The translations under genes were made by a program, and so were the position numbers. Of a stretch of 64,000 nucleotides of DNA, positions 1 through 64,000 are shown one piece after another; positions within the stretch are counted from its first letter, which is position 1, and every line of letters starts with the position of its first letter. Origin of the DNA: Deltaproteobacteria bacterium (GTDB taxonomy: Bacteria > Desulfobacterota > GWC2-55-46 > JAJCZF01). The stretch spans positions 31,789-95,788 of the forward strand of contig JAJCZG010000122.1 of assembly GCA_029262475.1 (NCBI GenBank), read 5' to 3'. Below the pieces are notes generated by a model. It was not told the DNA's origin, did not search any database, and saw nothing but the letters and a program-made list of their open reading frames with translations.

Positions 1-390
1 GCCGTTAGTGAGCGCCATGAGTCGCTTAATCTCAGGGAAGAAAAGATTCGCGAGGAGGAGGAACGTTTGGCGGCACTTAGAAAAGATATTGACGATAAGC
101 TTCTAAACCTTACGGAGGCGACAAGTAAACTGGAGAAGATATTAGAGGCGGTCGGTACGGTTGACAGGGAGCGCATCCTCGGGCTTGCCAAGCTCTACGA
201 GAATATGCCACCGGAGGAAGCGGCCAAAACCATAGAAAAGGTTGAACGCGAGCTTGCCGTTTTGATAATTCGCTCGATGAGCAAGAGGAAATCGGGAAAG
301 ATGATGGGTTTTGTGGACGACAGAAAGGCGGCCCGGCTTTCAGAGGGTTTAGGAGACAGGGTTTTACCCGAAAAGGATATTACCAGATGA
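1..390 (+). CDS. 5'-truncated flagellar operon protein with an MgtE-N/FliG-like domain (MotE/FlbB/YlxF-like), located between fliJ and fliK. The reading frame is open to the window start; the ORF track begins at the TTG at 67.
   Basis: Frame 1 is open from nt 1. The 'LYENMPPEEAAKTIEKV' segment resembles the MgtE-N-like domain of FlbB/MotE proteins. Its position directly upstream of fliK matches Bacillus-type fla operons (ylxF). Confidence 0.45.
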   Translation, partial: AVSERHESLNLREEKIREEEERLAALRKDIDDKLLNLTEATSKLEKILEAVGTVDRERILGLAKLYENMPPEEAAKTIEKVERELAVLIIRSMSKRKSGKMMGFVDDRKAARLSEGLGDRVLPEKDITR

Positions 391-2687
391 GACCAGAGAC
401 ATTTATGATAATGAGTGGCCCGGCGATAAAAGAAGCCGTTAGCGGGAAAGCCGTCTCTTCTGCCTCGACAGACTCCTCTGCCGACCCCGCAGCTCTATTA
501 GAGGAGAAGAATAGTTTTCATAATCAGCTCCTTACGACCCTTTCTATAAATGAAACGCGCGAGGGAACTGCTATTGACCCGAGCGATGCGGATCTACCTC
601 AAGAGGGTACGAAGCTCTCAGTACTTAATGAATCGACAAACGGAGAGCTCTCCGAAGTTAACTCTTTTGATCTTCACTCCCCTTCACATAACTCTATGGA
701 GGGGCTCACCCTTGAAACCGATGATAGTGTTATTAAGCCCGGCGGGACCGTTCTTCAGAGAGACGATACTGCTTTAGATTATTTGAAAACGACTACAGGC
801 AAAACCCTACCGGCGGAGCCCGCAAAAGGCCCTCCCGGAACCCGCGCTTCAGACCTTCCCTCCCGCGCCACTGAGGGAAGCGAGACTGGGAACTCCGTGG
901 AGGGCATTTCTACCACCGGGGAGACGCCCCCGGTGGTAGGTTCTTCTCTAAATATTACCCCTGAGACCCGGCCCGGTGAAGAGGTTCAGGAGATTTCCGA
1001 CGGATTATCAGGACAAAGTTCCGGTGCGTTTGATGGGAGAGAGGATCTCTTAACTGAAAGCCCCATCCCCAGCGCCGATATTTCAGGGTATCTTCAGCAA
1101 TCTAATGACGACGCAGTGGTGGAGACAACAGAAGAGTTTGAAGATTTAGGAGAGCATCTTCAAGTAAAAAAAGAGAGTGGCGACGCTCACCCGGTGGAGT
1201 CTCATAATAGACCGGATTTATTTAGCACGGAAGCTCAGAGTGTAGAGTTGCCTGCCGAGCTTAATAAAGAAGCAGATAACGATAAATCTGCTCCACTCCA
1301 AAACAGCTTACAGTCAGCCTCCACTGATGACGATACGGTCGAAGGTGAGCAAACGGTTAAGGCTAACCCTTCGGAGTATGAAGTCGAGGCGAAACCACTT
1401 GCCGATACCGCACTTACCGAAGCTGATAGAACTTTAATTGCGCAGGGCGAGACAGATGAGCTTATCGCTAAAAACATTACTGATACAGATAGAATCTCTA
1501 CAAAAAGAGTTGTCTCAGGTGACGAATCAAAGGCTGAAACGAATACCGCCAGGAGGATTACCGGCAGTAGTATTGGCGAAGAGATTCAAGGAGAGGCCGA
1601 TGGGGCTACTTTTAACGAAGCCTCTCAGGGTGAGGGAGCACCGGATAAGAGCTCTCCTGAAGATTTGATCTCGGCAAGAAAACCCGAAAGCCACTCTAGC
1701 GACATGGAGACAGGTGGTCGGCTTGAAGGAAACCCTGCGGAATTTAAGGTCGCCAAAGATTACGGAGAAGAGCAAAAGCCCCTACCCTCCGTTAAGAACT
1801 CAGGGACGGATATAAGTAAGGACTCTCAAGTTATATCAGGTGAGGTGAGAAGTTCTAACGGAGTGGAAGTCGTTAAAGAGCGCCCTCACTCAAGTACCGA
1901 GAGTAAGACGGTCACAGATGAGACCCATATAGATGAGACCCTCGAAGCGCAAGAGGGAGAGGGTAACTACGGCGAGACAAGGGATTCTAGCGACGACTCG
2001 ATGGATGAGGCACTCCAAGACGATTTTAAGGAGATGGAAGCGAATGCACCTAAACCCGCCCTTGACAGCGATATCGACTCTCTCTTAACCGAGACGCTTA
2101 AAGGTAAGGACGGAAAGGGTTTAATGGGCGCAGCCACTGCCATCCATTCGGAAGAAGTGCCGGCCGCAGCTCCAGACGCCGGTAAGGTTACGACAAGAAC
2201 ACTCTTCGCTGCCCCACAGGGTGTTGCTCGCCACCAGGGGGCTTATATCTCAAAATCCCTTGAGAGCTTTTTTGTGAAGGGTGTGGCTGCAAGGGTTTCA
2301 GTGGCGTTTACCGAAAATATCGGCAAGGCTACGATAACCCTTAATCCGCCGGAGCTTGGGCGGCTCAAGGTAGAGATGTCTCTTCAGGATAACGTTATGC
2401 AGGCGACCTTCAGGGCGGAGAATCTTAATGTTAAAGAAGCGCTTGAAAAAAATATCGACCTGCTAAAGGCCGCACTCATAGAGCAGGGGATGAAGGTAGA
2501 CGAGCTTAACGTCTCACTCGATGATAATTACCGTGAGAGGGACGGAAGATTTACAGGCGAATCGTCAGGGCGTCAAGGCAGAGGCAAAGGAGATGTGAAA
2601 GGAGAAGTTAGCTTCAACAGAGATGGAGGGACGGAGGATCAGCTTTACTACTCCGCAGAAGAGCCTGGAGTGGATGTGTTTATCTAG
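387..2687 (+). CDS. fliK: Flagellar hook-length control protein FliK: a long acidic Ser/Thr/Glu-rich N-region plus a conserved C-terminal Flg_hook domain.
   Basis: The C-terminus (LNPPELGRLKVEMSLQDNVMQATFRAENLNVKEALEKNIDLLKAALIEQG) is a typical FliK C-terminal domain. The long low-complexity acidic linker and the position before flgD-flgE also fit. Confidence 0.8.
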   Translation: MRPETFMIMSGPAIKEAVSGKAVSSASTDSSADPAALLEEKNSFHNQLLTTLSINETREGTAIDPSDADLPQEGTKLSVLNESTNGELSEVNSFDLHSPSHNSMEGLTLETDDSVIKPGGTVLQRDDTALDYLKTTTGKTLPAEPAKGPPGTRASDLPSRATEGSETGNSVEGISTTGETPPVVGSSLNITPETRPGEEVQEISDGLSGQSSGAFDGREDLLTESPIPSADISGYLQQSNDDAVVETTEEFEDLGEHLQVKKESGDAHPVESHNRPDLFSTEAQSVELPAELNKEADNDKSAPLQNSLQSASTDDDTVEGEQTVKANPSEYEVEAKPLADTALTEADRTLIAQGETDELIAKNITDTDRISTKRVVSGDESKAETNTARRITGSSIGEEIQGEADGATFNEASQGEGAPDKSSPEDLISARKPESHSSDMETGGRLEGNPAEFKVAKDYGEEQKPLPSVKNSGTDISKDSQVISGEVRSSNGVEVVKERPHSSTESKTVTDETHIDETLEAQEGEGNYGETRDSSDDSMDEALQDDFKEMEANAPKPALDSDIDSLLTETLKGKDGKGLMGAATAIHSEEVPAAAPDAGKVTTRTLFAAPQGVARHQGAYISKSLESFFVKGVAARVSVAFTENIGKATITLNPPELGRLKVEMSLQDNVMQATFRAENLNVKEALEKNIDLLKAALIEQGMKVDELNVSLDDNYRERDGRFTGESSGRQGRGKGDVKGEVSFNRDGGTEDQLYYSAEEPGVDVFI

Positions 2688-2717
2688 CAAACGATCTGTG
2701 TTTACTTATGATGGAAG

Positions 2718-3395
2718 GTGATGAGTGAGATGGAAGCCAATATTTTGAACCCGCTGGATTCGATGTCTTCGATTCCGGAGAGTAATTTAGTGAAGAAGGA
2801 GATGGGCAAAGAAGAGTTTTTGAAACTTCTTAGCATACAATTGCAGCACCAGGACCCCTTGAACCCGGTTGAAAATAGTGAGTTTATTGCCCAGTTGGCG
2901 CAGTTCAGTTCACTTGAAGGCATTACTAATATGAGCACTAGCATGGACTCCATGAGTGAAAATATAACTAGGATGAATAACCTGAACGCGGCATCTCTGA
3001 TCGGAAAGGGCGTCAAGATACCCGGAAACGCTCTTGAGCTTGGAGCGAGCGGCACGGCCCCCATCGAATACGAACTTACGAAGGACGCGGCCAGGGTCAC
3101 CGTCTCGGTCTTTAACGAGAGTGGAGTTCTGATGGGTAATTATGACACGGGCAGCGTAAATGCCGGTAAAAACACTTTTACATGGAACGGCAAGGATTCT
3201 TCGGGTAGTGCAGCACCTGTGGGTTCATACACCTTCTCAGTAGCAGCCGTCGACAAAGACGGCTCTCCCGTAAGTGCGAAGACGTTGATGCTCAGTGCTG
3301 TAGAAGGGGTCGTCTACGAAGGGGATAAACCGTATCTCATGGTAGCCGGCAAGAAAGTCGAGATAAGTAGTCTTCAGGAAATATGGGGACGTTAG
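2718..3395 (+). CDS. flgD: Flagellar hook assembly/capping protein FlgD
   Basis: The N-terminal 'FLKLLSIQLQHQDPLNPVENSEFIAQLAQFSSLEGITNM' is a hallmark FlgD motif. The gene precedes flgE. The start is ambiguous (GTG 2718, ATG 2721 or ATG 2730). Confidence 0.9.
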   Translation: MMSEMEANILNPLDSMSSIPESNLVKKEMGKEEFLKLLSIQLQHQDPLNPVENSEFIAQLAQFSSLEGITNMSTSMDSMSENITRMNNLNAASLIGKGVKIPGNALELGASGTAPIEYELTKDAARVTVSVFNESGVLMGNYDTGSVNAGKNTFTWNGKDSSGSAAPVGSYTFSVAAVDKDGSPVSAKTLMLSAVEGVVYEGDKPYLMVAGKKVEISSLQEIWGR

Positions 3396-3428
3396 TAGTA
3401 GTAATCTATCCAAGGAAGGAGCTTAAAA

Positions 3429-5093
3429 ATGTTATCATCACTCTTCTCAGGGACGAGCGGAATGAAGACGAATATGAATACAATGTCTGTAATAGGCAAT
3501 AACCTTGCAAATATGAATACCATAGGGTTCAAGTCTAGCAGGGTTGCCTTCGCTGACCTTATGAGCCAGAATATAAGCGGGCTCTCAGGTCAGAATCAGG
3601 TTGGGCTAGGTGTCCAGATGAGCGACGTATCCACTATATTCACCCAGGGTGCTATGGAGTCTACTTCAAATACTATGGATCTCGCGATAGATGGAGATGG
3701 GCTATTTATTGTAAAGAACTCGCAGGGCACTGATAATTACACAAGGGCCGGGCAGTTCAGCTTCGATAACTCCGGTTATATGGTGAACCCGGGGTCTAAT
3801 GTCGTCAGGGGTTTTCTCGCGGACTCCAAAGGTATAATCGGCACGGCACTTGCGGATATAAAAATTGACTTTTCATCCGTCCCTCCTACTGCTACGACGG
3901 ATATTGATATGGTTGCCAACCTTAATTCCAACGCCGACGTTACGGGATTTGTCTTTAAGACTGGTGTTAACGACCAGATTAAGTTTACCTCGGATATGGG
4001 TGGAACTCCGACCGCTGTTACAGCCAGCCTGATTACCGACGACGGTCTTGTAAGCGGCGAAGCCTATACCGGAGATGAGGTAGCGGTTGCGATGAAAAGC
4101 GCATTGGAGGCTAAGGATCCCGGTGGTAATAAGTTCTCAGTATCTTATGTCCGTTCCACAGGGCTATTTACCGTTACAAACGATGCCAGTAATACCCAGA
4201 GCGTTAGACTTGACTGGGACACCTCGCTTAGCTCTTCGACACTTGGCTTTAACGCCGTAGCCTCAGGCACGATAGCTCCGGGTGGGAGCGATGTAAGTGA
4301 TACGATGGCCGGTGCTTTTGACGTAACCAAGCCAATTGAAACTTCAAACTTTTCATCTGCAATAAATGTATTTGATTCACTCGGCAAGTCGCACCAGGTA
4401 TCGGTCTACTTCAGGAAGAGCGGCACCAGCGCCACAGGCAATACCTGGCAGTGGAAGGCCGTTGTTGACGGCGCCGACTCCAATACGGGAAATACCGAAA
4501 TTCAGTCGGAGGGAACCCTTAAATTCACAACGGCGGGCGCTCTGAATTCTGAGAGCACCATATCCTACCTCCTCACCTCCGGTGGTTTTGACTTCTCCGG
4601 CGGTCCGACGCAGGGGCAAACAATAGCCTTTGACTTCGGAGATTCCATTACCGAGGGTTCGGACGGGCTAGCCGGGCTTACGCAGTACGGACAGTCGTCA
4701 GCCGTATACAGCCAGAATCAGGACGGCAGCCCCGTAGGCACCTTCCAGAGGAGTTATATAAACCAAGAAGGCATATTGCAGGGTGTATACTCGAACGGCG
4801 ACACCAAGGCGCTCGCCCAGATAGCCCTTGCTAAATTCACAAACAATACCGGCCTCATAAAGGAGGGTGGCAATCTATTCGCCGAGACCGCTGAATCAGG
4901 GGCCCCTATCGTAAGTGTCCCCGGTACAGGCTCCGTAGGGACGATTCACTCAAGCTCTCTTGAACTCTCGACTGTTGATATTGCCGAAGAGTTCGTAAAG
5001 ATGATAACCGCGCAGAGGGGCTTTCAGGCCAGTTCTAGGATCATTACCACGACCGACGAACTGCTTACCGAGCTTGTTAACCTGAAGCGTTAA
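3429..5093 (+). CDS. flgE: Flagellar hook protein FlgE
   Basis: N-terminus: MLSSLFSGTSGMKTNMNTMSVIGNNLANMNTIGFKSSRVAF. C-terminus: ITAQRGFQASSRIITTTDELLTELVNLKR. A GGAAGGAG ribosome-binding site lies upstream. Confidence 0.92.
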   Translation: MLSSLFSGTSGMKTNMNTMSVIGNNLANMNTIGFKSSRVAFADLMSQNISGLSGQNQVGLGVQMSDVSTIFTQGAMESTSNTMDLAIDGDGLFIVKNSQGTDNYTRAGQFSFDNSGYMVNPGSNVVRGFLADSKGIIGTALADIKIDFSSVPPTATTDIDMVANLNSNADVTGFVFKTGVNDQIKFTSDMGGTPTAVTASLITDDGLVSGEAYTGDEVAVAMKSALEAKDPGGNKFSVSYVRSTGLFTVTNDASNTQSVRLDWDTSLSSSTLGFNAVASGTIAPGGSDVSDTMAGAFDVTKPIETSNFSSAINVFDSLGKSHQVSVYFRKSGTSATGNTWQWKAVVDGADSNTGNTEIQSEGTLKFTTAGALNSESTISYLLTSGGFDFSGGPTQGQTIAFDFGDSITEGSDGLAGLTQYGQSSAVYSQNQDGSPVGTFQRSYINQEGILQGVYSNGDTKALAQIALAKFTNNTGLIKEGGNLFAETAESGAPIVSVPGTGSVGTIHSSSLELSTVDIAEEFVKMITAQRGFQASSRIITTTDELLTELVNLKR

Positions 5094-5166
5094 TAGTATT
5101 ATAGTCTTATCCGTAAAAAGAAAAAAATACTACTCCCATAGTAATTTCTTCTTATGGATAACCACC

Positions 5167-5208
5167 GGTGAGGAGAGGGCGTGGTGGCCTTCTCCTCACC
5201 ACTTTTTT
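5167..5208 (+). terminator. Rho-independent terminator after flgE
   Basis: Perfect 10-bp stem GGTGAGGAGA/TCTCCTCACC with a G-rich loop, followed by ACTTTTTTG. Confidence 0.7.
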
Positions 5209-5334
5209 GCCCTCGTCACTATTATGACATTCACCTTGCCGATTCGACAGGATTACGTCGCGGTCACCCGAAGCTCTACCCTCGTTTTTTCCTAACCCCT
5301 CGTTTCAATTAGACAACTTTCATACTCTTTTCTT

Positions 5335-5350
5335 TGGCATAGTAGTTGCT
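5335..5350 (+). promoter_or_regulatory. Sigma54 (RpoN) -24/-12 promoter upstream of fliL: TGGCAT-N5-TTGCT
   Basis: TTTGGCATAGTAGTTGCTTTT matches the TGGCAC-N5-TTGCW consensus with exact GG/GC spacing, about 110 nt upstream of the fliL start. Confidence 0.6.
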
Positions 5351-5461
5351 TTTATAGTCGTTCGATTGGAGAAGGGCCTTCATGCCGTCTTCTCCGTGCG
5401 CTATAAATTAAGCATATCTATACATATATTCAGAGAATATTCTACCAGAAAGGGATCAGTG

Positions 5462-5965
5462 ATGGCTGAAGAAGAGAAAGAAGAGGTCCAAGAGGCTGAA
5501 GAACCGAAGAAATCCAAGAAAAAACTCATTATTATCATAGTAGTAGCCCTTCTCGTACTTGGTGGAGGAGGTGCCGGGGTCTATTTCTTTCTCTTGAAGG
5601 GCAATCCTCCTGCAGAGGAGGAAGGGGTCGAGGGTGAAGAGGGGGCGGAGGAAGAAGCCTCAGCGAGTATAGAGGTCGTTGCTCTTGAACCGTTTATAGT
5701 TAACCTCATGAATAGCGCCGGGAACAGATACCTGAAGATTACAATCAACCTGGAACTGTCGGCTGCCGTTAAGGCGGAGATGGAGACGAAGAAGGCCCAG
5801 ATACGGGACTCCATAATAATACTTCTGAGCAGTAAGGATTACTCGGATATAAGCTCTGTTCCGGGGAAATATCAGTTAAGGGACGAGGTTGGGGCGCGAG
5901 TAAACCTCATTTTGACGGAGGGTAAGATCAAATCCGTCTACTTTACGGAGTTCGTGATTCAGTAA
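5462..5965 (+). CDS. fliL: Flagellar basal-body-associated protein FliL. The true start is the internal ATG at 5462; the ORF track's upstream extension from 5366 is unlikely.
   Basis: N-terminal charged region, then a single TM helix (LIIIIVVALLVLGGGGAGVYFFLL) and a FliL C-domain (FIVNLMNSAGNRYLKITINLELS...). The ribosome-binding site AAAGGGA lies before ATG 5462. Confidence 0.85.
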   Translation: MAEEEKEEVQEAEEPKKSKKKLIIIIVVALLVLGGGGAGVYFFLLKGNPPAEEEGVEGEEGAEEEASASIEVVALEPFIVNLMNSAGNRYLKITINLELSAAVKAEMETKKAQIRDSIIILLSSKDYSDISSVPGKYQLRDEVGARVNLILTEGKIKSVYFTEFVIQ

Positions 5966-6016
5966 CGGTGTGCCGTAAAGGCGCTTAACGAGTAACAGAT
6001 ATCAACAAGGAAAGAT

Positions 6017-7009
6017 ATGGCAGAGAAGGTTTTAAGTCAAGATGAAGTAGACGCTCTGATGAAAGGCGTCAGTACCGGTGATGTTGAGACGGAGACTGAT
6101 AGCGCAGATGAGCAGGGTGAGGGGAGCGAGCAATACGACCTGGTAACCAGCAAGGAACGTGTTGTAAGGGGCAAGCTCCCGACCCTTGAGATAATAAACG
6201 AGCAATTTTGCCGTAACTTCAGGCTCTCACTCTTTAACCTCGTCAGGAAGGTCGCGGATGTGACCGTCGAGGGGGTGACGATGATGAAGTACGCAGATTA
6301 TATAAGCGGAATAGCGTTACCGGCAAGCTTCAATGTCTTTCAGATATCTCCCTTGAGGGGGGTCTCACTCCTTGTTGTCGAGTCGAACCTGATCTTCATA
6401 ATACTCGATAACTACTTCGGTGGAACCGGAAGGGAGCTGGCGAGGGTCGAGGGCAGGGAGTTCACCGTCTTTGAGCAACGGGTTATAAGGAAGATAACGG
6501 ATCGTGTCTTTACGGATATGCAGATTTCATGGAAGCCGATATTTCCGCTGGAATTCATCTACAACCGCTCCGAGATGAGCCCTCAGTTTGTAAATGTCGT
6601 CGTGCCTACGGAGATAGTAGTCATCTCGACATTTCTAATTGAGATAGAGGGTCGCTCAGCTATGATGAGCATGTGTATCCCTTACTCCAGCATGGAGCCG
6701 ATAAAGGACAAACTTTACGCAACCTACCAGAGCGACTCCATGGATGTCGACAACAGGTGGTCCGATATGATGGAACACGAGGTCAGAAAGAGCGAGCTTA
6801 CTTTATCAGCGGTGATTGGCCGCTCAACGCTTTCAATAGAAGAGCTTCTTAATCTCGATAAGGGAGATATCATAATGCTTGACAGCAAGACCGGCGACCC
6901 TGCTTTGGTAAACCTGGAAGGCACCTTGAAGTTTACAGGCGCGCCGGGGCTCTCTGGAAATAGTTACGCAGTAAAGATACTTGAGATGATTGAAAAGGAA
7001 GGGGACTGA
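6017..7009 (+). CDS. fliM: Flagellar motor switch protein FliM
   Basis: N-terminal LSQDEVDALMKG is a CheY-P binding motif. The length and FliM middle-domain features fit, and fliN follows. Confidence 0.9.
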   Translation: MAEKVLSQDEVDALMKGVSTGDVETETDSADEQGEGSEQYDLVTSKERVVRGKLPTLEIINEQFCRNFRLSLFNLVRKVADVTVEGVTMMKYADYISGIALPASFNVFQISPLRGVSLLVVESNLIFIILDNYFGGTGRELARVEGREFTVFEQRVIRKITDRVFTDMQISWKPIFPLEFIYNRSEMSPQFVNVVVPTEIVVISTFLIEIEGRSAMMSMCIPYSSMEPIKDKLYATYQSDSMDVDNRWSDMMEHEVRKSELTLSAVIGRSTLSIEELLNLDKGDIIMLDSKTGDPALVNLEGTLKFTGAPGLSGNSYAVKILEMIEKEGD

Positions 7010-7013
7010 AACC

Positions 7014-7397
7014 ATGGCTGAAGAAGAAAATAAAGAAACGACCAAGGAAGAAGTAGCAGAAGATACAAAGACTACGGAGGCGGCTCCAGCTACCTTTGAC
7101 GCAGTAGAGGATAGCGCCGACCCGGATGATATAGACGATAAGATTTCGAGGATACTGGATATCCCCATTACCGTCTCTGTAGAGGTTGGCAGGGTAAGGA
7201 TGCTCATTAACGATCTCCTCCAGCTCGGGCACGGCTCGGTGATCGAATTAGATAAATCTGCCGGAGAGCCGATGGAAGTGCTCGTAAACGACAGGCTCGT
7301 GGCCAAGGGAGAGGTCGTGGCCATAAACGATAAGTTCGGTATAAGGCTAACGGATATCGTAAGCCCGGTCGAGAGGATCAAACAATTAAAGAAGTAA
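7014..7397 (+). CDS. fliN: Flagellar motor switch protein FliN (SpoA domain). The start is chosen at ATG 7014, after the GGAAGGGGA ribosome-binding site.
   Basis: The C-terminal 'ILDIPITVSVEVGRVRMLINDLLQLGHGSVIELDKSAGEPMEVLVNDRLVAKGEVVAI' is a classic FliN/SpoA domain. Confidence 0.9.
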   Translation: MAEEENKETTKEEVAEDTKTTEAAPATFDAVEDSADPDDIDDKISRILDIPITVSVEVGRVRMLINDLLQLGHGSVIELDKSAGEPMEVLVNDRLVAKGEVVAINDKFGIRLTDIVSPVERIKQLKK

Positions 7398-7444
7398 ATT
7401 CGAGGGCTGCGTGAGCGGCGTTTCGTTAAGGATGGATACGAGTT

Positions 7445-7849
7445 ATGGTTGAGATAATCGAAAAGTTTGCCGGAGCCTTACTGCTGGTAATCCCACTTAT
7501 CTGGCTGGTTATATGGTTCTACTCAAAGCAGTCGGGGCTTTCTTCGAAGAGCGGGAAGGGGCTGATGAAGGTCATGACCAACCTGCCGCTTGGCCCCAAG
7601 AAGGCTATAAGTGTCGTTAGTATTGGCGGCGAGTATCTCGTCCTTGGCATAACGAATGAACAGATATCCTACCTTACCAAGATAGAGGATAAAGATATAG
7701 TGAATAAGCTTGAGAGTAGTATGGACTCAGACGAGGAACATGGTTTTAGAAAGTTTTTAGGCGGCCTGAATAAACCAGGTGCGATTAATTTTGCCGGTAA
7801 ATTCAGGTTAAAGAAGAAGGACAGGAGAAGTGAAGACCTTGAGCTTTAA
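7445..7849 (+). CDS. fliO: Flagellar biosynthesis protein FliO
   Basis: Small single-TM protein (LLLVIPLIWLVIWFY) immediately upstream of, and overlapping, fliP. Confidence 0.7.
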   Translation: MVEIIEKFAGALLLVIPLIWLVIWFYSKQSGLSSKSGKGLMKVMTNLPLGPKKAISVVSIGGEYLVLGITNEQISYLTKIEDKDIVNKLESSMDSDEEHGFRKFLGGLNKPGAINFAGKFRLKKKDRRSEDLEL

Positions 7850-8588
7850 GAAGATATTCTTCATAGCGGCACTTTTAATCCTGACGCCTCTTGGCGCGCT
7901 GGCGGCAAACGACCCGCTGGCTCTCCCGGAGATGAGCATCAAGGTCGGAGGAGGAGGAGGGCTCTCAACGACGATTCAGATAATGCTCGTCATGACGCTC
8001 CTTACGCTGGTGCCTGCGATTGTGCTCATGATGACCTCCTTTACGAGGTTTGTCATAGTCTTTTCTCTCTTAAGGCACGCGATGGGCTTGCAGCAGACCC
8101 CGCCGAATCAAGTGCTCCTTGGTATCGCCCTTTTTATGACAATATTTGTTATGTCCCCGGTGCTCAATAACGCATACACCAATGCCGTTTCGCCTTACCT
8201 CGCCGATGAGATTGGAGAGACAGAGGCTTTTAATAAGGGGATTACGCCGTTTAGGAGTTTTATGCTCGCCAATGTCGGAGACTCCGAGCTTTCGCTCTTC
8301 ATGGAGATGAGTGAAACAAAAGGGGTGGATAGTTATGAAGATGTTCCGACCAGTGTGCTTATCCCTGCCTTTATCACGAGCGAATTAAAGAGCGCTTTCC
8401 AGGTGGGTTTTGTAATATTTATACCCTTCCTTGTGATAGACATGGTCGTGGCGAGCGTACTCATGAGCATGGGTATGTTCATGTTGCCGCCGGTTATGAT
8501 AAGCCTGCCCTTTAAGCTTATGATATTCGTTCTTGTTGACGGCTGGGGGCTGCTAATAGGTTCTATGGTGGAGAGTTTCAAACTATGA
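7830..8588 (+). CDS. fliP: Flagellar export apparatus protein FliP
   Basis: Signal peptide, then TIQIMLVMTLLTLVPAIVLMMTSFTRFVIVFSLLRHAMGLQQTPPNQVL (a FliP signature). Confidence 0.95.
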   Translation: MKTLSFKKIFFIAALLILTPLGALAANDPLALPEMSIKVGGGGGLSTTIQIMLVMTLLTLVPAIVLMMTSFTRFVIVFSLLRHAMGLQQTPPNQVLLGIALFMTIFVMSPVLNNAYTNAVSPYLADEIGETEAFNKGITPFRSFMLANVGDSELSLFMEMSETKGVDSYEDVPTSVLIPAFITSELKSAFQVGFVIFIPFLVIDMVVASVLMSMGMFMLPPVMISLPFKLMIFVLVDGWGLLIGSMVESFKL

Positions 8589-8857
8589 CTCAGGAGATGA
8601 TAATTTCACTTGCTTACGAGGCAATAAAGGTGCTCCTTCTGGTGAGCCTTCCTGTTCTCTCGGTTGCGCTCTTCGTTGGACTTGCCGTTAGTCTTTTTCA
8701 GGCCGTAACCCAGCTCCAGGAGATGACACTTACGTTTATACCGAAGATACTCGCGATGTTTGCGGTCCTTATCTTCCTCTTTCCGTGGATGCTTAATATG
8801 ATGCTCGACTTTACGCGTAATATTTTAACGAGCCTTCCAATGTATGTGGGATCATAA
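8585..8857 (+). CDS. fliQ: Flagellar export apparatus protein FliQ
   Basis: 90-aa two-TM protein between fliP and fliR, with overlapping start and stop codons. Confidence 0.85.
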   Translation: MTQEMIISLAYEAIKVLLLVSLPVLSVALFVGLAVSLFQAVTQLQEMTLTFIPKILAMFAVLIFLFPWMLNMMLDFTRNILTSLPMYVGS

Positions 8858-8859
8858 TT

Positions 8860-9633
8860 ATGTTATTTGAGGCGTTAAATAATATTGAGACATTCTTCTT
8901 CGTCTTTATAAGGATTCTGGCGATATTCCTGCTAATCCCTTTTATCGGTGGCCGCTCGGTGCCGATGCAGCTTAAGCTTGGTATTGTTTTAGTTATAGCC
9001 ATGATAGTGACGCCTACTATACCAATGACTGTGGAGATGCCGCAGAGCTTAGTCGGGCTGGTGGTAGGGGTAGTACGGGAGGTGCTCATAGGGGTGGTGC
9101 TCGGGCTTGTGGTGAATTTCGTCTTTGCCAGCTTCGAAGTGGCAGGGCAGCTTGCAGGCATACAGATGGGTTTCTCGATGGCCAATGTCATCGACCCTCA
9201 GACGAGTGGATCACTCTCCGTCATCGCGCAGTTCTATAATTTCCTTGGTATCTTTCTCTTCTTTACCCTAAATATCCATCTCGTATTCTTTGCGGGGCTA
9301 AAGGAGAGTTTTACTGTAATACCGCCTTACGGATTCACAATCTCCGAGAGTCTATACGACGGGATACTCTCAATGAGCTTCGATGTCTTTAAAGTCGGCC
9401 TTAAGCTTGCCGCCCCTATATCTATCGCCGTGCTCCTTGCGAACCTTGGCATGGGCATCATTGCGAGGACTGTTCCGCAGCTAAATATCTTTGTAGTGGG
9501 CTTCCCGGTGACGATCACTCTGGGGCTTATAATACTGGCCTTTTCGCTGCCTTTCCTCGTTTCGACGATAAGCGAAGTCTTCTCGGGGCTCTCGGGTAAT
9601 ATTATAGGTATTGTAAGGTTCGCTAATGGCTAG
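8860..9633 (+). CDS. fliR: Flagellar export apparatus protein FliR
   Basis: 257-aa polytopic membrane protein after fliQ and before flhB. Confidence 0.85.
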   Translation: MLFEALNNIETFFFVFIRILAIFLLIPFIGGRSVPMQLKLGIVLVIAMIVTPTIPMTVEMPQSLVGLVVGVVREVLIGVVLGLVVNFVFASFEVAGQLAGIQMGFSMANVIDPQTSGSLSVIAQFYNFLGIFLFFTLNIHLVFFAGLKESFTVIPPYGFTISESLYDGILSMSFDVFKVGLKLAAPISIAVLLANLGMGIIARTVPQLNIFVVGFPVTITLGLIILAFSLPFLVSTISEVFSGLSGNIIGIVRFANG

Positions 9634-9653
9634 AGTTATGTGGAGTATTAGTT

Positions 9654-10715
9654 GTGGCTGAGGATAAATTTGATAAAACCGAACAGGCTACCCCCCGAAA
9701 GCTCGAACAGTCGAGAGAAAAGGGTGAGGTAGCCAAGAGTAAGGATGCGACGAGTGTTGTCATGCTTTTGGGTTCTATCGGTATTTTTTATTTTTTTAGC
9801 GATAATATAATCGAGAATATCAGTTCGCTCGTAAGGGATCTTTTTGCGGAGAGCGCAACCGTAGAGCTTACGGTAGCCAATGCACAGGGGCTTCTTTTGA
9901 AGATTTCAAAGGGGATACTATATATAATGATGCCGTTTCTCCTGTTGCCGCTTATAGGCCTTGTCGCGAATTTTCTCCAGATTGGTTTTATATTCTCCTT
10001 AACGCCCATTACACCGAAGCTCTCCAAGGTCAACCCCCTTTCGGGGCTTAAGCGCCTCTTTGGAGCAGCAGCGGGAATGGAGTTTTTAAAGAGCCTGGCA
10101 AAGATGGTCATAGTAGGTTTTGTCGCCTTCAGCGTCTTAAAAGATGAAGTCCAAAACTTCGGAGAGCTCGCTGATACGGAGACGATGACGATGTTTATGT
10201 ATCTCGGGACCATATCATTTAAAGTGCTGGTCAGGAGCGCGTGGGTTCTCGTAGTTATAGCCCTTATCGATTTCATCTTCCAGAAGTGGGAGAAGAATAG
10301 AAATATGAAGATGAGTAAGCACGAGATAAAAGAAGAGTATAAGGACACGGAAGGTCAACCGCTCGTGAAGGCGCGTATCAGGTCTCTTCAGCGCTCACTT
10401 GCAAAGCAGAGGATGATGCAGGAGGTCCCCGAGGCTACGGTGGTAATAACAAACCCGACTCACTTCAGTGTGGCCCTTAAGTACGAACAGGGGACGATGA
10501 GCGCCCCTGTGGTAGTCGCCAAAGGCGCTGGTGTCGCTGCAAAGAAGATAAGGGAGATAGCAAAGGAGAACGGGGTTCCGCTGGTGGAGAATAAACCTCT
10601 GGCCAGAGCCCTATGGAAGCTCGTCGAGGTAGGTTCCGAAGTGCCGGAAAACCTCTATCAGGCGATTGCAGAGGTCCTTGCGTATGTCTTTAAACTTAAA
10701 AAAGGAATCGCGTAG
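9654..10715 (+). CDS. flhB: Flagellar export switch protein FlhB (GTG start)
   Basis: N-terminus AEDKFDKTEQATPRKLEQSREKGEVAKSKD. Four TM segments and a C-terminal autocleavage-domain region (NPTH motif present: VVITNPTHFSVALKY). Confidence 0.92.
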   Translation: MAEDKFDKTEQATPRKLEQSREKGEVAKSKDATSVVMLLGSIGIFYFFSDNIIENISSLVRDLFAESATVELTVANAQGLLLKISKGILYIMMPFLLLPLIGLVANFLQIGFIFSLTPITPKLSKVNPLSGLKRLFGAAAGMEFLKSLAKMVIVGFVAFSVLKDEVQNFGELADTETMTMFMYLGTISFKVLVRSAWVLVVIALIDFIFQKWEKNRNMKMSKHEIKEEYKDTEGQPLVKARIRSLQRSLAKQRMMQEVPEATVVITNPTHFSVALKYEQGTMSAPVVVAKGAGVAAKKIREIAKENGVPLVENKPLARALWKLVEVGSEVPENLYQAIAEVLAYVFKLKKGIA

Positions 10716-12799
10716 TGCCAACACTTGTCGATAAAATACAGGCGCTTTTGCCGAAGCAGTCGGGCGAGCTGGTTATACCGTTCGGGATAGTTGCTATCCT
10801 CGGCGTCATGATCATACCGCTTCCGTCTATAATCCTTGACTTCATGCTCTCGATTAATATAGCCATAGGTATAATTATACTGCTCGTTTCCGTACATGTG
10901 CTTAAACCGCTTAATTTTTCGTTATTCCCGACGGTGCTCCTCATAACGACCCTCTTCAGGCTATCTCTTAATGTGGCCTCTACGAGGCTCATCCTCCTTC
11001 ATGGTGATGAGGGTCCTCACGCAGCCGGTCAGGTCATAAAGGCATTCGGGCAGTTTGTCGTCGGCGGTAATTTTGCAGTGGGTCTCGTAATTTTCATAAT
11101 ACTCGTAATAATTAACTTTGCCGTCATAACCAAGGGCGCGGGAAGGATCGCAGAGGTAAGTGCCAGGTTCGTCCTCGACGCTCTCCCGGGCAAGCAGATG
11201 TCCATAGACGCCGACCTTAACGCAGGGCTCATAACCGACGACGAGGCCAAGGAGCGTAGAGACGAGACGGCTATGGAAGCTAATTTTTACGGTGCCATGG
11301 ACGGTGCCAGTAAATTCGTCCGTGGAGACGCAGTAGCCGGTATACTAATAACGATGATAAATCTCATCGGCGGATTTATAATAGGCATTGTGCAGCAGGG
11401 CATGGACTTTGAGGAGGCGATAGCCGTCTACTCGGTGCTGACCATAGGCGACGGATTGGTGGCGCAGATACCGGCGATTATCATAAGTACCGCAGCCGGT
11501 GTTATAGTGACCAGGACGTCGAGCAAGAAGCACATCGGTCAGGATTTAGCACAGCAGATTCTCACAAAGCCCAAGGCCATCGGGAGCGCTTCAGCCATCC
11601 TTATTATTATGGGCCTTGTTCCGGGGCTCCCGCACGTAGCCTTTCTGAGTCTGGGCGCTATTACCGGCGCAATAGCCTATCTTAGCTCCACCAAATACAA
11701 GTCGAGTCTTATGGGCGAAGCCGAAGCCCCCGAACCGCTCCCCGTCGAGGAAGAACCCTCTGAGGAGACCGTCGAGATGACGCCTATAGATCCGCTCTCG
11801 ATGGAAGTTGGTTACAGGCTAATACCTCTGGTAGATACCTCAGCCGGCGGAGAGCTTTTGGACAGGATAAAGGCGATGAGAAAGCAATCAGCCTCCGAGA
11901 CCGGTTTTATGGTGCCGCCGATTCATATCAAGGATAACCTCCAGCTTAAACCCGAGGAGTATGTCTTTCTCCTGAAGGGGGTTGAGATAGGGAGAGGGGA
12001 CGTGAAGACGAGCCATTCGCTGGCCATTGACCCGGGTAACGCAGAGTCGGGGCTAGACGGAATACCAACGACTGAACCTGCCTTCGGCCTACCGGCTCTC
12101 TGGATAGAGGACGAGACGAAGGAGAATGCGAAGATGATGGGCTATACCGTGGTGAACCCGGCCATAGTAATAGTGACGCACCTTACCGAGATAATACGAG
12201 CCAACTCACACGAGATACTTTCGAGGCAGGATGTGCAGACGATCCTCGACGGACTTGCAAAGACGCATCCAAAGGTAGTAGAAGAATTAGTGCCGGCCCT
12301 TATGAGTACCGGCGCCGTGCAAAAGGTATTTAAAAATCTCCTCAAGGAGAGGGTATCCATGCGCGATATCCTGACGATAGTCGAGACACTTGCCGACTAT
12401 GCTCCGTTCCTTAAGGATACTGACTCTCTTACCGAGAGCGTTCGACAGGCGCTTGCAAGGAATATTACAAGGCAGTACTCTACCGACCAGGGAGAGCTGC
12501 CGGTTATGATTATGGACTCTACCATCGAAGATAAGGTCTCAAAGGCGGTCAACCCCTCTGATGACGGTTCCGTAAGGGCGCTTGACCCGAGGACGGCAGA
12601 AACGATGATAACGGGTATCTCGACCGGCATGCAGGAGATGGTGGCGACCGGGTATCAGCCTATTATAATGACTTCACCCGAGATAAGGCGTTATCTCAGG
12701 TTAATTACCGAAAAGGTTTTACCCTCGCTTATAGTTATATCAACGGCTGAGATTGCCGGAAACGTTAAAATAAAAAATGTAAAGGTGGTGACTCTTTAG
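10715..12799 (+). CDS. flhA: Flagellar export apparatus protein FlhA (GTG start overlapping the flhB stop)
   Basis: 694 aa: an N-terminal 8-TM region plus a large cytoplasmic domain, with a typical FlhA N-terminus (LVIPFGIVAILGVMIIPLP). Confidence 0.95.
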   Translation: MPTLVDKIQALLPKQSGELVIPFGIVAILGVMIIPLPSIILDFMLSINIAIGIIILLVSVHVLKPLNFSLFPTVLLITTLFRLSLNVASTRLILLHGDEGPHAAGQVIKAFGQFVVGGNFAVGLVIFIILVIINFAVITKGAGRIAEVSARFVLDALPGKQMSIDADLNAGLITDDEAKERRDETAMEANFYGAMDGASKFVRGDAVAGILITMINLIGGFIIGIVQQGMDFEEAIAVYSVLTIGDGLVAQIPAIIISTAAGVIVTRTSSKKHIGQDLAQQILTKPKAIGSASAILIIMGLVPGLPHVAFLSLGAITGAIAYLSSTKYKSSLMGEAEAPEPLPVEEEPSEETVEMTPIDPLSMEVGYRLIPLVDTSAGGELLDRIKAMRKQSASETGFMVPPIHIKDNLQLKPEEYVFLLKGVEIGRGDVKTSHSLAIDPGNAESGLDGIPTTEPAFGLPALWIEDETKENAKMMGYTVVNPAIVIVTHLTEIIRANSHEILSRQDVQTILDGLAKTHPKVVEELVPALMSTGAVQKVFKNLLKERVSMRDILTIVETLADYAPFLKDTDSLTESVRQALARNITRQYSTDQGELPVMIMDSTIEDKVSKAVNPSDDGSVRALDPRTAETMITGISTGMQEMVATGYQPIIMTSPEIRRYLRLITEKVLPSLIVISTAEIAGNVKIKNVKVVTL

Positions 12800-13846
12800 A
12801 TGCATATCAAACGATTCATAGGGGATACGATTGAGAGCGCACTTGTTGATGTAAAAAAGGAGTTTGGCGAGGAGGCTGTAATCCTTTCCACAAGGAAGGT
12901 AGGTGTAGCCTCGGAGGTCATCGCCGCAATCGACTTCGACGCTGATGAGATTGTTAAAACGATGGGGTCAAATGAGGAGTTCCGACGGGGTCTCGGCGGG
13001 GTTCAGGAAGAGATAAACGAACTGAGGACGTTATTTTCGAATGTAGCTGGCTCTAATGTAAAAAAAGACCTCATAAAGATTGGCAGAGGGGCTGTAAAAG
13101 TGTACGATGAACTTACCAGCCGTGGGGTGGACGAAAAGATCTCCCATAAACTAATAAGGGCCGCTGCGCTCGCCACATCAGATGGGGACTTGAGTCTTAA
13201 GGAAAATTGTCTTAAGATAATAAGAGAAAAGACAGAAGTGGTAAATCCTCTAAAGGGGAGGGGCGGGCCGAGGCTCATCGCCTTCGTTGGCTCCACAGGT
13301 GCCGGTAAGACCACAACTCTTTCAAAGATAGCCGCAGGGCTCAGGAAAAAACGCGGCGTTGATGTCGGTATAATAAGCATCGACAACAAGCGTCCGGGCT
13401 CCTCCGAGGCGATTAAACAGTGTGGTCGTCAATTCGATATCGATGTGGCAACTCCCGGAACCAGAAGTGACTTTAACAGGGCGCTCTGGAAAGGGCGCAA
13501 GAAAGATGTTATCCTAATTGATACCCCTGGTATCAACCCGAGAGTTGACAAATCCGTCTCCGCCCTTAAACAGATGCTCGGCGGCGGATTACCTATAAAA
13601 CTGGCCCTTGTATTAAGCGTTACCTCGCGTGATGAAGCCCAGAGGGACGCCTGTAAAGGTTTTAGTAAAATGCCTCTCGACTGCCTCGTCTACACGAGGA
13701 TAGATGAGGCCCGAAATTTTGGAAGTATTTTAAATACTGCGGCTATGATAAAGAAACCGATTGCGTACTTGTGTGACGGCCAGAGGATTCCCGATGATAT
13801 CGGGGCCGCCTCCGGTGAATCCATCGGAAATCTGGTGTTGAGGTGA
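12800..13846 (+). CDS. flhF: Flagellar biosynthesis SRP-type GTPase FlhF
   Basis: N-terminal B-domain (MHIKRFIGDTIESALVDVKKEFGEEAVILSTRKV). SRP-GTPase P-loop (FVGSTGAGKTTTLSKIAA) and a DTPG motif. Confidence 0.9.
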   Translation: MHIKRFIGDTIESALVDVKKEFGEEAVILSTRKVGVASEVIAAIDFDADEIVKTMGSNEEFRRGLGGVQEEINELRTLFSNVAGSNVKKDLIKIGRGAVKVYDELTSRGVDEKISHKLIRAAALATSDGDLSLKENCLKIIREKTEVVNPLKGRGGPRLIAFVGSTGAGKTTTLSKIAAGLRKKRGVDVGIISIDNKRPGSSEAIKQCGRQFDIDVATPGTRSDFNRALWKGRKKDVILIDTPGINPRVDKSVSALKQMLGGGLPIKLALVLSVTSRDEAQRDACKGFSKMPLDCLVYTRIDEARNFGSILNTAAMIKKPIAYLCDGQRIPDDIGAASGESIGNLVLR

Positions 13847-13857
13847 AGGGAGTTTAG

Positions 13858-14691
13858 ATGAAGAAACGAAAAGACCCGCTAAAGGTCATATCCATTTCGA
13901 GCGGTAAGGGCGGGGTCGGGAAGACGAATGTCTCGGCGAATTTGGCCGTGGCCCTGGCCAGGCAAGGCTCAAGTGTAATCGTGCTGGATGCCGATCTTGG
14001 GTTAGGAAACCTTGACGTGCTTCTGGGGCTAGCTCCGAGGTTCAACTTCGGGCACGTCATAAGGGGTGAAAAGACCCTTGAGGAAATTATAGTCGACGGT
14101 CCGGACGGGGTGAGGATAATCCCAGCCGCTTCGGGGATTCAGGAGCTTACCACCCTCGATGCCAATCAGAAGATAAATCTCTTCAGCCAGGTGGAAAACC
14201 TAAATGACAAAGTCGATATACTGCTAATAGATACAGCTGCGGGGATATCGCATAACGTACTCTTCTTTAACCTCGTGGCAGCCGAGAAGATAATCGTGGC
14301 AAACCCGGAGCCTACGTCCATAATCGACGCATACGCCCTTATGAAGGTCCTCCATCTAAAGCATGGGGAGAAGAAATTCAACCTCCTCGTGAACCAGGCC
14401 AGGAACAAGGATGACGGGCTTGAAGTCTACAGGAATATTACCGTCGTCTCTGACAAGTATCTTAATGTTTCACTCGACTACCTTGGCTACATACCTTATG
14501 ACGAGAATTTACCAAAGGCGGTAAGACAGCAAAAGGCGGTGCTTGAAGTATACCCTGATTCAGAGTCATCCAAGGGTTTTATGAGACTGGCTGAGGTCGT
14601 AAGAGAATTTCCGCCTTCTGAGTTTAACGATAATCTGCAATTCTTCATCGGCGAGGACGAGAATTCAGTAATGGAGCGTAACCCGGCATGA
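13858..14691 (+). CDS. flhG: MinD/ParA-type ATPase FlhG (FleN/YlxH), the flagellar number regulator
   Basis: Deviant Walker A (SSGKGGVGKTNVSANLAVALA) and its position after flhF. Confidence 0.9.
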   Translation: MKKRKDPLKVISISSGKGGVGKTNVSANLAVALARQGSSVIVLDADLGLGNLDVLLGLAPRFNFGHVIRGEKTLEEIIVDGPDGVRIIPAASGIQELTTLDANQKINLFSQVENLNDKVDILLIDTAAGISHNVLFFNLVAAEKIIVANPEPTSIIDAYALMKVLHLKHGEKKFNLLVNQARNKDDGLEVYRNITVVSDKYLNVSLDYLGYIPYDENLPKAVRQQKAVLEVYPDSESSKGFMRLAEVVREFPPSEFNDNLQFFIGEDENSVMERNPA

Positions 14692-15422
14692 ATAATCTAG
14701 AGATGCTTCAAGGCACAAAGGAGGAGAGGGACTCTTTCACAATGGAGTATGCCCCCCTCGTTAAGATCATAGCCATGCGTTTGGCTATGCGTCTGCCCTC
14801 TCATATCGACGTGGAAGATCTTATTAACGTCGGAGTCGCCGGACTCCTTGAGTCCATAGACAGGTTCGACGCCTCCAGGGGCGTTAAGATTGAAACGTAC
14901 CTTACCTTCAGGATAAAGGGCGCTATGCTCGACGAACTGAGGCGTCTCGACTGGCTCCCCAGGTCTGTGAGGCAAAAGGCCCGCCATCTGGAAGAGGAGT
15001 TCCAGGCACTTGAAAATACCCTCGGAAGGTCTCCCGTGGAAGAGGAGATGGCCGAGCACCTTGGCATAGGGATGGATGAGTATTACAAACTTCTTAACGA
15101 CGCAAGCGGCACTGCGGTGCTTAGCCTCGACGATATGGGCTTTTCCAGAGGCGAGGACGCCAGGAATATCCTGGAGTGCATATCCGACCCCAACTGCGTC
15201 GATCCTGTCGCCGAACTGGATCTTAAGGAAAATAAGGTGATTTTAAGCAGGACCATCGACGAACTCCCGGAGAAGGAGAAGCTGGTACTCTCCCTATACT
15301 ATTACGAGGACTTGAACCTTAAGGAGATTGGGAAGGTGCTCGGAGTGTCGGAATCCAGGGTCAGTCAACTCCACACGCAGGCAATACTGAAGCTCAAGAC
15401 AAGACTCCGGAAGGTTATGTAG
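14688..15422 (+). CDS. fliA: RNA polymerase sigma factor FliA (sigma28)
   Basis: Sigma70 region 2 and region 4 (YYYEDLNLKEIGKVLGVSESRVSQLHTQAILKLK). Its position after flhG is classic. Confidence 0.9.
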   Translation: MNNLEMLQGTKEERDSFTMEYAPLVKIIAMRLAMRLPSHIDVEDLINVGVAGLLESIDRFDASRGVKIETYLTFRIKGAMLDELRRLDWLPRSVRQKARHLEEEFQALENTLGRSPVEEEMAEHLGIGMDEYYKLLNDASGTAVLSLDDMGFSRGEDARNILECISDPNCVDPVAELDLKENKVILSRTIDELPEKEKLVLSLYYYEDLNLKEIGKVLGVSESRVSQLHTQAILKLKTRLRKVM

Positions 15423-15874
15423 CAGTACGCCCTGTGCCCCACCCGACCCCCATTAAGTCTTTCCGTAAATTTTCATGCTTTCAATATACGACCTTCATGT
15501 CCTTTTATCCCCTGTTAAGTTACCAAGGAAGAGCTGCCTCCGAAGAAATACAGTTTAGGCCCTTTTGTAATCACGAGATAGACGCTCTTAGAGGTTCTTT
15601 CTCATTATCATTTTATACTATATTTTATATTAGATTCCATCCTCCTCACCCTCGCGTTCACGCTCGCTTAGCATATCGTACTACTCTGGTTGAAGCATTT
15701 AAAATAAGTTAAAGTTATCAATGGATAAACCGAAGAAGAGTATATAGGACGGTTTACCAAATACTCAATACTCTGCTCTGCTTTACGGTTTAAACACTTG
15801 TTTTTGTGTCAGAGTATTTAATGGGTTATCCAGGCATCCGGCTATAACTTAATCAAACGGGGGATTAGACTGCC

Positions 15875-17758
15875 ATGTCGGAACTAGATAAGTTGCTTGA
15901 ACTCTTGGATTCACACGACGATACTATAAGGCATGAAGCTGTGAGCGCACTCGGGAAAATCACTGACGAGAGAGCCATAACACGCCTTGTAGAGCTTCTT
16001 AAGGACCCACACCCGCTCATAAAGGATGAGGCTGTGAACTCCCTTGTGCGGATAGGAGACGAATCAGTAGTAGATGCGGTAGTGCCGCTTCTTTATTCCA
16101 ATGAAGTTTACGTCAGGAATATCTCACTTGAAATCCTTTCTCGTCTCGGCGAAGTTTCTATAAAGAGCCTAACCAACCTCCTTGATGAAGAGGACGTTGA
16201 TGTCTTAAAATTCGTTATTGATATCATCGGACTTATTGGCAGCCACGACCCTGTGCCGGAGATGATATCTCTTCTAAAACATCCGAATGCGAATATACGC
16301 TCCGCCGTGGCCGTGACATTTGGAAATATACACGCCACCGAGGCAATAGACCCCCTTGTAGAGGGTCTGAGCGACGATGACGAATGGGTCCGTTTCTCTA
16401 TACTTGAAGCTCTGGGCTCTATAGGGGGGCCGGAGATTACGGAGAAGCTCCTCGATATATTCCGTGCCATCGACGTCTCTCGTATCGCTGCACTTGACGC
16501 ACTTAGCATGCTTGCCGCACCGGAGGACTGCGAGAAGGTGATGCACATCCTTGCATCCCCCGGCGTATCGCATATACTTAGCGTCGATACGGTCGTTAAG
16601 TTTGTAGAAAGATTCACCGGACACATAAGCGACTCGGATAAGAGCATCTTTTTGGAGATCCTCTCAGGAAAACTCCACGAAGCGGATCTTTACGAACAGC
16701 ATGACATATTAAGGGGGCTGGCCATTCTCGGTGATAGCGGCGCCATAGATACGCTACTGCTCTTCGCGGTCACCAAGTACTATCAGGAAGATACAAGGAT
16801 ACTATTAAAGGACGCGATAATTGCCTCATCAGATACCGATAAGATTGTTAACGCGATAAGGGATTATCCGGAGCAGATACTCGTATTCGTAGAGGCTCTC
16901 TCTGAGATGAAGGACCCGGGGACTGTCGCCGTTATGAACGAGGTCCTTCAGAAGTCCACTGATACGAGGGTCAGAAATGTGGTAGTTGAGGGGCTTGGTA
17001 ACATTAATACTACAGAGTGTTTTGAACCTCTCCTTGCTGTCCTCTCCGACTCTGACAGCAAGATCAGGAAGACGGGAGTAAGGGCCCTTGCAGCGCTCGG
17101 CGACGAAAGGGCAGTAGGCCCGTTATTCGATCTTGCAACGAGTGAGCAGTATAACGATGTTATAGAAGTGATAGGGGAGGCTATAAATACCTTCTCCGAT
17201 GATTCGGTTTTAGTTCCTGCAATCGATCTCTTGAAAAATGATTCGGAGAAGCTCAGGGTCGTAGCTGCAGAGTGTCTCTCCGGCAGGTTTTGCGATGGAG
17301 CTAAGGGCGCACTTGAAACGTCCCTTAAGGATAAAGAGGCTCCGGTAAGGAGCGCCGCCATCAGGTCGCTTGCAACATTTGAGGGGGAAGAGATCCCGGC
17401 TCTCATAGCAAGCGCATTCGGCGACTGTGAAAAGGAGGTAAGACTCTCCGCCCTTGAGGTGCTCGCCGCACGTTCCGACTCTGATAATTTCATCATAACC
17501 GCACTCTCGGATGAAGATATGTGGGTACGCTTCAAGGCTGTAAACATCATCGGTGAGAAGAAGCTAGAAGATGCGGAGGGGAAGCTAATTGAGCTCCTTG
17601 GTAGCGACCTGGTTCCTGTAAAGATAAGTTCTGCTCGAGCGCTAGGCACCCTCGGCGCAAAGGCAGCCGTCGAACCGCTTAAGGCATTTATTGACCATGA
17701 GGATCAGAACCTTAAAGAGGCGGCCATACAGGCCATTGAGCAGTGTGAAGCAGTTTAG
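15875..17758 (+). CDS. HEAT/PBS-lyase repeat protein (627 aa) embedded between fliA and the che genes
   Basis: More than 12 tandem repeats of the pattern D..VR..A..ALG.IG[DG]..A...L..LL.D (HEAT_2 / PBS lyase-like). Confidence 0.7.
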   Translation: MSELDKLLELLDSHDDTIRHEAVSALGKITDERAITRLVELLKDPHPLIKDEAVNSLVRIGDESVVDAVVPLLYSNEVYVRNISLEILSRLGEVSIKSLTNLLDEEDVDVLKFVIDIIGLIGSHDPVPEMISLLKHPNANIRSAVAVTFGNIHATEAIDPLVEGLSDDDEWVRFSILEALGSIGGPEITEKLLDIFRAIDVSRIAALDALSMLAAPEDCEKVMHILASPGVSHILSVDTVVKFVERFTGHISDSDKSIFLEILSGKLHEADLYEQHDILRGLAILGDSGAIDTLLLFAVTKYYQEDTRILLKDAIIASSDTDKIVNAIRDYPEQILVFVEALSEMKDPGTVAVMNEVLQKSTDTRVRNVVVEGLGNINTTECFEPLLAVLSDSDSKIRKTGVRALAALGDERAVGPLFDLATSEQYNDVIEVIGEAINTFSDDSVLVPAIDLLKNDSEKLRVVAAECLSGRFCDGAKGALETSLKDKEAPVRSAAIRSLATFEGEEIPALIASAFGDCEKEVRLSALEVLAARSDSDNFIITALSDEDMWVRFKAVNIIGEKKLEDAEGKLIELLGSDLVPVKISSARALGTLGAKAAVEPLKAFIDHEDQNLKEAAIQAIEQCEAV

Positions 17759-17788
17759 TAGATTATCTATAAGGCCTGGAGTATATAG

Positions 17789-18625
17789 ATGAGCAAATAT
17801 AAAATGAATAAAGCAGTCTTCCTGCAGGTGAGGGATTTTATATATGAACACTGTGGGATCTATTTCAACGAAAATAAGATTTACCTCCTTGAGGACAGGC
17901 TCTCCCACAGGATAGAAGAGAGGAAGCTTTCTTCATACGAAGAATATCTTTACTTCCTTCAGTATGACCCCAAGAGGCCTGAAGAGCTTAAAAGTCTCTA
18001 TAACTCCATCACCACGAATGAGACGAGCTTCTTTCGAGACCCGACTCAGCTTGACGCCTTCAAGACCGGAGCGCTTCCAATGGTTCTTGAGGCTAAAAAA
18101 CCGCACGACAAGGTCCTCCGTATATGGAGTGCCGGATGTTCGACAGGCGAGGAACCATATACGCTCGCGATGATGCTCGTTGAAGAGGGGCTTTTCATGA
18201 AAGGCTGGAGGGTTGAGATACTGGCAAGCGACATTAGCGATAGGGTAATAAACTCTGCGAAGAAGGCCCTTTACCCGGAGTATTCCATAAGGAATACTCC
18301 TGCCGCTATCATGAAGAAATATTTTACGAAGACGCCGGAGGGGTATCAGGTAAATAATGAGATAAAAAGGATGGTGCGCTTTCTAAATATTAACCTCTTT
18401 GATTCAGGTCAGGTTAGAGCTGCACTTACCGCTGATATTATCTTTTGCAGGAATGTAATTATCTACTTCGACGACGACTCGAAGAGAAAAGTAATGGGTC
18501 ACTTTCACGACCGTTTGACTGATAGCGGCATATTGGTACTTGGGTTCTCAGAGACACTTATAAACCTCACAAGGGCGTTTAGGCCCAAGGGCATTAACAG
18601 GTGTGTCGTTTATCAAAAGGCATAA
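17789..18625 (+). CDS. cheR: Chemotaxis protein methyltransferase CheR
   Basis: CheR SAM-binding motifs (RIWSAGCSTGEEPYTLAMML, ILASDISDRVINSAKKALY, IFCRNVIIYFD). Confidence 0.9.
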   Translation: MSKYKMNKAVFLQVRDFIYEHCGIYFNENKIYLLEDRLSHRIEERKLSSYEEYLYFLQYDPKRPEELKSLYNSITTNETSFFRDPTQLDAFKTGALPMVLEAKKPHDKVLRIWSAGCSTGEEPYTLAMMLVEEGLFMKGWRVEILASDISDRVINSAKKALYPEYSIRNTPAAIMKKYFTKTPEGYQVNNEIKRMVRFLNINLFDSGQVRAALTADIIFCRNVIIYFDDDSKRKVMGHFHDRLTDSGILVLGFSETLINLTRAFRPKGINRCVVYQKA

Positions 18626-18640
18626 TCGAGGGAGAAACTT

Positions 18641-19003
18641 ATGAGTGAAAATATTTTAGTAGTTGACGACTGCGATACAACAAGAAAGATCATATCTTAT
18701 ATGGTGAAGGGAGCAGGGCTTAATCCTATCGGGGCGACAAACGGCCTGGACGCCCTGGAAAAACTGGCGCAACATGATATAGCCGTAGTGGTGACAGACC
18801 TCAATATGCCTCAGATGGACGGCTTCGAACTCGTAACGAATATCAGGGATAACCAGGCGCTTATGGATATCCCGGTGATTATGGTCACAACGGAAGCGGA
18901 CGAACTGAAGAAGAATCTTGGGCTTAGCGCCGGCGTGGATATCTTCATGTCCAAACCCATTACATCAAAATGGCTCACTTATCAGCTTCGAAAGTTGATC
19001 TGA
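18641..19003 (+). CDS. Single-domain response regulator (CheY-like receiver)
   Basis: REC-domain residues: DD at the N-terminus, the phospho-acceptor Asp in VVTDLNMPQMDG, and T and K in MVTT / SKP. Confidence 0.8.
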   Translation: MSENILVVDDCDTTRKIISYMVKGAGLNPIGATNGLDALEKLAQHDIAVVVTDLNMPQMDGFELVTNIRDNQALMDIPVIMVTTEADELKKNLGLSAGVDIFMSKPITSKWLTYQLRKLI

Positions 19004-19046
19004 TATTTTAAAACTAGAACGAATTTTAATAACCGGAGGATGAAAA

Positions 19047-19424
19047 ATGGCTGATCTAAAGATGAAAGTATTGCTTGTAGATGACTTTTCAACAATGAGG
19101 CGTATCATCAAAAACCTCTTGAAGGAGGTTGGATTTACGAATATCGACGAAGCTGAGAACGGCAACGCCGCTCTTGAAAAGCTAAAAGGCGGTGACTTCG
19201 ACTTCGTCATATCTGATTGGAATATGCCTGTCATGACCGGCATAGACCTTTTGAGGGCCGTACGTGCAGACGGGAACTTGAAGGAGATGCCCTTCCTGAT
19301 GGTGACGGCAGAGGCGAAGCAGGAGAATATCGTCGAGGCCCTTCAGGCCGGAGTGAGCAACTATATCGTTAAACCCTTCACCTCCAAGACATTGCAGGAG
19401 AAGATAGACAAGATATTCGACTAA
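19047..19424 (+). CDS. cheY: Chemotaxis response regulator CheY
   Basis: Canonical Che[20 protein letters not shown]...[20 protein letters not shown]...[13 protein letters not shown]...NYIVKPFT. Confidence 0.92.
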
Positions 19425-19491
19425 GCGGCGTAGTGGATTTCTTAAACGGAGGCCAGTGGCCTCTTCTCTAAGGTGAAACGGAGGAGAATGG

Positions 19492-20136
19492 ATGGACGAC
19501 TCGATACTGGATAAACTTTCTGACCTGACAAGGTCACTTGGCGATGGCAGCCCGGCGGATAGAAATACTTTCGACGAACTTAGCAAGAATCTTAGTGGCG
19601 CTCTAGCCGATATCGCTCACCAGGTAGAGGATATAAGACAGTCACTTGTAGAGCATGCTCCACCCGCAGCCGATAGCCTGAGTGATCCCCTTAGCGCCTC
19701 CTCCCATCTTGGAGATATAAACAAAACAATCTCGGATGCGGCGGATACCCTCTTTACGCTCACCGAAAAGGCCATAGTAGACCACGACAGGGCCGGCGAG
19801 CTCCTTACCTCCCTTAGCGGCAGTATAGGCTCAAACGGTAACGGTGCCGTGACGACTGTAGATGAGCTGATAAATATTAATAAAGAGTCCAAGCAGGAGC
19901 TTTTGTCGGTATTCGAAGCTCTCTCATTTCAGGACCTCGCCGGGCAGAAGATACTGAAGATAAACGACCTTATCGGAGGTGTCGAGGGGAAGATATTAGA
20001 GATTCTAGTCATAATGGGTTATAGCCAGAGTGATAATACAGATAAGCAAGATGAGATGCTTACGTCCCTTAAGGGAAATAACGGCCCCATAGATCAGGGG
20101 CTTGTGGATGATATTTTAAAAGACTTCGGTCTTTAG
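19492..20136 (+). CDS. cheZ: CheY-P phosphatase CheZ
   Basis: Catalytic-region motif FQDLAGQKILKI (QDLTGQ with the catalytic Gln in E. coli CheZ) and a C-terminal CheY-binding tail (NNGPIDQGLVDDILKDFGL, cf. LNGPQ...QVDDLLDSLGF). Confidence 0.8.
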   Translation: MDDSILDKLSDLTRSLGDGSPADRNTFDELSKNLSGALADIAHQVEDIRQSLVEHAPPAADSLSDPLSASSHLGDINKTISDAADTLFTLTEKAIVDHDRAGELLTSLSGSIGSNGNGAVTTVDELININKESKQELLSVFEALSFQDLAGQKILKINDLIGGVEGKILEILVIMGYSQSDNTDKQDEMLTSLKGNNGPIDQGLVDDILKDFGL

Positions 20137-20150
20137 CGTAGAGGTGAGTA

Positions 20151-22166
20151 ATGGATGAAATGTTCGGTGGTGAGGAGATGCAGGAGATTCTTCACGATTT
20201 TCTCGTAGAGACGGAAGAGCTTCTTGATAGCATAGACCAACAGCTTATAGAACTCGAAGAGAGTCCGGAGTGCCCGGAGTTACTTAACTCCATCTTCCGG
20301 TCTTTACATACTATTAAAGGCGCCTCCGGTTTTTTGGGGCTTACTCAGCTGGTCGAGGTCGCTCACAAGGGGGAAAATCTTCTTGATAAGCTCAGGCAGG
20401 GAACCCTTCTCCTGACACCGGTGAGGATGGATGTGCTACTTAGCTGCTCAGATATGCTGAGGGTTCTTGCCATTCACATAAAGGAGAAGGACGGAATCGA
20501 AGAGGATACCTCCGCCGTGATTGCTAAACTTGTGAAGGCAGAGGATGGTGAGGTAGATGAAGGTGTAACCACTGACGCGGCGGACTCCGCTACTGCGGAG
20601 AGCCCCGAGGTTACAGCCACAACCGATACGCCCGACGCCGAGACGCTGGTGGATCTTGAAAGAACTCCTACCGTTACCGAAGAAGTTCTTGTGGCCGCTA
20701 ACACGCCCTGTGACGCTCCTCTTCAAGGCCGCGACGCTGAGGATTTAGCTGTGCAGGTCGCGGAGTCAAAGCCTGAAGCGTTGGAGAAGGTTGTTTCTAA
20801 GCCACAACCACAGGCCCAGCCGGAGGCAAAGAAAGCTCCCGTCAAGAAGAAAGAGGAGTCTGAGACTATACGTGTGGACACGGAACGCCTCGACAGCGTC
20901 ATGAATATGGTTGGAGAGCTAGTGCTCGGAAGAAACAGGCTAATGAGGCTTGTCTCCCACCTGGTAGATCGTTACGAGGGCGACGACATAGTTGCAGCTC
21001 TTAACGAGAACTCAACTCACCTCAATCTCATCACCACGGACCTTCAGCTCTCTGTCATGAAGACAAGGATGCAGCCCATAGCAAAGGTTTTCGGTAAATT
21101 TCCGCGTATGGTAAGGGATCTGGCGAGAGATAAGGGTAAGGAGATCGCACTGGAGCTCGTCGGGCAGGATACGGAGCTCGACAAGACAGTTATAGAGGAG
21201 ATTGGCGACCCGCTCGTCCACCTTGTAAGGAACGCCGTTGACCACGGCGTAGAAATGCCTGACGACAGGGAAAAGGCCGGTAAGAGTAGAAAAGGTACGG
21301 TAACGCTCTCAGCCTTCCACAAGGGCAATAATATCTGCGTCTCTATAGAGGACGACGGCAAGGGTGTCAATGTCGAGGTGCTGAAGAAAAAGGCGCTGGA
21401 GAAGAACCTCCTGAGTGCGGAGGAGCTGGATAGGATGAGCGATAAAGAGTTATATAGTATTCTCTTTATGCCGGGCTTCTCCACGGCCGCGACGATTACC
21501 GACACATCCGGAAGGGGTGTCGGTATGGATGTCGTGAAGACAAATATATCGAGGCTCAATGGCAGCATCGAAATAGAGAGCAAGCTTGGAGAGGGAACGA
21601 AGATGAATTTGAGCCTTCCTCTGACACTTGCCATTATTCAGGCGCTTATGATAGGTGTTGGAAAGGAAGAGTACGCCCTTCCTCTCTCGTCCGTAGTGGA
21701 GATACTGAAGGTTGATACTTCGGAGATAAATACCGTGGAGGGGAGAGAAGCGCTCTACTTCCGCGATAAGGTTTACCCGTTACTTCGTCTTTCCAGGATA
21801 GTCAATGCCAAGGATTCGTCCGAGCTGGCGGAGTCCGCTATCGAGGTGCAGTCGGTCGCAGGGGATGAGGCGACGGTGGAAGATTCAGAGCTTGAGGAGC
21901 TGACCGCAGGTGAATGCGGTGATGAGAAGCAAAAAGATGAAAACACTTCATATGTCGTTCTTATGGCACACGGAGAGAAGGTATTCGGCCTTCTTGTGGA
22001 GAAGCTTCTTGGTCAGGAAGAAGTGGTCATTAAGTCCATGGGAAGTTATCTCTCGAATATAAAAGGCGTCTCCGGTGCGACAATTACCGGCGATGGCAGG
22101 GTTGTTCTGATAATCGATGTTGTAGGTTTATTCTCGAAGATCGCCCTGAAGAACGGTGAGGCCTAG
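20151..22166 (+). CDS. cheA: Chemotaxis histidine kinase CheA
   Basis: P1 HPt domain (SIFRSLHTIKGASGFLGL), dimerisation domain, HATPase_c (G1/G2 boxes) and a C-terminal CheW-like domain. Confidence 0.95.
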   Translation: MDEMFGGEEMQEILHDFLVETEELLDSIDQQLIELEESPECPELLNSIFRSLHTIKGASGFLGLTQLVEVAHKGENLLDKLRQGTLLLTPVRMDVLLSCSDMLRVLAIHIKEKDGIEEDTSAVIAKLVKAEDGEVDEGVTTDAADSATAESPEVTATTDTPDAETLVDLERTPTVTEEVLVAANTPCDAPLQGRDAEDLAVQVAESKPEALEKVVSKPQPQAQPEAKKAPVKKKEESETIRVDTERLDSVMNMVGELVLGRNRLMRLVSHLVDRYEGDDIVAALNENSTHLNLITTDLQLSVMKTRMQPIAKVFGKFPRMVRDLARDKGKEIALELVGQDTELDKTVIEEIGDPLVHLVRNAVDHGVEMPDDREKAGKSRKGTVTLSAFHKGNNICVSIEDDGKGVNVEVLKKKALEKNLLSAEELDRMSDKELYSILFMPGFSTAATITDTSGRGVGMDVVKTNISRLNGSIEIESKLGEGTKMNLSLPLTLAIIQALMIGVGKEEYALPLSSVVEILKVDTSEINTVEGREALYFRDKVYPLLRLSRIVNAKDSSELAESAIEVQSVAGDEATVEDSELEELTAGECGDEKQKDENTSYVVLMAHGEKVFGLLVEKLLGQEEVVIKSMGSYLSNIKGVSGATITGDGRVVLIIDVVGLFSKIALKNGEA

Positions 22167-22169
22167 GCT

Positions 22170-23246
22170 ATGAGTAGAGAAAAGATAAGAGTACTGGTCG
22201 TTGACGACTCGGCATTTATGCGTAAGGCCATAAAAGGAATGCTCGACAAGGACCCTGATATTACCGTAATAGACGTCGCCAGAGACGGCAAGGAGGCTGT
22301 CAGGAAGGTCGCTGAGCTTAAGCCGGACGTAGTGACGATGGATGTGGAGATGCCGGTTATGGACGGCATTACCGCTCTTAAACAGATAATGGCGGAGACA
22401 CCGACGCCCGTCATAATGCTCAGTTCCCTTACCGTCGAGGGGGCGAAGGCGACACTTGACGCCTTTGAGCTGGGCGCACTCGATTTCATACCAAAAAACC
22501 TCGATGACCTCTCTTTTAATATCTTCAAGGTTCAAGTGATGATAACCGACAAGATAAAGGCGGTCGCGAAGACAAAGGTGACGGCGGCGGTTCATAAAAA
22601 AACCGCTACCAAGATAGTAGACAGGCGTATTGGTATAAAGAGCGACTCGCAGACGGTGGGAAACCACATCGCGCACAGAATAGCCCTCGTGGCTATCGGA
22701 GCATCTACTGGAGGGCCCAGGGCCGTGCAGGAGGTTGTAGAGGCGCTACCCGAGGGTCTGCCGGTGGCGTTCATTGTAGTTCAGCATATGCCGCGTAATT
22801 TCACCGAGCCATATGCCGAGCGCCTTAACCACTTCTCACACTTATCGGTCAAGCACGCTGAGGACGGCGATATCATCAAGGCTGGTGTCGTATATGTCGC
22901 CCCCGGCGGCTACCAGATGAGGGTCGTTAAGAAGAACGCCCTGGAGACTCGCTTAGTGGTAGAGGCCGGTCCGGCTGACGCCATATATAGGCCAAGCGTG
23001 GATATCTCCTTCAAGAGTGTAGCCGAGTCCTTGCCGGGGAGGGCCATAGGGGTCATCCTTACGGGTATGGGCAACGACGGAATGCAGGGAATGAAGGCCA
23101 TAAAGGCGACCGGCGGTAAAACGCTCGCTCAAGACGAGGAGAGCTGCGTGGTATACGGAATGCCGAAGGCGGTCATCGATGAAAAAATTCAGGATAAGAT
23201 CGTCTCCCTCGACAATATGGCAGGCGAGATAGTTAATATGGTTTAG
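22170..23246 (+). CDS. cheB: Chemotaxis methylesterase/response regulator CheB
   Basis: N-terminal REC (IRVLVVDDSAFMRKAI...VTMDVEMPVMDG) plus a CheB methylesterase domain (IGASTGGPRAV, catalytic Ser/His/Asp context). Confidence 0.95.
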   Translation: MSREKIRVLVVDDSAFMRKAIKGMLDKDPDITVIDVARDGKEAVRKVAELKPDVVTMDVEMPVMDGITALKQIMAETPTPVIMLSSLTVEGAKATLDAFELGALDFIPKNLDDLSFNIFKVQVMITDKIKAVAKTKVTAAVHKKTATKIVDRRIGIKSDSQTVGNHIAHRIALVAIGASTGGPRAVQEVVEALPEGLPVAFIVVQHMPRNFTEPYAERLNHFSHLSVKHAEDGDIIKAGVVYVAPGGYQMRVVKKNALETRLVVEAGPADAIYRPSVDISFKSVAESLPGRAIGVILTGMGNDGMQGMKAIKATGGKTLAQDEESCVVYGMPKAVIDEKIQDKIVSLDNMAGEIVNMV

Positions 23247-23248
23247 TC

Positions 23249-24013
23249 ATGGATATACTTACTCTAATAGGTATCATCCTCGGCGGGGTGGCCGTCATAG
23301 GCGGGCAGCTTCTCGAGGGTGGTAATATTAAATCCATCTTTCAGCCCACAGCGGCGCTTATAGTCTTCGGCGGCACCTGTGGCGCTGTATTTATCCAGTA
23401 TCCGATCGCAACGGTCCTAGCCTCGTTAAGACTAGCTACCGCCTCACTTTTTAGCAGAAAGGAGGATCTCAGGAGCATTATAACCGAGATATCCGGATTT
23501 GCCAGGCACGCCCACAGAAACGGCCTCCTTTCTCTGGAGAGCAAGGTAGGGAAGCTAAAAGACCCGTTCTTTAAGAAGGGGATGAACCTGGTCGTAGACG
23601 GCACAACCCCTGAGGAGCTAAGGGGTATTATGGATATCGAGATGGAGTACGAGGAAGAGCGAAATAATTATGCTGCACGGGTCTTTGAGAGCGCCGGCGG
23701 TTATGCGCCGACACTCGGAATACTCGGCGCTGTCCTGGGGCTCATACAGGTGATGGAGAACCTTGCCGAGCCGTCAAGGCTAGGCGAGGGTATATCCGTA
23801 GCCTTTGTCGCTACGGTATACGGCGTAGCCTCGGCCAATCTCTTCTGGCTGCCATTTTCAGGAAAGATCAAGAACAGAACGCGCGAAGATAGTGTTAGAA
23901 AGGAGCTTCTCCTTGAGGGGCTCATGGCCCTCTCCTCCGGTGAAAGCCCGAAGCTTATTGAAGAGCGCCTTGAGGGGTTTCTTGAAAAAAAGACACCTAA
24001 TAAGGATAGGTAG
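23249..24013 (+). CDS. motA: Flagellar stator protein MotA (PomA-like)
   Basis: Four-TM MotA/TolQ/ExbB family. N-terminal MDILTLIGIILGGVAVIGGQLLEGG. Followed by motB. Confidence 0.88.
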   Translation: MDILTLIGIILGGVAVIGGQLLEGGNIKSIFQPTAALIVFGGTCGAVFIQYPIATVLASLRLATASLFSRKEDLRSIITEISGFARHAHRNGLLSLESKVGKLKDPFFKKGMNLVVDGTTPEELRGIMDIEMEYEEERNNYAARVFESAGGYAPTLGILGAVLGLIQVMENLAEPSRLGEGISVAFVATVYGVASANLFWLPFSGKIKNRTREDSVRKELLLEGLMALSSGESPKLIEERLEGFLEKKTPNKDR

Positions 24014-24025
24014 CAGGAGTTACGT

Positions 24026-24808
24026 GTGAGAAAGAGGAGATATCAATATGATGATGGAAAAGAGAATGGCGACAGGTGGCTTCTCTCATACGCTGATTTC
24101 ATAACGCTCCTGTTTGCTTTCTTTACGGTCATGTATGCACTGAGTTCCATGTCCGAGGTAAAGTACAAGGCGCTCAGTGAATCCCTCTCAACCGCTTTTT
24201 CCGTCGAGAGAGAAACTAAGGCCGGCGATGGCGAGTATTTAAGAGGAAGCGAAGGTGAGGGCCCTATTACTACAACCTTCAAGAAGATCTTCTCCGAGGA
24301 TTTCAGGACCATTCAAGGCGGTCTATCGGAGCTCGAAAGCGACGAAAAGCTTAAGCTCAACCTTGAGGCGCGCGGTGTTGTAGTAAGCATCATGGAGAGG
24401 AACGTCTTCAAGTCCGGGAGCGCGGATATACTCCCGGAGTCCTATGCCTTACTCGACGATCTTGCCGACACCCTCGTTGACATGCCAAACGCCGTAAAGA
24501 TTGAAGGCCATACCGATAACGTGCCGATATCGACGAAAGCATTCCCCTCAAACTGGGAACTCTCTTCCAAAAGAGCACTTAATATTCTTCAGTACCTTGT
24601 CGATGAACACGGACTCGACCCCGGTAATATCTCGGCAACCGGCTATGCGGAGTTCAGGCCGGTGGCGTCAAACGATACGCCGGAGGAGAGGGGGAAGAAC
24701 AGGAGGGTGGATATCGTAATTTTAAATAAGGAAGGTAATATGATAGAACCGATGCTTACAGGGGAGCTTAAAGAGCGATTCCCGGCAGCGAGTGCTGTGA
24801 GCAAGTAA
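24026..24808 (+). CDS. motB: Flagellar stator protein MotB (OmpA-like peptidoglycan-binding C-domain)
   Basis: TM/plug region (WLLSYADFITLLFAFFTVMYALS, conserved Asp) and an OmpA-like C-domain (GHTDNVPI...NRRVDIVIL). Confidence 0.88.
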   Translation: MRKRRYQYDDGKENGDRWLLSYADFITLLFAFFTVMYALSSMSEVKYKALSESLSTAFSVERETKAGDGEYLRGSEGEGPITTTFKKIFSEDFRTIQGGLSELESDEKLKLNLEARGVVVSIMERNVFKSGSADILPESYALLDDLADTLVDMPNAVKIEGHTDNVPISTKAFPSNWELSSKRALNILQYLVDEHGLDPGNISATGYAEFRPVASNDTPEERGKNRRVDIVILNKEGNMIEPMLTGELKERFPAASAVSK

Positions 24809-24855
24809 AACTCCTCTATCCTGTCAAACACTAGTCGGTAACTTGCCGTGAGAAT

Positions 24856-24883
24856 TAAAGTTTTACGATTTCTGACCGATAAA
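24856..24883 (+). promoter_or_regulatory. Sigma28 (FliA) promoter upstream of cheW: TAAAGTTT-N-aCCGATAA
   Basis: TAAA-N15-ACCGATAA is nearly identical to the enteric class III consensus TAAA-N15-GCCGATAA, about 100 nt upstream of cheW. Confidence 0.6.
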
Positions 24884-24994
24884 ACATTATAAGTACGCAA
24901 TTTTTGCCTAAGAAAACAGGCCCTGCATTATTATAATTTATGACATTAAGAGTATAAAATGAGCCAAGCACACCAGTGAGATGGAGGTAACAAG

Positions 24995-25504
24995 ATGACT
25001 GAGATTGCCGAACAGAGTGTCGAAACCGCCGAGGATGACCTTCAGATAGTCACCTTTAAGATTGGAGATGAGGAGTTCTCCGTATCTATTTTGAAGGTCC
25101 AGGAGATAATTCGCATGAGCGCGATTACAAAGGTGCCGAAGTCCCCGGAGTTTGTTGAAGGCGTCATCAATCTCAGGGGCAGGGTAATACCGGTCCTCGA
25201 CTTGAGAAAACGCTTTGGACTTCCAATCATTGAGCGCGGCAACGACGCCAGGACAATAGTCGTGGATAGCGGCGGCAAGGTCGTAGGCCTTATAGTGGAC
25301 TCGGTAACGGAAGTCCTTCGCCTCCAGGCCTCCACGATAGAGCCACCCCCGGATATCGTAGGCGGCGGAGTGGATTCAGAGTACATAGATGGTGTAGGGA
25401 AGCTTGAGAACAGGCTTGTTATACTTCTTAACCTTGACAAGGTGCTCACTGTTAATGAGGGGACTCAACTGGATGGCATGGGTCTTGCTGTGAATAGTGA
25501 TTAA
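24995..25504 (+). CDS. cheW: Chemotaxis coupling protein CheW
   Basis: CheW domain (LQIVTFKIGDEEFSVSILKVQEIIRMSAITKVPKSPEFVEGVINLRGRVIPVLDLRKRFGL). Confidence 0.92.
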   Translation: MTEIAEQSVETAEDDLQIVTFKIGDEEFSVSILKVQEIIRMSAITKVPKSPEFVEGVINLRGRVIPVLDLRKRFGLPIIERGNDARTIVVDSGGKVVGLIVDSVTEVLRLQASTIEPPPDIVGGGVDSEYIDGVGKLENRLVILLNLDKVLTVNEGTQLDGMGLAVNSD

Positions 25505-25545
25505 GAGTCATAACTCAACCTTCGCTTTTGAAGGACAAGAATGTA

Positions 25546-25830
25546 ATGGTAGACGAGATATCAAGAATTGATACGAAGCTATTTCAAATAAAGACCGTAA
25601 AGAAGGTGCGTGAGGTATCTCCAAGGCCTGATGAACGAAGGCACGGCAGAGATACCTACAGCGAGTCGGATGAGATCGGCCTCTTAACCGAGGGCGATCA
25701 ATTAAGAAAGCGAAAGAATAGGCGGAGGCCGGCACCTAAAGTTACGGTTGAGAGCGACTCAAAGGATGAAGCTTTTGAGGATGAATCAAGGGACGATCAC
25801 GCTACCAGACACATTGATATAATAGTTTAA
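25546..25830 (+). CDS. Small, highly charged hypothetical protein downstream of cheW (about 94 aa, using ATG 25546; the ORF track has a TTG at 25528)
   Basis: ORF with an AAGGA ribosome-binding site 8 nt before ATG 25546. It ends just before a strong terminator. Low-complexity Arg/Lys/Glu/Asp-rich sequence with no recognisable domain. Confidence 0.35.
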   Translation: MVDEISRIDTKLFQIKTVKKVREVSPRPDERRHGRDTYSESDEIGLLTEGDQLRKRKNRRRPAPKVTVESDSKDEAFEDESRDDHATRHIDIIV

Positions 25831-25850
25831 GAGTAGAACCTTACAAACAC

Positions 25851-25876
25851 GGGCCTTATTGGCCCGTTTTTTTTTT
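25851..25876 (+). terminator. Rho-independent terminator ending the che/mot-cheW transcription unit
   Basis: GGGCC-ttatt-GGCCCG hairpin followed by T10. Confidence 0.8.
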
Positions 25877-26156
25877 ACGGAGAAGAGTTTTTCATCCGTA
25901 GCCTCACTATAGTGGTCGGAGGAAAGATTTGCCGTTTGGGGAGATCATGACGGAATTTAAAGGTCTTCGACCCACTTTTCTTAATGATTACCCACCTTCT
26001 CCTAGTTAAAATAAAAGAGCTATCTTCTGAAGTAGAGCTTCGAATGCTTACCTGCCATCGCCTAATAGATTGATCTTATTGCTTTTATTCTACTAAATCC
26101 TGCCATTAGAATGATTTTCACCGCTTACTTTGTTCATTCTCCTTGAGCCTGCTTGT

Positions 26157-26172
26157 TGGCACATTGATTGCA
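26157..26172 (+). promoter_or_regulatory. Sigma54 promoter upstream of flgF: TGGCAC-ATTGA-TTGCA
   Basis: Perfect match to the sigma54 -24/-12 consensus TGGCAC-N5-TTGCA, about 30 nt upstream of the flgF ATG. Coordinates are +/-2 nt. Confidence 0.7.
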
Positions 26173-26199
26173 TCTTGTATGGGCGCAGGAGGAGAGTAT

Positions 26200-26961
26200 A
26201 TGGACAGAGGATTATATGTTGCGGCATCCGGGGCGCTTAGCCAGCAGAGGGTGCTCGACACAGCTACTTCAAACCTTTCTAGCGCCAATGTTTCAGGCTT
26301 TAAGAAAGATTTTCCGATTTTCGAGATGACCGAGGCCAACCAGGGCTACCCGCTTAAAAGCCCGATGAAGCAGTCGTCATATAATTCCGAAATGACTTTT
26401 GTCGAGTCGAATTCCCTTCAGACAGATTACTCGCAAGGGGGGTTAAGCAAGACCGGAGGCAACCTCGACTTCGCTATCTACGGACGCGGTTTCATGGTTG
26501 TTGAGGCTCAAGACCCCGGCTCCGGAGGGAGCGGCACCTATTATACAAGGAACGGACACTTTTATCTAAACGCCGATGGAGACCTCATAACAAGTCAGGG
26601 GCATCAGGTGATGGGTGAGGGTGGGGCTATAAACCTCCAGGGGACTGCAATTGAGGTGGATAAGGATGGTAATATTTTTGAGGACGGCGCCCTCGTCGAT
26701 AAGCTTAAGGTCGTTGAGTTACGCGAACCTTACTCTATTAAGAAGGTTGGGGGCGGCTTGTACGCAGGCGATAAGAAGGGTTCTGTGGAGTTGCCCGCGG
26801 AGGACTCTGTGGTCCACCACGGTCATCTTGAGCAGTCAAACGCCAAGGCCGTCGAGGAGATGGTGAAGATGATAACCGCACTAAGGGCGTATGAGTCGAA
26901 TATGAAGCTCATCGGAAGCTTCGATTCCATTACAGAGAAGGCTATCACCCTCGCAAAGTAG
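26200..26961 (+). CDS. flgF: Flagellar basal-body rod protein FlgF. The start is the internal ATG after the GGAGGAG ribosome-binding site; the ORF-track TTG extension overlaps the promoter.
   Basis: N-terminus MDRGLYVAASGALSQQRVLDTATSNLSSANVSGFKK. C-terminus EQSNAKAVEEMVKMITALRAYESNMKLI (rod-protein conserved termini). Confidence 0.85.
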   Translation: MDRGLYVAASGALSQQRVLDTATSNLSSANVSGFKKDFPIFEMTEANQGYPLKSPMKQSSYNSEMTFVESNSLQTDYSQGGLSKTGGNLDFAIYGRGFMVVEAQDPGSGGSGTYYTRNGHFYLNADGDLITSQGHQVMGEGGAINLQGTAIEVDKDGNIFEDGALVDKLKVVELREPYSIKKVGGGLYAGDKKGSVELPAEDSVVHHGHLEQSNAKAVEEMVKMITALRAYESNMKLIGSFDSITEKAITLAK

Positions 26962-26993
26962 ATATATATTAGCCACTGGAGGAAGTAGAAAAA

Positions 26994-27782
26994 ATGTTTA
27001 AATCACTCTGGATAGCAGCAACCGGCATGGAGGCTCAACAGCTCTATGTAGATGTCATCAGTAACAACCTCGCCAATGTAAATACGGTAGGGTTCAAGAA
27101 GAACAGAGTAGACTTCGAGGATCTTCTATATATGGGTACAAAGACGCCAGGGGCAGCAAGCTCACCCTCCACCGAAGTGCCAACAGGTGTTCAAATAGGA
27201 CAGGGCGTTAGGCCCGTCGCCACACAGAAGCAGTTTAGTATGGGCAGCCTCCAGCGGACTGAAAATCCGCTTGATATTGCCATTGAGGGTGACGGGTTCT
27301 TCCAGATAATAAAGCCGGACGGTGAGACGGCCTATACGCGTGACGGAACACTCAAGGTCAACTCCAGCGGAAACCTGGTTAATTCAAATGGTTACCTCCT
27401 TGAGCCGTCGATTACCATAACTGAAGAGACACAGAAGATAAATATAAGCGCTGACGGCATAGTCTCAGTCCTTGAAGGCGGGAGCTCCACGCCGGTGGAG
27501 ATTGGCAATATCGAGCTTGCGCGTTTCGTAAACCCCACCGGTCTTCAGGCAATAGGCGGTAACCTCTTCGTAAGGACAGAGTCATCGGGAGAGCCTGTAA
27601 CTGGCGTTCCGGGGGATTCGTCGCTCGGTTCTGTTTCACAGGGCTTTCTTGAGTTAAGTAACGTAAGCGTAGTGGAAGAGATGGTCAACATGATAGTAGC
27701 GCAGCGCGCCTACGAGGTCAGCTCTAAATCCATAAAGACCGCCGACGATATGCTCCAGATGGCAGCCAACCTCAGGAGATAA
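26994..27782 (+). CDS. flgG: Flagellar distal rod protein FlgG
   Basis: MFKSLWIAATGMEAQQLYVDVISNNLANVNTVGFKK...ELSNVSVVEEMVNMIVAQRAYEVSSKSI. Confidence 0.92.
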   Translation: MFKSLWIAATGMEAQQLYVDVISNNLANVNTVGFKKNRVDFEDLLYMGTKTPGAASSPSTEVPTGVQIGQGVRPVATQKQFSMGSLQRTENPLDIAIEGDGFFQIIKPDGETAYTRDGTLKVNSSGNLVNSNGYLLEPSITITEETQKINISADGIVSVLEGGSSTPVEIGNIELARFVNPTGLQAIGGNLFVRTESSGEPVTGVPGDSSLGSVSQGFLELSNVSVVEEMVNMIVAQRAYEVSSKSIKTADDMLQMAANLRR

Positions 27783-27813
27783 GGGTTTTTTTATAAAAGA
27801 GAGGATTAGATAG

Positions 27814-28269
27814 ATGAAGAGATTACTATTTGTACTTATCCTTCTGGCCCTGCTACCGGTTGCCTCCACGGCCTCGGAAGCTAACGGCGGTGAATATAAT
27901 GTCGTCGTATCTTCAAGGTCGCTTCCCATGGGTCATATCATTACCCGCTCGGACGTTCGTATCGCCTATAAGAATAAGGCCGATAAGAGGGCGGTAACCG
28001 AGCTTGCAGACGTAGTAGGAAGCCAGGTCAGACGACCCATAAGCAAAGGTAGCACGGTAAAGAGGGATTATCTCAAAAACCCCTCAATCGTCAAGAAAGG
28101 CGATAAAGTCATACTTATCGCCAGCAGGGGCGGCTTAAAGGTTACGGTCAAGGGCATTGCCCGAGGCGGCGGTGAGATAGGTGAGGTAGTAAAGGTAGAG
28201 AATTTGAGATCAGGCGAGTACGTGGAGGCCGAAATAATCGGGCCGTCCATGGCGAGGGTACAGTTTTAG
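27814..28269 (+). CDS. flgA: Flagellar P-ring assembly chaperone FlgA
   Basis: Signal peptide, a SAF-like domain and the C-terminal pattern GEIGEVVKVENLRSGEYVEAEIIGPSMARV. Confidence 0.75.
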   Translation: MKRLLFVLILLALLPVASTASEANGGEYNVVVSSRSLPMGHIITRSDVRIAYKNKADKRAVTELADVVGSQVRRPISKGSTVKRDYLKNPSIVKKGDKVILIASRGGLKVTVKGIARGGGEIGEVVKVENLRSGEYVEAEIIGPSMARVQF

Positions 28270-28305
28270 GTTTTCAAACCGTCAATTCTTATACGGAATA
28301 AGGTT

Positions 28306-29010
28306 ATGAATTTAAATAAAATATTCGCATTATCCATTATCTTGTCACTTGTCCTTCTCGCAGGCTGTTCCACTACTCCCGAGAAGAAGCTTAATACATC
28401 GATGATGCCGATTAAGGCGGAGCCCGAGTTCAAAACCACCCCCGGCTCCATCTGGACGGGCATTAACTCCAGGAACAGGTTCTTCTCGGATTTCCGGGCA
28501 AGGGACGTAGGGGATATCATAACCGTTACGATACTTGAGCGTACTACGGCGAAGAAGGAGGCGAGTACCGACACCGGCAGCTCCGGTTCCGAGAGCTCCG
28601 GCGTTACCTCAGCATTCGGCATGCCGCTCGACTTCGGTTTGAGCAATTTCGCCAATTTAGGCAATAAATTCAGCCCGAGCGTTGGCGGGAATAGAGACAG
28701 CTCCTTTGCCGGAAGCGGCTCCACCGAGAGGAAGGGCGAGATTACCGCGACAATATCGGTAAGGGTCATTGAGGTGCTCTCAAACGGCAACCTTTTCGTC
28801 GAAGGAAGAAAAGAGACGAAAGTAAACCGGGAGGAGCAGTTTATAATCCTCTCAGGGGTGATAAGGCCGGAGGACGTATCGTCATTTAATACTGTAAGCT
28901 CCGACTATATATCCGACTTGAATATTGAGCTCTCCGGCTACGGGGTTATAGCAAGCAAGCAGAAGCCGGGCTGGCTCGGTTCGGTGCTAGACGATGTCTG
29001 GCCCTTTTAA
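28306..29010 (+). CDS. flgH: Flagellar L-ring lipoprotein FlgH
   Basis: Lipobox LLAGCST. FlgH core (FSDFRARDVGDIITVTILE...TISVRVIEVLSNGNLFVEGRKE). Confidence 0.9.
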   Translation: MNLNKIFALSIILSLVLLAGCSTTPEKKLNTSMMPIKAEPEFKTTPGSIWTGINSRNRFFSDFRARDVGDIITVTILERTTAKKEASTDTGSSGSESSGVTSAFGMPLDFGLSNFANLGNKFSPSVGGNRDSSFAGSGSTERKGEITATISVRVIEVLSNGNLFVEGRKETKVNREEQFIILSGVIRPEDVSSFNTVSSDYISDLNIELSGYGVIASKQKPGWLGSVLDDVWPF

Positions 29011-29040
29011 TAATTATATTAACTTTAAGGCTTAAACCAC

Positions 29041-30153
29041 ATGAAGAGATATTTATCCGGTATTGTTATCTCCATAAGTGTCTTTCTATTCTTCTCTTGT
29101 CTTCTCGCACCCTCCAGGGCTAATGGCGCAAGACTAAAGGAGATAAGCAAATACTATGGCATACGGAGCAACCATTTGATCGGCTACGGTCTCGTAGTCG
29201 GACTCGACGGGCTAGGCGATAAATCAGGAACCGGCTTTACCACCCAGAGCCTCGCAAATATGCTAAATAGACTCGGCGTAAGGGTCGATTCTAACGATAT
29301 CAGCGTCAAAAACGTCGCTTCGGTCATAGTGACAGCCGAGCTATCACCGTTAGATAAGATTGGTTCGACGATAGACGTAACGGTATCGTCCATAGGAGAT
29401 GCCAAGAGCCTGCAGGGCGGGACACTGCTCTTTACGCCGCTCTCAGGGGGCAACGGAGAGGTCTATGCCCTGGCGCAGGGTCCTGTTTCGGTTGGTGGCT
29501 TCCTCGGAGGAGGCGACGACGCAGGAACACAGAAGAACTTTCTTACGGTCGGCAGGGTTTCTGGCGGGGCGCTCGTGGAGAAGGATATCCCGCTTCGCTT
29601 CTCGGAGGATATATACCTTGTCCTAAATAACCCCGACTTCACCACCGCAAGCAGCGTTGCCAGGGAGATTAACGCCTCCATAGGCGATAGCGTGGCATTG
29701 CCGTATGACAGCGCAAAGGTGCTCGTAAATATACCGCAGAAGTATCACAATAATTTTGTCGATTTTCTGGCCATGGTAGAGCGCATTGAGGTCCCCGTCG
29801 ATACCGTCTCGCGCGTCGTGGTAAACGAGAGGACGGGCACTGTGGTGGTGGGAGAGAATGTACGCATATCCAAGGTCGCAGTCTCTCACGGTAACCTTAC
29901 CGTGGAGGTCGATACCTCCTATAATATTAGCCAGCCTACGCCCTTTAGCGGGGGAGAGACGGTCGTTCAGCCCGAACGGAGCGTAGTAGTGAACGAAGAA
30001 GAGGCGAGGCTCATCACCGTGGAGCCCAATACGCGCCTCGGAGAGCTGGTAGGCGCCTTAAACGCCCTCGGGGTAACACCAAGGGACCTTATATCCATAC
30101 TGCAGGCTATAAAGGCGGCAGGAGCCTTGCAGGCGGAACTTGAGCTTATTTAG
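29041..30153 (+). CDS. flgI: Flagellar P-ring protein FlgI
   Basis: Signal peptide plus RLKEISKYYGIRSNHLIGYGLVVGLDGLGDKSG (FlgI signature). Confidence 0.92.
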   Translation: MKRYLSGIVISISVFLFFSCLLAPSRANGARLKEISKYYGIRSNHLIGYGLVVGLDGLGDKSGTGFTTQSLANMLNRLGVRVDSNDISVKNVASVIVTAELSPLDKIGSTIDVTVSSIGDAKSLQGGTLLFTPLSGGNGEVYALAQGPVSVGGFLGGGDDAGTQKNFLTVGRVSGGALVEKDIPLRFSEDIYLVLNNPDFTTASSVAREINASIGDSVALPYDSAKVLVNIPQKYHNNFVDFLAMVERIEVPVDTVSRVVVNERTGTVVVGENVRISKVAVSHGNLTVEVDTSYNISQPTPFSGGETVVQPERSVVVNEEEARLITVEPNTRLGELVGALNALGVTPRDLISILQAIKAAGALQAELELI

Positions 30154-30173
30154 CCGGGAGCTAATTTAAGTAA

Positions 30174-31052
30174 ATGATCAAGATGGACGATATGATATCT
30201 AAGATAACAAACCCTTTTTCGAAGCTCAGCACCGGGGAAGGTGAGGCAAGTGCCATTCGCTCGACCAGAGATGGTGTGCACCCTGAGGTTGACGCAAAGC
30301 TTGAGAAGGCCGTAAGTGATTTCGAGTCAATATTTATCTATCAGATGCTCAAGGGTATGAGAAATAACGTCATGAAATCCGAGCTCTTCGGGGACGGCAA
30401 GACAGAGGAGATTTATACATCCATGCTCGACCAGGAGCTCTCGACGATTATGAGTAAGGATAAGGGAATGGGCTTAAAGGAGATGCTCTTAAGGCAGTTC
30501 AGCCCCGATACGCTAGGGAGCGATGCTACGAGGGGACTGCCGGGTGAGGAGGGGGAGAGAAGAATGCTCCCCGTAAAAAAGCCCGGTGCCGCTGCCATCA
30601 GGGAGTTCGAGGCGCATATGGACGCTCCTAAGGGCGCAGCCCCGGAAGCCTCGAAGATGGATACTAACTTTAAATCCCCGGTAAGAGGACGCATTTCTTC
30701 ACCTTACGGAATGAGGACGGACCCTTACACCGGAGAGTCGGCCTTTCATAAAGGCACGGATATTGCAGCTCCGGAAGGTACGCCTATTTACCCGACGATG
30801 GACGGCAAAGTGATATTTAGCGGTAAGAGGGGCGGCTACGGTAACGTTGTAGAGATAAAGCATGAGAACGGATATATTTCACGTTACGCTCATAACCGGA
30901 AAAACCTTGTAAACACTGGGGATCTGGTAAGCGTTAGAGAGAAGATAGCAGAAGTAGGAAGCTCCGGAAGGAGCACCGGCCCGCACCTCCACCTGGAGTT
31001 CAGGGTAGAAGGAATGGCCGTAAACCCTAACGAAATGGTGGACTTCGGTTAA
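30174..31052 (+). CDS. flgJ: FlgJ-like rod assembly protein: an N-terminal rod-binding domain fused to a C-terminal M23 (LytM) peptidase instead of a glucosaminidase
   Basis: Rod-binding motif (FESIFIYQMLKGMRN). M23 peptidase motifs (HKGTDIAAPEGTPIY...HLHLEF with the HxxxD / HxH zinc ligands). Confidence 0.75.
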   Translation: MIKMDDMISKITNPFSKLSTGEGEASAIRSTRDGVHPEVDAKLEKAVSDFESIFIYQMLKGMRNNVMKSELFGDGKTEEIYTSMLDQELSTIMSKDKGMGLKEMLLRQFSPDTLGSDATRGLPGEEGERRMLPVKKPGAAAIREFEAHMDAPKGAAPEASKMDTNFKSPVRGRISSPYGMRTDPYTGESAFHKGTDIAAPEGTPIYPTMDGKVIFSGKRGGYGNVVEIKHENGYISRYAHNRKNLVNTGDLVSVREKIAEVGSSGRSTGPHLHLEFRVEGMAVNPNEMVDFG

Positions 31053-31076
31053 AGTTATTCTTAGTGATGCCGATAT
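31050..31076 (+). promoter_or_regulatory. Sigma28 promoter for flgM: TAAA-N15-GCCGATAT, overlapping the flgJ stop codon
   Basis: TTAAAGTTATTCTTAGTGATGCCGATATAG is a near-perfect TAAA-N15-GCCGATAA, 125 nt upstream of flgM. Confidence 0.65.
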
Positions 31077-31201
31077 AGCATATGAGATACTTGTAAAGAG
31101 ACTTTCACACTAATCCGGGTCAACAGGGTTTTTGTTGAAAGTAAACTCTAAATGCTATATCCTATTAAGAATGAGTCTAATTATAATCGGAGGTAATTAT
31201 T

Positions 31202-31516
31202 ATGAAGATAGGTGATAAATCACTAATTAAACTGAACGGTCAGCTGAATAGCTCCGAGACGAAGGCCAAGGGCGGAAGTAAAGCCAAGGTCGCCGACTCC
31301 CAGGTGAGTTCTTCGGGCAAGACCGACAAGGTGGAGATTTCGAGCCGCTCACGGCAGGCACAACAGATTCGAGCGATAGTGGACACCACCCCCACTGAGC
31401 GCGAGGAGAAGGTGCAGGCCATCAAGAGTGAAGTTGATAACGGCACTTACAGGGTTGACAGCGACAAGGTCGCCCAAAAGGTGCTAGAGCGTGCTCTGAA
31501 GGACTCCGTCGTCTAA
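31202..31516 (+). CDS. flgM: Anti-sigma28 factor FlgM
   Basis: About 100 aa. C-terminal FlgM domain (RQAQQIRAIVDTTPTEREEKVQAIKSEVDNGTYRVDSDKVAQKVL). Confidence 0.85.
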   Translation: MKIGDKSLIKLNGQLNSSETKAKGGSKAKVADSQVSSSGKTDKVEISSRSRQAQQIRAIVDTTPTEREEKVQAIKSEVDNGTYRVDSDKVAQKVLERALKDSVV

Positions 31517-31527
31517 AGGCGTTTTAG

Positions 31528-32010
31528 ATGATTACAAAACTGATTGATATTCTCGACAGGGAGACTGTGCTCTACGGAGACCTCCTGGGCCTTTTGCAGG
31601 AAGAAAAAAGGCTTTTAAGCAGGCGTGACAAAGAAAAGCTCCACGCACTATCAACGGATATTGAGAAGTTGACCTTCAAGGCCAAGGGCCTTGAGACTTT
31701 AAGGGCCAGTATTATAGATGGCCTGGCCATTTCCTTCGGCATCGCGGATGCCGCTTCCACCACGGAAATTAATCTCACTACTATAATCGAATATACACCC
31801 GAACCTGAAAAGGACGAGCTAAAATCCATTCAGGCGAAACTCCTTGCCATTACCGACGGTATTGAGACCCTTAACAGGCAAAACAGCCTGATAATAGGCA
31901 AGGGTCTTGAGAATATCAAATCGGCATTCGAGTTTCTTCGTGAGATATCGTCTTTTGATACCTACCAGTCAAGCGGCAAGCTGGATCCGCATTTGGCGAA
32001 GAGGAGCTAG
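31528..32010 (+). CDS. flgN: FlgN-like export chaperone for hook-associated proteins
   Basis: Helical 160-aa protein between flgM and flgK. The N-terminus (LIDILDRETVLYGDLLGLLQEEKRLL) is typical of FlgN. Confidence 0.65.
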   Translation: MITKLIDILDRETVLYGDLLGLLQEEKRLLSRRDKEKLHALSTDIEKLTFKAKGLETLRASIIDGLAISFGIADAASTTEINLTTIIEYTPEPEKDELKSIQAKLLAITDGIETLNRQNSLIIGKGLENIKSAFEFLREISSFDTYQSSGKLDPHLAKRS

Positions 32011-32013
32011 AAG

Positions 32014-33663
32014 ATGGGTATTAATGACATAATGAGCATAGCCAGGGGCGCACTTTCAGCTAACCAGACGGCGTTAAATGTTACATCTAACAATATCTCC
32101 AACGTCAATACGCCGGGATATTCGCGCCAGAGGGTCGTTTTTGGTACCGGACCGAGCGTGCAGGAGGGCTCTAATGTTCTTGGCACGGGTGTTGTGGTTG
32201 AGGGTGTGGAGCGCGTATACGACCGTTTCGTAAACGCGCTTATTATAGAAGCAAAGGAGACGCTCTCCAGGCACACTGCCTCCCGGGAGTCGCTAAACCG
32301 CCTTGAATCCATCTTCTCGGATACACAGGGTAACGGGCTTGACGCAATCCTCCAGAACTTCTTTAACGGCCTTGAGGACGTAAGTAACGACCCCGAATCA
32401 TACGCCGCGAGGAGTGTTCTTCTGGCCAACGCCAATGTGCTTAGCGATAAGATAAGAAGCCTTGATACGAGGGCTAAGGCTGAGCTCTTTAATGTTGATA
32501 CACAGATTTCTGCGTCGGTGGATAATATTAACACCCTTGCCGGGAGGATAGGGGAGCTTAACGGTAAGATCCTCCAGGTGGAGATTCAAGGTCAACACGC
32601 CAATGAGCTCCGCGACGAGCGCACACGCCTCGTTGAGGAACTCGCCGGTGAGACCGATATCACAGTAATAGAGGACGATTCGGGAAACATAGACATACTT
32701 ATAGCAAGGGGTAACTCACTCATCGCAGGCACTTCGGTTACGGAACTGACCATGAGCAGCGCTGATGTGAACAATAAGGGCGCCAGGGAAATCCTTATCG
32801 GAGGGCAGAATATTTCATCCAGCATATCTTCGGGTAGACTTAAAGGGTTACTTGATGTTCGCTCCGGCCTATCGACTGAAACAATTGAAAAATTAGAGCT
32901 TTTAGCGGCAACAATCACAAAAGAGTTTAACATTCTTCATCGTCAGGGCTACGGCCTTGACGCGTCCACCGGCTTGGATTTATTTAACGCGCTTACTCCG
33001 TTTGAGAGTATAAACGCTAACAATACCGGCGACGCCGTGGTGAGCTCGTCCATATACGATCTTAACCTCGTCACCCTTGACGACTATGAGATAAGGTTCT
33101 CCTCCCCTACGACTTTTAATATTTATAATACCACCAAGGGCACTACCGTATCGAGCGCGGTAACATACACCTCCGGCTCTGATATTGATTTTGACGGAAT
33201 ACGCATGGTGATAAGCGATACTACCTTCGGCCCTAAATCCGGCGATTCTTTTACTGTGAGCACCACCAAAAACGCCTCCAGGCTTATGAGCGTATCGCTT
33301 ACCGACGCGGGGAAGTTCGCCGCCTCCAAGAGCTCACTTATGCTTCCCGGGGATAATACAAACGTCCTCGATATGACCGATCTCGAAGACGCAAAGATAC
33401 TTAGTTCATCGACGGCATCATTTAGCGATTATTTCAGAAGTATGGTCTCTGACATCGGCTCCGCCTCCTACCACGCGTCGATAAATGTGGACGGTCAGGA
33501 GATAGTTGTAAATAACCTTGAAAGCTACAGGGAGTCCATTACATCGGTCTCTATGGATGAAGAAGGGGTTAACCTCATCAAGTTCCAGCACGCCTATGAG
33601 GCGGCGGCAAGGGTGATATCGACAGTAGACTCACTCTACGAGACAATCTTAAGCTTGAGGTAG
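32014..33663 (+). CDS. flgK: Hook-associated protein 1 FlgK
   Basis: MGINDIMSIARGALSANQTALNVTSNNISNVNTPGYSRQRVVF...C-terminal LIKFQHAYEAAARVISTVDSLYETIL. Confidence 0.92.
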   Translation: MGINDIMSIARGALSANQTALNVTSNNISNVNTPGYSRQRVVFGTGPSVQEGSNVLGTGVVVEGVERVYDRFVNALIIEAKETLSRHTASRESLNRLESIFSDTQGNGLDAILQNFFNGLEDVSNDPESYAARSVLLANANVLSDKIRSLDTRAKAELFNVDTQISASVDNINTLAGRIGELNGKILQVEIQGQHANELRDERTRLVEELAGETDITVIEDDSGNIDILIARGNSLIAGTSVTELTMSSADVNNKGAREILIGGQNISSSISSGRLKGLLDVRSGLSTETIEKLELLAATITKEFNILHRQGYGLDASTGLDLFNALTPFESINANNTGDAVVSSSIYDLNLVTLDDYEIRFSSPTTFNIYNTTKGTTVSSAVTYTSGSDIDFDGIRMVISDTTFGPKSGDSFTVSTTKNASRLMSVSLTDAGKFAASKSSLMLPGDNTNVLDMTDLEDAKILSSSTASFSDYFRSMVSDIGSASYHASINVDGQEIVVNNLESYRESITSVSMDEEGVNLIKFQHAYEAAARVISTVDSLYETILSLR

Positions 33664-33668
33664 AGATT

Positions 33669-34556
33669 ATGCGTGTAACCAATACTATGATGCTCAAAAC
33701 GCTTACCGACGGTATCTACAAGGTCACCGCCGATCTGATGAAGAATCAGGAGAAGCTCTCAAGCGGAAAGCAGATAAACAGGGTCTCCGACGACCCGGTG
33801 GCATTTGGAGAGATAATGGAACATAAGGACCTGATAACGGCCCTTAACCAGTATTCGAGAAATATCGACTACGCCACCGAACAGCTCGAGCACGTTGAGA
33901 CCTCCACATCCAAGTTCACCGATTCCCTTATTCGTATTAAGGAACTCGCCGTCTCAATGGCGACCGGAACAGCCAGCACAGCCGGACGGCAAAATACCGT
34001 ATATGAGGTTCAGCTTCTTCAGGACCACCTGATAGATACGGCCAATGCCAATGTAAATAACAAATATCTCTTTTCAGGTTTCAAGACCGATGTAAAACCT
34101 TTCGACGCTGCCGGTACATATGCCGGGGACTCTAATGAGAGGGCGTTAAATATCGCACCAGGAACGAGGTTCGTGCACGGCTTTAGCGGTGAGAGGATAT
34201 TTAAGGGTGTAGGGAACCCAACCGGCGCGGATATATTCCAGATAGTGACGGATTTCGTTACGGCCCTTAATAATGACGATACGGCTGCCATTCAGGCATC
34301 CGTTGGGCAGATAGACGACGCCATACGCCAGATAGGGGACGCTACAAGCGAGATTGGCGCGCGTATATCCAGGTTGCAGGTACAAAAACAGAGCACAAAC
34401 GAATTCCTGCTTCAGACGAAGACGCTTTTATCCGATATAGAGGACACTGATATTACTGAAGTTGCAATCGCGTTATCATATAGCCAGAACTCTCTTGAGG
34501 CGTTACAGATGACGACCGCAAAATTCAGCAAGCTCAGTATCTTCAATTTCATATGA
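33669..34556 (+). CDS. flgL: Hook-associated protein 3 FlgL
   Basis: Flagellin-like N-terminus (MRVTNTMMLKTLTDGIYKV...SSGKQINRVSDDPVA) and its position after flgK. Confidence 0.88.
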   Translation: MRVTNTMMLKTLTDGIYKVTADLMKNQEKLSSGKQINRVSDDPVAFGEIMEHKDLITALNQYSRNIDYATEQLEHVETSTSKFTDSLIRIKELAVSMATGTASTAGRQNTVYEVQLLQDHLIDTANANVNNKYLFSGFKTDVKPFDAAGTYAGDSNERALNIAPGTRFVHGFSGERIFKGVGNPTGADIFQIVTDFVTALNNDDTAAIQASVGQIDDAIRQIGDATSEIGARISRLQVQKQSTNEFLLQTKTLLSDIEDTDITEVAIALSYSQNSLEALQMTTAKFSKLSIFNFI

Positions 34557-34650
34557 TAATGGCTGTAAATTAACCTTTAATAACGTAAAATTTTGAAAAA
34601 TCTTAGCTTTTAGCAAGATGCTTGAAAATTAATTTTGCCAGGAGGGCGTA

Positions 34651-34890
34651 ATGCTTGTATTGACAAGGAAGTCGGGACAAGGCATCTGGATTGGTGACGA
34701 TGTACGCGTAGTTGTGCTCGATGTGAAGGAAGGCCACGTAAGGCTTGGAATCGAGGCTTCGAGAACCACACCTATACATAGAGACGAAGTATATCAACGC
34801 ATTCAGGAGCAGAATAGAAGGAGTGCGGCAATGGTGCCGGCGAATCTTTTTGCCAATATTGGCAATATTAAAACGACGATAAAAAAATGA
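34651..34890 (+). CDS. csrA: Carbon storage regulator CsrA (RNA-binding translational repressor)
   Basis: MLVLTRKSGQGIWIGDDVRVVVLDVKEGHVRLGIEASRTTPIHRDEV is a CsrA signature. Confidence 0.92.
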   Translation: MLVLTRKSGQGIWIGDDVRVVVLDVKEGHVRLGIEASRTTPIHRDEVYQRIQEQNRRSAAMVPANLFANIGNIKTTIKK

Positions 34891-35384
34891 CCGATATGAT
34901 TAAAATAAAGACTTCCCGCTTTGGTGATATAGAGATTGCCGGGGATAAGGTAATCACTTTCCCCAATGCCATACCGGGCTTTGCTGGGCTAAAACGCTTT
35001 GTCTTGCTGGATCACGACGCCGAGGGTCTCTTCAAGTGGCTTCAGTCCGTCGATGACCCCGATCTTGCCTTCCTGCTCTCTCCGCCCAACTACTTTAAGG
35101 CCGAGTTCCGGCTCCCGGAGAAGGCCTATCCCATAACAAGGATAGACGTAAAGTCCCCGGATGAAGTGGTTGTGATGACGATGGTATGCGTTCCGCAAGA
35201 CGACAGCAGCCATTTTACGTTGAATTTTAAGGGGCCGATTGTATTTAACTACTCAAATATGATGGCTATACAGTATATTGTAGATACCGATGACCCTGAG
35301 TACCCGTGCGATTTCAGGGTGGATATCGTCAAAAGCGGGCAGGATGCAAATACCGGCTCCAGGAGCGCCACCGAAGAGCGCTGA
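34887..35384 (+). CDS. fliW: Flagellar assembly factor FliW (CsrA antagonist that binds flagellin)
   Basis: FliW motif (FGDIEIAGDKVITFPNAIPGFAGLKRFVLL). It overlaps the csrA stop codon. Confidence 0.88.
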   Translation: MTDMIKIKTSRFGDIEIAGDKVITFPNAIPGFAGLKRFVLLDHDAEGLFKWLQSVDDPDLAFLLSPPNYFKAEFRLPEKAYPITRIDVKSPDEVVVMTMVCVPQDDSSHFTLNFKGPIVFNYSNMMAIQYIVDTDDPEYPCDFRVDIVKSGQDANTGSRSATEER

Positions 35385-35390
35385 CACCAC

Positions 35391-35422
35391 GCTCCGGCTT
35401 CCTTGCCGGAGCGTTTGCCTTC
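35391..35422 (+). terminator. Possible weak terminator hairpin after fliW
   Basis: GCTCCGGC-ttccttg-CCGGAGC stem-loop followed by GTTTGCCTTCT. The U-tract is imperfect. Confidence 0.35.
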
Positions 35423-35437
35423 TAAATCTTTCATCTT

Positions 35438-35453
35438 CGGCACACTCCTTGCA
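35438..35453 (+). promoter_or_regulatory. Sigma54-type promoter upstream of pseB: cGGCAC-ACTCC-TTGCA
   Basis: GG and GC elements at the exact -24/-12 spacing (GGCAC-N5-TTGCA), about 90 nt upstream of the pseB ATG. Confidence 0.55.
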
Positions 35454-35543
35454 TTAATATAAATATTATTGTAAATTTCATTATAATAAGCTCGAGGCCA
35501 TCTATAGAGCCCGAGGCTTGTTAGTGGGGGGAGAGCTTTTAAT

Positions 35544-36527
35544 ATGGATCTTAACGGCAAGACAATACTCGTCACGGGCGGCACCGGTTCTTTTGGAAAG
35601 TTCTTTATAAAGAGCGTGCTTGAGAGGTTTTCCCCCAAACGACTTATCGTATTTAGCAGAGACGAGCTAAAACAGTTCGAGATGCAGCAGGAGTTTACAG
35701 ACCCGTCTCTTCGCTTTTTTATCGGGGACGTGAGGGATAAGGACAGACTCTACAGGGCATTCGACGGCGTAGATTACATAATCCACGCCGCAGCGCTTAA
35801 ACAGGTACCAGCCGCAGAATATAACCCATTCGAATTCATAAAGACCAATGTAATGGGGGCTCAGAATATCATCGACGTCGCCATAGATCTCGGCGTAAAG
35901 AAGGTGGTGGCTCTAAGCACCGATAAGGCCTGTAACCCCGCCAATCTCTACGGGGCGACTAAACTCTGTTCCGACAAGCTTTTTATCTCCGGCAACTCCT
36001 ATTCCGGAGAGAGTGGCGCGCGTTTTAGTGTAGTAAGATACGGAAACGTTGCCGGGAGCCGGGGAAGCGTGATACCCTTTTTCATGAAGATGAAGGAGAC
36101 GGGCATTCTCCCGATTACGGACGAACGCATGACGCGCTTCTGGATAACTCTTGAGGAGAGCGTAAACCTCGTCCTTCTGGCTATGGAGAAGATGTCGGGC
36201 GGCGAGATATTCGTCCCAAAAATTCCTTCTTCCACGGTCTTGGATATCGCCAAGGCGGTAAGCCCTGAGTCGAAGGTGGAGGTCGTAGGCATACGCCCTG
36301 GTGAAAAGCTCCACGAATCCCTCATCTCAACCGAGGAGGGAAGGATGACCTTCGAGTACGACGACTACTACATAATCCGCCCGAACTTTCCGTGGTGGAC
36401 CCTTAACGACCGATGTAAAGGCGGGCGCGAGGTAGATAAGGATTTTGTATATTCCAGCGACACAAATAGTAATTGGCTCTCCGTAGAAGATTTGCGCGAG
36501 ATGATTACAAAGGTAGCCTGTGGCTGA
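35544..36527 (+). CDS. pseB: UDP-GlcNAc 4,6-dehydratase (inverting) PseB/FlaA1
   Basis: N-terminus MDLNGKTILVTGGTGSFGKFFIKSVLERFSPKRLIVFSRDELKQ, and conservation throughout, typical of PseB. Confidence 0.9.
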   Translation: MDLNGKTILVTGGTGSFGKFFIKSVLERFSPKRLIVFSRDELKQFEMQQEFTDPSLRFFIGDVRDKDRLYRAFDGVDYIIHAAALKQVPAAEYNPFEFIKTNVMGAQNIIDVAIDLGVKKVVALSTDKACNPANLYGATKLCSDKLFISGNSYSGESGARFSVVRYGNVAGSRGSVIPFFMKMKETGILPITDERMTRFWITLEESVNLVLLAMEKMSGGEIFVPKIPSSTVLDIAKAVSPESKVEVVGIRPGEKLHESLISTEEGRMTFEYDDYYIIRPNFPWWTLNDRCKGGREVDKDFVYSSDTNSNWLSVEDLREMITKVACG

Positions 36528-37752
36528 TAAGAAGATATCATACGGACGGCAGTCGATAGACGAAACTGATATAGCCGCTGTAGCGAACTCGCTCTCATCC
36601 GACTTCCTTACGCAGGGCTCGGTTCAGGGGGAGTTCGAAGCGGCACTTGGCGAATATACAGGCGCAAAATACGCCGTTGTATGTTCATCGGGCAGCGCCG
36701 CTCTTCATCTCGCATATATGGCAGCCGGCCTTGGCGAGGGAGACGCGATAGTTACAACACCCAACACCTTTCTCGCAACACCCAATGCCGCTATACTTGC
36801 CGGTGCAAGACCTTTCTTTTCAGACATAGACCCGGAGACTCTAAATCTCTCGCTCGACCTTCTTGAAGACAATATCCCACGCTTACTAAAGAACGGAAGG
36901 TCGGTTAAGGCCGTAGTGCCGGTGCACTTCGCAGGTAATCCCGTGGATATGGAACGCCTCTCCGCAATTGCCGAAAAATTCGGCTTAATAGTAATCGAAG
37001 ACGCATGCCACGCCCTTGGAGCCGTATATTCCGGCACTAACGGCTCATCGGTTAAGGTCGGCTCGTCGAGAGACTCCGATATGACGGTATTTAGCTTCCA
37101 CCCCGTAAAATCCATTACAACGGGAGAAGGCGGGGCGATAACGACAAATAACCGCGACCTCTACGAAAGGCTTAAATGGCTCCGGTCGCACGGGGTTATA
37201 AGGGAGGCAGGTGAGTTCAAGTACGAGGATATCGCATCTTCGTCAACGACCCCGCCGCCCTGGTACCATGAGATGCATGAGCTTGGCCTTAATTACAGGT
37301 TAACCGACTTTCAGTGTGCCCTCGGGCTTAGCCAATTAAAGAAGCTCGACGGTTTTATCGGTAGAAGGGCGGAGATAAGCGAACTTTACGATACTTTATT
37401 TCGTTTTAGCGCCCCTATTACCCCGCCGCCGCGTCTGGTAAGGGGCACATCATCGCACCACCTCTATGTCATCCAAATCCCATTTGAAGAGATAGGCGTA
37501 GATAAGACCTTATGGTTTAACGATATGGCAGCCAGGGGGATAAACCTCCAGGTGCATTATATACCGGTTCACCTGCAGCCATACTACAGGGAGAGCTTCG
37601 GTTATGAGCCGGGCGACTTCCCGGCGGCTGAAAATTATTATAAACACGCGGTAAGTCTGCCGATATATCCTTCTCTTACCGATGAGGAGGTAGAAGAGAT
37701 TGCGCTTACAATTAAAAAAAGTTTAGGTATAGAGCCTTTCAGTAACTCATGA
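36520..37752 (+). CDS. pseC: DegT/DnrJ/EryC1-family PLP aminotransferase (PseC-like, for a UDP-4-keto-6-deoxy sugar)
   Basis: Family motifs (GRQSIDETDIAAV, FLTQG, a PLP-Lys region near SFHPVKSITTGEGG) and its position after pseB. Confidence 0.8.
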   Translation: MADKKISYGRQSIDETDIAAVANSLSSDFLTQGSVQGEFEAALGEYTGAKYAVVCSSGSAALHLAYMAAGLGEGDAIVTTPNTFLATPNAAILAGARPFFSDIDPETLNLSLDLLEDNIPRLLKNGRSVKAVVPVHFAGNPVDMERLSAIAEKFGLIVIEDACHALGAVYSGTNGSSVKVGSSRDSDMTVFSFHPVKSITTGEGGAITTNNRDLYERLKWLRSHGVIREAGEFKYEDIASSSTTPPPWYHEMHELGLNYRLTDFQCALGLSQLKKLDGFIGRRAEISELYDTLFRFSAPITPPPRLVRGTSSHHLYVIQIPFEEIGVDKTLWFNDMAARGINLQVHYIPVHLQPYYRESFGYEPGDFPAAENYYKHAVSLPIYPSLTDEEVEEIALTIKKSLGIEPFSNS

Positions 37753-38813
37753 AAAAGACCGCCATTATAGGTGTCGGAAGGGTAGCGGCACTCCTCGAAG
37801 ACGACAAGCTTCGTGAGAAACCGGCTACGCATATGGGCGCATACCTTGATTCTCCGGATTTTGAAGTCGTTGCCGCCGCTGATATCGACGCGGCGAGGCT
37901 TGCTACATTTGGAAAGCGCTACGGAATAAATAAACTCTATACCGATTATAGAGAGATGTTAAAGGAAGTAAGACCAGAGGTCGTGAGTATAGCCGCCTAC
38001 GCAACGGAACGCGCCGAGATGCTAAAGGCCGCGATACTTTCGGGCGTAAAGGGAATATGGTGCGAAAAGGCATTTGCCACATCCTTAGAGGAGGCCGACG
38101 AGATAGTAGCCCTTGCAAAAGAGCACGGGACGGTCATAACAGTATCTCATATGAGGCGCTGGAGCGCCGAACACATATTGGTCAAGGAACTCCTGGGTAG
38201 CGGAGCCATCGGGAGGCTCACTTCCATTTCAGCGTATTTCAGCGGAAGCCTCCTCCATACCGGCACTCACGCCTTCGACGTCCTCAGGTGGTTTGCCGGG
38301 GACGCATTATGGGTCGAGGGCTCGCTTGAGGGAGCCCCTGAGAGGTCAACCGAAGGCGATGAACCAGAGGAGAAAGACTTTTTGTGGTCTTTAGCTGGCG
38401 ACCCCGGCGGGCGCGCGGTTATTAGCTTCAAGGACGGTGTCTACGCCACTGTTCACGCGGAGTCTAAAAGCTATCTTCTCTTTGAATTCGACCTTATCGG
38501 CACCGAAGGCAGGATAAGGATAGGAAATAACGACGTACTTGAACTCTATACCCAGGGTGAAAGCCGCCATTACGAGGGAATAAGGGAACTGAGCCTTAGA
38601 GATTTTCCCGAGTTTAATAAAGCAAATATTTGGAGAGGTGCGGCGCGAAACCTCTCCGAGACAATCGACGGGCAGGCGACCAATATGAACCCGCCAGAGG
38701 ACGGGCGCGCGGCCCTGGAGCTGGCGCTGGCCATACATTTTTCTTCGTCTCTGGGAGGCCAAAGGGTACAACTGCCCCTTAAAGACCGATCCATTAAGGT
38801 CAACAGCAGATAA
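37749..38813 (+). CDS. Gfo/Idh/MocA-family NAD(P)-dependent oxidoreductase
   Basis: N-terminal Rossmann (KTAIIGVGRVAALLED) and a family C-terminal alpha/beta domain. The last roughly 14 codons lie inside tandem-repeat copy 1. Confidence 0.7.
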   Translation: MKKTAIIGVGRVAALLEDDKLREKPATHMGAYLDSPDFEVVAAADIDAARLATFGKRYGINKLYTDYREMLKEVRPEVVSIAAYATERAEMLKAAILSGVKGIWCEKAFATSLEEADEIVALAKEHGTVITVSHMRRWSAEHILVKELLGSGAIGRLTSISAYFSGSLLHTGTHAFDVLRWFAGDALWVEGSLEGAPERSTEGDEPEEKDFLWSLAGDPGGRAVISFKDGVYATVHAESKSYLLFEFDLIGTEGRIRIGNNDVLELYTQGESRHYEGIRELSLRDFPEFNKANIWRGAARNLSETIDGQATNMNPPEDGRAALELALAIHFSSSLGGQRVQLPLKDRSIKVNSR

Positions 38814-48720: not shown

Positions 48721-49651
48721 CATTTCCCTTAGAGAGGCTTTTGGCAGAGCTCTTGTAAAGGCCGGTGAGGAGCGAGAGGATTTTGTCGTCTTCGACGCCG
48801 ACGTCGCGGGAGGCACCTGCACCAATTTCTTTCGTGAGGCCTTTCCTGACAGGTTCTTTCAGTGCGGAATAGCAGAGCAAAATATGTTCTCTCTCGCGGC
48901 AGGGTTCTCGACTATGGGAATTACGCCCGTAGTTACCGCCTACGGAGTATTCGCGGCAATGCGCGCGATAGAGCAGGCGAGAAATTCCATAGCATACCCG
49001 AACTTTAACGTAAAGATAGTGGCAAGCCATTTAGGTTTGGACACCGGCCCGGACGGCCCGACGCACCAGTCGATGGAGGATATCGCCATATACCGTTCGA
49101 TAGCGAATTTTACGGTTCTGGCCCCCGGAGACCCGGTTGAGATGCCCGGCGCGGTAAGCGCGATGCTAAATCACAAAGGCCCTCTCTATATGAGGACAGG
49201 CAGGAGCCCTGTGCCGTCGGTCCTGGGCGGGGACGAGAGATTTGAGATCGGTAAGGGTAAGATAGTAAGAGCGGGCACCGATGTAGCGATTATCGCTACC
49301 GGCGTTATGCTCCACAGGGCCTACGGAGCGGCCACCATATTAGGTGAAGAGGGGATAGACGCGATGGTGGTCAATATGAGCTCGATTAAGCCCATAGACA
49401 GGGCGCTTATAATCGAGTGTGCCGAAAAGACAGGTGCGGTTGTTACGGCAGAGGACCATAACAGGTTCGGCGGGCTCGGGTCGGCCGTGGCAGAGATTTT
49501 AGCCGAGACCCTTCCGACCCCGATGAGAATGGTGGCGATAGACGACACCTTCGCAGAATCAGGCGAGCCTGCTCTGCTCGCCGAAAAATACGGAATATCA
49601 ATAGAAGATATAAGGCGCATGGCCAAAGAGGTGATAGATGCAAAGGCTTAA
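48713..49651 (+). CDS. Transketolase, C-terminal subunit
   Basis: FQCGIAEQNMFSLAAGFS...GPTHQSMEDIAIYRSI (transketolase pyrimidine-binding / C-terminal domains). Confidence 0.85.
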   Translation: MNDISLREAFGRALVKAGEEREDFVVFDADVAGGTCTNFFREAFPDRFFQCGIAEQNMFSLAAGFSTMGITPVVTAYGVFAAMRAIEQARNSIAYPNFNVKIVASHLGLDTGPDGPTHQSMEDIAIYRSIANFTVLAPGDPVEMPGAVSAMLNHKGPLYMRTGRSPVPSVLGGDERFEIGKGKIVRAGTDVAIIATGVMLHRAYGAATILGEEGIDAMVVNMSSIKPIDRALIIECAEKTGAVVTAEDHNRFGGLGSAVAEILAETLPTPMRMVAIDDTFAESGEPALLAEKYGISIEDIRRMAKEVIDAKA

Positions 49652-50372
49652 AGGTAAAGTTGCAGTCGTAACGGGAGCGAGCCGGGGCATAGGGTCAGGT
49701 ATTGCCAGAGCTTTTGCCAAAGAAGGCGCGTTAGTTGCCGTCTGTTACAACGAGGGCGTTAAAGGTGCTGATGCCGTAGTAAGTGAAATAGAAGCGTTAG
49801 GCGTCAAGGCCATCTCTGTAAGTCTCCCGGTTGAAGACCGAGGCGCTATAAAAAAAGCATTTAAAGAGATTACTTTCGAGCTTGGTCAGATAGATATACT
49901 CGTAAATAACGCAGGCATTAATATCCCAAACGACTTCGATAAAATTACAGACGCCGACTGGGAGAGGGTTTTGGGCGTTAACCTCACCGGCCCTTTCAAG
50001 GTGACGCAGGTTGCACTGCCGCATTTCACCGACGGCGGTTCCATAATAAATATATCTTCGGTGAGCGGACAGTACGGTGGGCCGAGAACGACCCACTACT
50101 GCGTATCAAAGGCCGGGCTTATTGCGCTTACTCAAAACCTGGCGATATTTTGCGCTAAAAGAAATATCCGCGTAAACGCAATCTCCCCGGGGCTTATCGC
50201 TTCGGATATGGCAGGGGCCGCCACCGGCCTCGGACTGGAAGAAAAGATACTTTTAAAAAAGATGGGCGAATATAAGGACGTAGCAGGAGCGGCGGTCTTT
50301 CTCGCATCCGATGAGTCGTCATACATTACCGGCCATACGCTAAATGTAAACGGAGGGCTTTATATTGGCTAA
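49638..50372 (+). CDS. Short-chain dehydrogenase/reductase (FabG-like SDR)
   Basis: TGASRGIGSGIA cofactor motif. NNAG. YxxxK catalytic motif (YCVSK). Confidence 0.85.
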   Translation: MQRLKGKVAVVTGASRGIGSGIARAFAKEGALVAVCYNEGVKGADAVVSEIEALGVKAISVSLPVEDRGAIKKAFKEITFELGQIDILVNNAGINIPNDFDKITDADWERVLGVNLTGPFKVTQVALPHFTDGGSIINISSVSGQYGGPRTTHYCVSKAGLIALTQNLAIFCAKRNIRVNAISPGLIASDMAGAATGLGLEEKILLKKMGEYKDVAGAAVFLASDESSYITGHTLNVNGGLYIG

Positions 50373-51591
50373 GGTCCTCATAATAATCGGCGCCGGCATT
50401 GAACAGGTGAGGGCCTATGAGGTCGCTAAAGCGATGGGCCTTAAGGTCGTTGGTACGGATATAAACCCCGACGCACCGGCATTTGAGTACGCCGACGGAG
50501 CTATAATCGCTAGTACAAGGGACCACGGCGAGACACTAAAGGCCGTTATAAATTATTTTTTCGAGAATAAGGATGACAAGGTAACAGGCGTCATGACTAT
50601 CGCTAACGACGTGCCGATGACGGTCGCGACAGTCGCCGAACACTTCGACCTGCCGGGGCTTCTCACAGACTCGGCTATCATTGCGTCGGATAAATTCCTT
50701 ATGAAGGAGAGCTTTAAATTCGACGGTGTTAAGACTTCAAAATTTTCCGAGGTCTCTTGCCATATCGAAATAATTGACGCTGCTGAGGCGTGGGGCTGGC
50801 CACTTGTGATAAAGCCCGTTGACGGACGAGGGGCGAGGGGGGTTTTATTAATAGACGAGTCTACCGACCTTAAATGGGCTTACAACGAGAGCCTCTCGTT
50901 TTCGACCGTCAAGCGCGTCATGGTTGAGAGCTTTCTCTCCGGGCCGCAGATAAGCACCGAGTCGATGATGATCGGCGGCAAGTGTTATACCCCGGCATAT
51001 TCCGATAGGAATTACAGCCGCCTCGATGAATTTATCCCGTACATGATAGAGGACGGAGGCACTATGCCAGCCCTCCTCTCCGAGGAAGAGAGAAGAGCCA
51101 TAAACGCCCTCGTCGAGAGCGGCGCTCTTGCAATGGGCATAACCGACGGCATAGTAAAGGGCGACATAGTCTTAACCGAAAAGGGGCCTGCGATAATAGA
51201 GCTTGCCGCAAGGCTTAGCGGAGGCTACTTCGCAACAGACCAGATACCGCTATCAACCGGCGTTGACATGGTTAGTGCAGCGGTTAAATATGCCGTGGGT
51301 GAGCCGTTAAAACCGGAGGATTTCACGCCTCTTTACTCAAGGGGCGCAGCTATTCGGTTCTTCTTTCCTCCCGAGGGAGTAATTGATGAAATTAAGGGAG
51401 CTAGGGAGCTCTCATCCATGCCGGGCGTACGAAGATCATCACTCTACCGGGCCGAGGGAGACGAGCAGCCGCAGGTCCGCGCCCACCCGGACAGGGCCGG
51501 TTTTGTGATAGCCGACGGTGTGGACCGCGGGGAAGCGCTTCAACGGGTCGAAGCTGCAATTGACTCCGTCATCTTCAAGGTAAAGCGTTAG
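50365..51591 (+). CDS. ATP-grasp domain ligase
   Basis: ATP-grasp fold motifs (WPLVIKPVDGRGARGVLLI). Pre-ATP-grasp N-domain. Confidence 0.7.
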   Translation: MAKVLIIIGAGIEQVRAYEVAKAMGLKVVGTDINPDAPAFEYADGAIIASTRDHGETLKAVINYFFENKDDKVTGVMTIANDVPMTVATVAEHFDLPGLLTDSAIIASDKFLMKESFKFDGVKTSKFSEVSCHIEIIDAAEAWGWPLVIKPVDGRGARGVLLIDESTDLKWAYNESLSFSTVKRVMVESFLSGPQISTESMMIGGKCYTPAYSDRNYSRLDEFIPYMIEDGGTMPALLSEEERRAINALVESGALAMGITDGIVKGDIVLTEKGPAIIELAARLSGGYFATDQIPLSTGVDMVSAAVKYAVGEPLKPEDFTPLYSRGAAIRFFFPPEGVIDEIKGARELSSMPGVRRSSLYRAEGDEQPQVRAHPDRAGFVIADGVDRGEALQRVEAAIDSVIFKVKR

Positions 51592-51602
51592 GCGCGCCTT
51601 AT

Positions 51603-53636
51603 ATGCCGATACTTAAACTCTACACACTCTTTCATCTAAACCTCGCCTTCTCTTCTATAGCCAGAGACGATTACGCTCGTCTTATCCGGGACGCTTACAC
51701 CCCGATACTCGACCTTGCTGAGCGTGGCACGCCCGTAGGAGTAGAGGCGACCGCCTGCACCCTGAGCGAAATAAAAAGAATTGACGAAGGTTTTATCGAG
51801 CGCCTTTCCTCATTATGTAACGACGGCAGGGCCGAATTCATAGGCTCGGGCCTTAGCCAGCTCATAATGCCGCTCGCCCCTGTCGAGGTGAACCGATGGA
51901 ACCTTGCGGCAGCGAACAAATACTATAGAGAGTTCCTCGGAACTACGCCGAAGACAGCACTTGTGAACGAACAGACATTCTCCGGCGCCCTGGTGGATCT
52001 CTACCTGGAGGCAGGTTATGAAACGCTCGTTATGGACTGGAATAACTCGGCCCGTTATAACTCATATCCAAAAGAGTACCTCTATTACCCGCAGAGGAGT
52101 GCTGGAAGGACGGGTGAGATTAACCTCCTCTGGAGCCACTCGATAGCCTTTCAGAAGTTTCAAAGATATATACACGGTATAATCACACTTGACGAGTATC
52201 TCGAATTCATAGAGTCGCAGAAGGGAGCGGCCGAGCTCGCCGCCTCCGATGGGTCGGTTCCAGGCTTCCCTCTCTACGGTAATGACGCCGAGGTCTTCGA
52301 CTTCAGGCCGGGCGGCGACGCACGCACCAGTTCTCTCGGTGAATGGGATAAGATAGCCGACCTCTACGAGATATTTAAGCGTGACGAGAGCGTCGAACTG
52401 GTGCTCCCCTCCGAATTTGTAAATAGTGTGATCTCATCACCAGGCCCCTCGGCCCTTAATACCGTAAGGCTTACTTCCCCCGAGACTCCGCTCCCGTGTA
52501 AGAAACAGAATAAATATAACCCCACCAGGTGGGCCGTGACGGGCAGAGATAGCGTCCATGTAAATACCCAGTGCTATAAGGCCCTCGGTAACATCCTGAA
52601 GCTCGAAGCCTCTATAAGTGACGAAGCCGCCGAAGCGCTACGCGAAAAACTATGCCTCCTCTGGGGAAGTGATTTTAGAACCAATACAACGGACGAAAAG
52701 CTCCGTGAGTTCCAAAACTCAATGGGGTGGCTCATGGTAGAGACCGAAAGGCTTCTGGCCTCTAATGTTAGCTCCAGAGAGGGCAACGCAGGGGCGGGCT
52801 CCACCGGTGCCGTAGCTAATGGTAAAGACTTCGCCAAGGCGAAGATAGAAACTGATAAGAAGATACTCTCCGTTGAGTGCCCCGGTATACGCGCTGAATT
52901 CCTCCTTACTAAAGGGCTCTCGATAAAATCGCTTACATTCCCGGAGTTAACGGATAAGCCTGTAATCGGAACACTCCCCCACGGTTACTTTGACGACATA
53001 CACCTCGGGGCAGACTTCTTTAGCGGGCACTTCATAAATGTCCAGCGCGACGGGCGTAAGGTTACAGACCTCTCTACAGTAGAGCCAGGTATCCATGACG
53101 GGCCGGAGAGCGTAACGATCTCTGCGGCTATACCGATGGAGACGGGTAATCTATTAAAGACATTTACGCTTCATAAGGGCAAACCTCGTCTTGAAATAAA
53201 TTACAGGCTTAAGCTCGACGGGCTGGCCGCGTCAAGTCTTAGGCTCGCAATACTATCATTTTTCCCTACGGCCTTTAATAAGGAAAGTCTCTGGTACGAG
53301 TCCGTAAACGGCGGCGATGAGCCGGAGAGGTTCTACCTGCTGGGCAAGAGCGTTAAACACGACGAAGCGGTTAGCTCTACCGTAAGCGCATCTAGCTGCC
53401 TTGGCGCTACCGACGGCTCCGTCGTGATCGGTGACGATGATATTGCTGTGAGGATATCGAGCGACAGGTCAGAGCTCTTTTCGGCACCGTTATTGCATTA
53501 TTTTGAGACAGACGACAAGTATTTTCTACGCCTCTCGCATTCTATCGGCGAAGTCGACGACACGGCCTTCTGGGTCTGGAGGGGTATTAACACTATAGGT
53601 TTTACGATAGAACCAGTACTGAAGAGTGATAAGTGA
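51603..53636 (+). CDS. Large hypothetical protein with a GH57-like (glycoside hydrolase family 57 / DUF1957-type) N-terminal domain
   Basis: N-terminal LFHLNLAFSSI...NEQTF...EAGYETLVMDWNNS resembles the GH57 (beta/alpha)7 barrel region. No other motifs recognised. Confidence 0.3.
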   Translation: MPILKLYTLFHLNLAFSSIARDDYARLIRDAYTPILDLAERGTPVGVEATACTLSEIKRIDEGFIERLSSLCNDGRAEFIGSGLSQLIMPLAPVEVNRWNLAAANKYYREFLGTTPKTALVNEQTFSGALVDLYLEAGYETLVMDWNNSARYNSYPKEYLYYPQRSAGRTGEINLLWSHSIAFQKFQRYIHGIITLDEYLEFIESQKGAAELAASDGSVPGFPLYGNDAEVFDFRPGGDARTSSLGEWDKIADLYEIFKRDESVELVLPSEFVNSVISSPGPSALNTVRLTSPETPLPCKKQNKYNPTRWAVTGRDSVHVNTQCYKALGNILKLEASISDEAAEALREKLCLLWGSDFRTNTTDEKLREFQNSMGWLMVETERLLASNVSSREGNAGAGSTGAVANGKDFAKAKIETDKKILSVECPGIRAEFLLTKGLSIKSLTFPELTDKPVIGTLPHGYFDDIHLGADFFSGHFINVQRDGRKVTDLSTVEPGIHDGPESVTISAAIPMETGNLLKTFTLHKGKPRLEINYRLKLDGLAASSLRLAILSFFPTAFNKESLWYESVNGGDEPERFYLLGKSVKHDEAVSSTVSASSCLGATDGSVVIGDDDIAVRISSDRSELFSAPLLHYFETDDKYFLRLSHSIGEVDDTAFWVWRGINTIGFTIEPVLKSDK

Positions 53637-55549
53637 CTGAAATATTTAATAAAAACATAAAAGCTTTAAGGAAGAAGAACCCGGCACTTGCCGAGCTCCT
53701 CTCAACCGTTGATGCAGAAGAGATTGTAGTTGAGGAAGCAAAGGCAGGGGAGAAGACCTTTACCTTCAAGGGCAAGTATTTTCATAGCCGCTATGACCCT
53801 GTTACCGAGGCCAAGCGGAGCGTCGAGCTCATTATGAAGAAGAAGCGCGACTGGATCCTGGTCTTTGGTCTCGGTTTCGGGTATGTGCCAAGTCTGCTCC
53901 TCGAAGAAGAGATCTATTCCGTTATGATCTATGAGCCAAGCCCGGGTCTCCTGCGCTCGATACTGGAGTCCGTAGATATGACCGGCCTTATAAGATCAGC
54001 CTCGGTTAAGTTTACTACGAGCCTGGATGATGTTAGAAAACTGGTGGACCAGAAGACCGACGGAGTTGAGGACATAGTCCAGTTCCAGACCGCGCCGTAT
54101 AAGAATACATTCGAAAAGGAGTTCATGGACTTCGCCTTTACGGTAAATAACGCCTACTCCAAGAGGAGGCTAAATATCAATACGCTCGTCTATTCTTCAA
54201 AGAGCTGGCTGGAGAATTATCTTGAGAATGTGTCGTCTCTTATCGAGAGTCCGACGATAGACGTCTTGAAGGATCAATTCGCAGGCTTGCCGACATTAAT
54301 AGTAGGCGCGGGGCCGTCCCTTGAGAAGAACGCTCACCTCATAAAAGAGGTAAAGGGCAAGGCCCTCATTGTCGCCGCTATCTCGGCGTATCGCCCTCTT
54401 TTGAAGTTCGGCGTAGTGCCGGACCTTGTGATATCGGCCGAGAAGGTCGCCCTCTCGACATTTTTCGCCAATGGTAAGGAGGACGAAGAGGTACGCCTCC
54501 TCCTGGCCGAGGTATCTAATCCGACCCTCTATACGGAGAGGAAGGTGAGGGAGAGGTATACTTATTTCTGCACCTATAACACCCTCTCCCGCGAGCACGC
54601 GGCCTTTTGGGGGAGCAGTTACTTTCCGGGCGGGAGCGGCAGCGTATCGACTACCGCACTCGATATAGCCCTCTATGCGGGCGCAAGCCCGGTTATACTC
54701 CTTGGTCAAGACCTCTCTTATTCAAACAATAAGACGCATGTTACAGGGAGCGTCTACGGAGAGCAAAAGCTGGAGTTCGGAAGAAACGGCGTTAATATTA
54801 AGGAGCAGGAGGTATATACCGCAGAGCCTATCGAAAGAAAAGGCGACCTCCTCTGGGTTGACGGTATGGACGGGAAGCTGATCCCGAGCTGCGCGGCCTG
54901 GGTAACGGTCCTTCAGTGGTTCGAAGATTACAGTGAGAGAATTAGTGGACAGGAGAATCCTCCGGTTCTTATAAATTCCTCCGAAGGCGCGGCGGCTATA
55001 AAGGGTTATGAGAATATGCCCTTCTCCGCAGTCATAGAAAAGTATTTTAATAATAGCGACGAGCGCACTGAAAGCAGTGCCGTGGAGGAGGCGTTCCGAA
55101 GGGTTGATAACACCTCCGTTGATGTCGATTGGCAGGCCCTCTACAACTCCTTTGATATCTTCTTTGTTTCACTCGGGAAGATCGAAAAGATCGCCGACCA
55201 AATAGTTAGTAAGGCTAAAAAGCTAAGGAAAACTATAGAATCGTCGGGGCTTTCGCCGGAGCTCCTTAGCGCGACAAGAAAGATAAGGGGCCTTGAGAAG
55301 AAGCTCTTCAAGATTGTAAAGGACGCCCTCTTCCTCCTTGAAGCCCTGGCGGCCCTGGACCATGCCCTGAAGCTCCAGCAGAAGAATGAAGAGCTAATTG
55401 AGGACGATAAGGAGCAGGCGTTAAAAGATTTAAAACACGTTATTCAGACCTACAGCGTAGTTGCCGTTAACGCCAGACACTTCATAAAACTTATAAAAGA
55501 GGCGAGAAGAAGCACCGAAGAGAAGCTTAAGGGCGTCGCCGCGATTTAA
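53633..55549 (+). CDS. maf: Motility accessory factor (Maf, DUF115/MptE-like): a putative flagellin nonulosonic-acid glycosyltransferase
   Basis: Maf-type N-terminus (IFNKNIKALRKKNPALAELL). Central DUF115 motif (LIVGAGPSL...VPDLVISAEK). The size (about 640 aa) and position next to pse genes and flagellin also fit. Confidence 0.75.
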   Translation: MTEIFNKNIKALRKKNPALAELLSTVDAEEIVVEEAKAGEKTFTFKGKYFHSRYDPVTEAKRSVELIMKKKRDWILVFGLGFGYVPSLLLEEEIYSVMIYEPSPGLLRSILESVDMTGLIRSASVKFTTSLDDVRKLVDQKTDGVEDIVQFQTAPYKNTFEKEFMDFAFTVNNAYSKRRLNINTLVYSSKSWLENYLENVSSLIESPTIDVLKDQFAGLPTLIVGAGPSLEKNAHLIKEVKGKALIVAAISAYRPLLKFGVVPDLVISAEKVALSTFFANGKEDEEVRLLLAEVSNPTLYTERKVRERYTYFCTYNTLSREHAAFWGSSYFPGGSGSVSTTALDIALYAGASPVILLGQDLSYSNNKTHVTGSVYGEQKLEFGRNGVNIKEQEVYTAEPIERKGDLLWVDGMDGKLIPSCAAWVTVLQWFEDYSERISGQENPPVLINSSEGAAAIKGYENMPFSAVIEKYFNNSDERTESSAVEEAFRRVDNTSVDVDWQALYNSFDIFFVSLGKIEKIADQIVSKAKKLRKTIESSGLSPELLSATRKIRGLEKKLFKIVKDALFLLEALAALDHALKLQQKNEELIEDDKEQALKDLKHVIQTYSVVAVNARHFIKLIKEARRSTEEKLKGVAAI

Positions 55550-55588
55550 TTTCTTTTAAAAAATGTAAACTCTGGAGATAGAGCTTAA

Positions 55589-56212
55589 ATGACGCAGATA
55601 TTTTTAAACCACGTAAAAGTCGATTTTGAGATAGAAGGCGACGATACCGATGTCGGCTCATGCATAAAGGCGTTCGAAGACGAGCTTAACTCGTGCGCTC
55701 ATATCATTACAAGCATTTGCGTTGACGGCGAGGAGGTTACTGACTGGAGAGAAAAACCCTTCCAGTCAAAACTCCTGGTAGAGGTAAACGAGCTTAAAAT
55801 ACTTGCCTCAACGCGTGAAGAGCTAGTTTTGGTAGGCTTCGGGTCGTGTCTGCAATTGATACATTTTATATGTAGCGACTTGAATCTGGCGCTTAACAGG
55901 TACAGAGACGAGGAGTACGGTGAAGCCACCGAGGCGCTCTCAAGGGCACTGAACTCCTCACATGACTTAATGAAGACCTACGACGCCATTTCGGTCAATA
56001 TCCGTCTTTCGGTGACCCCACCCGGCTTCACCGGTCTCGTCGAGAGCCTCGAAACCCTAGTCGGCATTTTTGAAGATACAAAGGCAGCCCTGGACTCCGG
56101 TGACGTTATCGCCATAACCGACCTTATTGAATATGAGGCCATTCCCCTAGTAGAGCTTGTAGGAGAAGAGCTCACCCTCCTCTCCAATAAAGGAGATTCT
56201 CTGAAAGATTAA
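55589..56212 (+). CDS. Hypothetical protein (207 aa) between maf and flagellin
   Basis: ORF with a good ribosome-binding site (GGAGATAGAG) and no recognisable motif. Confidence 0.4.
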   Translation: MTQIFLNHVKVDFEIEGDDTDVGSCIKAFEDELNSCAHIITSICVDGEEVTDWREKPFQSKLLVEVNELKILASTREELVLVGFGSCLQLIHFICSDLNLALNRYRDEEYGEATEALSRALNSSHDLMKTYDAISVNIRLSVTPPGFTGLVESLETLVGIFEDTKAALDSGDVIAITDLIEYEAIPLVELVGEELTLLSNKGDSLKD

Positions 56213-56220
56213 AAAATCTT

Positions 56221-56248
56221 TAAAGTTTAACCTCAATCTACCGATAAA
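56221..56248 (+). promoter_or_regulatory. Sigma28 promoter of flagellin gene 1: TAAAGTTT-N-aCCGATAA
   Basis: TAAA-N15-ACCGATAA, the same sequence type as the cheW promoter, 180 nt upstream of the flagellin ATG. Confidence 0.65.
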
Positions 56249-56357
56249 TTAAACATAGGATAAGAGTTTAAAAGCGCTCATAGTCCTTTGAGTATAAATC
56301 GGGAATAGAAGGGAGGTTATAGCTGAAGTGAGGTGCATAATAAACACCTTAAAGAGA

Positions 56358-56402
56358 CCGCCGGAAGGCGGCGAGAGAGAATCGAATAATGGCAAGGAAG
56401 CC
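56358..56402 (+). promoter_or_regulatory. Two GGA-in-loop hairpins in the flagellin-1 5'UTR (candidate CsrA binding sites), upstream of the SD AAGGAGG
   Basis: CCGCC-GGAA-GGCGG (56358-56371) and GGC-AAGGAA-GCC (56391-56402). csrA and fliW are encoded in the window. Confidence 0.4.
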
Positions 56403-56428
56403 AATTTTTATACTAAGGAGGGTGAACA

Positions 56429-57256
56429 ATGGGACTCGTAATCAACACCAATATAGCATCACTTATTGCCCAGCAAAATCTTAATATATCCAATAAGCAG
56501 TTAAAACTGAGCGTACAGAGACTTAGCTCCGGCTACAGGGTCAACAGCGCGGCCGATGACGCCGCCGGTATGGCGAGGGCAAGCCTGTTACGCTCCAATT
56601 CGCGTGGAATTCAAGCCGCATTAAGGAATTCCAATGACGGTATAAGTGCGCTCGAAATAGCCGATCAGAGCTCGGCTAAGATCGGCGACATCCTTACGAG
56701 GATGAACGAGCTTGCCGTCAGCGCCTCACAGGGCACACTCGATACCGAGACGAGGGGATACTACCACCTTGAGTGGGCTGAGCTTGTTAAGGAGATAGAC
56801 CGAATAGCCAATGTTACCGAATTCGACGGTAAAAAGTTGCTAGCTTCGGGTATCACTGTTGATATCCAGATCGGTTTCAGAAGCTCCGCAGACGACAGGC
56901 TCACGATGACAATGGGAAAGATGATTGCCAGCACTCTCGGCCTTAACGCCACAGCAGCCGGCCTGAGCGCTCTAACAAGAGCACAGTCCGCAATGGGGCT
57001 GATAAAGACAGCCATAAAGAGCATCAACGGAACACGCGCCAGATTCGGTGCGTTTACTAACAGGCTCGACGCGACCATCTCCAACCTGCAGGTTACATTC
57101 ACCAATATTCAGGCGGCTGAAAGTAGGATAAGAGATGCTGACTTCGCGCACGAGACAGCGCTATTTACCAAGAATCAGATACTGGTACAGTCGGGAGTCT
57201 CCGTCTTGGCACAGGCCAATACGCTTCCGCAGGCTGCGCTGACACTGCTACAATAG
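56429..57256 (+). CDS. fliC: Flagellin (short, about 275 aa, D0/D1 only)
   Basis: MGLVINTNIASLIAQQNLNISNKQLKLSVQRLSSGYRVNSAADDAAGMA...C-terminal LVQSGVSVLAQANTLPQAALTLLQ. Confidence 0.95.
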   Translation: MGLVINTNIASLIAQQNLNISNKQLKLSVQRLSSGYRVNSAADDAAGMARASLLRSNSRGIQAALRNSNDGISALEIADQSSAKIGDILTRMNELAVSASQGTLDTETRGYYHLEWAELVKEIDRIANVTEFDGKKLLASGITVDIQIGFRSSADDRLTMTMGKMIASTLGLNATAAGLSALTRAQSAMGLIKTAIKSINGTRARFGAFTNRLDATISNLQVTFTNIQAAESRIRDADFAHETALFTKNQILVQSGVSVLAQANTLPQAALTLLQ

Positions 57257-57337
57257 GAGAGATCTCTAAACTTTTATGAACTTAGGATAAAATAAGTGCA
57301 TAACAGCCCACAGTCAAAGAATGTGGAGGTGATTACG

Positions 57338-57766
57338 ATGATTAACAGTAGTTCATTAGGCAGTATCGCAGTGAACACATTCGTCGCCTCGCAGATTAAT
57401 GACAGCCGTAGTTTTGTTAGGGCATCCCTTCCGGTTAAGACGATTGTTCCGAAGGCCACAATGGCCGAGGTCTCTCACTCCGATCCGGTGGAAGCAAGCG
57501 CTATATCCGTAAAAGCTAAAGAGGTCTCATCTAGCCTCAATCAACATTTCGGGCACATGGGTCTAAGGTTAAAAGCCGTTATAGATTATGAGTCCATGAA
57601 ATTCGTCGTCAAGGTCATAGACCCCGAGACGAATGAGGTTATTAAGCAGTTTCCGGAAGATAGCCTGATTAAGATAGGGAAGAAAGTCGAAAGTCTGCTA
57701 CAAACATACAGCGGTACGCAGAGTGAAAGCCTTGCGCTGCTAGAGGATTCAATGGTGACGACATGA
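57338..57766 (+). CDS. flaG: Flagellar protein FlaG (start at ATG 57338, after GGAGGTGA)
   Basis: C-terminal FlaG motif (MKFVVKVIDPETNEVIKQFPEDSLIKIGKKVESLL). Confidence 0.75.
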   Translation: MINSSSLGSIAVNTFVASQINDSRSFVRASLPVKTIVPKATMAEVSHSDPVEASAISVKAKEVSSSLNQHFGHMGLRLKAVIDYESMKFVVKVIDPETNEVIKQFPEDSLIKIGKKVESLLQTYSGTQSESLALLEDSMVTT

Positions 57767-59106
57767 GTATATCAGCTACTTCAGGAGTATCAAGCGGAAT
57801 AGATTACGCCAATCTCATAAAACAGTTGGTGAGTTTAAAGGCGGAGCCCGTAAATGCCATGCATCAAAAGGTTCAGGACCTTGAGCTTAAATCAGCCGCT
57901 TTTGAGACACTAAGTGCACGCCTGACAGACCTGAAGACTGCTGCAGCCAAGCTCAAGACCGCAACGGATTTTAAGGATTTTACCTCCGTAAGCTCAAACG
58001 AGGGGATTGTTTCGGCAACGGTCGGCTCCTCTGCTACCGGCGGTACATTCTCAATAGTTGTGGATAATCTTGCGCAGTCGCACAAAATAGCCGCAGATGG
58101 AGTGGCTCTGGAGACTACAGTCGTCTCCGCAGCCGGCGGCTCTTTCATCTATAACCTGGGCGGGGGAGCCGATCAGACGGTTACCCTCGCCGCAGGCGCA
58201 ACACTGGCGGATGTGAGGGACGGCATAAACGCCCTTAAATCTGGAGTGACGGCGACGATAGTTAACGACGGCGCCGCTTCCAACCCTGAGCGTCTGATAC
58301 TCACCTCGGATACCACCGGGGCCTCGAATACGGTTAACATTACACAAAATGATACGACTCTAGCCTTCAACACAACACTTCAGAGCGCACTTGACGCCAA
58401 CATAAAGGTCGATAACCTTTCTATAGCGCGCTCCACAAATATCATTAGTGACGTAATCACAGGTGTAACGCTTAACCTCTCATCGGCAGATCCAACCAAG
58501 ACTGTTTCACTCAACATTAAACGAGACGACACCGCGATAGCTGATAAGGTCTCCAACTTAGTTAATAAATTCAATAGCATGGTAGAATATATCAATACCA
58601 ATAACACTTACGACAGTAAGACGAAGGTAGCCGAGCCTTTCTTCGGCGAGACGGCGGCGCGTAATACGCTTGGCGACATGAGAAGCGTCCTTAGTAATAT
58701 TGTAACCGGACGCGTCTCGACGATGGACAGAGTCGTCTACGCCGGTATCACCACAAAGGACGGTAAATTATCATTTGACTCTGCTCAGTTCAAGGGGCTC
58801 CTTGGCACCAACTTCGATGACGTGATCAATCTATTTACAGATGATACGGGAACCGACGGTTTTGCGACCCTTCTAAGCGCCAAGATAGATACGTTTATCG
58901 ATTTCAGCGATGGCCGCATCACAAACAAAAACAAAAGCATTAAAAGTAGTATTGATCGATATAATGACGATATAGACAAGAAAGAGCTTGGCCTGACCTT
59001 GTACGAGGAGAGCCTGAGGCTGCAATTCGCCTCTCTTGAAGGCCTCCTTGTGGGACTTAAGTCCCAGAGCACATTTTTAAGTAATCTTCAATCGCAGTCA
59101 AAGTAA
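57763..59106 (+). CDS. fliD: Flagellar filament cap protein FliD
   Basis: N-terminus SSGIDYANLIKQLVSLKAEPVNAMHQKVQDLELKSAAFETLSARLTDLK. C-terminal coiled-coil. Confidence 0.9.
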   Translation: MSISATSGVSSGIDYANLIKQLVSLKAEPVNAMHQKVQDLELKSAAFETLSARLTDLKTAAAKLKTATDFKDFTSVSSNEGIVSATVGSSATGGTFSIVVDNLAQSHKIAADGVALETTVVSAAGGSFIYNLGGGADQTVTLAAGATLADVRDGINALKSGVTATIVNDGAASNPERLILTSDTTGASNTVNITQNDTTLAFNTTLQSALDANIKVDNLSIARSTNIISDVITGVTLNLSSADPTKTVSLNIKRDDTAIADKVSNLVNKFNSMVEYINTNNTYDSKTKVAEPFFGETAARNTLGDMRSVLSNIVTGRVSTMDRVVYAGITTKDGKLSFDSAQFKGLLGTNFDDVINLFTDDTGTDGFATLLSAKIDTFIDFSDGRITNKNKSIKSSIDRYNDDIDKKELGLTLYEESLRLQFASLEGLLVGLKSQSTFLSNLQSQSK

Positions 59107-59124
59107 TTTATCGGGAGGTGTGAA

Positions 59125-59550
59125 ATGCAACTGGCTAAGGAGTATCAGAAGAGTAATGTCATGACAGCTGACGGGGTTGGAGTAATCATACTACTTTACG
59201 ATGGTGTGATCGACTTCAATTCACGCGCCAAGACGGCAATAGACCAGGGTAGTATTGAGACCAGGAATAAGTTTATAAATAAATCCCTGGCCATAATAAG
59301 CGAGCTTGACAACGCCCTTGATATGGACCGGGGCGGAATAATCTCCGAGAATCTCACAAGGCTCTATGCGTTCATGATGGAGGAGCTTACAAAGGCCAAT
59401 ATCAATAACGACAAGGCCCCTCTCGATACCGTCTCAGGGCTTATAACGGAGCTTCGCAAGGGGTGGGAAGGCATTCAGAACAAGAAGGGCGAAGAGAGCG
59501 TGTCTTCACCTAACAAGAAAGACTCCGGCATGTTATCTGTTAAGTACTAA
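59125..59550 (+). CDS. fliS: Flagellin-specific chaperone FliS
   Basis: VIILLYDGVIDFNSRAKTAIDQG...LTRLYAFMMEELTKANINND. Confidence 0.88.
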   Translation: MQLAKEYQKSNVMTADGVGVIILLYDGVIDFNSRAKTAIDQGSIETRNKFINKSLAIISELDNALDMDRGGIISENLTRLYAFMMEELTKANINNDKAPLDTVSGLITELRKGWEGIQNKKGEESVSSPNKKDSGMLSVKY

Positions 59551-59584
59551 TGCCGTAAAACTCTAATTTTATAAAGGACGAGAC

Positions 59585-59911
59585 TTGATGAAGAACGAAT
59601 CTATCGTAAAGCTAAAGGCGATATACGATATATCCATGAGGCAGAATGCCAGCCTGGTAAACGGGCGCCTTGACGAGGCCCTTACCCTTCAGCAAGAGCG
59701 CGAAGCCATCGCATCCGAGATAGAGGGGGCCCGTGTGGTCTTCTCTAAGGGTGATAAAGAGGCCAGCGATATAGTCTCAGCTATAATGGATAATGACAAA
59801 ATGATCTCCATGCTGGCGGAGGAAAAGCTCTCAGGCGTTACGAAGAACCTTAGAAAATTGCAAGAGGCCGGGCCGGCGATAGCTGCCTACAATAATGAGT
59901 TAAAGCTTTGA
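59585..59911 (+). CDS. Small helical hypothetical protein downstream of fliS (FliT-like by position)
   Basis: 108 aa, alpha-helical composition. Position analogous to fliT in flaG-fliD-fliS-fliT operons. No sequence motif recognised. Confidence 0.3.
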   Translation: MMKNESIVKLKAIYDISMRQNASLVNGRLDEALTLQQEREAIASEIEGARVVFSKGDKEASDIVSAIMDNDKMISMLAEEKLSGVTKNLRKLQEAGPAIAAYNNELKL

Positions 59912-60147
59912 AGGAGTTATTTATGTACTCAGATTACTGATCTATCGACCGGGTAGAAGCAATTAATTCTCGAAGATTTTACAGTAAATTCATACACTTG
60001 AAGTGTCCGCTTTCTTTCATTCAAGCACGCTTCCGAATATCGTCTTTCACTAAGGATGGCTCACCAGCCTAACGCCTTCTTTAGTCTCCACTGAAGTGCC
60101 ACGCTCCAACCCGCACCGAAAAAAATCAAAAAAAAATAAAAAAACCC

Positions 60148-60174
60148 TAAAGAAAACTTAAAGTAGTCCGATAT
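60148..60174 (+). promoter_or_regulatory. Sigma28-like promoter for flagellin gene 2: TAAA-N15-tCCGATAT
   Basis: CTAAAGAAAACTTAAAGTAGTCCGATATAAC, about 215 nt upstream of the ATG and preceded by an A-rich tract. Confidence 0.45.
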
Positions 60175-60346
60175 AACATATGAAACATAGGTAGTGCGGA
60201 CATAACCAATTAGTCACCAACGCGCCGTCACCAGGCGTTTAAGCCGGAAAGGGGGAAGATCAAGAAGTTAGTAGAAATTTGAAAGGCATTAGAAGGTGAA
60301 TTAAGAAGGCTCTTTCCGCCTTATTCAGTACACCACCACTTATTTT

Positions 60347-60361
60347 TGGTACGGAAGCCAA
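60347..60361 (+). promoter_or_regulatory. GGA-in-loop hairpin (candidate CsrA site) in the flagellin-2 leader, followed by the SD GGAAGGAG
   Basis: TTGG-TACGGAAG-CCAA. Confidence 0.35.
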
Positions 60362-60388
60362 AAGTTAACTATGGAAGGAGAAATTACT

Positions 60389-61216
60389 ATGGGAGTAGTA
60401 ATCAATACCAACGTAGCATCACTAGTAGCACAGAATAACCTTTTTACAAATAACAAGGCACTAGCAGTAAACGTACAAAGACTCTCTTCAGGTTACAGGG
60501 TCAACAGCTCCGCAGATGACGCCTCAGGGCTTGCCAGGGCCGATCAGCTCAGGGCCAGCTCCAGAGGTGTACAGGCAGCACTCCGGAACGCAAACGACGG
60601 TATAAGCGCCCTTGAGATAGCCGATAAGAGCGCCCAGAAGATAAGCGAACTCCTCACGAGGATGTCTGAGCTTGCCGTTACCGCGTCTCAGGGTACTCTC
60701 GATACGAACTCCAGAACTTATATCCAGGACGAGTTCTCAAACCTGAGGGACGAAATATCTCGAATAGCCGAGGTTACCGAGTTCGATGGTAAAAAGCTTC
60801 TCGCCTCCGGTATCTCGATTAATATTCAGGTCGGGTTTAGAAACAACGCCAACAACCGAATGACTGTGACCATGGGTAATTTGAAGACTACCAATCTCGG
60901 TATCCAGGCATCTAAAGCATCTGTTGCCGCTCTGACAGGTGCGCAGAGAGCTATCAGCGTCATCGGTGCTGCTCTTACTACGCTTAATTCACAGAGAGCG
61001 CGTTTCGGTTCGTACACCAACAGGCTGGATGCGACGATATCCAACCTGCAGGTAACGTACACGAACTTCCAGGCCGCCGAAAGTAGAATCAGGGACCTGG
61101 ATTTTGCTCAAGAGACGGCTTCATTTACCAGGAACCAGATACTCGTTCAATCGGGTGTGTCTGTCCTGGCGCAGGCTAATACCCTGCCTCAGTCGGCCCT
61201 TTCGCTCATCGGTTAG
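60389..61216 (+). CDS. fliC: Flagellin paralogue 2 (start at MGVVINTN; the ORF track starts 18 nt earlier)
   Basis: MGVVINTNVASLVAQNNL...QRLSSGYRVNSSADDASGLARA...C-terminal LVQSGVSVLAQANTLPQSALSLIG. Confidence 0.92.
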   Translation: MGVVINTNVASLVAQNNLFTNNKALAVNVQRLSSGYRVNSSADDASGLARADQLRASSRGVQAALRNANDGISALEIADKSAQKISELLTRMSELAVTASQGTLDTNSRTYIQDEFSNLRDEISRIAEVTEFDGKKLLASGISINIQVGFRNNANNRMTVTMGNLKTTNLGIQASKASVAALTGAQRAISVIGAALTTLNSQRARFGSYTNRLDATISNLQVTYTNFQAAESRIRDLDFAQETASFTRNQILVQSGVSVLAQANTLPQSALSLIG

Positions 61217-61358
61217 GAGGAGATCTACTCCTCCATGCGTTAAGCGAATAGAACATTAAGAGGTTTTTTCGTGCGGGGGCCCTGGACAGTAACCATCTGA
61301 CGATGATTTCGCTTACAGGGTCTCCGCGCACCTCCCGTTCAAGAGACAGGGTGATGTT

Positions 61359-61853
61359 ATGGATATCGGAAATAAAATAGGTAGTATGGATGTAAAGGTC
61401 TATGCTACCGACACACAATCTAATAAAGAAGTTCAGTCTGCTTCAGGGAAGGCGGCCAGGGTAGTAGAGGAGGTCGTCGAGGATAGGTCTGTTCAGGATA
61501 AGAGGTCAAGTGGCGCCAAGGTCTTAGACTTTACTTCGCAAGCTGCGGGTCGTTCTAAAGAAGGTACCGCTCCAGTGGATGATCACGGAGAGGTTACGGA
61601 TATTTCGACCCTCGCAAGTGAGGTAAGGGATCAGCTCAGCAGCTTTAATACCGATGTCAGGGTAACTGTTGACAGCGACTCAGGCAACATAGTCTTTAAG
61701 ATTCTGGATCCTGAGACCAACGATCTTATAAAGCAGATACCGTCAGAAGAGATGCTGGAAATTTCCAGGCGGCTTGCTGAACTTCTTGAAGATTACTCTT
61801 CAATGAAAGAAGATCGCAAGAAGGTGATATCGGTCTTTCAGGATACTCTCTGA
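61359..61853 (+). CDS. flaG: FlaG paralogue 2
   Basis: C-terminus IVFKILDPETNDLIKQIPSEEMLEISRRLAELL, parallel to FlaG-1. Confidence 0.7.
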   Translation: MDIGNKIGSMDVKVYATDTQSNKEVQSASGKAARVVEEVVEDRSVQDKRSSGAKVLDFTSQAAGRSKEGTAPVDDHGEVTDISTLASEVRDQLSSFNTDVRVTVDSDSGNIVFKILDPETNDLIKQIPSEEMLEISRRLAELLEDYSSMKEDRKKVISVFQDTL

Positions 61854-61911
61854 TACGCAAAGTCGGTTACGAAGGCTTTTTTACGTTGGTAGGAGTATAG
61901 ATCAGTATTTG

Positions 61912-61950
61912 CACAGTTAGGGTTTTTTGTATCCAAAAACCCTAACTGTG
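61912..61950. terminator. Strong stem-loop terminator (16-bp perfect stem CACAGTTAGGGTTTTT / AAAAACCCTAACTGTG)
   Basis: Perfect long inverted repeat with T/A runs, after flaG-2. Confidence 0.7.
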
Positions 61951-62023
61951 CGGCTTTAAATAGTTCCTGAGCTTATGTTTTAGACTTCAGGTAGCAGCAA
62001 AGAACTTTTGGTAGAGCAGGAAG

Positions 62024-62029
62024 TATAAT
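62024..62029 (+). promoter_or_regulatory. Possible sigma70 -10 (TATAAT) upstream of the cytochrome gene; the -35 is poor
   Basis: Exact TATAAT 12 nt upstream of the ribosome-binding-site region. No good TTGACA at 16-18 bp. Confidence 0.25.
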
Positions 62030-62040
62030 CTTATTCACTT

Positions 62041-62961
62041 TTGAAAGGAGCAGTAAAAATGAAAAGAATTCTCACCGTAGCCCTTGGTCTTGGTCTCGTA
62101 TTCGGCGTTGCAGCCACATCCAACGCATTATCCCCGTCTGACTTCCCGGCTGACGTAGCCGCCGGTGGTATTGCGGGTTCACGTCATAACCTTGGCGCAT
62201 ACGGCGTCCATTTCAGGGCAGACAACAGTGACGGTAACGGCGGAACGACTGAAATTTGTGTATTCTGTCATACTCCTCACCACGGCGCAAGCCACGCCCC
62301 GTTATGGGCAAAGGGCACACAGTCAACGACCTACACCGCATACGGCACGACCGTAGCCGGTACCTTCGTTGCCGATAGCGACATAGGTGCAGCCACACTC
62401 GCCTGTCTAAGCTGTCACGATGGTGTCAACACCATTGATACCCTCGTAAACGCACCAGGTAAGGGTAACGACGGATCGAACAACACCAACAAGGTTGATT
62501 TTAACTGGACCTTCACCGAGGACAGTAACACCGTATCCGATATCATCGGCTCCACCAGGCTCAATATCGGTACGGACCTCACCAATGACCATCCGGTATC
62601 CGTATCCTACGAGATTAACAAGGCCTCGCTAAGGCCAACCAGTACATTGCTCTCAGACCTTCATATGACTTCGACTGGCTTCACCGCAGGCGATAATAAT
62701 GAGGGCGATTCCGCTACGACCACCGCGAACAGGTGGGCTGTAAAGGGTTACATCAACACTGGCGCCACGATTGGCGATCTCCTCAGGACCACCGCCAACA
62801 GGGTTGAGTGCTCATCGTGCCATGATCCGCACTTCAGCAACAAGACCTGGGACGAAGTTGAGTCCACCTGGGGCGGCGAAGCTGACGGCGACGGCATGTT
62901 CCTTAGAAGAGTCGGCGGTAACAGCGTATCCGGTGTTTGCAGGTCCTGCCACAACAAGTAA
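62041..62961 (+). CDS. Secreted tetraheme c-type cytochrome (four CxxCH motifs)
   Basis: Signal peptide (MKRILTVALGLGLVFGVAATSNA). CVFCH, CLSCH, CSSCH and CRSCH motifs, consistent with the Geobacter-type doubled paired-CXXCH family. Confidence 0.8.
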   Translation: MKGAVKMKRILTVALGLGLVFGVAATSNALSPSDFPADVAAGGIAGSRHNLGAYGVHFRADNSDGNGGTTEICVFCHTPHHGASHAPLWAKGTQSTTYTAYGTTVAGTFVADSDIGAATLACLSCHDGVNTIDTLVNAPGKGNDGSNNTNKVDFNWTFTEDSNTVSDIIGSTRLNIGTDLTNDHPVSVSYEINKASLRPTSTLLSDLHMTSTGFTAGDNNEGDSATTTANRWAVKGYINTGATIGDLLRTTANRVECSSCHDPHFSNKTWDEVESTWGGEADGDGMFLRRVGGNSVSGVCRSCHNK

Positions 62962-63011
62962 AAGAAGCGCCAGAACGTAAGTTGATTTTGGTAACTTGCC
63001 GGAATCAACAG

Positions 63012-63050
63012 GGAGGCGGGCTGAGAGCTCAGCCCGCCTCCTTTTTTTTA
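63012..63050 (+). terminator. Rho-independent terminator after the cytochrome gene
   Basis: GGAGGCGGGCTGAG / CTCAGCCCGCCTCC perfect stem plus T8. Confidence 0.85.
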
Positions 63051-63270
63051 AAAAAGCATTTATAGGAGAAAGAGACCGTTATATGAACGGGCCTCTTTAA
63101 TGTGGGGATCTTACCGAAGGAGAACGACTTTAACGCGTTACTTATGGAGAGAAGAATCTCTCCTGGTGTCAAAAAAGATGTTTATTTCTAACCTGTTATG
63201 GTAAAATTAAAGAAATGTCGTTTATGGTCTTTTATCGATACTGACTTTTTACCTGAGGAGAGTTTTTGAG

Positions 63271-63846
63271 ATGGAGAAAAAATTTATTTACGGCGTGGAA
63301 GAGACATTCCCCAATCAGAGAGAAGACTTCCGTATTGACGATACTCTTCCGCTCATTTATTCACCGTTAGGTGAGACTTCCCGCAATGTAGAACGCTCCT
63401 CTATTCACGACATCACCCCGATTCTCAGGAAGCTTAAACAGCGCAAGATGGACTCCGAGCTTCTCCTTCTAATTAAACTCTTCGACGAAAAACTGAACCA
63501 TATCATAAAGCAAACCTCCGGTGGCGAGGGTAGTGTCTATCTCCCGGGAGAAACCCCTTTACCAACAGACATTAATATCAGCGCCGGAGGCATCTGTTTT
63601 AGAAGTAAGGAATGCTTTAAGCCCGGTGAGGTCTTGAACCTGGTTATCGGGCTTCCGCCGCAGCCGTATACCCATATAAATATTTTAGGTGAGGTGTTAA
63701 GGTCCACTGAGCTCGAGGGCGTTGCTGAAGAGGATAAGAAGTTCAGAGTAGCGCTCAAATTTGTTCACATGGAAGATGAAGAGAGACAGGATATAACGAA
63801 ATACCTCTTCGATGTGCAGAGGAAGAGGGTAAGGTCCGGCAAATAG
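63271..63846 (+). CDS. PilZ-domain (c-di-GMP-binding) protein
   Basis: RxxxR (QREDFRID) and DxSxGG (DINISAGGICF) motifs, plus a PilZ-like C-terminal beta-barrel segment (FRVALKFVHMEDEERQDITKYLF). The spacing between the motifs is longer than canonical. Confidence 0.5.
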   Translation: MEKKFIYGVEETFPNQREDFRIDDTLPLIYSPLGETSRNVERSSIHDITPILRKLKQRKMDSELLLLIKLFDEKLNHIIKQTSGGEGSVYLPGETPLPTDINISAGGICFRSKECFKPGEVLNLVIGLPPQPYTHINILGEVLRSTELEGVAEEDKKFRVALKFVHMEDEERQDITKYLFDVQRKRVRSGK

Positions 63847-64000
63847 ACTTATAAGCAGAATTTATCGCCCCCCCCCACGACATTACCAGATCAATCGAAT
63901 AATTTTTCGTAGTCTCCGTAACCTTCTTCTTTAAGGTCTCCCTTTGGAATAAATTTTAGCGAGGCGGAGTTTATGCAGTAGCGAAGTCCGGTAGGCTCTG

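Follow-up and report, generated by a model that had tools for sequence, protein, structure and literature searches.

What does the run of biosynthetic genes between fliW and the flagellin genes place on flagellin, and how far would that product depart from plain pseudaminic acid (Pse)? In the 64,000-nt stretch of DNA analysed here (the window), ORF listing together with Pfam and NCBIfam scans placed 19 co-directional forward-strand genes at 35544-56212 (Table 1), bearing out the original prediction of a block of about 20 kb at this site. Gaps between the genes range from -94 to +170 nt, with frequent overlap of stop and start codons; 3' of fliW, a hairpin (about 35389-35416) and an AT-rich stretch precede pseB. 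We assign a probability of roughly 0.55 to the following reading, taken as a whole: the block is a single transcription unit for decorating flagellin with a Pse-type sugar, and its predicted product is a CMP-activated Pse-type 5,7-diamino nonulosonic acid bearing a decorated, non-acetyl N-acyl group, which would be attached to Ser/Thr residues of two short flagellins. The fla1 product is the presumed acceptor.

Table 1. Features of the flagellar locus and its predicted glycosylation block (positions in the window).
Feature	Position	Strand	Evidence
csrA	34651-34890	+	CsrA-like 79-aa ORF; upstream flagellar boundary
fliW	34887-35384	+	Pfam and NCBIfam FliW; upstream flagellar boundary
PseB, UDP-GlcNAc 4,6-dehydratase (inverting)	35544-36527	+	TIGR03589 530.6 bits (cut-off 407.75); Polysacc_synt_2
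PseC aminotransferase	36520-37752	+	TIGR03588 472.5 bits (cut-off 423.5)
GFO/IDH/MocA NAD(P) oxidoreductase	37749-38813	+	PF01408 + PF22725; between pseC and neuB
NeuB-family nonulosonate synthase, SAF domain	38984-40054	+	PF03102 285.6 bits
CMP-sugar-type cytidylyltransferase	40041-40859	+	PF02348 CTP_transf_3 117.6 bits
PseG-like GT-B protein	40943-41926	+	TIGR03590 89 bits, E 3.8e-25 (under cut-off 153.55)
MT1, SAM methyltransferase	41833-42840	+	Methyltransf_23 85.6 bits
PAPS-type sulfotransferase	42833-43669	+	Sulfotransfer_3 53.5 bits (cut-off 27)
MT2, SAM methyltransferase	43710-44948	+	N-terminal Cys4 zinc ribbon, CxxC...CxxC; extra C-terminal domain
Radical SAM enzyme 1, B12-binding domain	44960-46402	+	PF02310 + PF04055; CSYSCTFC at residue 227
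Radical SAM enzyme 2, B12-binding domain	46399-47847	+	PF02310 + PF04055; CTFDCCFC at residue 248
Split transketolase, N subunit (TK-N)	47854-48720	+	Transketolase_N, Transket_pyr, Transketolase_C for the pair
Split transketolase, C subunit (TK-C)	48713-49651	+	311 bits vs C. hydrogenoformans split transketolase 6yaj
FabG-like SDR, short-chain dehydrogenase/reductase	49638-50372	+	adh_short_C2 218.7 bits
ATP-grasp carboxylate-amine ligase, L-amino-acid-ligase type	50365-51591	+	LAL_C2 + ATP-grasp Pfam domains
GH57/GH38-fold protein	51603-53636	+	PF03065 44.5 bits; conserved putative catalytic Glu and Asp
Maf, motility accessory factor, flagellin nonulosonate transferase	53633-55549	+	MptE-like 119.5 bits, Maf_flag10_N, PseD-domain model NF050051
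207-aa protein	55589-56212	+	TP0873_N + DUF8042 (precomputed Pfam); C-terminal four-helix bundle
Sigma-28-like promoter, TAAAG-N14-ACCGATAA	56221-56248	+	Read from sequence
fla1, flagellin gene	56429-57256	+	Flagellin_N and Flagellin_C
fla2, second flagellin gene	60371-61216		68% identical to fla1

Family assignments support a flagellin glycosylation island with a Pse-type core and Maf as the transferase, as had been proposed, and the profile scans recovered each family named in that proposal where it had been placed; its gene list omitted the GFO/IDH/MocA and 207-aa genes. The enzyme names given to the core fared unevenly. Among the core genes, only PseB and PseC exceeded their equivalog cut-offs, while those for NeuB/PseI, PseG and PseF were missed. 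Because the synthase scores higher against NeuB (338 bits, cut-off 399.65) than against PseI (297.5 bits, cut-off 340.25), stereochemistry (Pse or another isomer) is not fixed. The cytidylyltransferase gave weak equivalog matches to KdsB and, at 26.9 bits, to PseF, and the PseG-like protein is a probable UDP-sugar hydrolase. At family level, PseB and PseC would yield UDP-4-amino-4,6-dideoxy-L-AltNAc, from which the PseG-like hydrolase, NeuB-family synthase and cytidylyltransferase would complete and activate the nine-carbon acid. The GFO/IDH/MocA oxidoreductase lies outside the canonical Pse pathway; its gene also follows pseC in loci L002, L004 and L087.

Pfam and NCBIfam scans found no PseH-type acetyltransferase (GNAT or LbH) among the 19 products, an absence that had been overlooked and that is the key to the probable site of the acyl unit. 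Because the block encodes no PseH, we suggest that the ATP-grasp ligase takes its place and acylates the amine introduced by PseC, the future N7. PseH may be encoded elsewhere in the genome, which would count against this role of the ligase. The best PDB matches of the ligase are 4dim (deposited as phosphoribosylglycinamide synthetase), followed by the L-amino acid ligase 3vot and BacD. These matches to L-amino acid ligases, together with the LAL_C2 domain, argue for an ordinary amino acid on N7; the legionaminic acid of Clostridium botulinum, with its N-methyl-glutamyl group, offers a parallel. Methylation, sulfation and radical-SAM chemistry would then take place either on the nonulosonate itself (methyl or sulfate at O4/O8, C-methyl) or on the amino acid, and the transketolase and SDR would serve precursor supply or recycling. 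We consider such an aminoacyl product rather unlikely, given how the genes upstream of the ligase behave in related islands.

One relative, L002, has an identical gene order, with 79-93% protein identity for the biosynthetic and tailoring genes, 80% for Maf and 70% for the 207-aa protein. Since this order is shared and parts of the arrangement are found again in over 100 further loci, the gene arrangement is not due to chance. The block MT1-sulfotransferase-MT2-TK-N-TK-C-SDR-ATP-grasp-GH57 is kept beside pseB/pseC, neuB and flagellar genes in a vent MAG, in Ca. Nitronereus (Nitrospirota) and in alphaproteobacterial MAGs. Across Alphaproteobacteria, Nitrospirota and 'Deltaproteobacteria' it adjoins pseB/pseC or flagellar genes, and it survives with few losses in 22-24 of 25 long metagenome loci. 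Seven of the nine tailoring genes form a conserved block in at least three phyla, at odds with the notion of an unusual one-off set, and the two radical-SAM genes are the only lineage-specific additions in these comparisons. Most tailoring genes constitute an uncharacterised module that probably adds a methylated and sulfated side group.

In our preferred reading, the acid of this side group would be drawn from central sugar-phosphate metabolites, with the split transketolase transferring a C2 ketol unit and the SDR reducing the ketone. Transketolases yield ketoses rather than acids, which leaves the source of the ligase's carboxylate unaccounted for and counts against this scheme. The transketolase, moreover, keeps the REAFG, DGPTHQ and RTGRS motifs in an alignment with 6yaj and, judged also by phosphate-binding residues, is an enzyme that we take to be canonical; a pure precursor-supply role is therefore possible, as an aminoacyl product would have it. 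The minimal island L004 (pseB-pseC-GFO-neuB-cytidylyltransferase-pseG-like-ATP-grasp-GH57-Maf) likewise favours that alternative, as it carries the ligase without a skeleton-building gene or any other tailoring gene. Such a supply role is nevertheless hard to square with two observations: TK-N, TK-C and SDR lie directly 5' of the ligase in 22-24 of the 25 long loci and across phyla, and sister islands fill this slot with different C-C bond enzymes while retaining the ATP-grasp and GH57-like genes. The slot holds transketolase and SDR in 7 loci, a TAL/FSA (transaldolase-type) aldolase in 19 (with two flanking Zn-ADH genes in the loci examined), KduI in 16 (SDR alongside in those examined), an acetolactate-synthase (ALS)-like ThDP enzyme in 4 (SDR alongside in the three listed) and none of these enzyme types in 15. 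This modularity is the pattern expected if the slot genes were to make alternative carbon skeletons for one ligase.

Hydroxyls of the acyl group would be O-methylated by MT1/MT2 and O-sulfated by the PAPS-type sulfotransferase. MT1, encoded immediately 5' of the sulfotransferase in the conserved module, probably starts later than annotated, because its L002 homologue has 304 aa. The PAPS-binding motifs of the sulfotransferase (SSGRSGT and RxGRKVxxS) are invariant across 26 homologues, a search returned 1487 homologues, and the Ca. Nitronereus island also carries an APS kinase gene; the invariant motifs and this kinase make the predicted sulfation reasonable, as is the predicted acylation. MT2 comes after the sulfotransferase in 23 of the 25 long loci. 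It had been called a zinc-ribbon sugar C-methyltransferase-like enzyme; the CxxC...CxxC ribbon and class-I core were confirmed but C-methylation was not, as its Pfam matches are class-I methyltransferases only and Methyltransf_13/14 were not found even at E<=5. The methyltransferases and sulfotransferase could also target the nonulosonate ring rather than the acyl group, a point against our reading.

C-methylation by the radical-SAM pair is uncertain on present similarities. Both proteins stay under every NCBIfam cut-off, and their best matches among solved structures are 9ccb (an uncharacterised radical-SAM protein) and the diol dehydratase AprD4 (6fd2), with the methylases CysS and TokK scoring lower. 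In this lineage, the pair may alter unactivated carbons by C-methylation or by AprD4-like deoxygenation. A non-methylating role, whether AprD4-like dehydration leading with the SDR to deoxygenation or some different rearrangement in the sugar or the acyl chain, is a tentative possibility: AprD4 is among the top two solved matches of both proteins, and their top NCBIfam matches, BchE and HpnJ, are not methylases. The acyl group of Treponema contains deoxy positions (PMC13439194), as does the Shewanella moiety by our reading of its formula (PMC3765264). Against this, both proteins keep the B12-binding domain (E 7e-21 and 2e-19) and also match the methylases CysS, TokK and PhpK, Sden_1168-type enzymes and the MCR Gln methylase. 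Relatives of enzyme 2 occur at 27-35% identity in 22 of 76 surveyed islands.

Maf, whose closest solved structure is Magnetospirillum Maf 5mu5, would transfer the sugar to flagellin, possibly helped by the 207-aa protein. The latter follows Maf in at least 34 loci; its AF2 model has pLDDT 70, its residues D178, E181, Y182 and E183 are invariant, and it may act, like GlfM, as a specificity factor for Maf or flagellin. Of 61 surveyed loci, 46 carry the ATP-grasp gene at most three genes 5' of the GH57-like gene, and Maf lies at most four genes downstream of the latter in 46 of 62; by gene neighbourhood, the GH57-like protein is a near-constant partner of both rather than an oddity. The proximity of Maf also bears on whether the tailoring genes act on a glycoconjugate other than flagellin (LPS, capsule or S-layer) and merely reside in a flagellar locus, leaving flagellin with a plain nonulosonate. 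Nonulosonate clusters with GH57-like/ATP-grasp genes in Dehalococcoidia (L059) and Gemmatimonadales (L060), with no flagellar or Maf gene detected within the retrieved stretch, indicate that the pathway is not intrinsically flagellar. Nevertheless, the tight co-directional block runs from fliW to a sigma-28-type flagellin promoter with Maf near its end, and Pfam/NCBIfam scans found no further glycosyltransferase, flippase or polymerase in it; we regard this alternative as very improbable.

The AF2 model of the GH57-like protein (pLDDT 85) most resembles the Thermococcus litoralis GH57 4-alpha-glucanotransferase (1k1w) and GH38 alpha-mannosidases, with the same (beta/alpha)7 barrel, helical linker and C-terminal beta-sandwich, at only 10-14% sequence identity. 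H11, N13, E123, D228 and E230 are invariant. The protein retains the nucleophile Glu, and a DxE motif occupies the acid/base position. Its first conserved region reads H-L-N, whereas that of GH57 enzymes is H-Q-P, and its context is nonulosonate biosynthesis rather than alpha-glucan metabolism. The GH57-like and GFO proteins fit nowhere in our scheme, although the former is the ligase's most constant partner.

With the canonical Pse5Ac7Ac/Maf islands of Campylobacter, Helicobacter and Aeromonas (PseB, C, H, G, I, F and Maf), the window shares true PseB and PseC equivalogs, PseG-like, NeuB-family and cytidylyltransferase proteins, Maf and adjacent flagellin; it differs in lacking PseH, in missing the PseG, PseI and PseF cut-offs and in eleven extra genes. 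Treponema, whose TP0873 gives its name to a domain of the 207-aa protein, places a Pse-configured nonulosonate with a methylated polyhydroxy acid as N-acyl group on short D0/D1 flagellins (PMC13439194); neither a sulfate nor a C-methyl group has been reported for it. The closest characterised analogue is sfmABCDE of Shewanella oneidensis MR-1, with Maf (SO_3259) and GlfM (SO_3260) (PMC3765264; bioRxiv 10.1101/2023.12.03.569772), likened here by described gene families. This flagellar-locus operon beside Maf encodes, like the window, a NeuB-domain enzyme, a ThDP-dependent enzyme, a FabG-like SDR, a SAM methyltransferase (~395 aa) and an ATP-grasp protein (~412 aa), so the combination has a characterised precedent, contrary to the earlier view (PMC3765264). 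In both, a small helical-bundle factor is encoded beside Maf. The S. oneidensis glycan comprises a 274-Da mono-N-acetyl Pse-like nonulosonate and an oxygen-rich, O-methylated C9-11H16-20O7 moiety (PMC3765264). Its ThDP enzyme is IlvB-like, as in sister islands L021, L054 and L060, whereas that of the window is a split transketolase. Beyond the shared families, the window encodes a second methyltransferase, a sulfotransferase, the pair of B12-domain radical-SAM enzymes, the GFO oxidoreductase and the GH57-fold protein.

According to the ORF listing, nineteen genes on the + strand (35544-56212) fill the interval 35438-56212 between fliW and the flagellin genes. Pfam and NCBIfam scans of these ORFs confirmed the original prediction of a flagellin nonulosonate island at this place, with corrections, among them that a GFO/IDH/MocA oxidoreductase (GFO) gene had been overlooked and that PseH is absent from the island. 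As the intergenic gaps range from -94 to +170 nt and stop and start codons frequently overlap, the genes most likely form a single operon. Upstream, csrA and fliW are accompanied by flgK-like and flgL-like genes, and fliW is followed on its 3' side by a hairpin and then by an AT-rich stretch; a scan for sigma-70 promoters and terminators returned background levels. On the other side, the first flagellin gene starts 880 nt past the end of Maf and is followed by flaG, fliD, fliS, a fliT-like gene and a second flagellin gene, whose product is 68% identical to the first. Base composition gave no clear signal of a horizontally transferred island, with a GC content of 0.50-0.53 within the block vs 0.47-0.49 outside; no tRNA genes were found, and Rfam gave no match at its gathering thresholds. 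Just past the flagellin block, the window encodes a multihaem cytochrome of 306 aa that looks secreted and has four CxxCH haem-binding motifs; it fits a metal- or sulfur-respiring 'Deltaproteobacteria' host. A 191-aa protein (25-52% identity) recurs 3' of the flagellin and fliS genes in most of the related loci; homologues bear the annotation PilZ domain protein, so it may be a c-di-GMP-responsive flagellar brake.

Features of the glycosylation island and its flanks, in window coordinates
Coordinates	Feature	Strand	Remark
34651-34890	csrA		upstream of island
34887-35384	fliW		upstream of island
35544-36527	PseB	+	exceeds equivalog cut-off
36520-37752	PseC	+	exceeds equivalog cut-off
37749-38813	GFO/IDH/MocA oxidoreductase	+	overlooked in the original prediction
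38984-40054	NeuB-family synthase	+	under NeuB and PseI cut-offs
40041-40859	CTP_transf_3 cytidylyltransferase	+	Pfam family only
40943-41926	PseG-like protein	+	89 bits, under cut-off
41833-42840	MT1	+	class-I methyltransferase
42833-43669	Sulfotransfer_3 sulfotransferase	+	exceeds Pfam cut-off
43710-44948	MT2	+	Cys4 ribbon; no C-methyltransferase-specific domain match
44960-46402 and 46399-47847	radical-SAM enzyme pair	+	B12-binding domain, CxxxCxxC
47854-49651	split transketolase	+	C subunit 311 bits to C. hydrogenoformans split transketolase (6yaj) over 305 residues
49638-50372	FabG-like SDR	+	adh_short_C2
50365-51591	ATP-grasp ligase	+	L-amino-acid-ligase type
51603-53636	GH57-like protein	+	PF03065 and predicted fold
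53633-55549	Maf	+	nearest solved structure Magnetospirillum Maf
55589-56212	207-aa protein	+	precomputed Pfam TP0873_N plus DUF8042
56221-56248	sigma-28-like motif TAAAG-N14-ACCGATAA		precedes 275-aa flagellin
62041-62961	multihaem cytochrome, 306 aa		just past flagellin block
63271-63846	191-aa protein		3' of flagellin/fliS block

The key result is a conserved, widespread and uncharacterised module, containing a sulfotransferase and a GH57-fold enzyme, rather than the richness of one island. The sulfotransferase (PF13469, 53.5 vs a cut-off of 27) shares with 26 homologues the invariant motifs SSGRSGT and RxGRKVxxS, which we take to be the 5'-PSB and 3'-PB PAPS-binding loops. In all four of the contexts inspected (P0141, P0151, P0247, P0210), it lies within a block of the order MT-sulfotransferase-MT-TK-N-TK-C-SDR-ATP-grasp-GH57 (MT, SAM methyltransferase; TK-N and TK-C, split transketolase subunits), which adjoins pseB/pseC, neuB, cytidylyltransferase and flagellar genes. 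These contexts belong to a hydrothermal-vent 'Deltaproteobacteria' MAG, to Ca. Nitronereus thalassa (Nitrospirota), where an APS kinase and a single 628-aa B12-domain radical-SAM enzyme are also encoded, and to two alphaproteobacterial MAGs (loci L089 and L090). A metagenome scan yielded 389 stretches encoding sulfotransferase relatives; counts were limited to the 25 loci extending 7.5 kb or more downstream of the sulfotransferase, among which MT2 was found in 23, TK-N in 22, TK-C in 24, the SDR in at least 18, and the ATP-grasp and GH57-like genes in 23 each. Recurrence of the block in the four contexts, together with these counts, shows that seven of the nine tailoring genes of the window and the GH57-like gene constitute one conserved eight-gene module, the two transketolase subunit genes being counted separately. 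The sulfotransferase-bearing module is frequently found in metagenomes of soil, peat, groundwater and marine origin. A sulfotransferase unique to the window's lineage is excluded both by its 1487 homologues, of which the best 120 are ~50% identical, and by the same module in four of four contexts.

In a relative, GCA_029262495.1, the gene order is identical; the biosynthetic and tailoring proteins share 79-93% identity with those of the window, and Maf and the 207-aa protein reach 80% and 70%, respectively. The island proteins themselves match exactly on a 99.8-kb NCBI contig. A minimal island in a second relative, GCA_029262535.1, runs pseB-pseC-GFO-neuB-cytidylyltransferase-pseG-like-ATP-grasp-GH57-Maf-207-aa protein-flagellin, without the remaining tailoring genes. 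Among the more distant contexts, the Ca. Nitronereus thalassa locus (L088) has its APS kinase gene directly 5' of the MT-sulfotransferase pair, and its island ends, 3' of the GH57-like gene, with a BNR_2 (sialidase-like) gene (L088 8381-9028, 20284-20879). In L089 and L090 (~1800-8100), the module stands beside genes for a ~505-aa TPR protein, a ~950-aa FlaEY-like protein and a ~600-aa fused cytidylyltransferase; Maf is absent within 10 kb of the module, and in these two loci the transferase is possibly one of the FlmG (TPR) type. In addition, three other islands, among them the Maf-linked L012 (4000-4872) and L069, carry a sulfotransferase from another family, Sulfotransfer_1, so that sulfation seems to have been recruited independently, more than once.

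In the nonulosonate core, PseB and PseC are supported by equivalog scores (TIGR03589, 530.6 vs a cut-off of 407.75; TIGR03588, 472.5 vs 423.5). The PseG model remained at 89 vs 153.55 and the PseF model at 26.9 vs 205.7, while the synthase reached 297.5 vs 340.25 with the PseI model and a higher score, 338, with the NeuB model; the synthase and the cytidylyltransferase fall in the Pfam families NeuB and CTP_transf_3, respectively. A search for PseH in the Pfam and NCBIfam scans gave no GNAT or LbH domain among the 19 island products. Maf (MAF_flag10/MptE-like; PF01973, 119.5 bits; PF20157; NF050051; structure match 5mu5) adjoins the flagellin genes, and by this adjacency the island is predicted to be of the Maf-dependent flagellin nonulosonate glycosylation type.

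The gene for the 207-aa protein lies directly 3' of Maf in at least 34 loci, including the minimal island (L004 13995-14609). A search found only three close homologues of the protein. A medium-confidence model from a shallow alignment (pLDDT 70) combines a small N-terminal domain with a C-terminal four-helix bundle, and D178, E181, Y182 and E183 (DxxEYE) are invariant across 25 homologues, R106 nearly so. GlfM, a specificity factor encoded beside Shewanella Maf-2, is a predicted four-helix bundle with conserved F24, R25, D77 and E80 (bioRxiv 10.1101/2023.12.03.569772). The shared fold and DxxE spacing make it plausible that the 207-aa protein is a GlfM-like Maf specificity factor.

The GH57-like protein is the main unexplained element of the island. 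It scores 44.5 with PF03065 (cut-off 21.2), and an AlphaFold model based on 25 homologues (pLDDT 85, pTM 0.87) shows a (beta/alpha)-barrel, a helical linker and a C-terminal beta-sandwich. Structurally it is closest to the T. litoralis GH57 4-alpha-glucanotransferase and to GH38 alpha-mannosidases, with a Foldseek E of 7.5e-23 for 1k1x and GH38 enzymes scoring alike. E123 is invariant and aligns with the TER motif of the T. litoralis enzyme, whose Glu (also E123) is the catalytic nucleophile; H11, N13, D228 and E230 are also invariant, D228 (GNDAEVF) being placed at the acid/base position by motif resemblance only. Based on these conserved residues, the modeled protein looks catalytically competent. 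We scanned one genome per species with the GH57-like alignment and mapped the resulting 79 loci by BLASTP, using the island proteins and a small set of additional references. In 46 of the 61 loci with enough upstream sequence, an ATP-grasp gene precedes the GH57-like gene by at most three genes, and in 46 of 62 loci Maf follows the GH57-like gene within four genes; together with the presence of the GH57-like gene in 23 of the 25 sulfotransferase-anchored loci, these associations exclude a stray glycogen enzyme. Moreover, the conserved neighbors are nonulosonate biosynthesis genes, not glucan genes, which argues for a substrate other than alpha-glucans. More than 2000 homologues point to an unassigned enzyme family. 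GH57-like, ATP-grasp and nonulosonate genes also stand together in loci such as L059 (Dehalococcoidia) and L060 (Gemmatimonadales), in whose retrieved stretches flagellar and Maf genes went undetected. Aquaspirillum serpens DSM 68 carries an ATP-grasp/GH57 variant.

The two transketolase subunits carry ThDP and pyrimidine-binding domains, and by our own reading of the alignment with 6yaj we take the sequence to be canonical. A housekeeping transketolase is nonetheless unlikely, on the same synteny grounds as for the GH57-like gene. Across the surveyed loci, the slot 5' of the ligase is variable: it holds a TAL/FSA aldolase in 19 loci (flanked by two Zn-ADH genes in those examined), KduI in 16 (with an SDR in those examined), a split transketolase plus SDR in seven, an acetolactate-synthase (ALS)-like ThDP enzyme in four (with an SDR in the three listed; L021, L054 and L060 carry ALS-like enzymes) and none of these in 15. 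The TAL/FSA aldolase of these 19 loci, L028 (4420-7246) among them, is a 230-aa enzyme of the transaldolase/fructose-6-phosphate-aldolase type and takes the place of the window's transketolase and SDR. The arrangement suggests a modular design, in which a constant ligase/GH57-fold pair is combined with interchangeable carbon-skeleton cassettes (transketolase, aldolase, KduI or ALS-like).

MT2 had been read as a zinc-ribbon sugar C-methyltransferase-like enzyme. The Cys4 ribbon and the class-I core held up, but no C-methyltransferase-specific domain (Methyltransf_13/14) was matched even at E<=5, and PDB matches were to generic methyltransferases only; a TylC3/TcaB9-type sugar C-methyltransferase is one possible reading. 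The ORF of MT1 overlaps the pseG-like gene by 94 nt (41833-41926) and exceeds its homologue in the relative with the same gene order (L002) by 31 aa; the true start codon probably lies further downstream than listed. Both radical-SAM enzymes have the class B layout, with the cluster motif and an N-terminal B12-binding domain. No characterised methylase family was reached, every NCBIfam match lying under its cut-off (best BchE/HpnJ and Sden_1168), and the non-methylase AprD4 is among the nearest solved structures. In 22 of 76 loci, a B12-domain radical-SAM relative of the second enzyme is encoded (27-35% identity); the window's pair is found in none of the 25 sulfotransferase-anchored metagenome loci. 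Its two genes form an insertion specific to the lineage, placed between MT2 and the transketolase.

Assigned by family, PseB and PseC would provide a UDP-4-amino sugar, the PseG-like protein, synthase and cytidylyltransferase would convert it to the finished, activated nonulosonate, and Maf would transfer this to flagellin. Since the island encodes no PseH, we infer that the 4-amine, which becomes N7, is acylated by the ATP-grasp ligase. The acyl skeleton would come from the transketolase and SDR, the same task falling to the other cassettes in sister islands, and MT1, MT2 and the sulfotransferase would cap hydroxyls of the acyl chain, while the radical-SAM pair might add a C-methyl or remove a hydroxyl in the manner of AprD4. 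Speculatively, a C4 trihydroxy-acid would offer exactly three hydroxyls to cap, one for each of the two methyltransferases and one for the sulfotransferase; such an acid could arise from glyoxylate and a C2 ketol unit, followed by ketoreduction. However, a transketolase product lacks a carboxylate, the transketolase appears canonical in our reading of the 6yaj alignment, and neither the GFO nor the GH57-like protein has a place in this scheme. Decoration might also fall on the ring rather than on the acyl chain.

With a probability of roughly 0.4, we suggest that MT-sulfotransferase-MT-split transketolase-SDR-ATP-grasp-GH57 is a widespread, undescribed pathway that adds a sulfated, methylated polyhydroxy-acyl group to flagellar, and sometimes non-flagellar, nonulosonic acids, with radical-SAM chemistry added in the window's lineage; it would yield the first sulfated bacterial sialic-acid-like sugar and give a GH57/GH38-fold enzyme a new role, unrelated to glucans, in making nonulosonates. 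The predicted sulfated nonulosonate is unreported in the literature searched. Flagellin nonulosonate glycans are required for filament assembly in several bacteria and affect surface charge as well as phage and immune recognition. To our knowledge, the chemistry of their non-acetyl substituents has been solved in very few species, and the biosynthesis in none.

The original prediction had seen no characterised precedent for this gene combination. This holds only in part. The open-access literature gave nothing linking flagellin and pseudaminic acid, or flagellin glycosylation, with a sulfotransferase, radical SAM, GH57 or, apart from one incidental match, a transketolase. The N-acylation of nonulosonates with methylated polyhydroxy acids is established, and the ThDP enzyme, SDR, methyltransferase and ATP-grasp classes are already genetically linked to such a glycan. 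In Shewanella oneidensis MR-1, sfmABCDE, beside Maf, encode a NeuB-domain protein, an IlvB-like ThDP enzyme, a FabG-like SDR, a SAM methyltransferase and an ATP-grasp ligase (PMC3765264), and the flagellin glycan consists of a 274-Da mono-N-acetyl Pse-like sugar and a 236/250/264-Da moiety (C9-11H16-20O7) with O-methyl groups (PMC3765264). Our survey supplies concrete candidate genes for the outer moieties found on flagellin glycans in Shewanella and in Treponema. The window resembles the sfm operon, at the level of enzyme classes only, in placing a ThDP enzyme, a FabG-like SDR, a SAM methyltransferase and an ATP-grasp ligase beside Maf, but differs in that SfmB is IlvB/acetolactate-synthase-like, whereas the ThDP enzyme of the window is a transketolase.

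Follow-up and report, generated by a model that had tools for sequence, protein, structure and literature searches.

Experimental knowledge of sigma-54 (RpoN) control over the first flagellin-glycan genes comes so far only from Campylobacter and, for the maf gene, from Helicobacter. In Campylobacter jejuni, the primary transcription start of Cj1293 (pseB), as mapped by dRNA-seq, lies directly behind GGAACACTTATTGCT, a GGAAC-N5-TTGCT element, at 11 nt past the C of the GC element, and leaves a 5' untranslated region (UTR) of 26 nt (PMC3656092, supplement). Two transcriptome studies grouped pseB and pseC of this organism with the class II flagellar genes (PMC5403827, PMC10470494), and its pseB 5'UTR was found to be one of the strongest CsrA targets (PMC4894983). 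In Helicobacter pylori, maf (jhp0106) is RpoN dependent via the flaB promoter, as part of a flaB-jhp0106 operon; in a csrA mutant, pseB-pseI expression was not markedly changed and only jhp0106 fell (PMC5368276).

Sigma-54 promoters of flagellar operons have also been cataloged in Desulfovibrio vulgaris, which has 19 sigma-54 flagellar operons (PMC4641369). The flagellar operons of D. vulgaris and Geobacter sulfurreducens carry TGGCAC-N5-TTGC promoters and are associated with FlrA/FleQ-like and FlrC-like activators, and yGTCA-N6-TGACr is the site proposed for FlrA/FleQ-like regulators in Desulfovibrio (PMC4641369). At many of the D. vulgaris promoters no activator site could be detected, or the sites are located 3' of the promoter; activators that bind downstream or act independently of an enhancer are known for flagellar promoters (PMC4641369). 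In Caulobacter crescentus, components of flagellin glycosylation are expressed before flagellin secretion becomes possible (PMC7591256).

Here, we describe an element at positions 35438-35453 of a flagellar region from an uncultured bacterium labeled Deltaproteobacteria, located between fliW and pseB, which most likely acts as a functional RpoN promoter that starts transcription of pseB and pseC.

Gene content of the flagellar region and sugar island

The window, that is, the entire stretch of 64,000 nucleotides analyzed, is one flagellar and chemotaxis region with all genes on the + strand. Gene order starts with fliK, flgD, flgE, fliL-M-N-O-P-R, flhB, flhA, flhF, flhG, and fliA, continues with the che genes, motAB, flgF, flgG, flgA, flgH, flgI, and a FlgJ-like M23 protein, proceeds to flgM, flgN, flgK, flgL, csrA, fliW, and the sugar island, and ends with two flagellin genes together with flaG, fliD, and fliS. 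Neither rpoN nor a gene with a Sigma54_activat match was detected among the proteins of the 64-kb window, so the sigma-54 machinery is assumed herein.

The second-to-last gene of the flgM-flgN-flgK-flgL-csrA-fliW block is csrA (34651-34890, +), which matched NCBIfam CsrA NF002469 with 80.7 bits (cutoff, 73). It is followed by fliW (34887-35384, +), identified by NCBIfam FliW models at E values of 1e-29 to 1e-33, below the curated cutoffs in every case, and by Pfam PF02623 on an identical protein. Beyond the intergenic gap, pseB (35544-36527, +; NCBIfam PseB TIGR03589, 530.6 bits versus a cutoff of 407.75) and pseC (36520-37752, +; NCBIfam PseC TIGR03588, 472.5 bits versus 423.5) overlap by 8 nt, both exceeding the curated equivalog cutoffs. 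We also observed an 86-nt run (34633-34718) that is invariant in the window and in its two closest relatives, L083 and L086, and is by far the longest such run in the flgL-pseB stretch. It spans the ribosome-binding site and first codons of csrA, includes ACAAGGAAG and GACAAGGCA, and may represent a CsrA autoregulatory site or another RNA-level constraint.

The rest of the sugar island (37749-53636, +) consists of closely packed genes recognized by profile matches, bringing its total to approximately 20 kb from pseB to maf. Its core comprises a Gfo/Idh oxidoreductase, a NeuB/PseI-like synthase, a cytidylyltransferase-like gene, and a PseG-like gene. These are followed by tailoring genes (40943-53636) for two methyltransferases, a sulfotransferase, two B12-binding radical-SAM enzymes, a split transketolase, a FabG-like reductase, an ATP-grasp ligase, and a GH57-like protein, a set that is unusual for a flagellin nonulosonate. 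The final gene, maf (motility-associated factor, of the flagellin glycosyltransferase family; 53633-55549, +), was assigned by Pfam PF01973 (MptE-like, E 1.7e-34), and the source records of its homologues carry the name "motility associated factor glycosyltransferase." The synthase scored under both cutoffs (NeuB, 338 versus 400; PseI, 298 versus 340), as did the PseG-like gene (89 versus 154) and the PseF-like gene (27 versus 206) under theirs, and no PseH equivalog was recognized among the window proteins. Because the synthase, PseG-like, and cytidylyltransferase-like genes fall under the Pse equivalog cutoffs, the island product is probably a modified, perhaps heavily modified, Pse-type nonulosonic acid, with Pse5Ac7Ac not proven.

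No convincing intergenic terminator was found within the island, and sigma-70-like matches there were at chance level; one long island transcript with internal boosters is plausible. A 78-nt unit is present in 2.7 tandem copies at 38772-38983 (83% match, TRF score 298), a stretch that takes in the last part of the Gfo/Idh oxidoreductase ORF as well as the ribosome-binding site and leader of the NeuB/PseI-like gene. Within every unit, a GACCG...CGGTC hairpin precedes GAGGTTTTTATAT, and an ATG closes only the last unit; L083 has two copies.

A sigma-54-type element between fliW and pseB

The 159-nt gap from the fliW stop (35384) to the pseB ATG (35544) holds a sigma-54 -24/-12 element, cGGCAC-ACTCC-TTGCA (cGGCACACTCCTTGCA), at 35438-35453 on the + strand. 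Its letters are C at 35438, GGCAC at 35439-35443, ACTCC at 35444-35448, and TTGCA at 35449-35453, which puts GG at 35439-35440 and GC at 35451-35452 with the canonical GG-N10-GC spacing. It matches the consensus TGGCAC-N5-TTGCW at 15 of 16 positions, the sole mismatch being C for the first T, and lies in non-coding DNA, facing pseB, with 91 nt from the motif end to the ATG. The GGCAC-N5-TTGCA motif with correct spacing that the initial annotation had reported between fliW and pseB was hence confirmed at this position.

The 64-kb window contained four exact GGCAC-N5-TTGCW matches where 0.18 would be expected; all four lie on the gene strand (+), and none of 100 shuffles reached this count. Allowing up to one mismatch to TGGCAY-N5-TTGCW, there were seven matches in the window (2.24 expected; seven was reached by no shuffle), six of them on the + strand, which bears all window genes. 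Two further sites of the form TGGCAT-N5-TTGCT were present in the window, one being the site before fliL. At up to two mismatches the enrichment was gone (20 matches versus 17.4 expected in the window), and therefore only near-perfect sigma-54 matches are informative. Chance is an unlikely explanation of the element at 35438-35453.

Hairpin, predicted start, and leader in the fliW-pseB gap

A GC-rich, terminator-like hairpin (35389-35414, +; ACGCTCCGGC / GCCGGAGCGT, with a 6-nt loop) follows the fliW stop and ends 24 nt before the element. Its arms, at 35389-35398 and 35405-35414, form a 10-bp stem with 100% complementarity, and the fold was calculated at -21.7 kcal/mol (z = -6.5). The sequence after the stem is TTTGCCTTCT, such that the hairpin has the GC-rich stem-loop of a Rho-independent terminator and no proper U-tract, and it passed a terminator scan only at a loose setting, via a shorter 5-bp stem. 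A terminator-like hairpin ahead of the motif had likewise been part of the initial annotation; its stem is real, and the U-tract is missing. L083 retains the stem by paired changes (CTCTCCGGC...GCCGGAGAG) and has CCGGTTCCGG, with no T-run, 3' of it; in L086 the stem is not clearly retained. Because the hairpin has no U-tract, the sigma-28 flgM-fliW operon could be read through into pseB, and such read-through, if present, would blur the separation between regulatory tiers.

From the usual sigma-54 geometry, we infer a transcription start near 35464 (35463-35465, +), 11-13 nt past the C of the GC element. The block around it, TTAAATATTATT, is invariant in the three closest genomes. A palindrome around the predicted start (TTGCATTAATAT / ATATTATTGTAA) was rejected, being absent from L083. 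The resulting pseB leader of ~80 nt (35464-35543, +) would be AT-rich at first, followed by a weak stem-loop and the Shine-Dalgarno sequence GGGGAGAG; in most relatives this leader is only ~25-30 nt. Folding of the predicted leader was not significant in the window, L083, or L086 (z of -0.9 to -1.6), and a conserved attenuator was dropped as a candidate for this reason. Rfam returned no match in the whole window at gathering scores, and on 35350-35600 at E<=1 it returned only sxy (E 0.39, 20 bits versus 70); as no family was recovered, the leader is no known riboswitch.

Other flagellar promoter motifs in the window

Matching sigma-54 motifs precede fliL (TGGCATAGTAGTTGCT, 5335-5350, +), after a strong terminator, and flgF (TGGCACATTGATTGCA, 26157-26172, +), after another terminator and 28 nt before the probable flgF ATG (26200). 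The sigma-28 pattern TAAA-N16-CCGATAW had five matches in the 64-kb window versus 0.06 expected: before cheW, before flgM, before each flagellin gene, and one intragenic on the minus strand. The match before flgM (TAAAGTTA-N11-GCCGATAT, 31050-31076, +) likely serves as promoter for the flgM-fliW block, at the end of which the hairpin lies, and those before the first (56429-57256) and second (60371-61216) flagellin genes lie at 56221-56247 and 60148-60174, respectively, both on the + strand. The minus-strand match at 44029-44055 (TAAATGAGCCACGGTTAGAGCCGATAT), inside a methyltransferase-like ORF, is either chance or an antisense promoter.

The best sigma-54 motifs sit where operons begin. Taken with the sigma-28 sites, they make the division into sigma-54 and sigma-28 classes correct at the motif level, and the sites at 56221 and 60148 bear out, at that same level, the earlier claim that the flagellin genes are sigma-28 driven. 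The same annotation had put pseB in one tier with fliL and flgF and had suggested searching upstream for enhancer-binding-protein sites. Matching sigma-54 motifs at 5335 and 26157 agree with the former; a common tier is not established, and different activators may act, because fliL alone has an FlrA/FleQ-type GTCA-N6-TGAC site upstream. This site, GTCACTATTATGAC at 5215-5228, fits yGTCA-N6-TGACr and is located 107 nt 5' of the fliL motif; no other GTCA-N6-TGAC inverted repeat occurs in the window (0.43 expected by chance), and none is present near pseB. Nor was any k-mer common to at least three of the four candidate sigma-54 promoters between -260 and +80. The lack of an upstream activator site at pseB is no argument against the promoter, because many flagellar sigma-54 promoters of D. 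vulgaris are likewise without one.

Conservation of the element in related fliW-pseB loci

Metagenome assemblies were the only source of identical pseB and fliW, and the genomes nearest to the window are metagenome-assembled genomes (MAGs) labeled Deltaproteobacteria. L083 and L086, the closest relatives, encode FliW proteins 86% and 84% identical to that of the window, and alignment of their gaps revealed that the element is retained, as TTCGGCACACTCCTTGCAT in L083 and GTGGCATACTCTTTGCAT in L086. The 60 nt between hairpin and motif, which contain indels, had a three-way identity of 0.3-0.45; for the motif together with the start region (the TTAAATATTATT block), this value was 0.7-0.8.

A metagenome scan that used the single FliW protein as query recovered no relatives, and relatives were recovered when the scan was repeated with a FliW alignment. 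All 15 loci from the latter scan with pseB directly 3' of fliW (FliW 45-50% identical to that of the window) bear TGGCAC, TGGCAT, or TGGTAT followed by N5-TTGCA on the coding strand. The distance from motif to pseB ATG in these distant loci was 49-56 nt, or ~100 nt in three, with an overall range of 49-106 nt. When all fliW-pseB loci were pooled, 18 of 24 gaps had TGGYAY-N5-TTGCA in the coding orientation. The 6.5 kb of gap sequence contained 19 coding-strand matches and none on the opposite strand; at the frequency seen in the other 210 kb of these loci, 0.28 would be expected. Because the loci are phylogenetically related, this ratio overstates the number of independent events, but the sequences that surround the motif are highly diverse: the N5 spacers and flanks vary, and GG and TTGC are fixed. 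Fixed GG and TTGC with drifting spacer and flanks is the pattern that would be expected of a sigma-54 promoter, and the promoter proposed in the initial annotation is supported, at the level of sequence comparison, by the 18 of 24 syntenic loci and by the footprint in L083 and L086.

Six of the 24 syntenic loci have no sigma-54 motif (L003, L087, L089, L090, L092, and L094). In L003, whose PseB is the closest relative of the window's (77% identical), fliW and pseB are ~10 nt apart and must for that reason be co-transcribed. L087 has a gap of 137 nt with no motif match, and in L089, L090, and L092, AT-rich, promoter-like sequence comes after a real terminator. The gap of L094 contains TGGTAT-N10-TTGT, which looks like a decayed copy of the motif. 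Since six syntenic relatives lack it, the promoter is dispensable in some lineages.

About half of the motif-bearing relatives have, in addition, a sigma-28-like element (TAAA or TCAA, 14-16 nt, and a CCGATAW-like sequence), which ends ~10-15 nt 5' of the sigma-54 -24 element in L004, L005, L103, L106, L107, and L108-L110. The presence of both elements suggests tandem late and middle promoters for pseB in these relatives. No sigma-28-like element was found in the fliW-pseB gap of the window, L083, or L086, and the sigma-54 element is the only recognizable promoter in the window's gap. Because sigma-28-like elements are present in some relatives and the sigma-54 motif is missing from others, the promoter makeup of the fliW-pseB junction varies by lineage, and assignment of pseB to a tier is therefore lineage specific.

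Across 80 pseB loci from diverse bacteria, sigma-54-like sites with up to two mismatches were rare, numbering eight on the coding strand and four on the other, such that the motif is tied to the fliW-pseB arrangement and not to pseB generally. In a still more remote relative (L125/L126; Maf 40% identical), from which pseB is absent, TGGCATATAAGTTGCA follows fliW and precedes a small ORF, a Gfo/Idh oxidoreductase, and maf. The order of fliW, putative sigma-54 element, flagellin-glycosylation genes, and sigma-28 flagellin genes is thus a recurring layout.

A second element before maf

A second sigma-54-like element, cGGCAC-CGTTA-TTGCA (cGGCACCGTTATTGCA), is an exact match at 53482-53497 (+), 150 nt ahead of maf and within the 3'-terminal part of the GH57-like gene. 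Around it, a run of 26 nt (53478-53503) is invariant in the window, L095, and L096, and adjoining codons carry synonymous changes. We consider the element a probable internal sigma-54 promoter for maf, and grade it no higher because this run is the joint fifth longest invariant run, not the first, in 12.7 kb of aligned island. The longest in the same three-genome alignment is a 39-nt run at 44445-44483, inside the methyltransferase-like ORF at 43710-44948; it contains TGGAGAGAATATTGCAT, which has GG-N10-GC spacing and three mismatches to the sigma-54 consensus.

Elsewhere in the window, the exact GGCAC-N5-TTGCA at 30752-30767 (AGGCACGGATATTGCA) falls within the M23 peptidase domain of the FlgJ-like gene, in codons for HKGTDIAAP, and is followed at 31050 by the sigma-28 motif before flgM; it is treated here as most likely a coding coincidence. 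At the very end of cheW, TGGCATGGGTCTTGCT (25474-25489) lies ~55 nt before an unannotated ORF (25528-25830) of ~95-100 amino acids, rich in charged residues, with no Pfam match and a strong terminator after it, and this stretch (25474-25830) may be a further small sigma-54 unit.

Discussion

The conserved element between fliW and pseB is best explained as a standard sigma-54 promoter. Sigma-54 holoenzyme would bind the -24 GG and -12 GC of the element as a closed complex. Opening of that complex would fall to an ATP-hydrolyzing (AAA+) enhancer-binding protein that belongs to the flagellar cascade and has its gene beyond the window. Transcription would then start near 35464 and yield an RNA with the ~80-nt leader, pseB, pseC, and the downstream nonulosonic-acid genes, giving the glycan-donor pathway its own entry point, distinct from the sigma-28 promoters that serve flgM-fliW and the flagellin genes. 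Expression of maf, which encodes the transferase, would be raised by the less strongly supported element at 53482. That the promoter needs RpoN and an activator, how far its transcript extends, and when it is made relative to flagellin expression are points that we infer.

Were the motif unused, the island would be read mainly from the sigma-28 promoter at 31050 through flgM-flgN-flgK-flgL-csrA-fliW, and the hairpin would serve as an RNA-stability or processing element. Several observations are in keeping with this: TTTGCCTTCT occupies the place of a U-run after the hairpin, L083 is without any T-run, and the ~10 nt between fliW and pseB in L003 make co-transcription there certain. A precedent reportedly exists in C. 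jejuni, where Goon et al. are said to have described in 2003 both a sigma-54 promoter for Cj1293 and a polycistronic sigma-70 transcript reading through from the upstream gene. We nevertheless judge exclusive read-through improbable, as it leaves unexplained the coding-strand TGGYAY-N5-TTGCA in 18 of 24 gaps amid changing surroundings. A dedicated promoter and read-through can, moreover, coexist.

It is still less probable that pseB is transcribed from a sigma-70 promoter in the AT-rich stretch (either with TATAAT at ~35484-35489 as -10, or as TTGCAT-N17-TAAATT) and that the sigma-54 match is a by-product. The TATAAT hexamer is perfect and lies 55 nt before the pseB ATG, and in L089, L090, and L092, which have no sigma-54 motif, the AT-rich sequence after a real terminator is promoter-like. 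However, a consensus scan of 35385-35544 on the + strand detected no sigma-70-type site, TATAAT being without an acceptable -35; the hexamer reads TTTAAT in L083 and TTTAAG in L086; and distant relatives that have the sigma-54 element have unrelated sequence at that distance. Recognition of TGGCA...TTGCA by another DNA-binding regulator, or a role for it as an RNA-level element of the pseB leader, appears very improbable indeed and has nothing specific in its favor. The sites bear the signature of sigma-54, with fixed GG and TTGC, a free N5 spacer, and fixed strand and gene distance, and no Rfam family matched. The same pattern stands before fliL and flgF, genes that are sigma-54 dependent in other polar flagellates. 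We therefore retain the sigma-54 promoter as the preferred reading of the element.

A broader proposal, which we regard as unlikely, is that the junction of csrA-fliW, promoter, and pseB forms a conserved checkpoint module of an uncultured deltaproteobacterial clade. Its promoter would consist of sigma-54 alone, the arrangement of the window, or in tandem with the sigma-28-like element, the arrangement of about half of the relatives, and the pseB leader would be repressed by the neighboring CsrA and relieved by FliW, with the lineage of the window having lost the sigma-28 part and gained an 80-nt leader with extra regulatory sites. If true, synthesis of the nonulosonate donor would be coupled both to a finished hook-basal body and to flagellin export status.

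The pseB sigma-54 promoter, as we read it, is real but of a type already known from C. jejuni; it is no new kind of regulation, and the general understanding of flagellar regulation is unchanged by it. Its presence indicates that sigma-54 control of the first flagellin-glycan genes is probably a conserved design that extends to an uncultured lineage labeled Deltaproteobacteria. What is added is that, in an uncultured clade, the promoter holds a fixed position directly after csrA-fliW, and that promoters turn over at this one junction, which has sigma-54 only, a sigma-28-like element plus sigma-54, neither, or direct coupling to fliW. For this lineage, the promoter set at the motif level comprises sigma-54 sites for fliL, flgF, pseB, and perhaps maf, and sigma-28 sites for cheW, flgM, and the flagellins.

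As in C. jejuni, a sigma-54 -24/-12 element lies directly before pseB-pseC, the major flagellin is sigma-28 driven (here as judged by motifs), and csrA and fliW belong to the same regulatory circuit. The two differ in motif, which is of the general TGGCAC type here and of the epsilonproteobacterial GGAAC type in C. jejuni, and in leader length, with ~80 nt predicted here versus 26 nt. Unlike in C. jejuni, pseB adjoins csrA-fliW and is the first gene of an uninterrupted 20-kb island with maf as its last, and the host is an uncultured bacterium labeled Deltaproteobacteria. The adjacency of csrA and fliW to pseB is of interest in view of the strong CsrA targeting of the C. jejuni pseB 5'UTR. As in H. 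pylori, maf may be under sigma-54 here, as suggested by the conserved sigma-54-like element 150 nt before this gene; the candidate here differs in lying inside a sugar-modification gene and in being conserved across three genomes only, with weaker support.

The same motif as in D. vulgaris and G. sulfurreducens precedes fliL and flgF in the window, and one yGTCA-N6-TGACr site precedes the fliL promoter; unlike here, neither glycosylation nor pseudaminic acid genes feature in the main text on those organisms (PMC4641369). In Caulobacter, timing is a matter of cell-cycle regulation, RpoN does not figure in the main text, and the transferase, FlmG, is of another type (PMC7591256), but the principle of a glycan supply that precedes flagellin is one that the layout of the window would share.

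Follow-up and report, generated by a model that had tools for sequence, protein, structure and literature searches.

GGA-loop hairpins before the Shine-Dalgarno sequences of two flagellin genes suggest CsrA-FliW control in an uncultured Thermodesulfobacteriota-type bacterium

Introduction

Is the translation of two paralogous flagellins in an uncultured bacterium governed by the partner switch between FliW, CsrA and flagellin known from Bacillus and Campylobacter? The question is raised by a 64 000-nucleotide stretch of a Deltaproteobacteria bacterium assembly (GCA_029262475.1, JAJCZG010000122.1:31789-95788; hereafter the window), from an organism known from metagenome assemblies only. A sequence-only reading of the window had proposed such a switch acting on two flagellins, based on leader hairpins that present GGA in the loop and on csrA and fliW upstream. 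Published precedents share this architecture (PMC4894983, PMC7652899, PMC13443453). They include the Hag-FliW-CsrA switch of Bacillus subtilis (Yakhnin 2007; Mukherjee 2011; reviewed in PMC7652899 and PMC6529632) and the CsrA-FliW-flaA network of Campylobacter jejuni (Dugar 2016, PMC4894983; Radomska 2016). For Treponema denticola, CsrA sites near the Shine-Dalgarno sequences (SDs) of flaB1 and flaB2 have been reported in a preliminary statement rather than a full study (PMC9481697). The phylogenetically nearest studied system is that of Geobacter sulfurreducens, formerly placed in the Deltaproteobacteria, whose CsrA-FliW studies (PMC13407953, PMC11934962) address biofilm formation and electron transfer; our literature search found no analysis of its flagellin leader. 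We combined gene annotation, RNA folding and comparison across relatives and phyla to examine how the two flagellin messengers of the window may be regulated.

Results

The flagellin region, like csrA and fliW, lies on the plus strand of the window. Flagellin 1 (56429..57256; Pfam Flagellin_N and Flagellin_C) and flagellin 2 (60389..61216; identified by Pfam) are both 275 aa long, since flagellin 2 starts at the ATG at 60389 (MGVVINTN...) and not at 60371, as the ORF list wrongly had it. The paralogues are 68% identical overall and have, as the sequence-only reading described, similar termini and a divergent centre (72-84% identity in terminal segments vs 40% in residues 151-200). The flagellin surface bound by FliW in B. 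subtilis comprises residues 11-34, 50-72 and 240-260 (PMC6070490); the best-conserved parts of both paralogues are the N- and C-terminal helical segments, as judged between the paralogues and not by residue alignment to B. subtilis Hag. Each flagellin is followed by its own flaG, an arrangement that Pfam bears out for copy 1 (57338..57766; 142 aa; ATG preceded by GGAGG; E=8.8e-10) and copy 2 (61359..61853; 164 aa; E=2.9e-14), the two products being 34% identical over 77 aa. Between the modules lie fliD, fliS and a fliT-like gene (57763..59911; Pfam FliD_N/FliD_C and FliS, with a FliT match that scores under the family cut-off), in an order common to the relatives L049 and L051. The region 59912-60147, 5' of the flagellin 2 promoter, contained no ORF and no likeness to a flagellin leader or gene, and its conservation in L049 is what relatedness alone would produce.

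A similar palindrome had been described after each flagellin. Both are present (TAG-GAGAGATCTCT at 57254-57267 and TAG-GAGGAGATCTACTCCTCC at 61214-61234), but only the second folds as a solid hairpin (GGAGGAG-AUCUA-CUCCUCC, 61216..61234, overlapping the flagellin 2 stop codon); the first, AGAGATCTCT (57258..57267), immediately 3' of the flagellin 1 stop, forms a weak 4-bp hairpin. Their conservation is shallow: both are kept in a 95%-identical relative and not in a 69%-identical one, and the stop-codon hairpin is retained with G-U changes in L049 and absent in L051.

The two protein partners of the putative switch are encoded 21 kb upstream of the flagellin genes, in line with the distance of 20 kb given earlier, at the end of a flgM-flgN-flgK-flgL cluster. 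The csrA gene (34651..34890) encodes 79 aa (the E. coli-type chain 1y00_A has 61), and its product matches Pfam CsrA (E=2.2e-23, 82 bits, profile positions 1-53 of 53) and can be aligned from end to end with CsrA chains of known structure, 5dmb_D among them, as expected of a CsrA homologue with a predicted RNA-binding core. R44, N55 and a C-terminal extension are all present. The extension and Asn55 have a described role in CsrA proteins of the FliW-binding type (PMC7652899), and in Geobacter CsrA the binding of FliW reportedly requires N55 (PMC13407953); by these features the protein is probably of the FliW-binding type. The adjacent fliW (34887..35384; 165 aa; Pfam FliW E=1.4e-30, 106 bits) has an ATG overlapping the csrA stop codon (ATGA), and its predicted product matches 5dmb_A FliW, so that both proteins match chains of the solved CsrA-FliW complex 5dmb. 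A 10-bp GC-rich hairpin after fliW (35389..35414; loop UUCCUU; -23.6 kcal/mol, z=-3.4) is likely a terminator. Found as a minus-strand AAGGAA hairpin, it has a loop that is complementary to that of the leader 1 hairpin. We treated this match as probably coincidental: no comparable hairpin was found 3' of fliW in the csrA-fliW loci compared, which are the more distant ones. Between fliW and flagellin 1 lies a flagellin glycosylation island of the pseudaminic-acid type (35544..55549), encoding PseB and PseC (NCBIfam, 530 and 472 bits, both over cut-off) together with NeuB/PseI-like, PseG-like and Maf/PseD-like proteins, including an MptE-like/Maf match.

Both flagellin genes appear to be transcribed from sigma-28 (FliA) late flagellar promoters, which we recognized by a TAAAG-type -35 and a CCGATA(A/T) -10 about 11 nt apart, a position 5' of late genes and fliA in the genome. 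A pattern scan located such a site before flagellin 1 (56221..56247; TAAAGTTT-N11-ACCGATAA), invariant in relatives, and another before flagellin 2 (60148..60174; TAAAGAAA-N11-TCCGATAT), conserved in relatives and preceded by an A-rich tract. Together with those before cheW and flgM, they make four intergenic sites of identical geometry, and a FliA-size sigma factor is encoded within the window (14688-15422). Sigma-70 promoter and terminator sites in the region were no more numerous than in shuffles. With start sites placed by the promoter motifs, the leaders would measure ~174 nt (flagellin 1) and ~207 nt (flagellin 2), close to the earlier estimate of ~180-240 nt.

In both leaders, a six-base hairpin loop presents A-N-GGA-A, and an SD that itself includes GGA follows 20-21 nt downstream. 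For flagellin 1, the hairpin UGGC-AAGGAA-GCCA (56390..56403) is proposed as a high-affinity CsrA site (BS1/SL1-like), and the SD AAGGAGG (56415..56421), whose GGA follows 21 nt after that of the hairpin, as the second. For flagellin 2, the corresponding candidates are the hairpin AUUUUUGGU-ACGGAA-GCCAAAAGU (60342..60365) and the SD GGAAGGAG (60373..60380), in which GGA occurs twice, first at 20 nt from the GGA of the hairpin. A further hairpin in leader 1, CCGCC-GGAA-GGCGG (56358..56371), has a GGAA (GNRA-type) four-base loop on a GC-rich stem and is a weaker candidate. The three GGA-loop hairpins named in the sequence-only reading (56358-56371, 56391-56402 and 60347-60361) are thus where it placed them, and all appear in the minimum-free-energy folds of the leaders. 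Leader 2 as a whole folded no better than shuffles (z=-0.34). The plus strand of the window contains 10 hairpins with an A-N-GGA-N six-base loop (3.3 expected), of which only the two flagellin ones stand directly upstream of an SD; by our arithmetic, two 40-nt leader windows would each receive such a hairpin by chance with a probability of ~4e-6. Searches against Rfam gave no matches at gathering thresholds (whole window) or at E<=1 (55500-62100), so the flagellin-leader hairpin matches no Rfam family.

Close relatives were obtained by protein search and contig look-ups, and L049, L051 and L053 were compared; a genome-collection scan with flagellin 1 returned only relatives <=52% identical. 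Hairpin and SD are invariant in the three relatives, in leaders that otherwise diverge and even at a flagellin identity of 69%. The GGCAAGGAAGCC of the 56390..56403 hairpin is invariant across four genomes, as are both SDs in the relatives; the flagellin 2 hairpin (atttttggt-ACGGAA-gccaaaagt) is likewise kept in four genomes, its loop having U for C in L051. The weaker candidate at 56358..56371 shows a two-sided C-G to U-A change in L049 and G-U wobbles in L053, and is absent in L051.

The arrangement extends far beyond these relatives. Such a hairpin is present in 112 of the 174 distinct leaders of flagellin genes in the fetched loci (21.8 in shuffles), with a median hairpin-to-SD GGA spacing of 24.5 nt. 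Across this set the stems covary and the GGA is fixed: under an anchoring rule blind to pairing, 62.3% of stem cells pair (43.0 +/- 1.6 in shuffles), and the covariation score is 0.450, compared with 0.193 in shuffles and <=0.20 with partners slid. The leader elements co-occur with csrA/fliW. Where the fetched flank contained csrA/fliW, 28 of 42 leaders have the hairpin, compared with 1 of 27 in alpha-, beta-, gamma- and zeta-proteobacterial loci, none of whose fetched flanks had detectable csrA/fliW. That the two duplicated leaders bear these hairpins by chance is hardly credible: their descent from one duplication makes the shared features non-independent, but such features are found again in numerous unrelated flagellin leaders, on differing stems, are about five times commoner than in shuffles and are associated with csrA/fliW.

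Both leaders also contain segments complementary to their SDs, which could regulate translation without CsrA. In leader 1, CACCUU (56345..56350) is predicted by RNAalifold of three close relatives to pair with AGGGUG of the SD, and the proximal part of this leader folds locally better than shuffles (z=-3.55). In leader 2, RNAalifold pairs CUCUUUCC (60310..60317) with the SD GGAAGGAG, and the 69%-identical relative L051 has a similar CUCUUCC at the same place. These observations speak for a control dominated by intrinsic RNA structure, in which the complementary segments would sequester the ribosome-binding site, the hairpins would be folding or stability elements, and CsrA would be minor, absent or confined to remodelling the structure. 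Neither SD pairing, however, is backed by a compensatory change: the pairs of both leaders do not vary in close relatives, and in leader 2 three of the eight SD pairs are broken in L051, leaving no clean covariation. A longer-range leader 1 SD helix (CCUUUGAGUAUAAA / UUUAUACUAAGG), seen in a single-sequence fold, was rejected, having three mismatches in the closest, 95%-identical relative. Across phyla, it is the GGA loop and its distance from the SD that stay constant; no anti-SD segment does. We consider a dominant role of intrinsic structure unlikely.

Further upstream, each leader has an SD-like element: GAAGGGAGG in leader 1 (56308..56317) and the GGA-rich CCGGAAAGGGGGAAG in leader 2 (60244..60258), a block conserved in four genomes, at whose position L051 carries GAAAGGAGGAA. 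Upstream of the hairpin, RGGAGG is found in 32 of 107 hairpin-bearing leaders (10.1 +/- 2.6 in shuffles), and several copies read GAAAGGAGG(TG), e.g. in L003, L054, L062 and L067. The STAB-SD of Bacillus thuringiensis cryIIIA, which Agaisse and Lereclus are said to have described in 1996, is reportedly the string GAAAGGAGG(TG). By STAB-SD we mean a strong SD-like sequence that stabilizes mRNA, lies far 5' of the start codon of the gene and has no start codon of its own; an element with such a sequence is present and enriched. The short frame behind the leader 1 copy is probably non-coding. This 37-codon upstream ORF (GTG at ~56329, overlapping the flagellin start) is open in L049 and L053, and was rejected as coding because most differences between close relatives change the amino acid and L051 lacks the frame.

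The enrichment and the matching string lend some weight to the view that the upstream GGAGG and the hairpins chiefly stabilize an abundant transcript, with 30S subunits or hairpins shielding its 5' end, and do not form a translational switch. Yet such a role leaves unexplained both the phylum-spanning A-N-GGA-N loop ~20-25 nt from the SD and the link between hairpin and csrA/fliW; the distance from promoter to upstream element varies from ~11 to 78 nt, and the element is also plausible as a third CsrA site. No relevant publication linking STAB-SD to flagellin emerged from a literature search. We regard stabilization as the main function as slightly less probable again than control by intrinsic structure.

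Discussion

Translation of both flagellin mRNAs is probably under CsrA-FliW partner-switch control, a reading to which we assign a probability of about 0.8. The sequence-level elements that the proposed switch calls for in csrA, fliW and the flagellin leaders were all found in silico, including, in both leaders, one candidate GGA site in a hairpin loop and one overlapping the SD, and a FliW gene beside csrA. By analogy with the Bacillus and Campylobacter systems, which supply the ideas that CsrA binds the RNA, that FliW binds either flagellin and that feedback results, both flagellins would be late (sigma-28) flagellar genes whose translation is restrained by CsrA. A CsrA dimer would grip the hairpin-loop GGA and the SD GGA 20-21 nt downstream and so block the ribosome, with FliW partnered by either cytoplasmic flagellin or CsrA. 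Once the hook-basal body is complete and flagellin is exported, FliW would become free and take CsrA, and flagellin translation would rise; re-accumulating flagellin would then reclaim FliW, and CsrA would repress again.

The locus resembles that of B. subtilis in having csrA and fliW adjacent at the end of a flgM-flgN-flgK-flgL late cluster, a sigma-28 (SigD in B. subtilis) promoter, recognized here by motif, a leader in which one GGA is presented by a stem-loop and a second overlaps the SD, and a CsrA with a C-terminal extension and N55. It differs in gene order (csrA-fliW here, fliW-csrA in Bacillus), in the 20-kb glycosylation island that splits fliW from the flagellin genes, in its two candidate flagellin targets, in its longer leaders with extra GGA/SD-like elements, and in its uncultured Thermodesulfobacteriota-type host. 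With C. jejuni it shares two flagellins plus flaG, genes for pseudaminic-acid flagellin glycosylation with a Maf-type gene, and ANGGA motifs in leader stem-loops, one of which covers the ribosome-binding site in flaA. [quoted passage not shown] CsrA binds the flaA, flaB and flaG leaders of C. jejuni (PMC4894983), with high affinity for flaA only; here, a consensus-like hairpin site is found in both flagellin leaders. The flaB, flaG and flgI leaders, which have GGA sites, bind CsrA there with little change in protein levels in a csrA mutant (PMC4894983), so GGA sites do not guarantee strong regulation. T. denticola, a spirochete with periplasmic flagella and in that respect unlike this system, likewise has a late-gene cluster ending in fliW and csrA and predicted CsrA sites on more than one flagellin mRNA. 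G. sulfurreducens CsrA also has N55, on which CsrA-FliW binding depends there.

Given the precedents in C. jejuni and T. denticola, control of two flagellins is not new, and the system is an ordinary new example of the known FliW-CsrA-flagellin loop, with the two-site arrangement of Bacillus hag and Campylobacter flaA. Its most unusual extras are the enriched upstream GGAGG element, plausibly a third CsrA site, and the SD-complementary segments of both leaders, which might regulate translation. A less probable reading is that leaders here and in many other FliW-encoding bacteria go beyond the known two-site design and are three-part devices, in which a GGAGG that is almost a perfect SD (serving CsrA as a third site, or 30S subunits for standby or stabilization) precedes a GGA hairpin and an SD with its complementary segment; CsrA might then choose between leader folds, and two sigma-28 flagellins might be tuned differently, setting filament composition. 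The enriched upstream element is the sole part that might raise a new question.

The CsrA-FliW reading would extend the textbook flagellin-homeostasis loop to an uncultured, sulfate-reducer-like lineage of Thermodesulfobacteriota type. The RNA signature, a GGA six-base-loop hairpin ~20-25 nt from a GGA-containing SD, is uniform across phyla and aids annotation, as CsrA control of flagellin genes may be predicted straight from sequence.

Results

All genes named between 55.5 and 62 kb of the window lie on the + strand, and Pfam matches identify flagellin 1 (56429-57256), FlaG (57338-57766), FliD (57763-59106), FliS (59125-59550), a FliT-like protein (59585-59911), flagellin 2 (start 60389) and a second FlaG (61359-61853). 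The sequence-only reading of two flagellins with similar termini and divergent centres, each followed by flaG, is thus borne out: identity is 68% overall, 72-84% at the ends and 40% in residues 151-200. Flagellin 2 begins at 60371 in the ORF list; translation from the ATG at 60389, with GGAAGGAG in front, yields MGVVINTN..., a residue-for-residue match to flagellin 1, and with this start both flagellins therefore have 275 aa. Between the two FlaG proteins, identity is 34% across 77 aligned residues.

A protein identical to flagellin 1 is recorded on a contig of 7.8 kb from sequencing run SRR15505516, and homologues of flagellin 1 come nearly all from uncultured 'Deltaproteobacteria' or Thermodesulfobacteriota. 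Three related flagellin loci were fetched, L049, L053 and L051 (flagellin identity 95%, 94% and 69%). The order fla-flaG-fliD-fliS-fliT-fla-flaG is kept in L049 and L051, and in L053 as far as this low-coverage assembly with broken gene calls is readable. Directly 5' of flagellin 1, here and in all three relatives, lies a gene for a 207-aa protein (55589-56212) whose recorded matches are TP0873_N/DUF8042 only. A multihaem cytochrome (CXXCH repeats, MtrC/MtrF-like matches) and a PilZ-domain protein are encoded 3' of the second module (62041-63846); the PilZ gene occupies the same place in L049 and L051; for the cytochrome gene this holds in L049.

Scanning for TAAA-N-CGATA(A/T) returned four intergenic sites of identical geometry, which are predicted sigma-28-type late promoters of cheW (24856), flgM (31050), flagellin 1 (56221-56247) and flagellin 2 (60148-60174); a sigma factor of FliA size is encoded at 14688-15422. 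These positions imply leaders of ~174 nt (leader 1) and ~207 nt (leader 2), in line with the 180-240 nt first estimated. All three GGA-loop hairpins first seen by eye recur in minimum-free-energy folds. Leader 1 carries a four-base-loop hairpin (CCGCC-GGAA-GGCGG, 56358-56371) and a six-base-loop hairpin (UGGC-AAGGAA-GCCA, 56390-56403) ahead of its Shine-Dalgarno (SD) sequence AAGGAGG (56415-56421); leader 2 carries AUUUUUGGU-ACGGAA-GCCAAAAGU (60342-60365) ahead of the SD GGAAGGAG (60373-60380). The six-base-loop GGA precedes the first SD GGA by 21 nt in leader 1 and 20 nt in leader 2. The + strand of the window contains 10 hairpins with an A-N-GGA-N six-base loop (3.3 expected), and only the two flagellin ones precede an SD; in the flgM and cheW leaders, GGA occurs at the SD only. 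The GGAA loop on its GC-rich stem is GNRA-type and is rated a weaker candidate CsrA site than the six-base loop. CACCUU (56345-56350) in leader 1 and CUCUUUCC (60310-60317) in leader 2 are complementary to the SDs of their respective leaders; RNAalifold pairs both with the SD, and shows no covariation support for either pairing.

The four genomes show little or no variation in the sigma-28 promoter, in the six-base-loop hairpin and between the SD and the start codon; the remaining leader sequence has strongly diverged in L051, whose leader 1 holds a tandem double copy of the hairpin. The four-base-loop hairpin shows one compensatory change in L049 (C-G to U-A) and G-U wobbles in L053, and is absent from L051. 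In leader 2, ACCACCAC (60330-60339) is invariant in 4/4 genomes and in L051 makes up the loop of a hairpin with a perfectly paired 11-bp stem, CAUUAGCAUUA-CCACCAC-UAAUGCUAAUG. Also in L051, 5' of flagellin 1 (6395-7000; GCA_029262535.1, JAJCZF010000082.1), a third sigma-28-like promoter and a short leader, containing an SD and a tandem pair of GGCAAGGAAGCC hairpins, precede a 54-codon ORF, flagellin-like for its first ~38 residues before divergence and a stop. This ORF is a truncated flagellin remnant whose CsrA-type sites are still intact, and a role as a CsrA decoy is possible.

Palindromes had also been reported after both flagellin stops; both are real and conserved only in the closest relative, but a stable hairpin forms only after flagellin 2. 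The flagellin 2-flaG 2 spacer folds at -54.8 kcal/mol (z=-4.1), with a very stable long hairpin (61271-61330), mostly conserved in L049, followed by CACCUCCC near the flaG SD.

Genome and metagenome scans yielded 133 flagellin loci with 174 distinct leaders, 112 of which had a GGA-loop hairpin at -80 to -12 (21.8 in shuffles). Choosing hairpins by eye was avoided by anchoring every leader on its last GGA at -70 to -26 and scoring six-base-loop geometry for pairing. The anchored stem cells paired in 62.3% of cases (43.0 +/- 1.6 in shuffles), the covariation score was 0.450 against 0.193 and fell to <=0.20 when the partner was slid by 1-3 columns, and two-sided changes occurred in 6/6 stem pairs. 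Median hairpin-to-SD spacing was 24.5 nt. The hairpin was found in 28/42 leaders of loci with csrA or fliW in the fetched flank, and in 1/27 leaders of alpha/beta/gamma/zeta-proteobacterial loci, none of whose fetched flanks had a detectable csrA or fliW. CAAGGAUG, the common context of the loop, is in agreement with RUACARGGAUGU, the consensus reportedly obtained for CsrA by SELEX (Dubey, 2005).

A near-perfect SD-like RGGAGG lies upstream of the hairpin in 32/107 hairpin-bearing leaders (10.1 +/- 2.6 in shuffles), 11-78 nt from the promoter. It reads GAAGGGAGG in leader 1 (56308-56317), CCGGAAAGGGGGAAG in leader 2 (60244-60258) and GAAAGGAGG(TG) in several relatives, and recurs at many loci (e.g. 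L003, L054, L062, L067). Possible roles of this element are a third CsrA site, a stabiliser like STAB-SD, the mRNA 5' element of Bacillus thuringiensis cryIIIA, or a standby site.

The csrA and fliW genes placed ~20 kb upstream of the flagellins were found at 34651-34890 and 34887-35384, overlapping by ATGA, downstream of flgM, flgN, flgK and flgL. CsrA retains R44, N55 and the C-terminal extension; in Geobacter CsrA, N55 is reported to be required for FliW binding (PMC13407953). The FliW protein matches its counterpart chain in 5dmb, a complex of CsrA and FliW. The 20-kb gap before flagellin 1 (35544-55549) holds a pseudaminic-acid-type glycosylation island: PseB and PseC exceed curated cut-offs, NeuB/PseI-like, PseG-like and PseF-like matches are weaker, and a Maf/PseD-like and a GH57 protein are also encoded. 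Because csrA-fliW directly adjoins the flagellin promoter in more distant relatives (loci L001, L003, L067 and L070), the separation seems to reflect an insertion that interrupts an otherwise compact module.

The csrA SD itself contains GGA (AGGAGGG; region 34640-34680), and codons 4-9 (34660-34675) form the hairpin UUGAC-AAGGAA-GUCGG; together these could serve autoregulation or be a mere by-product of coding the conserved LTRK motif. Directly 3' of fliW lies a terminator-like hairpin (35389-35414; ACGCUCCGGC-UUCCUU-GCCGGAGCGU) whose middle 12 bases are complementary, without a mismatch, to the leader 1 hairpin GGCAAGGAAGCC (~0.008 chance matches estimated in the window). No similar hairpin was found 3' of fliW in the distant relatives examined.

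Discussion

In B. subtilis, hag has two GGA-containing CsrA sites, of which the SD-covering one blocks the ribosome (PMC7652899, PMC13443453); in C. jejuni flaA, both SL1 and SL2 carry an ANGGA loop, with SL2 over the ribosome-binding site (PMC4894983). Both leaders here share this arrangement, each combining a GGA hairpin with an SD GGA. Given this likeness, the retained CsrA features and the FliW match, we consider the FliW-CsrA-flagellin partner switch first proposed for both flagellins the best explanation of both mRNAs, with a probability of about 0.8. CsrA would bind both flagellin leaders, and FliW-CsrA-flagellin feedback would follow; we infer both steps.

The loop is established or reported in Bacillus, Campylobacter, Clostridioides, Borrelia, Helicobacter, Treponema and Geobacter, and is considered ancestral in flagellated bacteria. 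Two cases are known in which several flagellin mRNAs of one bacterium carry CsrA sites. The flaA, flaB and flaG leaders of C. jejuni are bound by CsrA (PMC4894983), and a report on T. denticola places sites on flaB1 and flaB2, downstream of a cluster of flgN-flgK-flgL-fliW-csrA (PMC9481697). Compared with these systems, the present locus stands out by sigma-28 promoters and consensus-like hairpin sites on both paralogues, by unusually long leaders and by a module split by a glycosylation island. The two-flagellin CsrA-FliW control proposed here is a further example of an already known loop.
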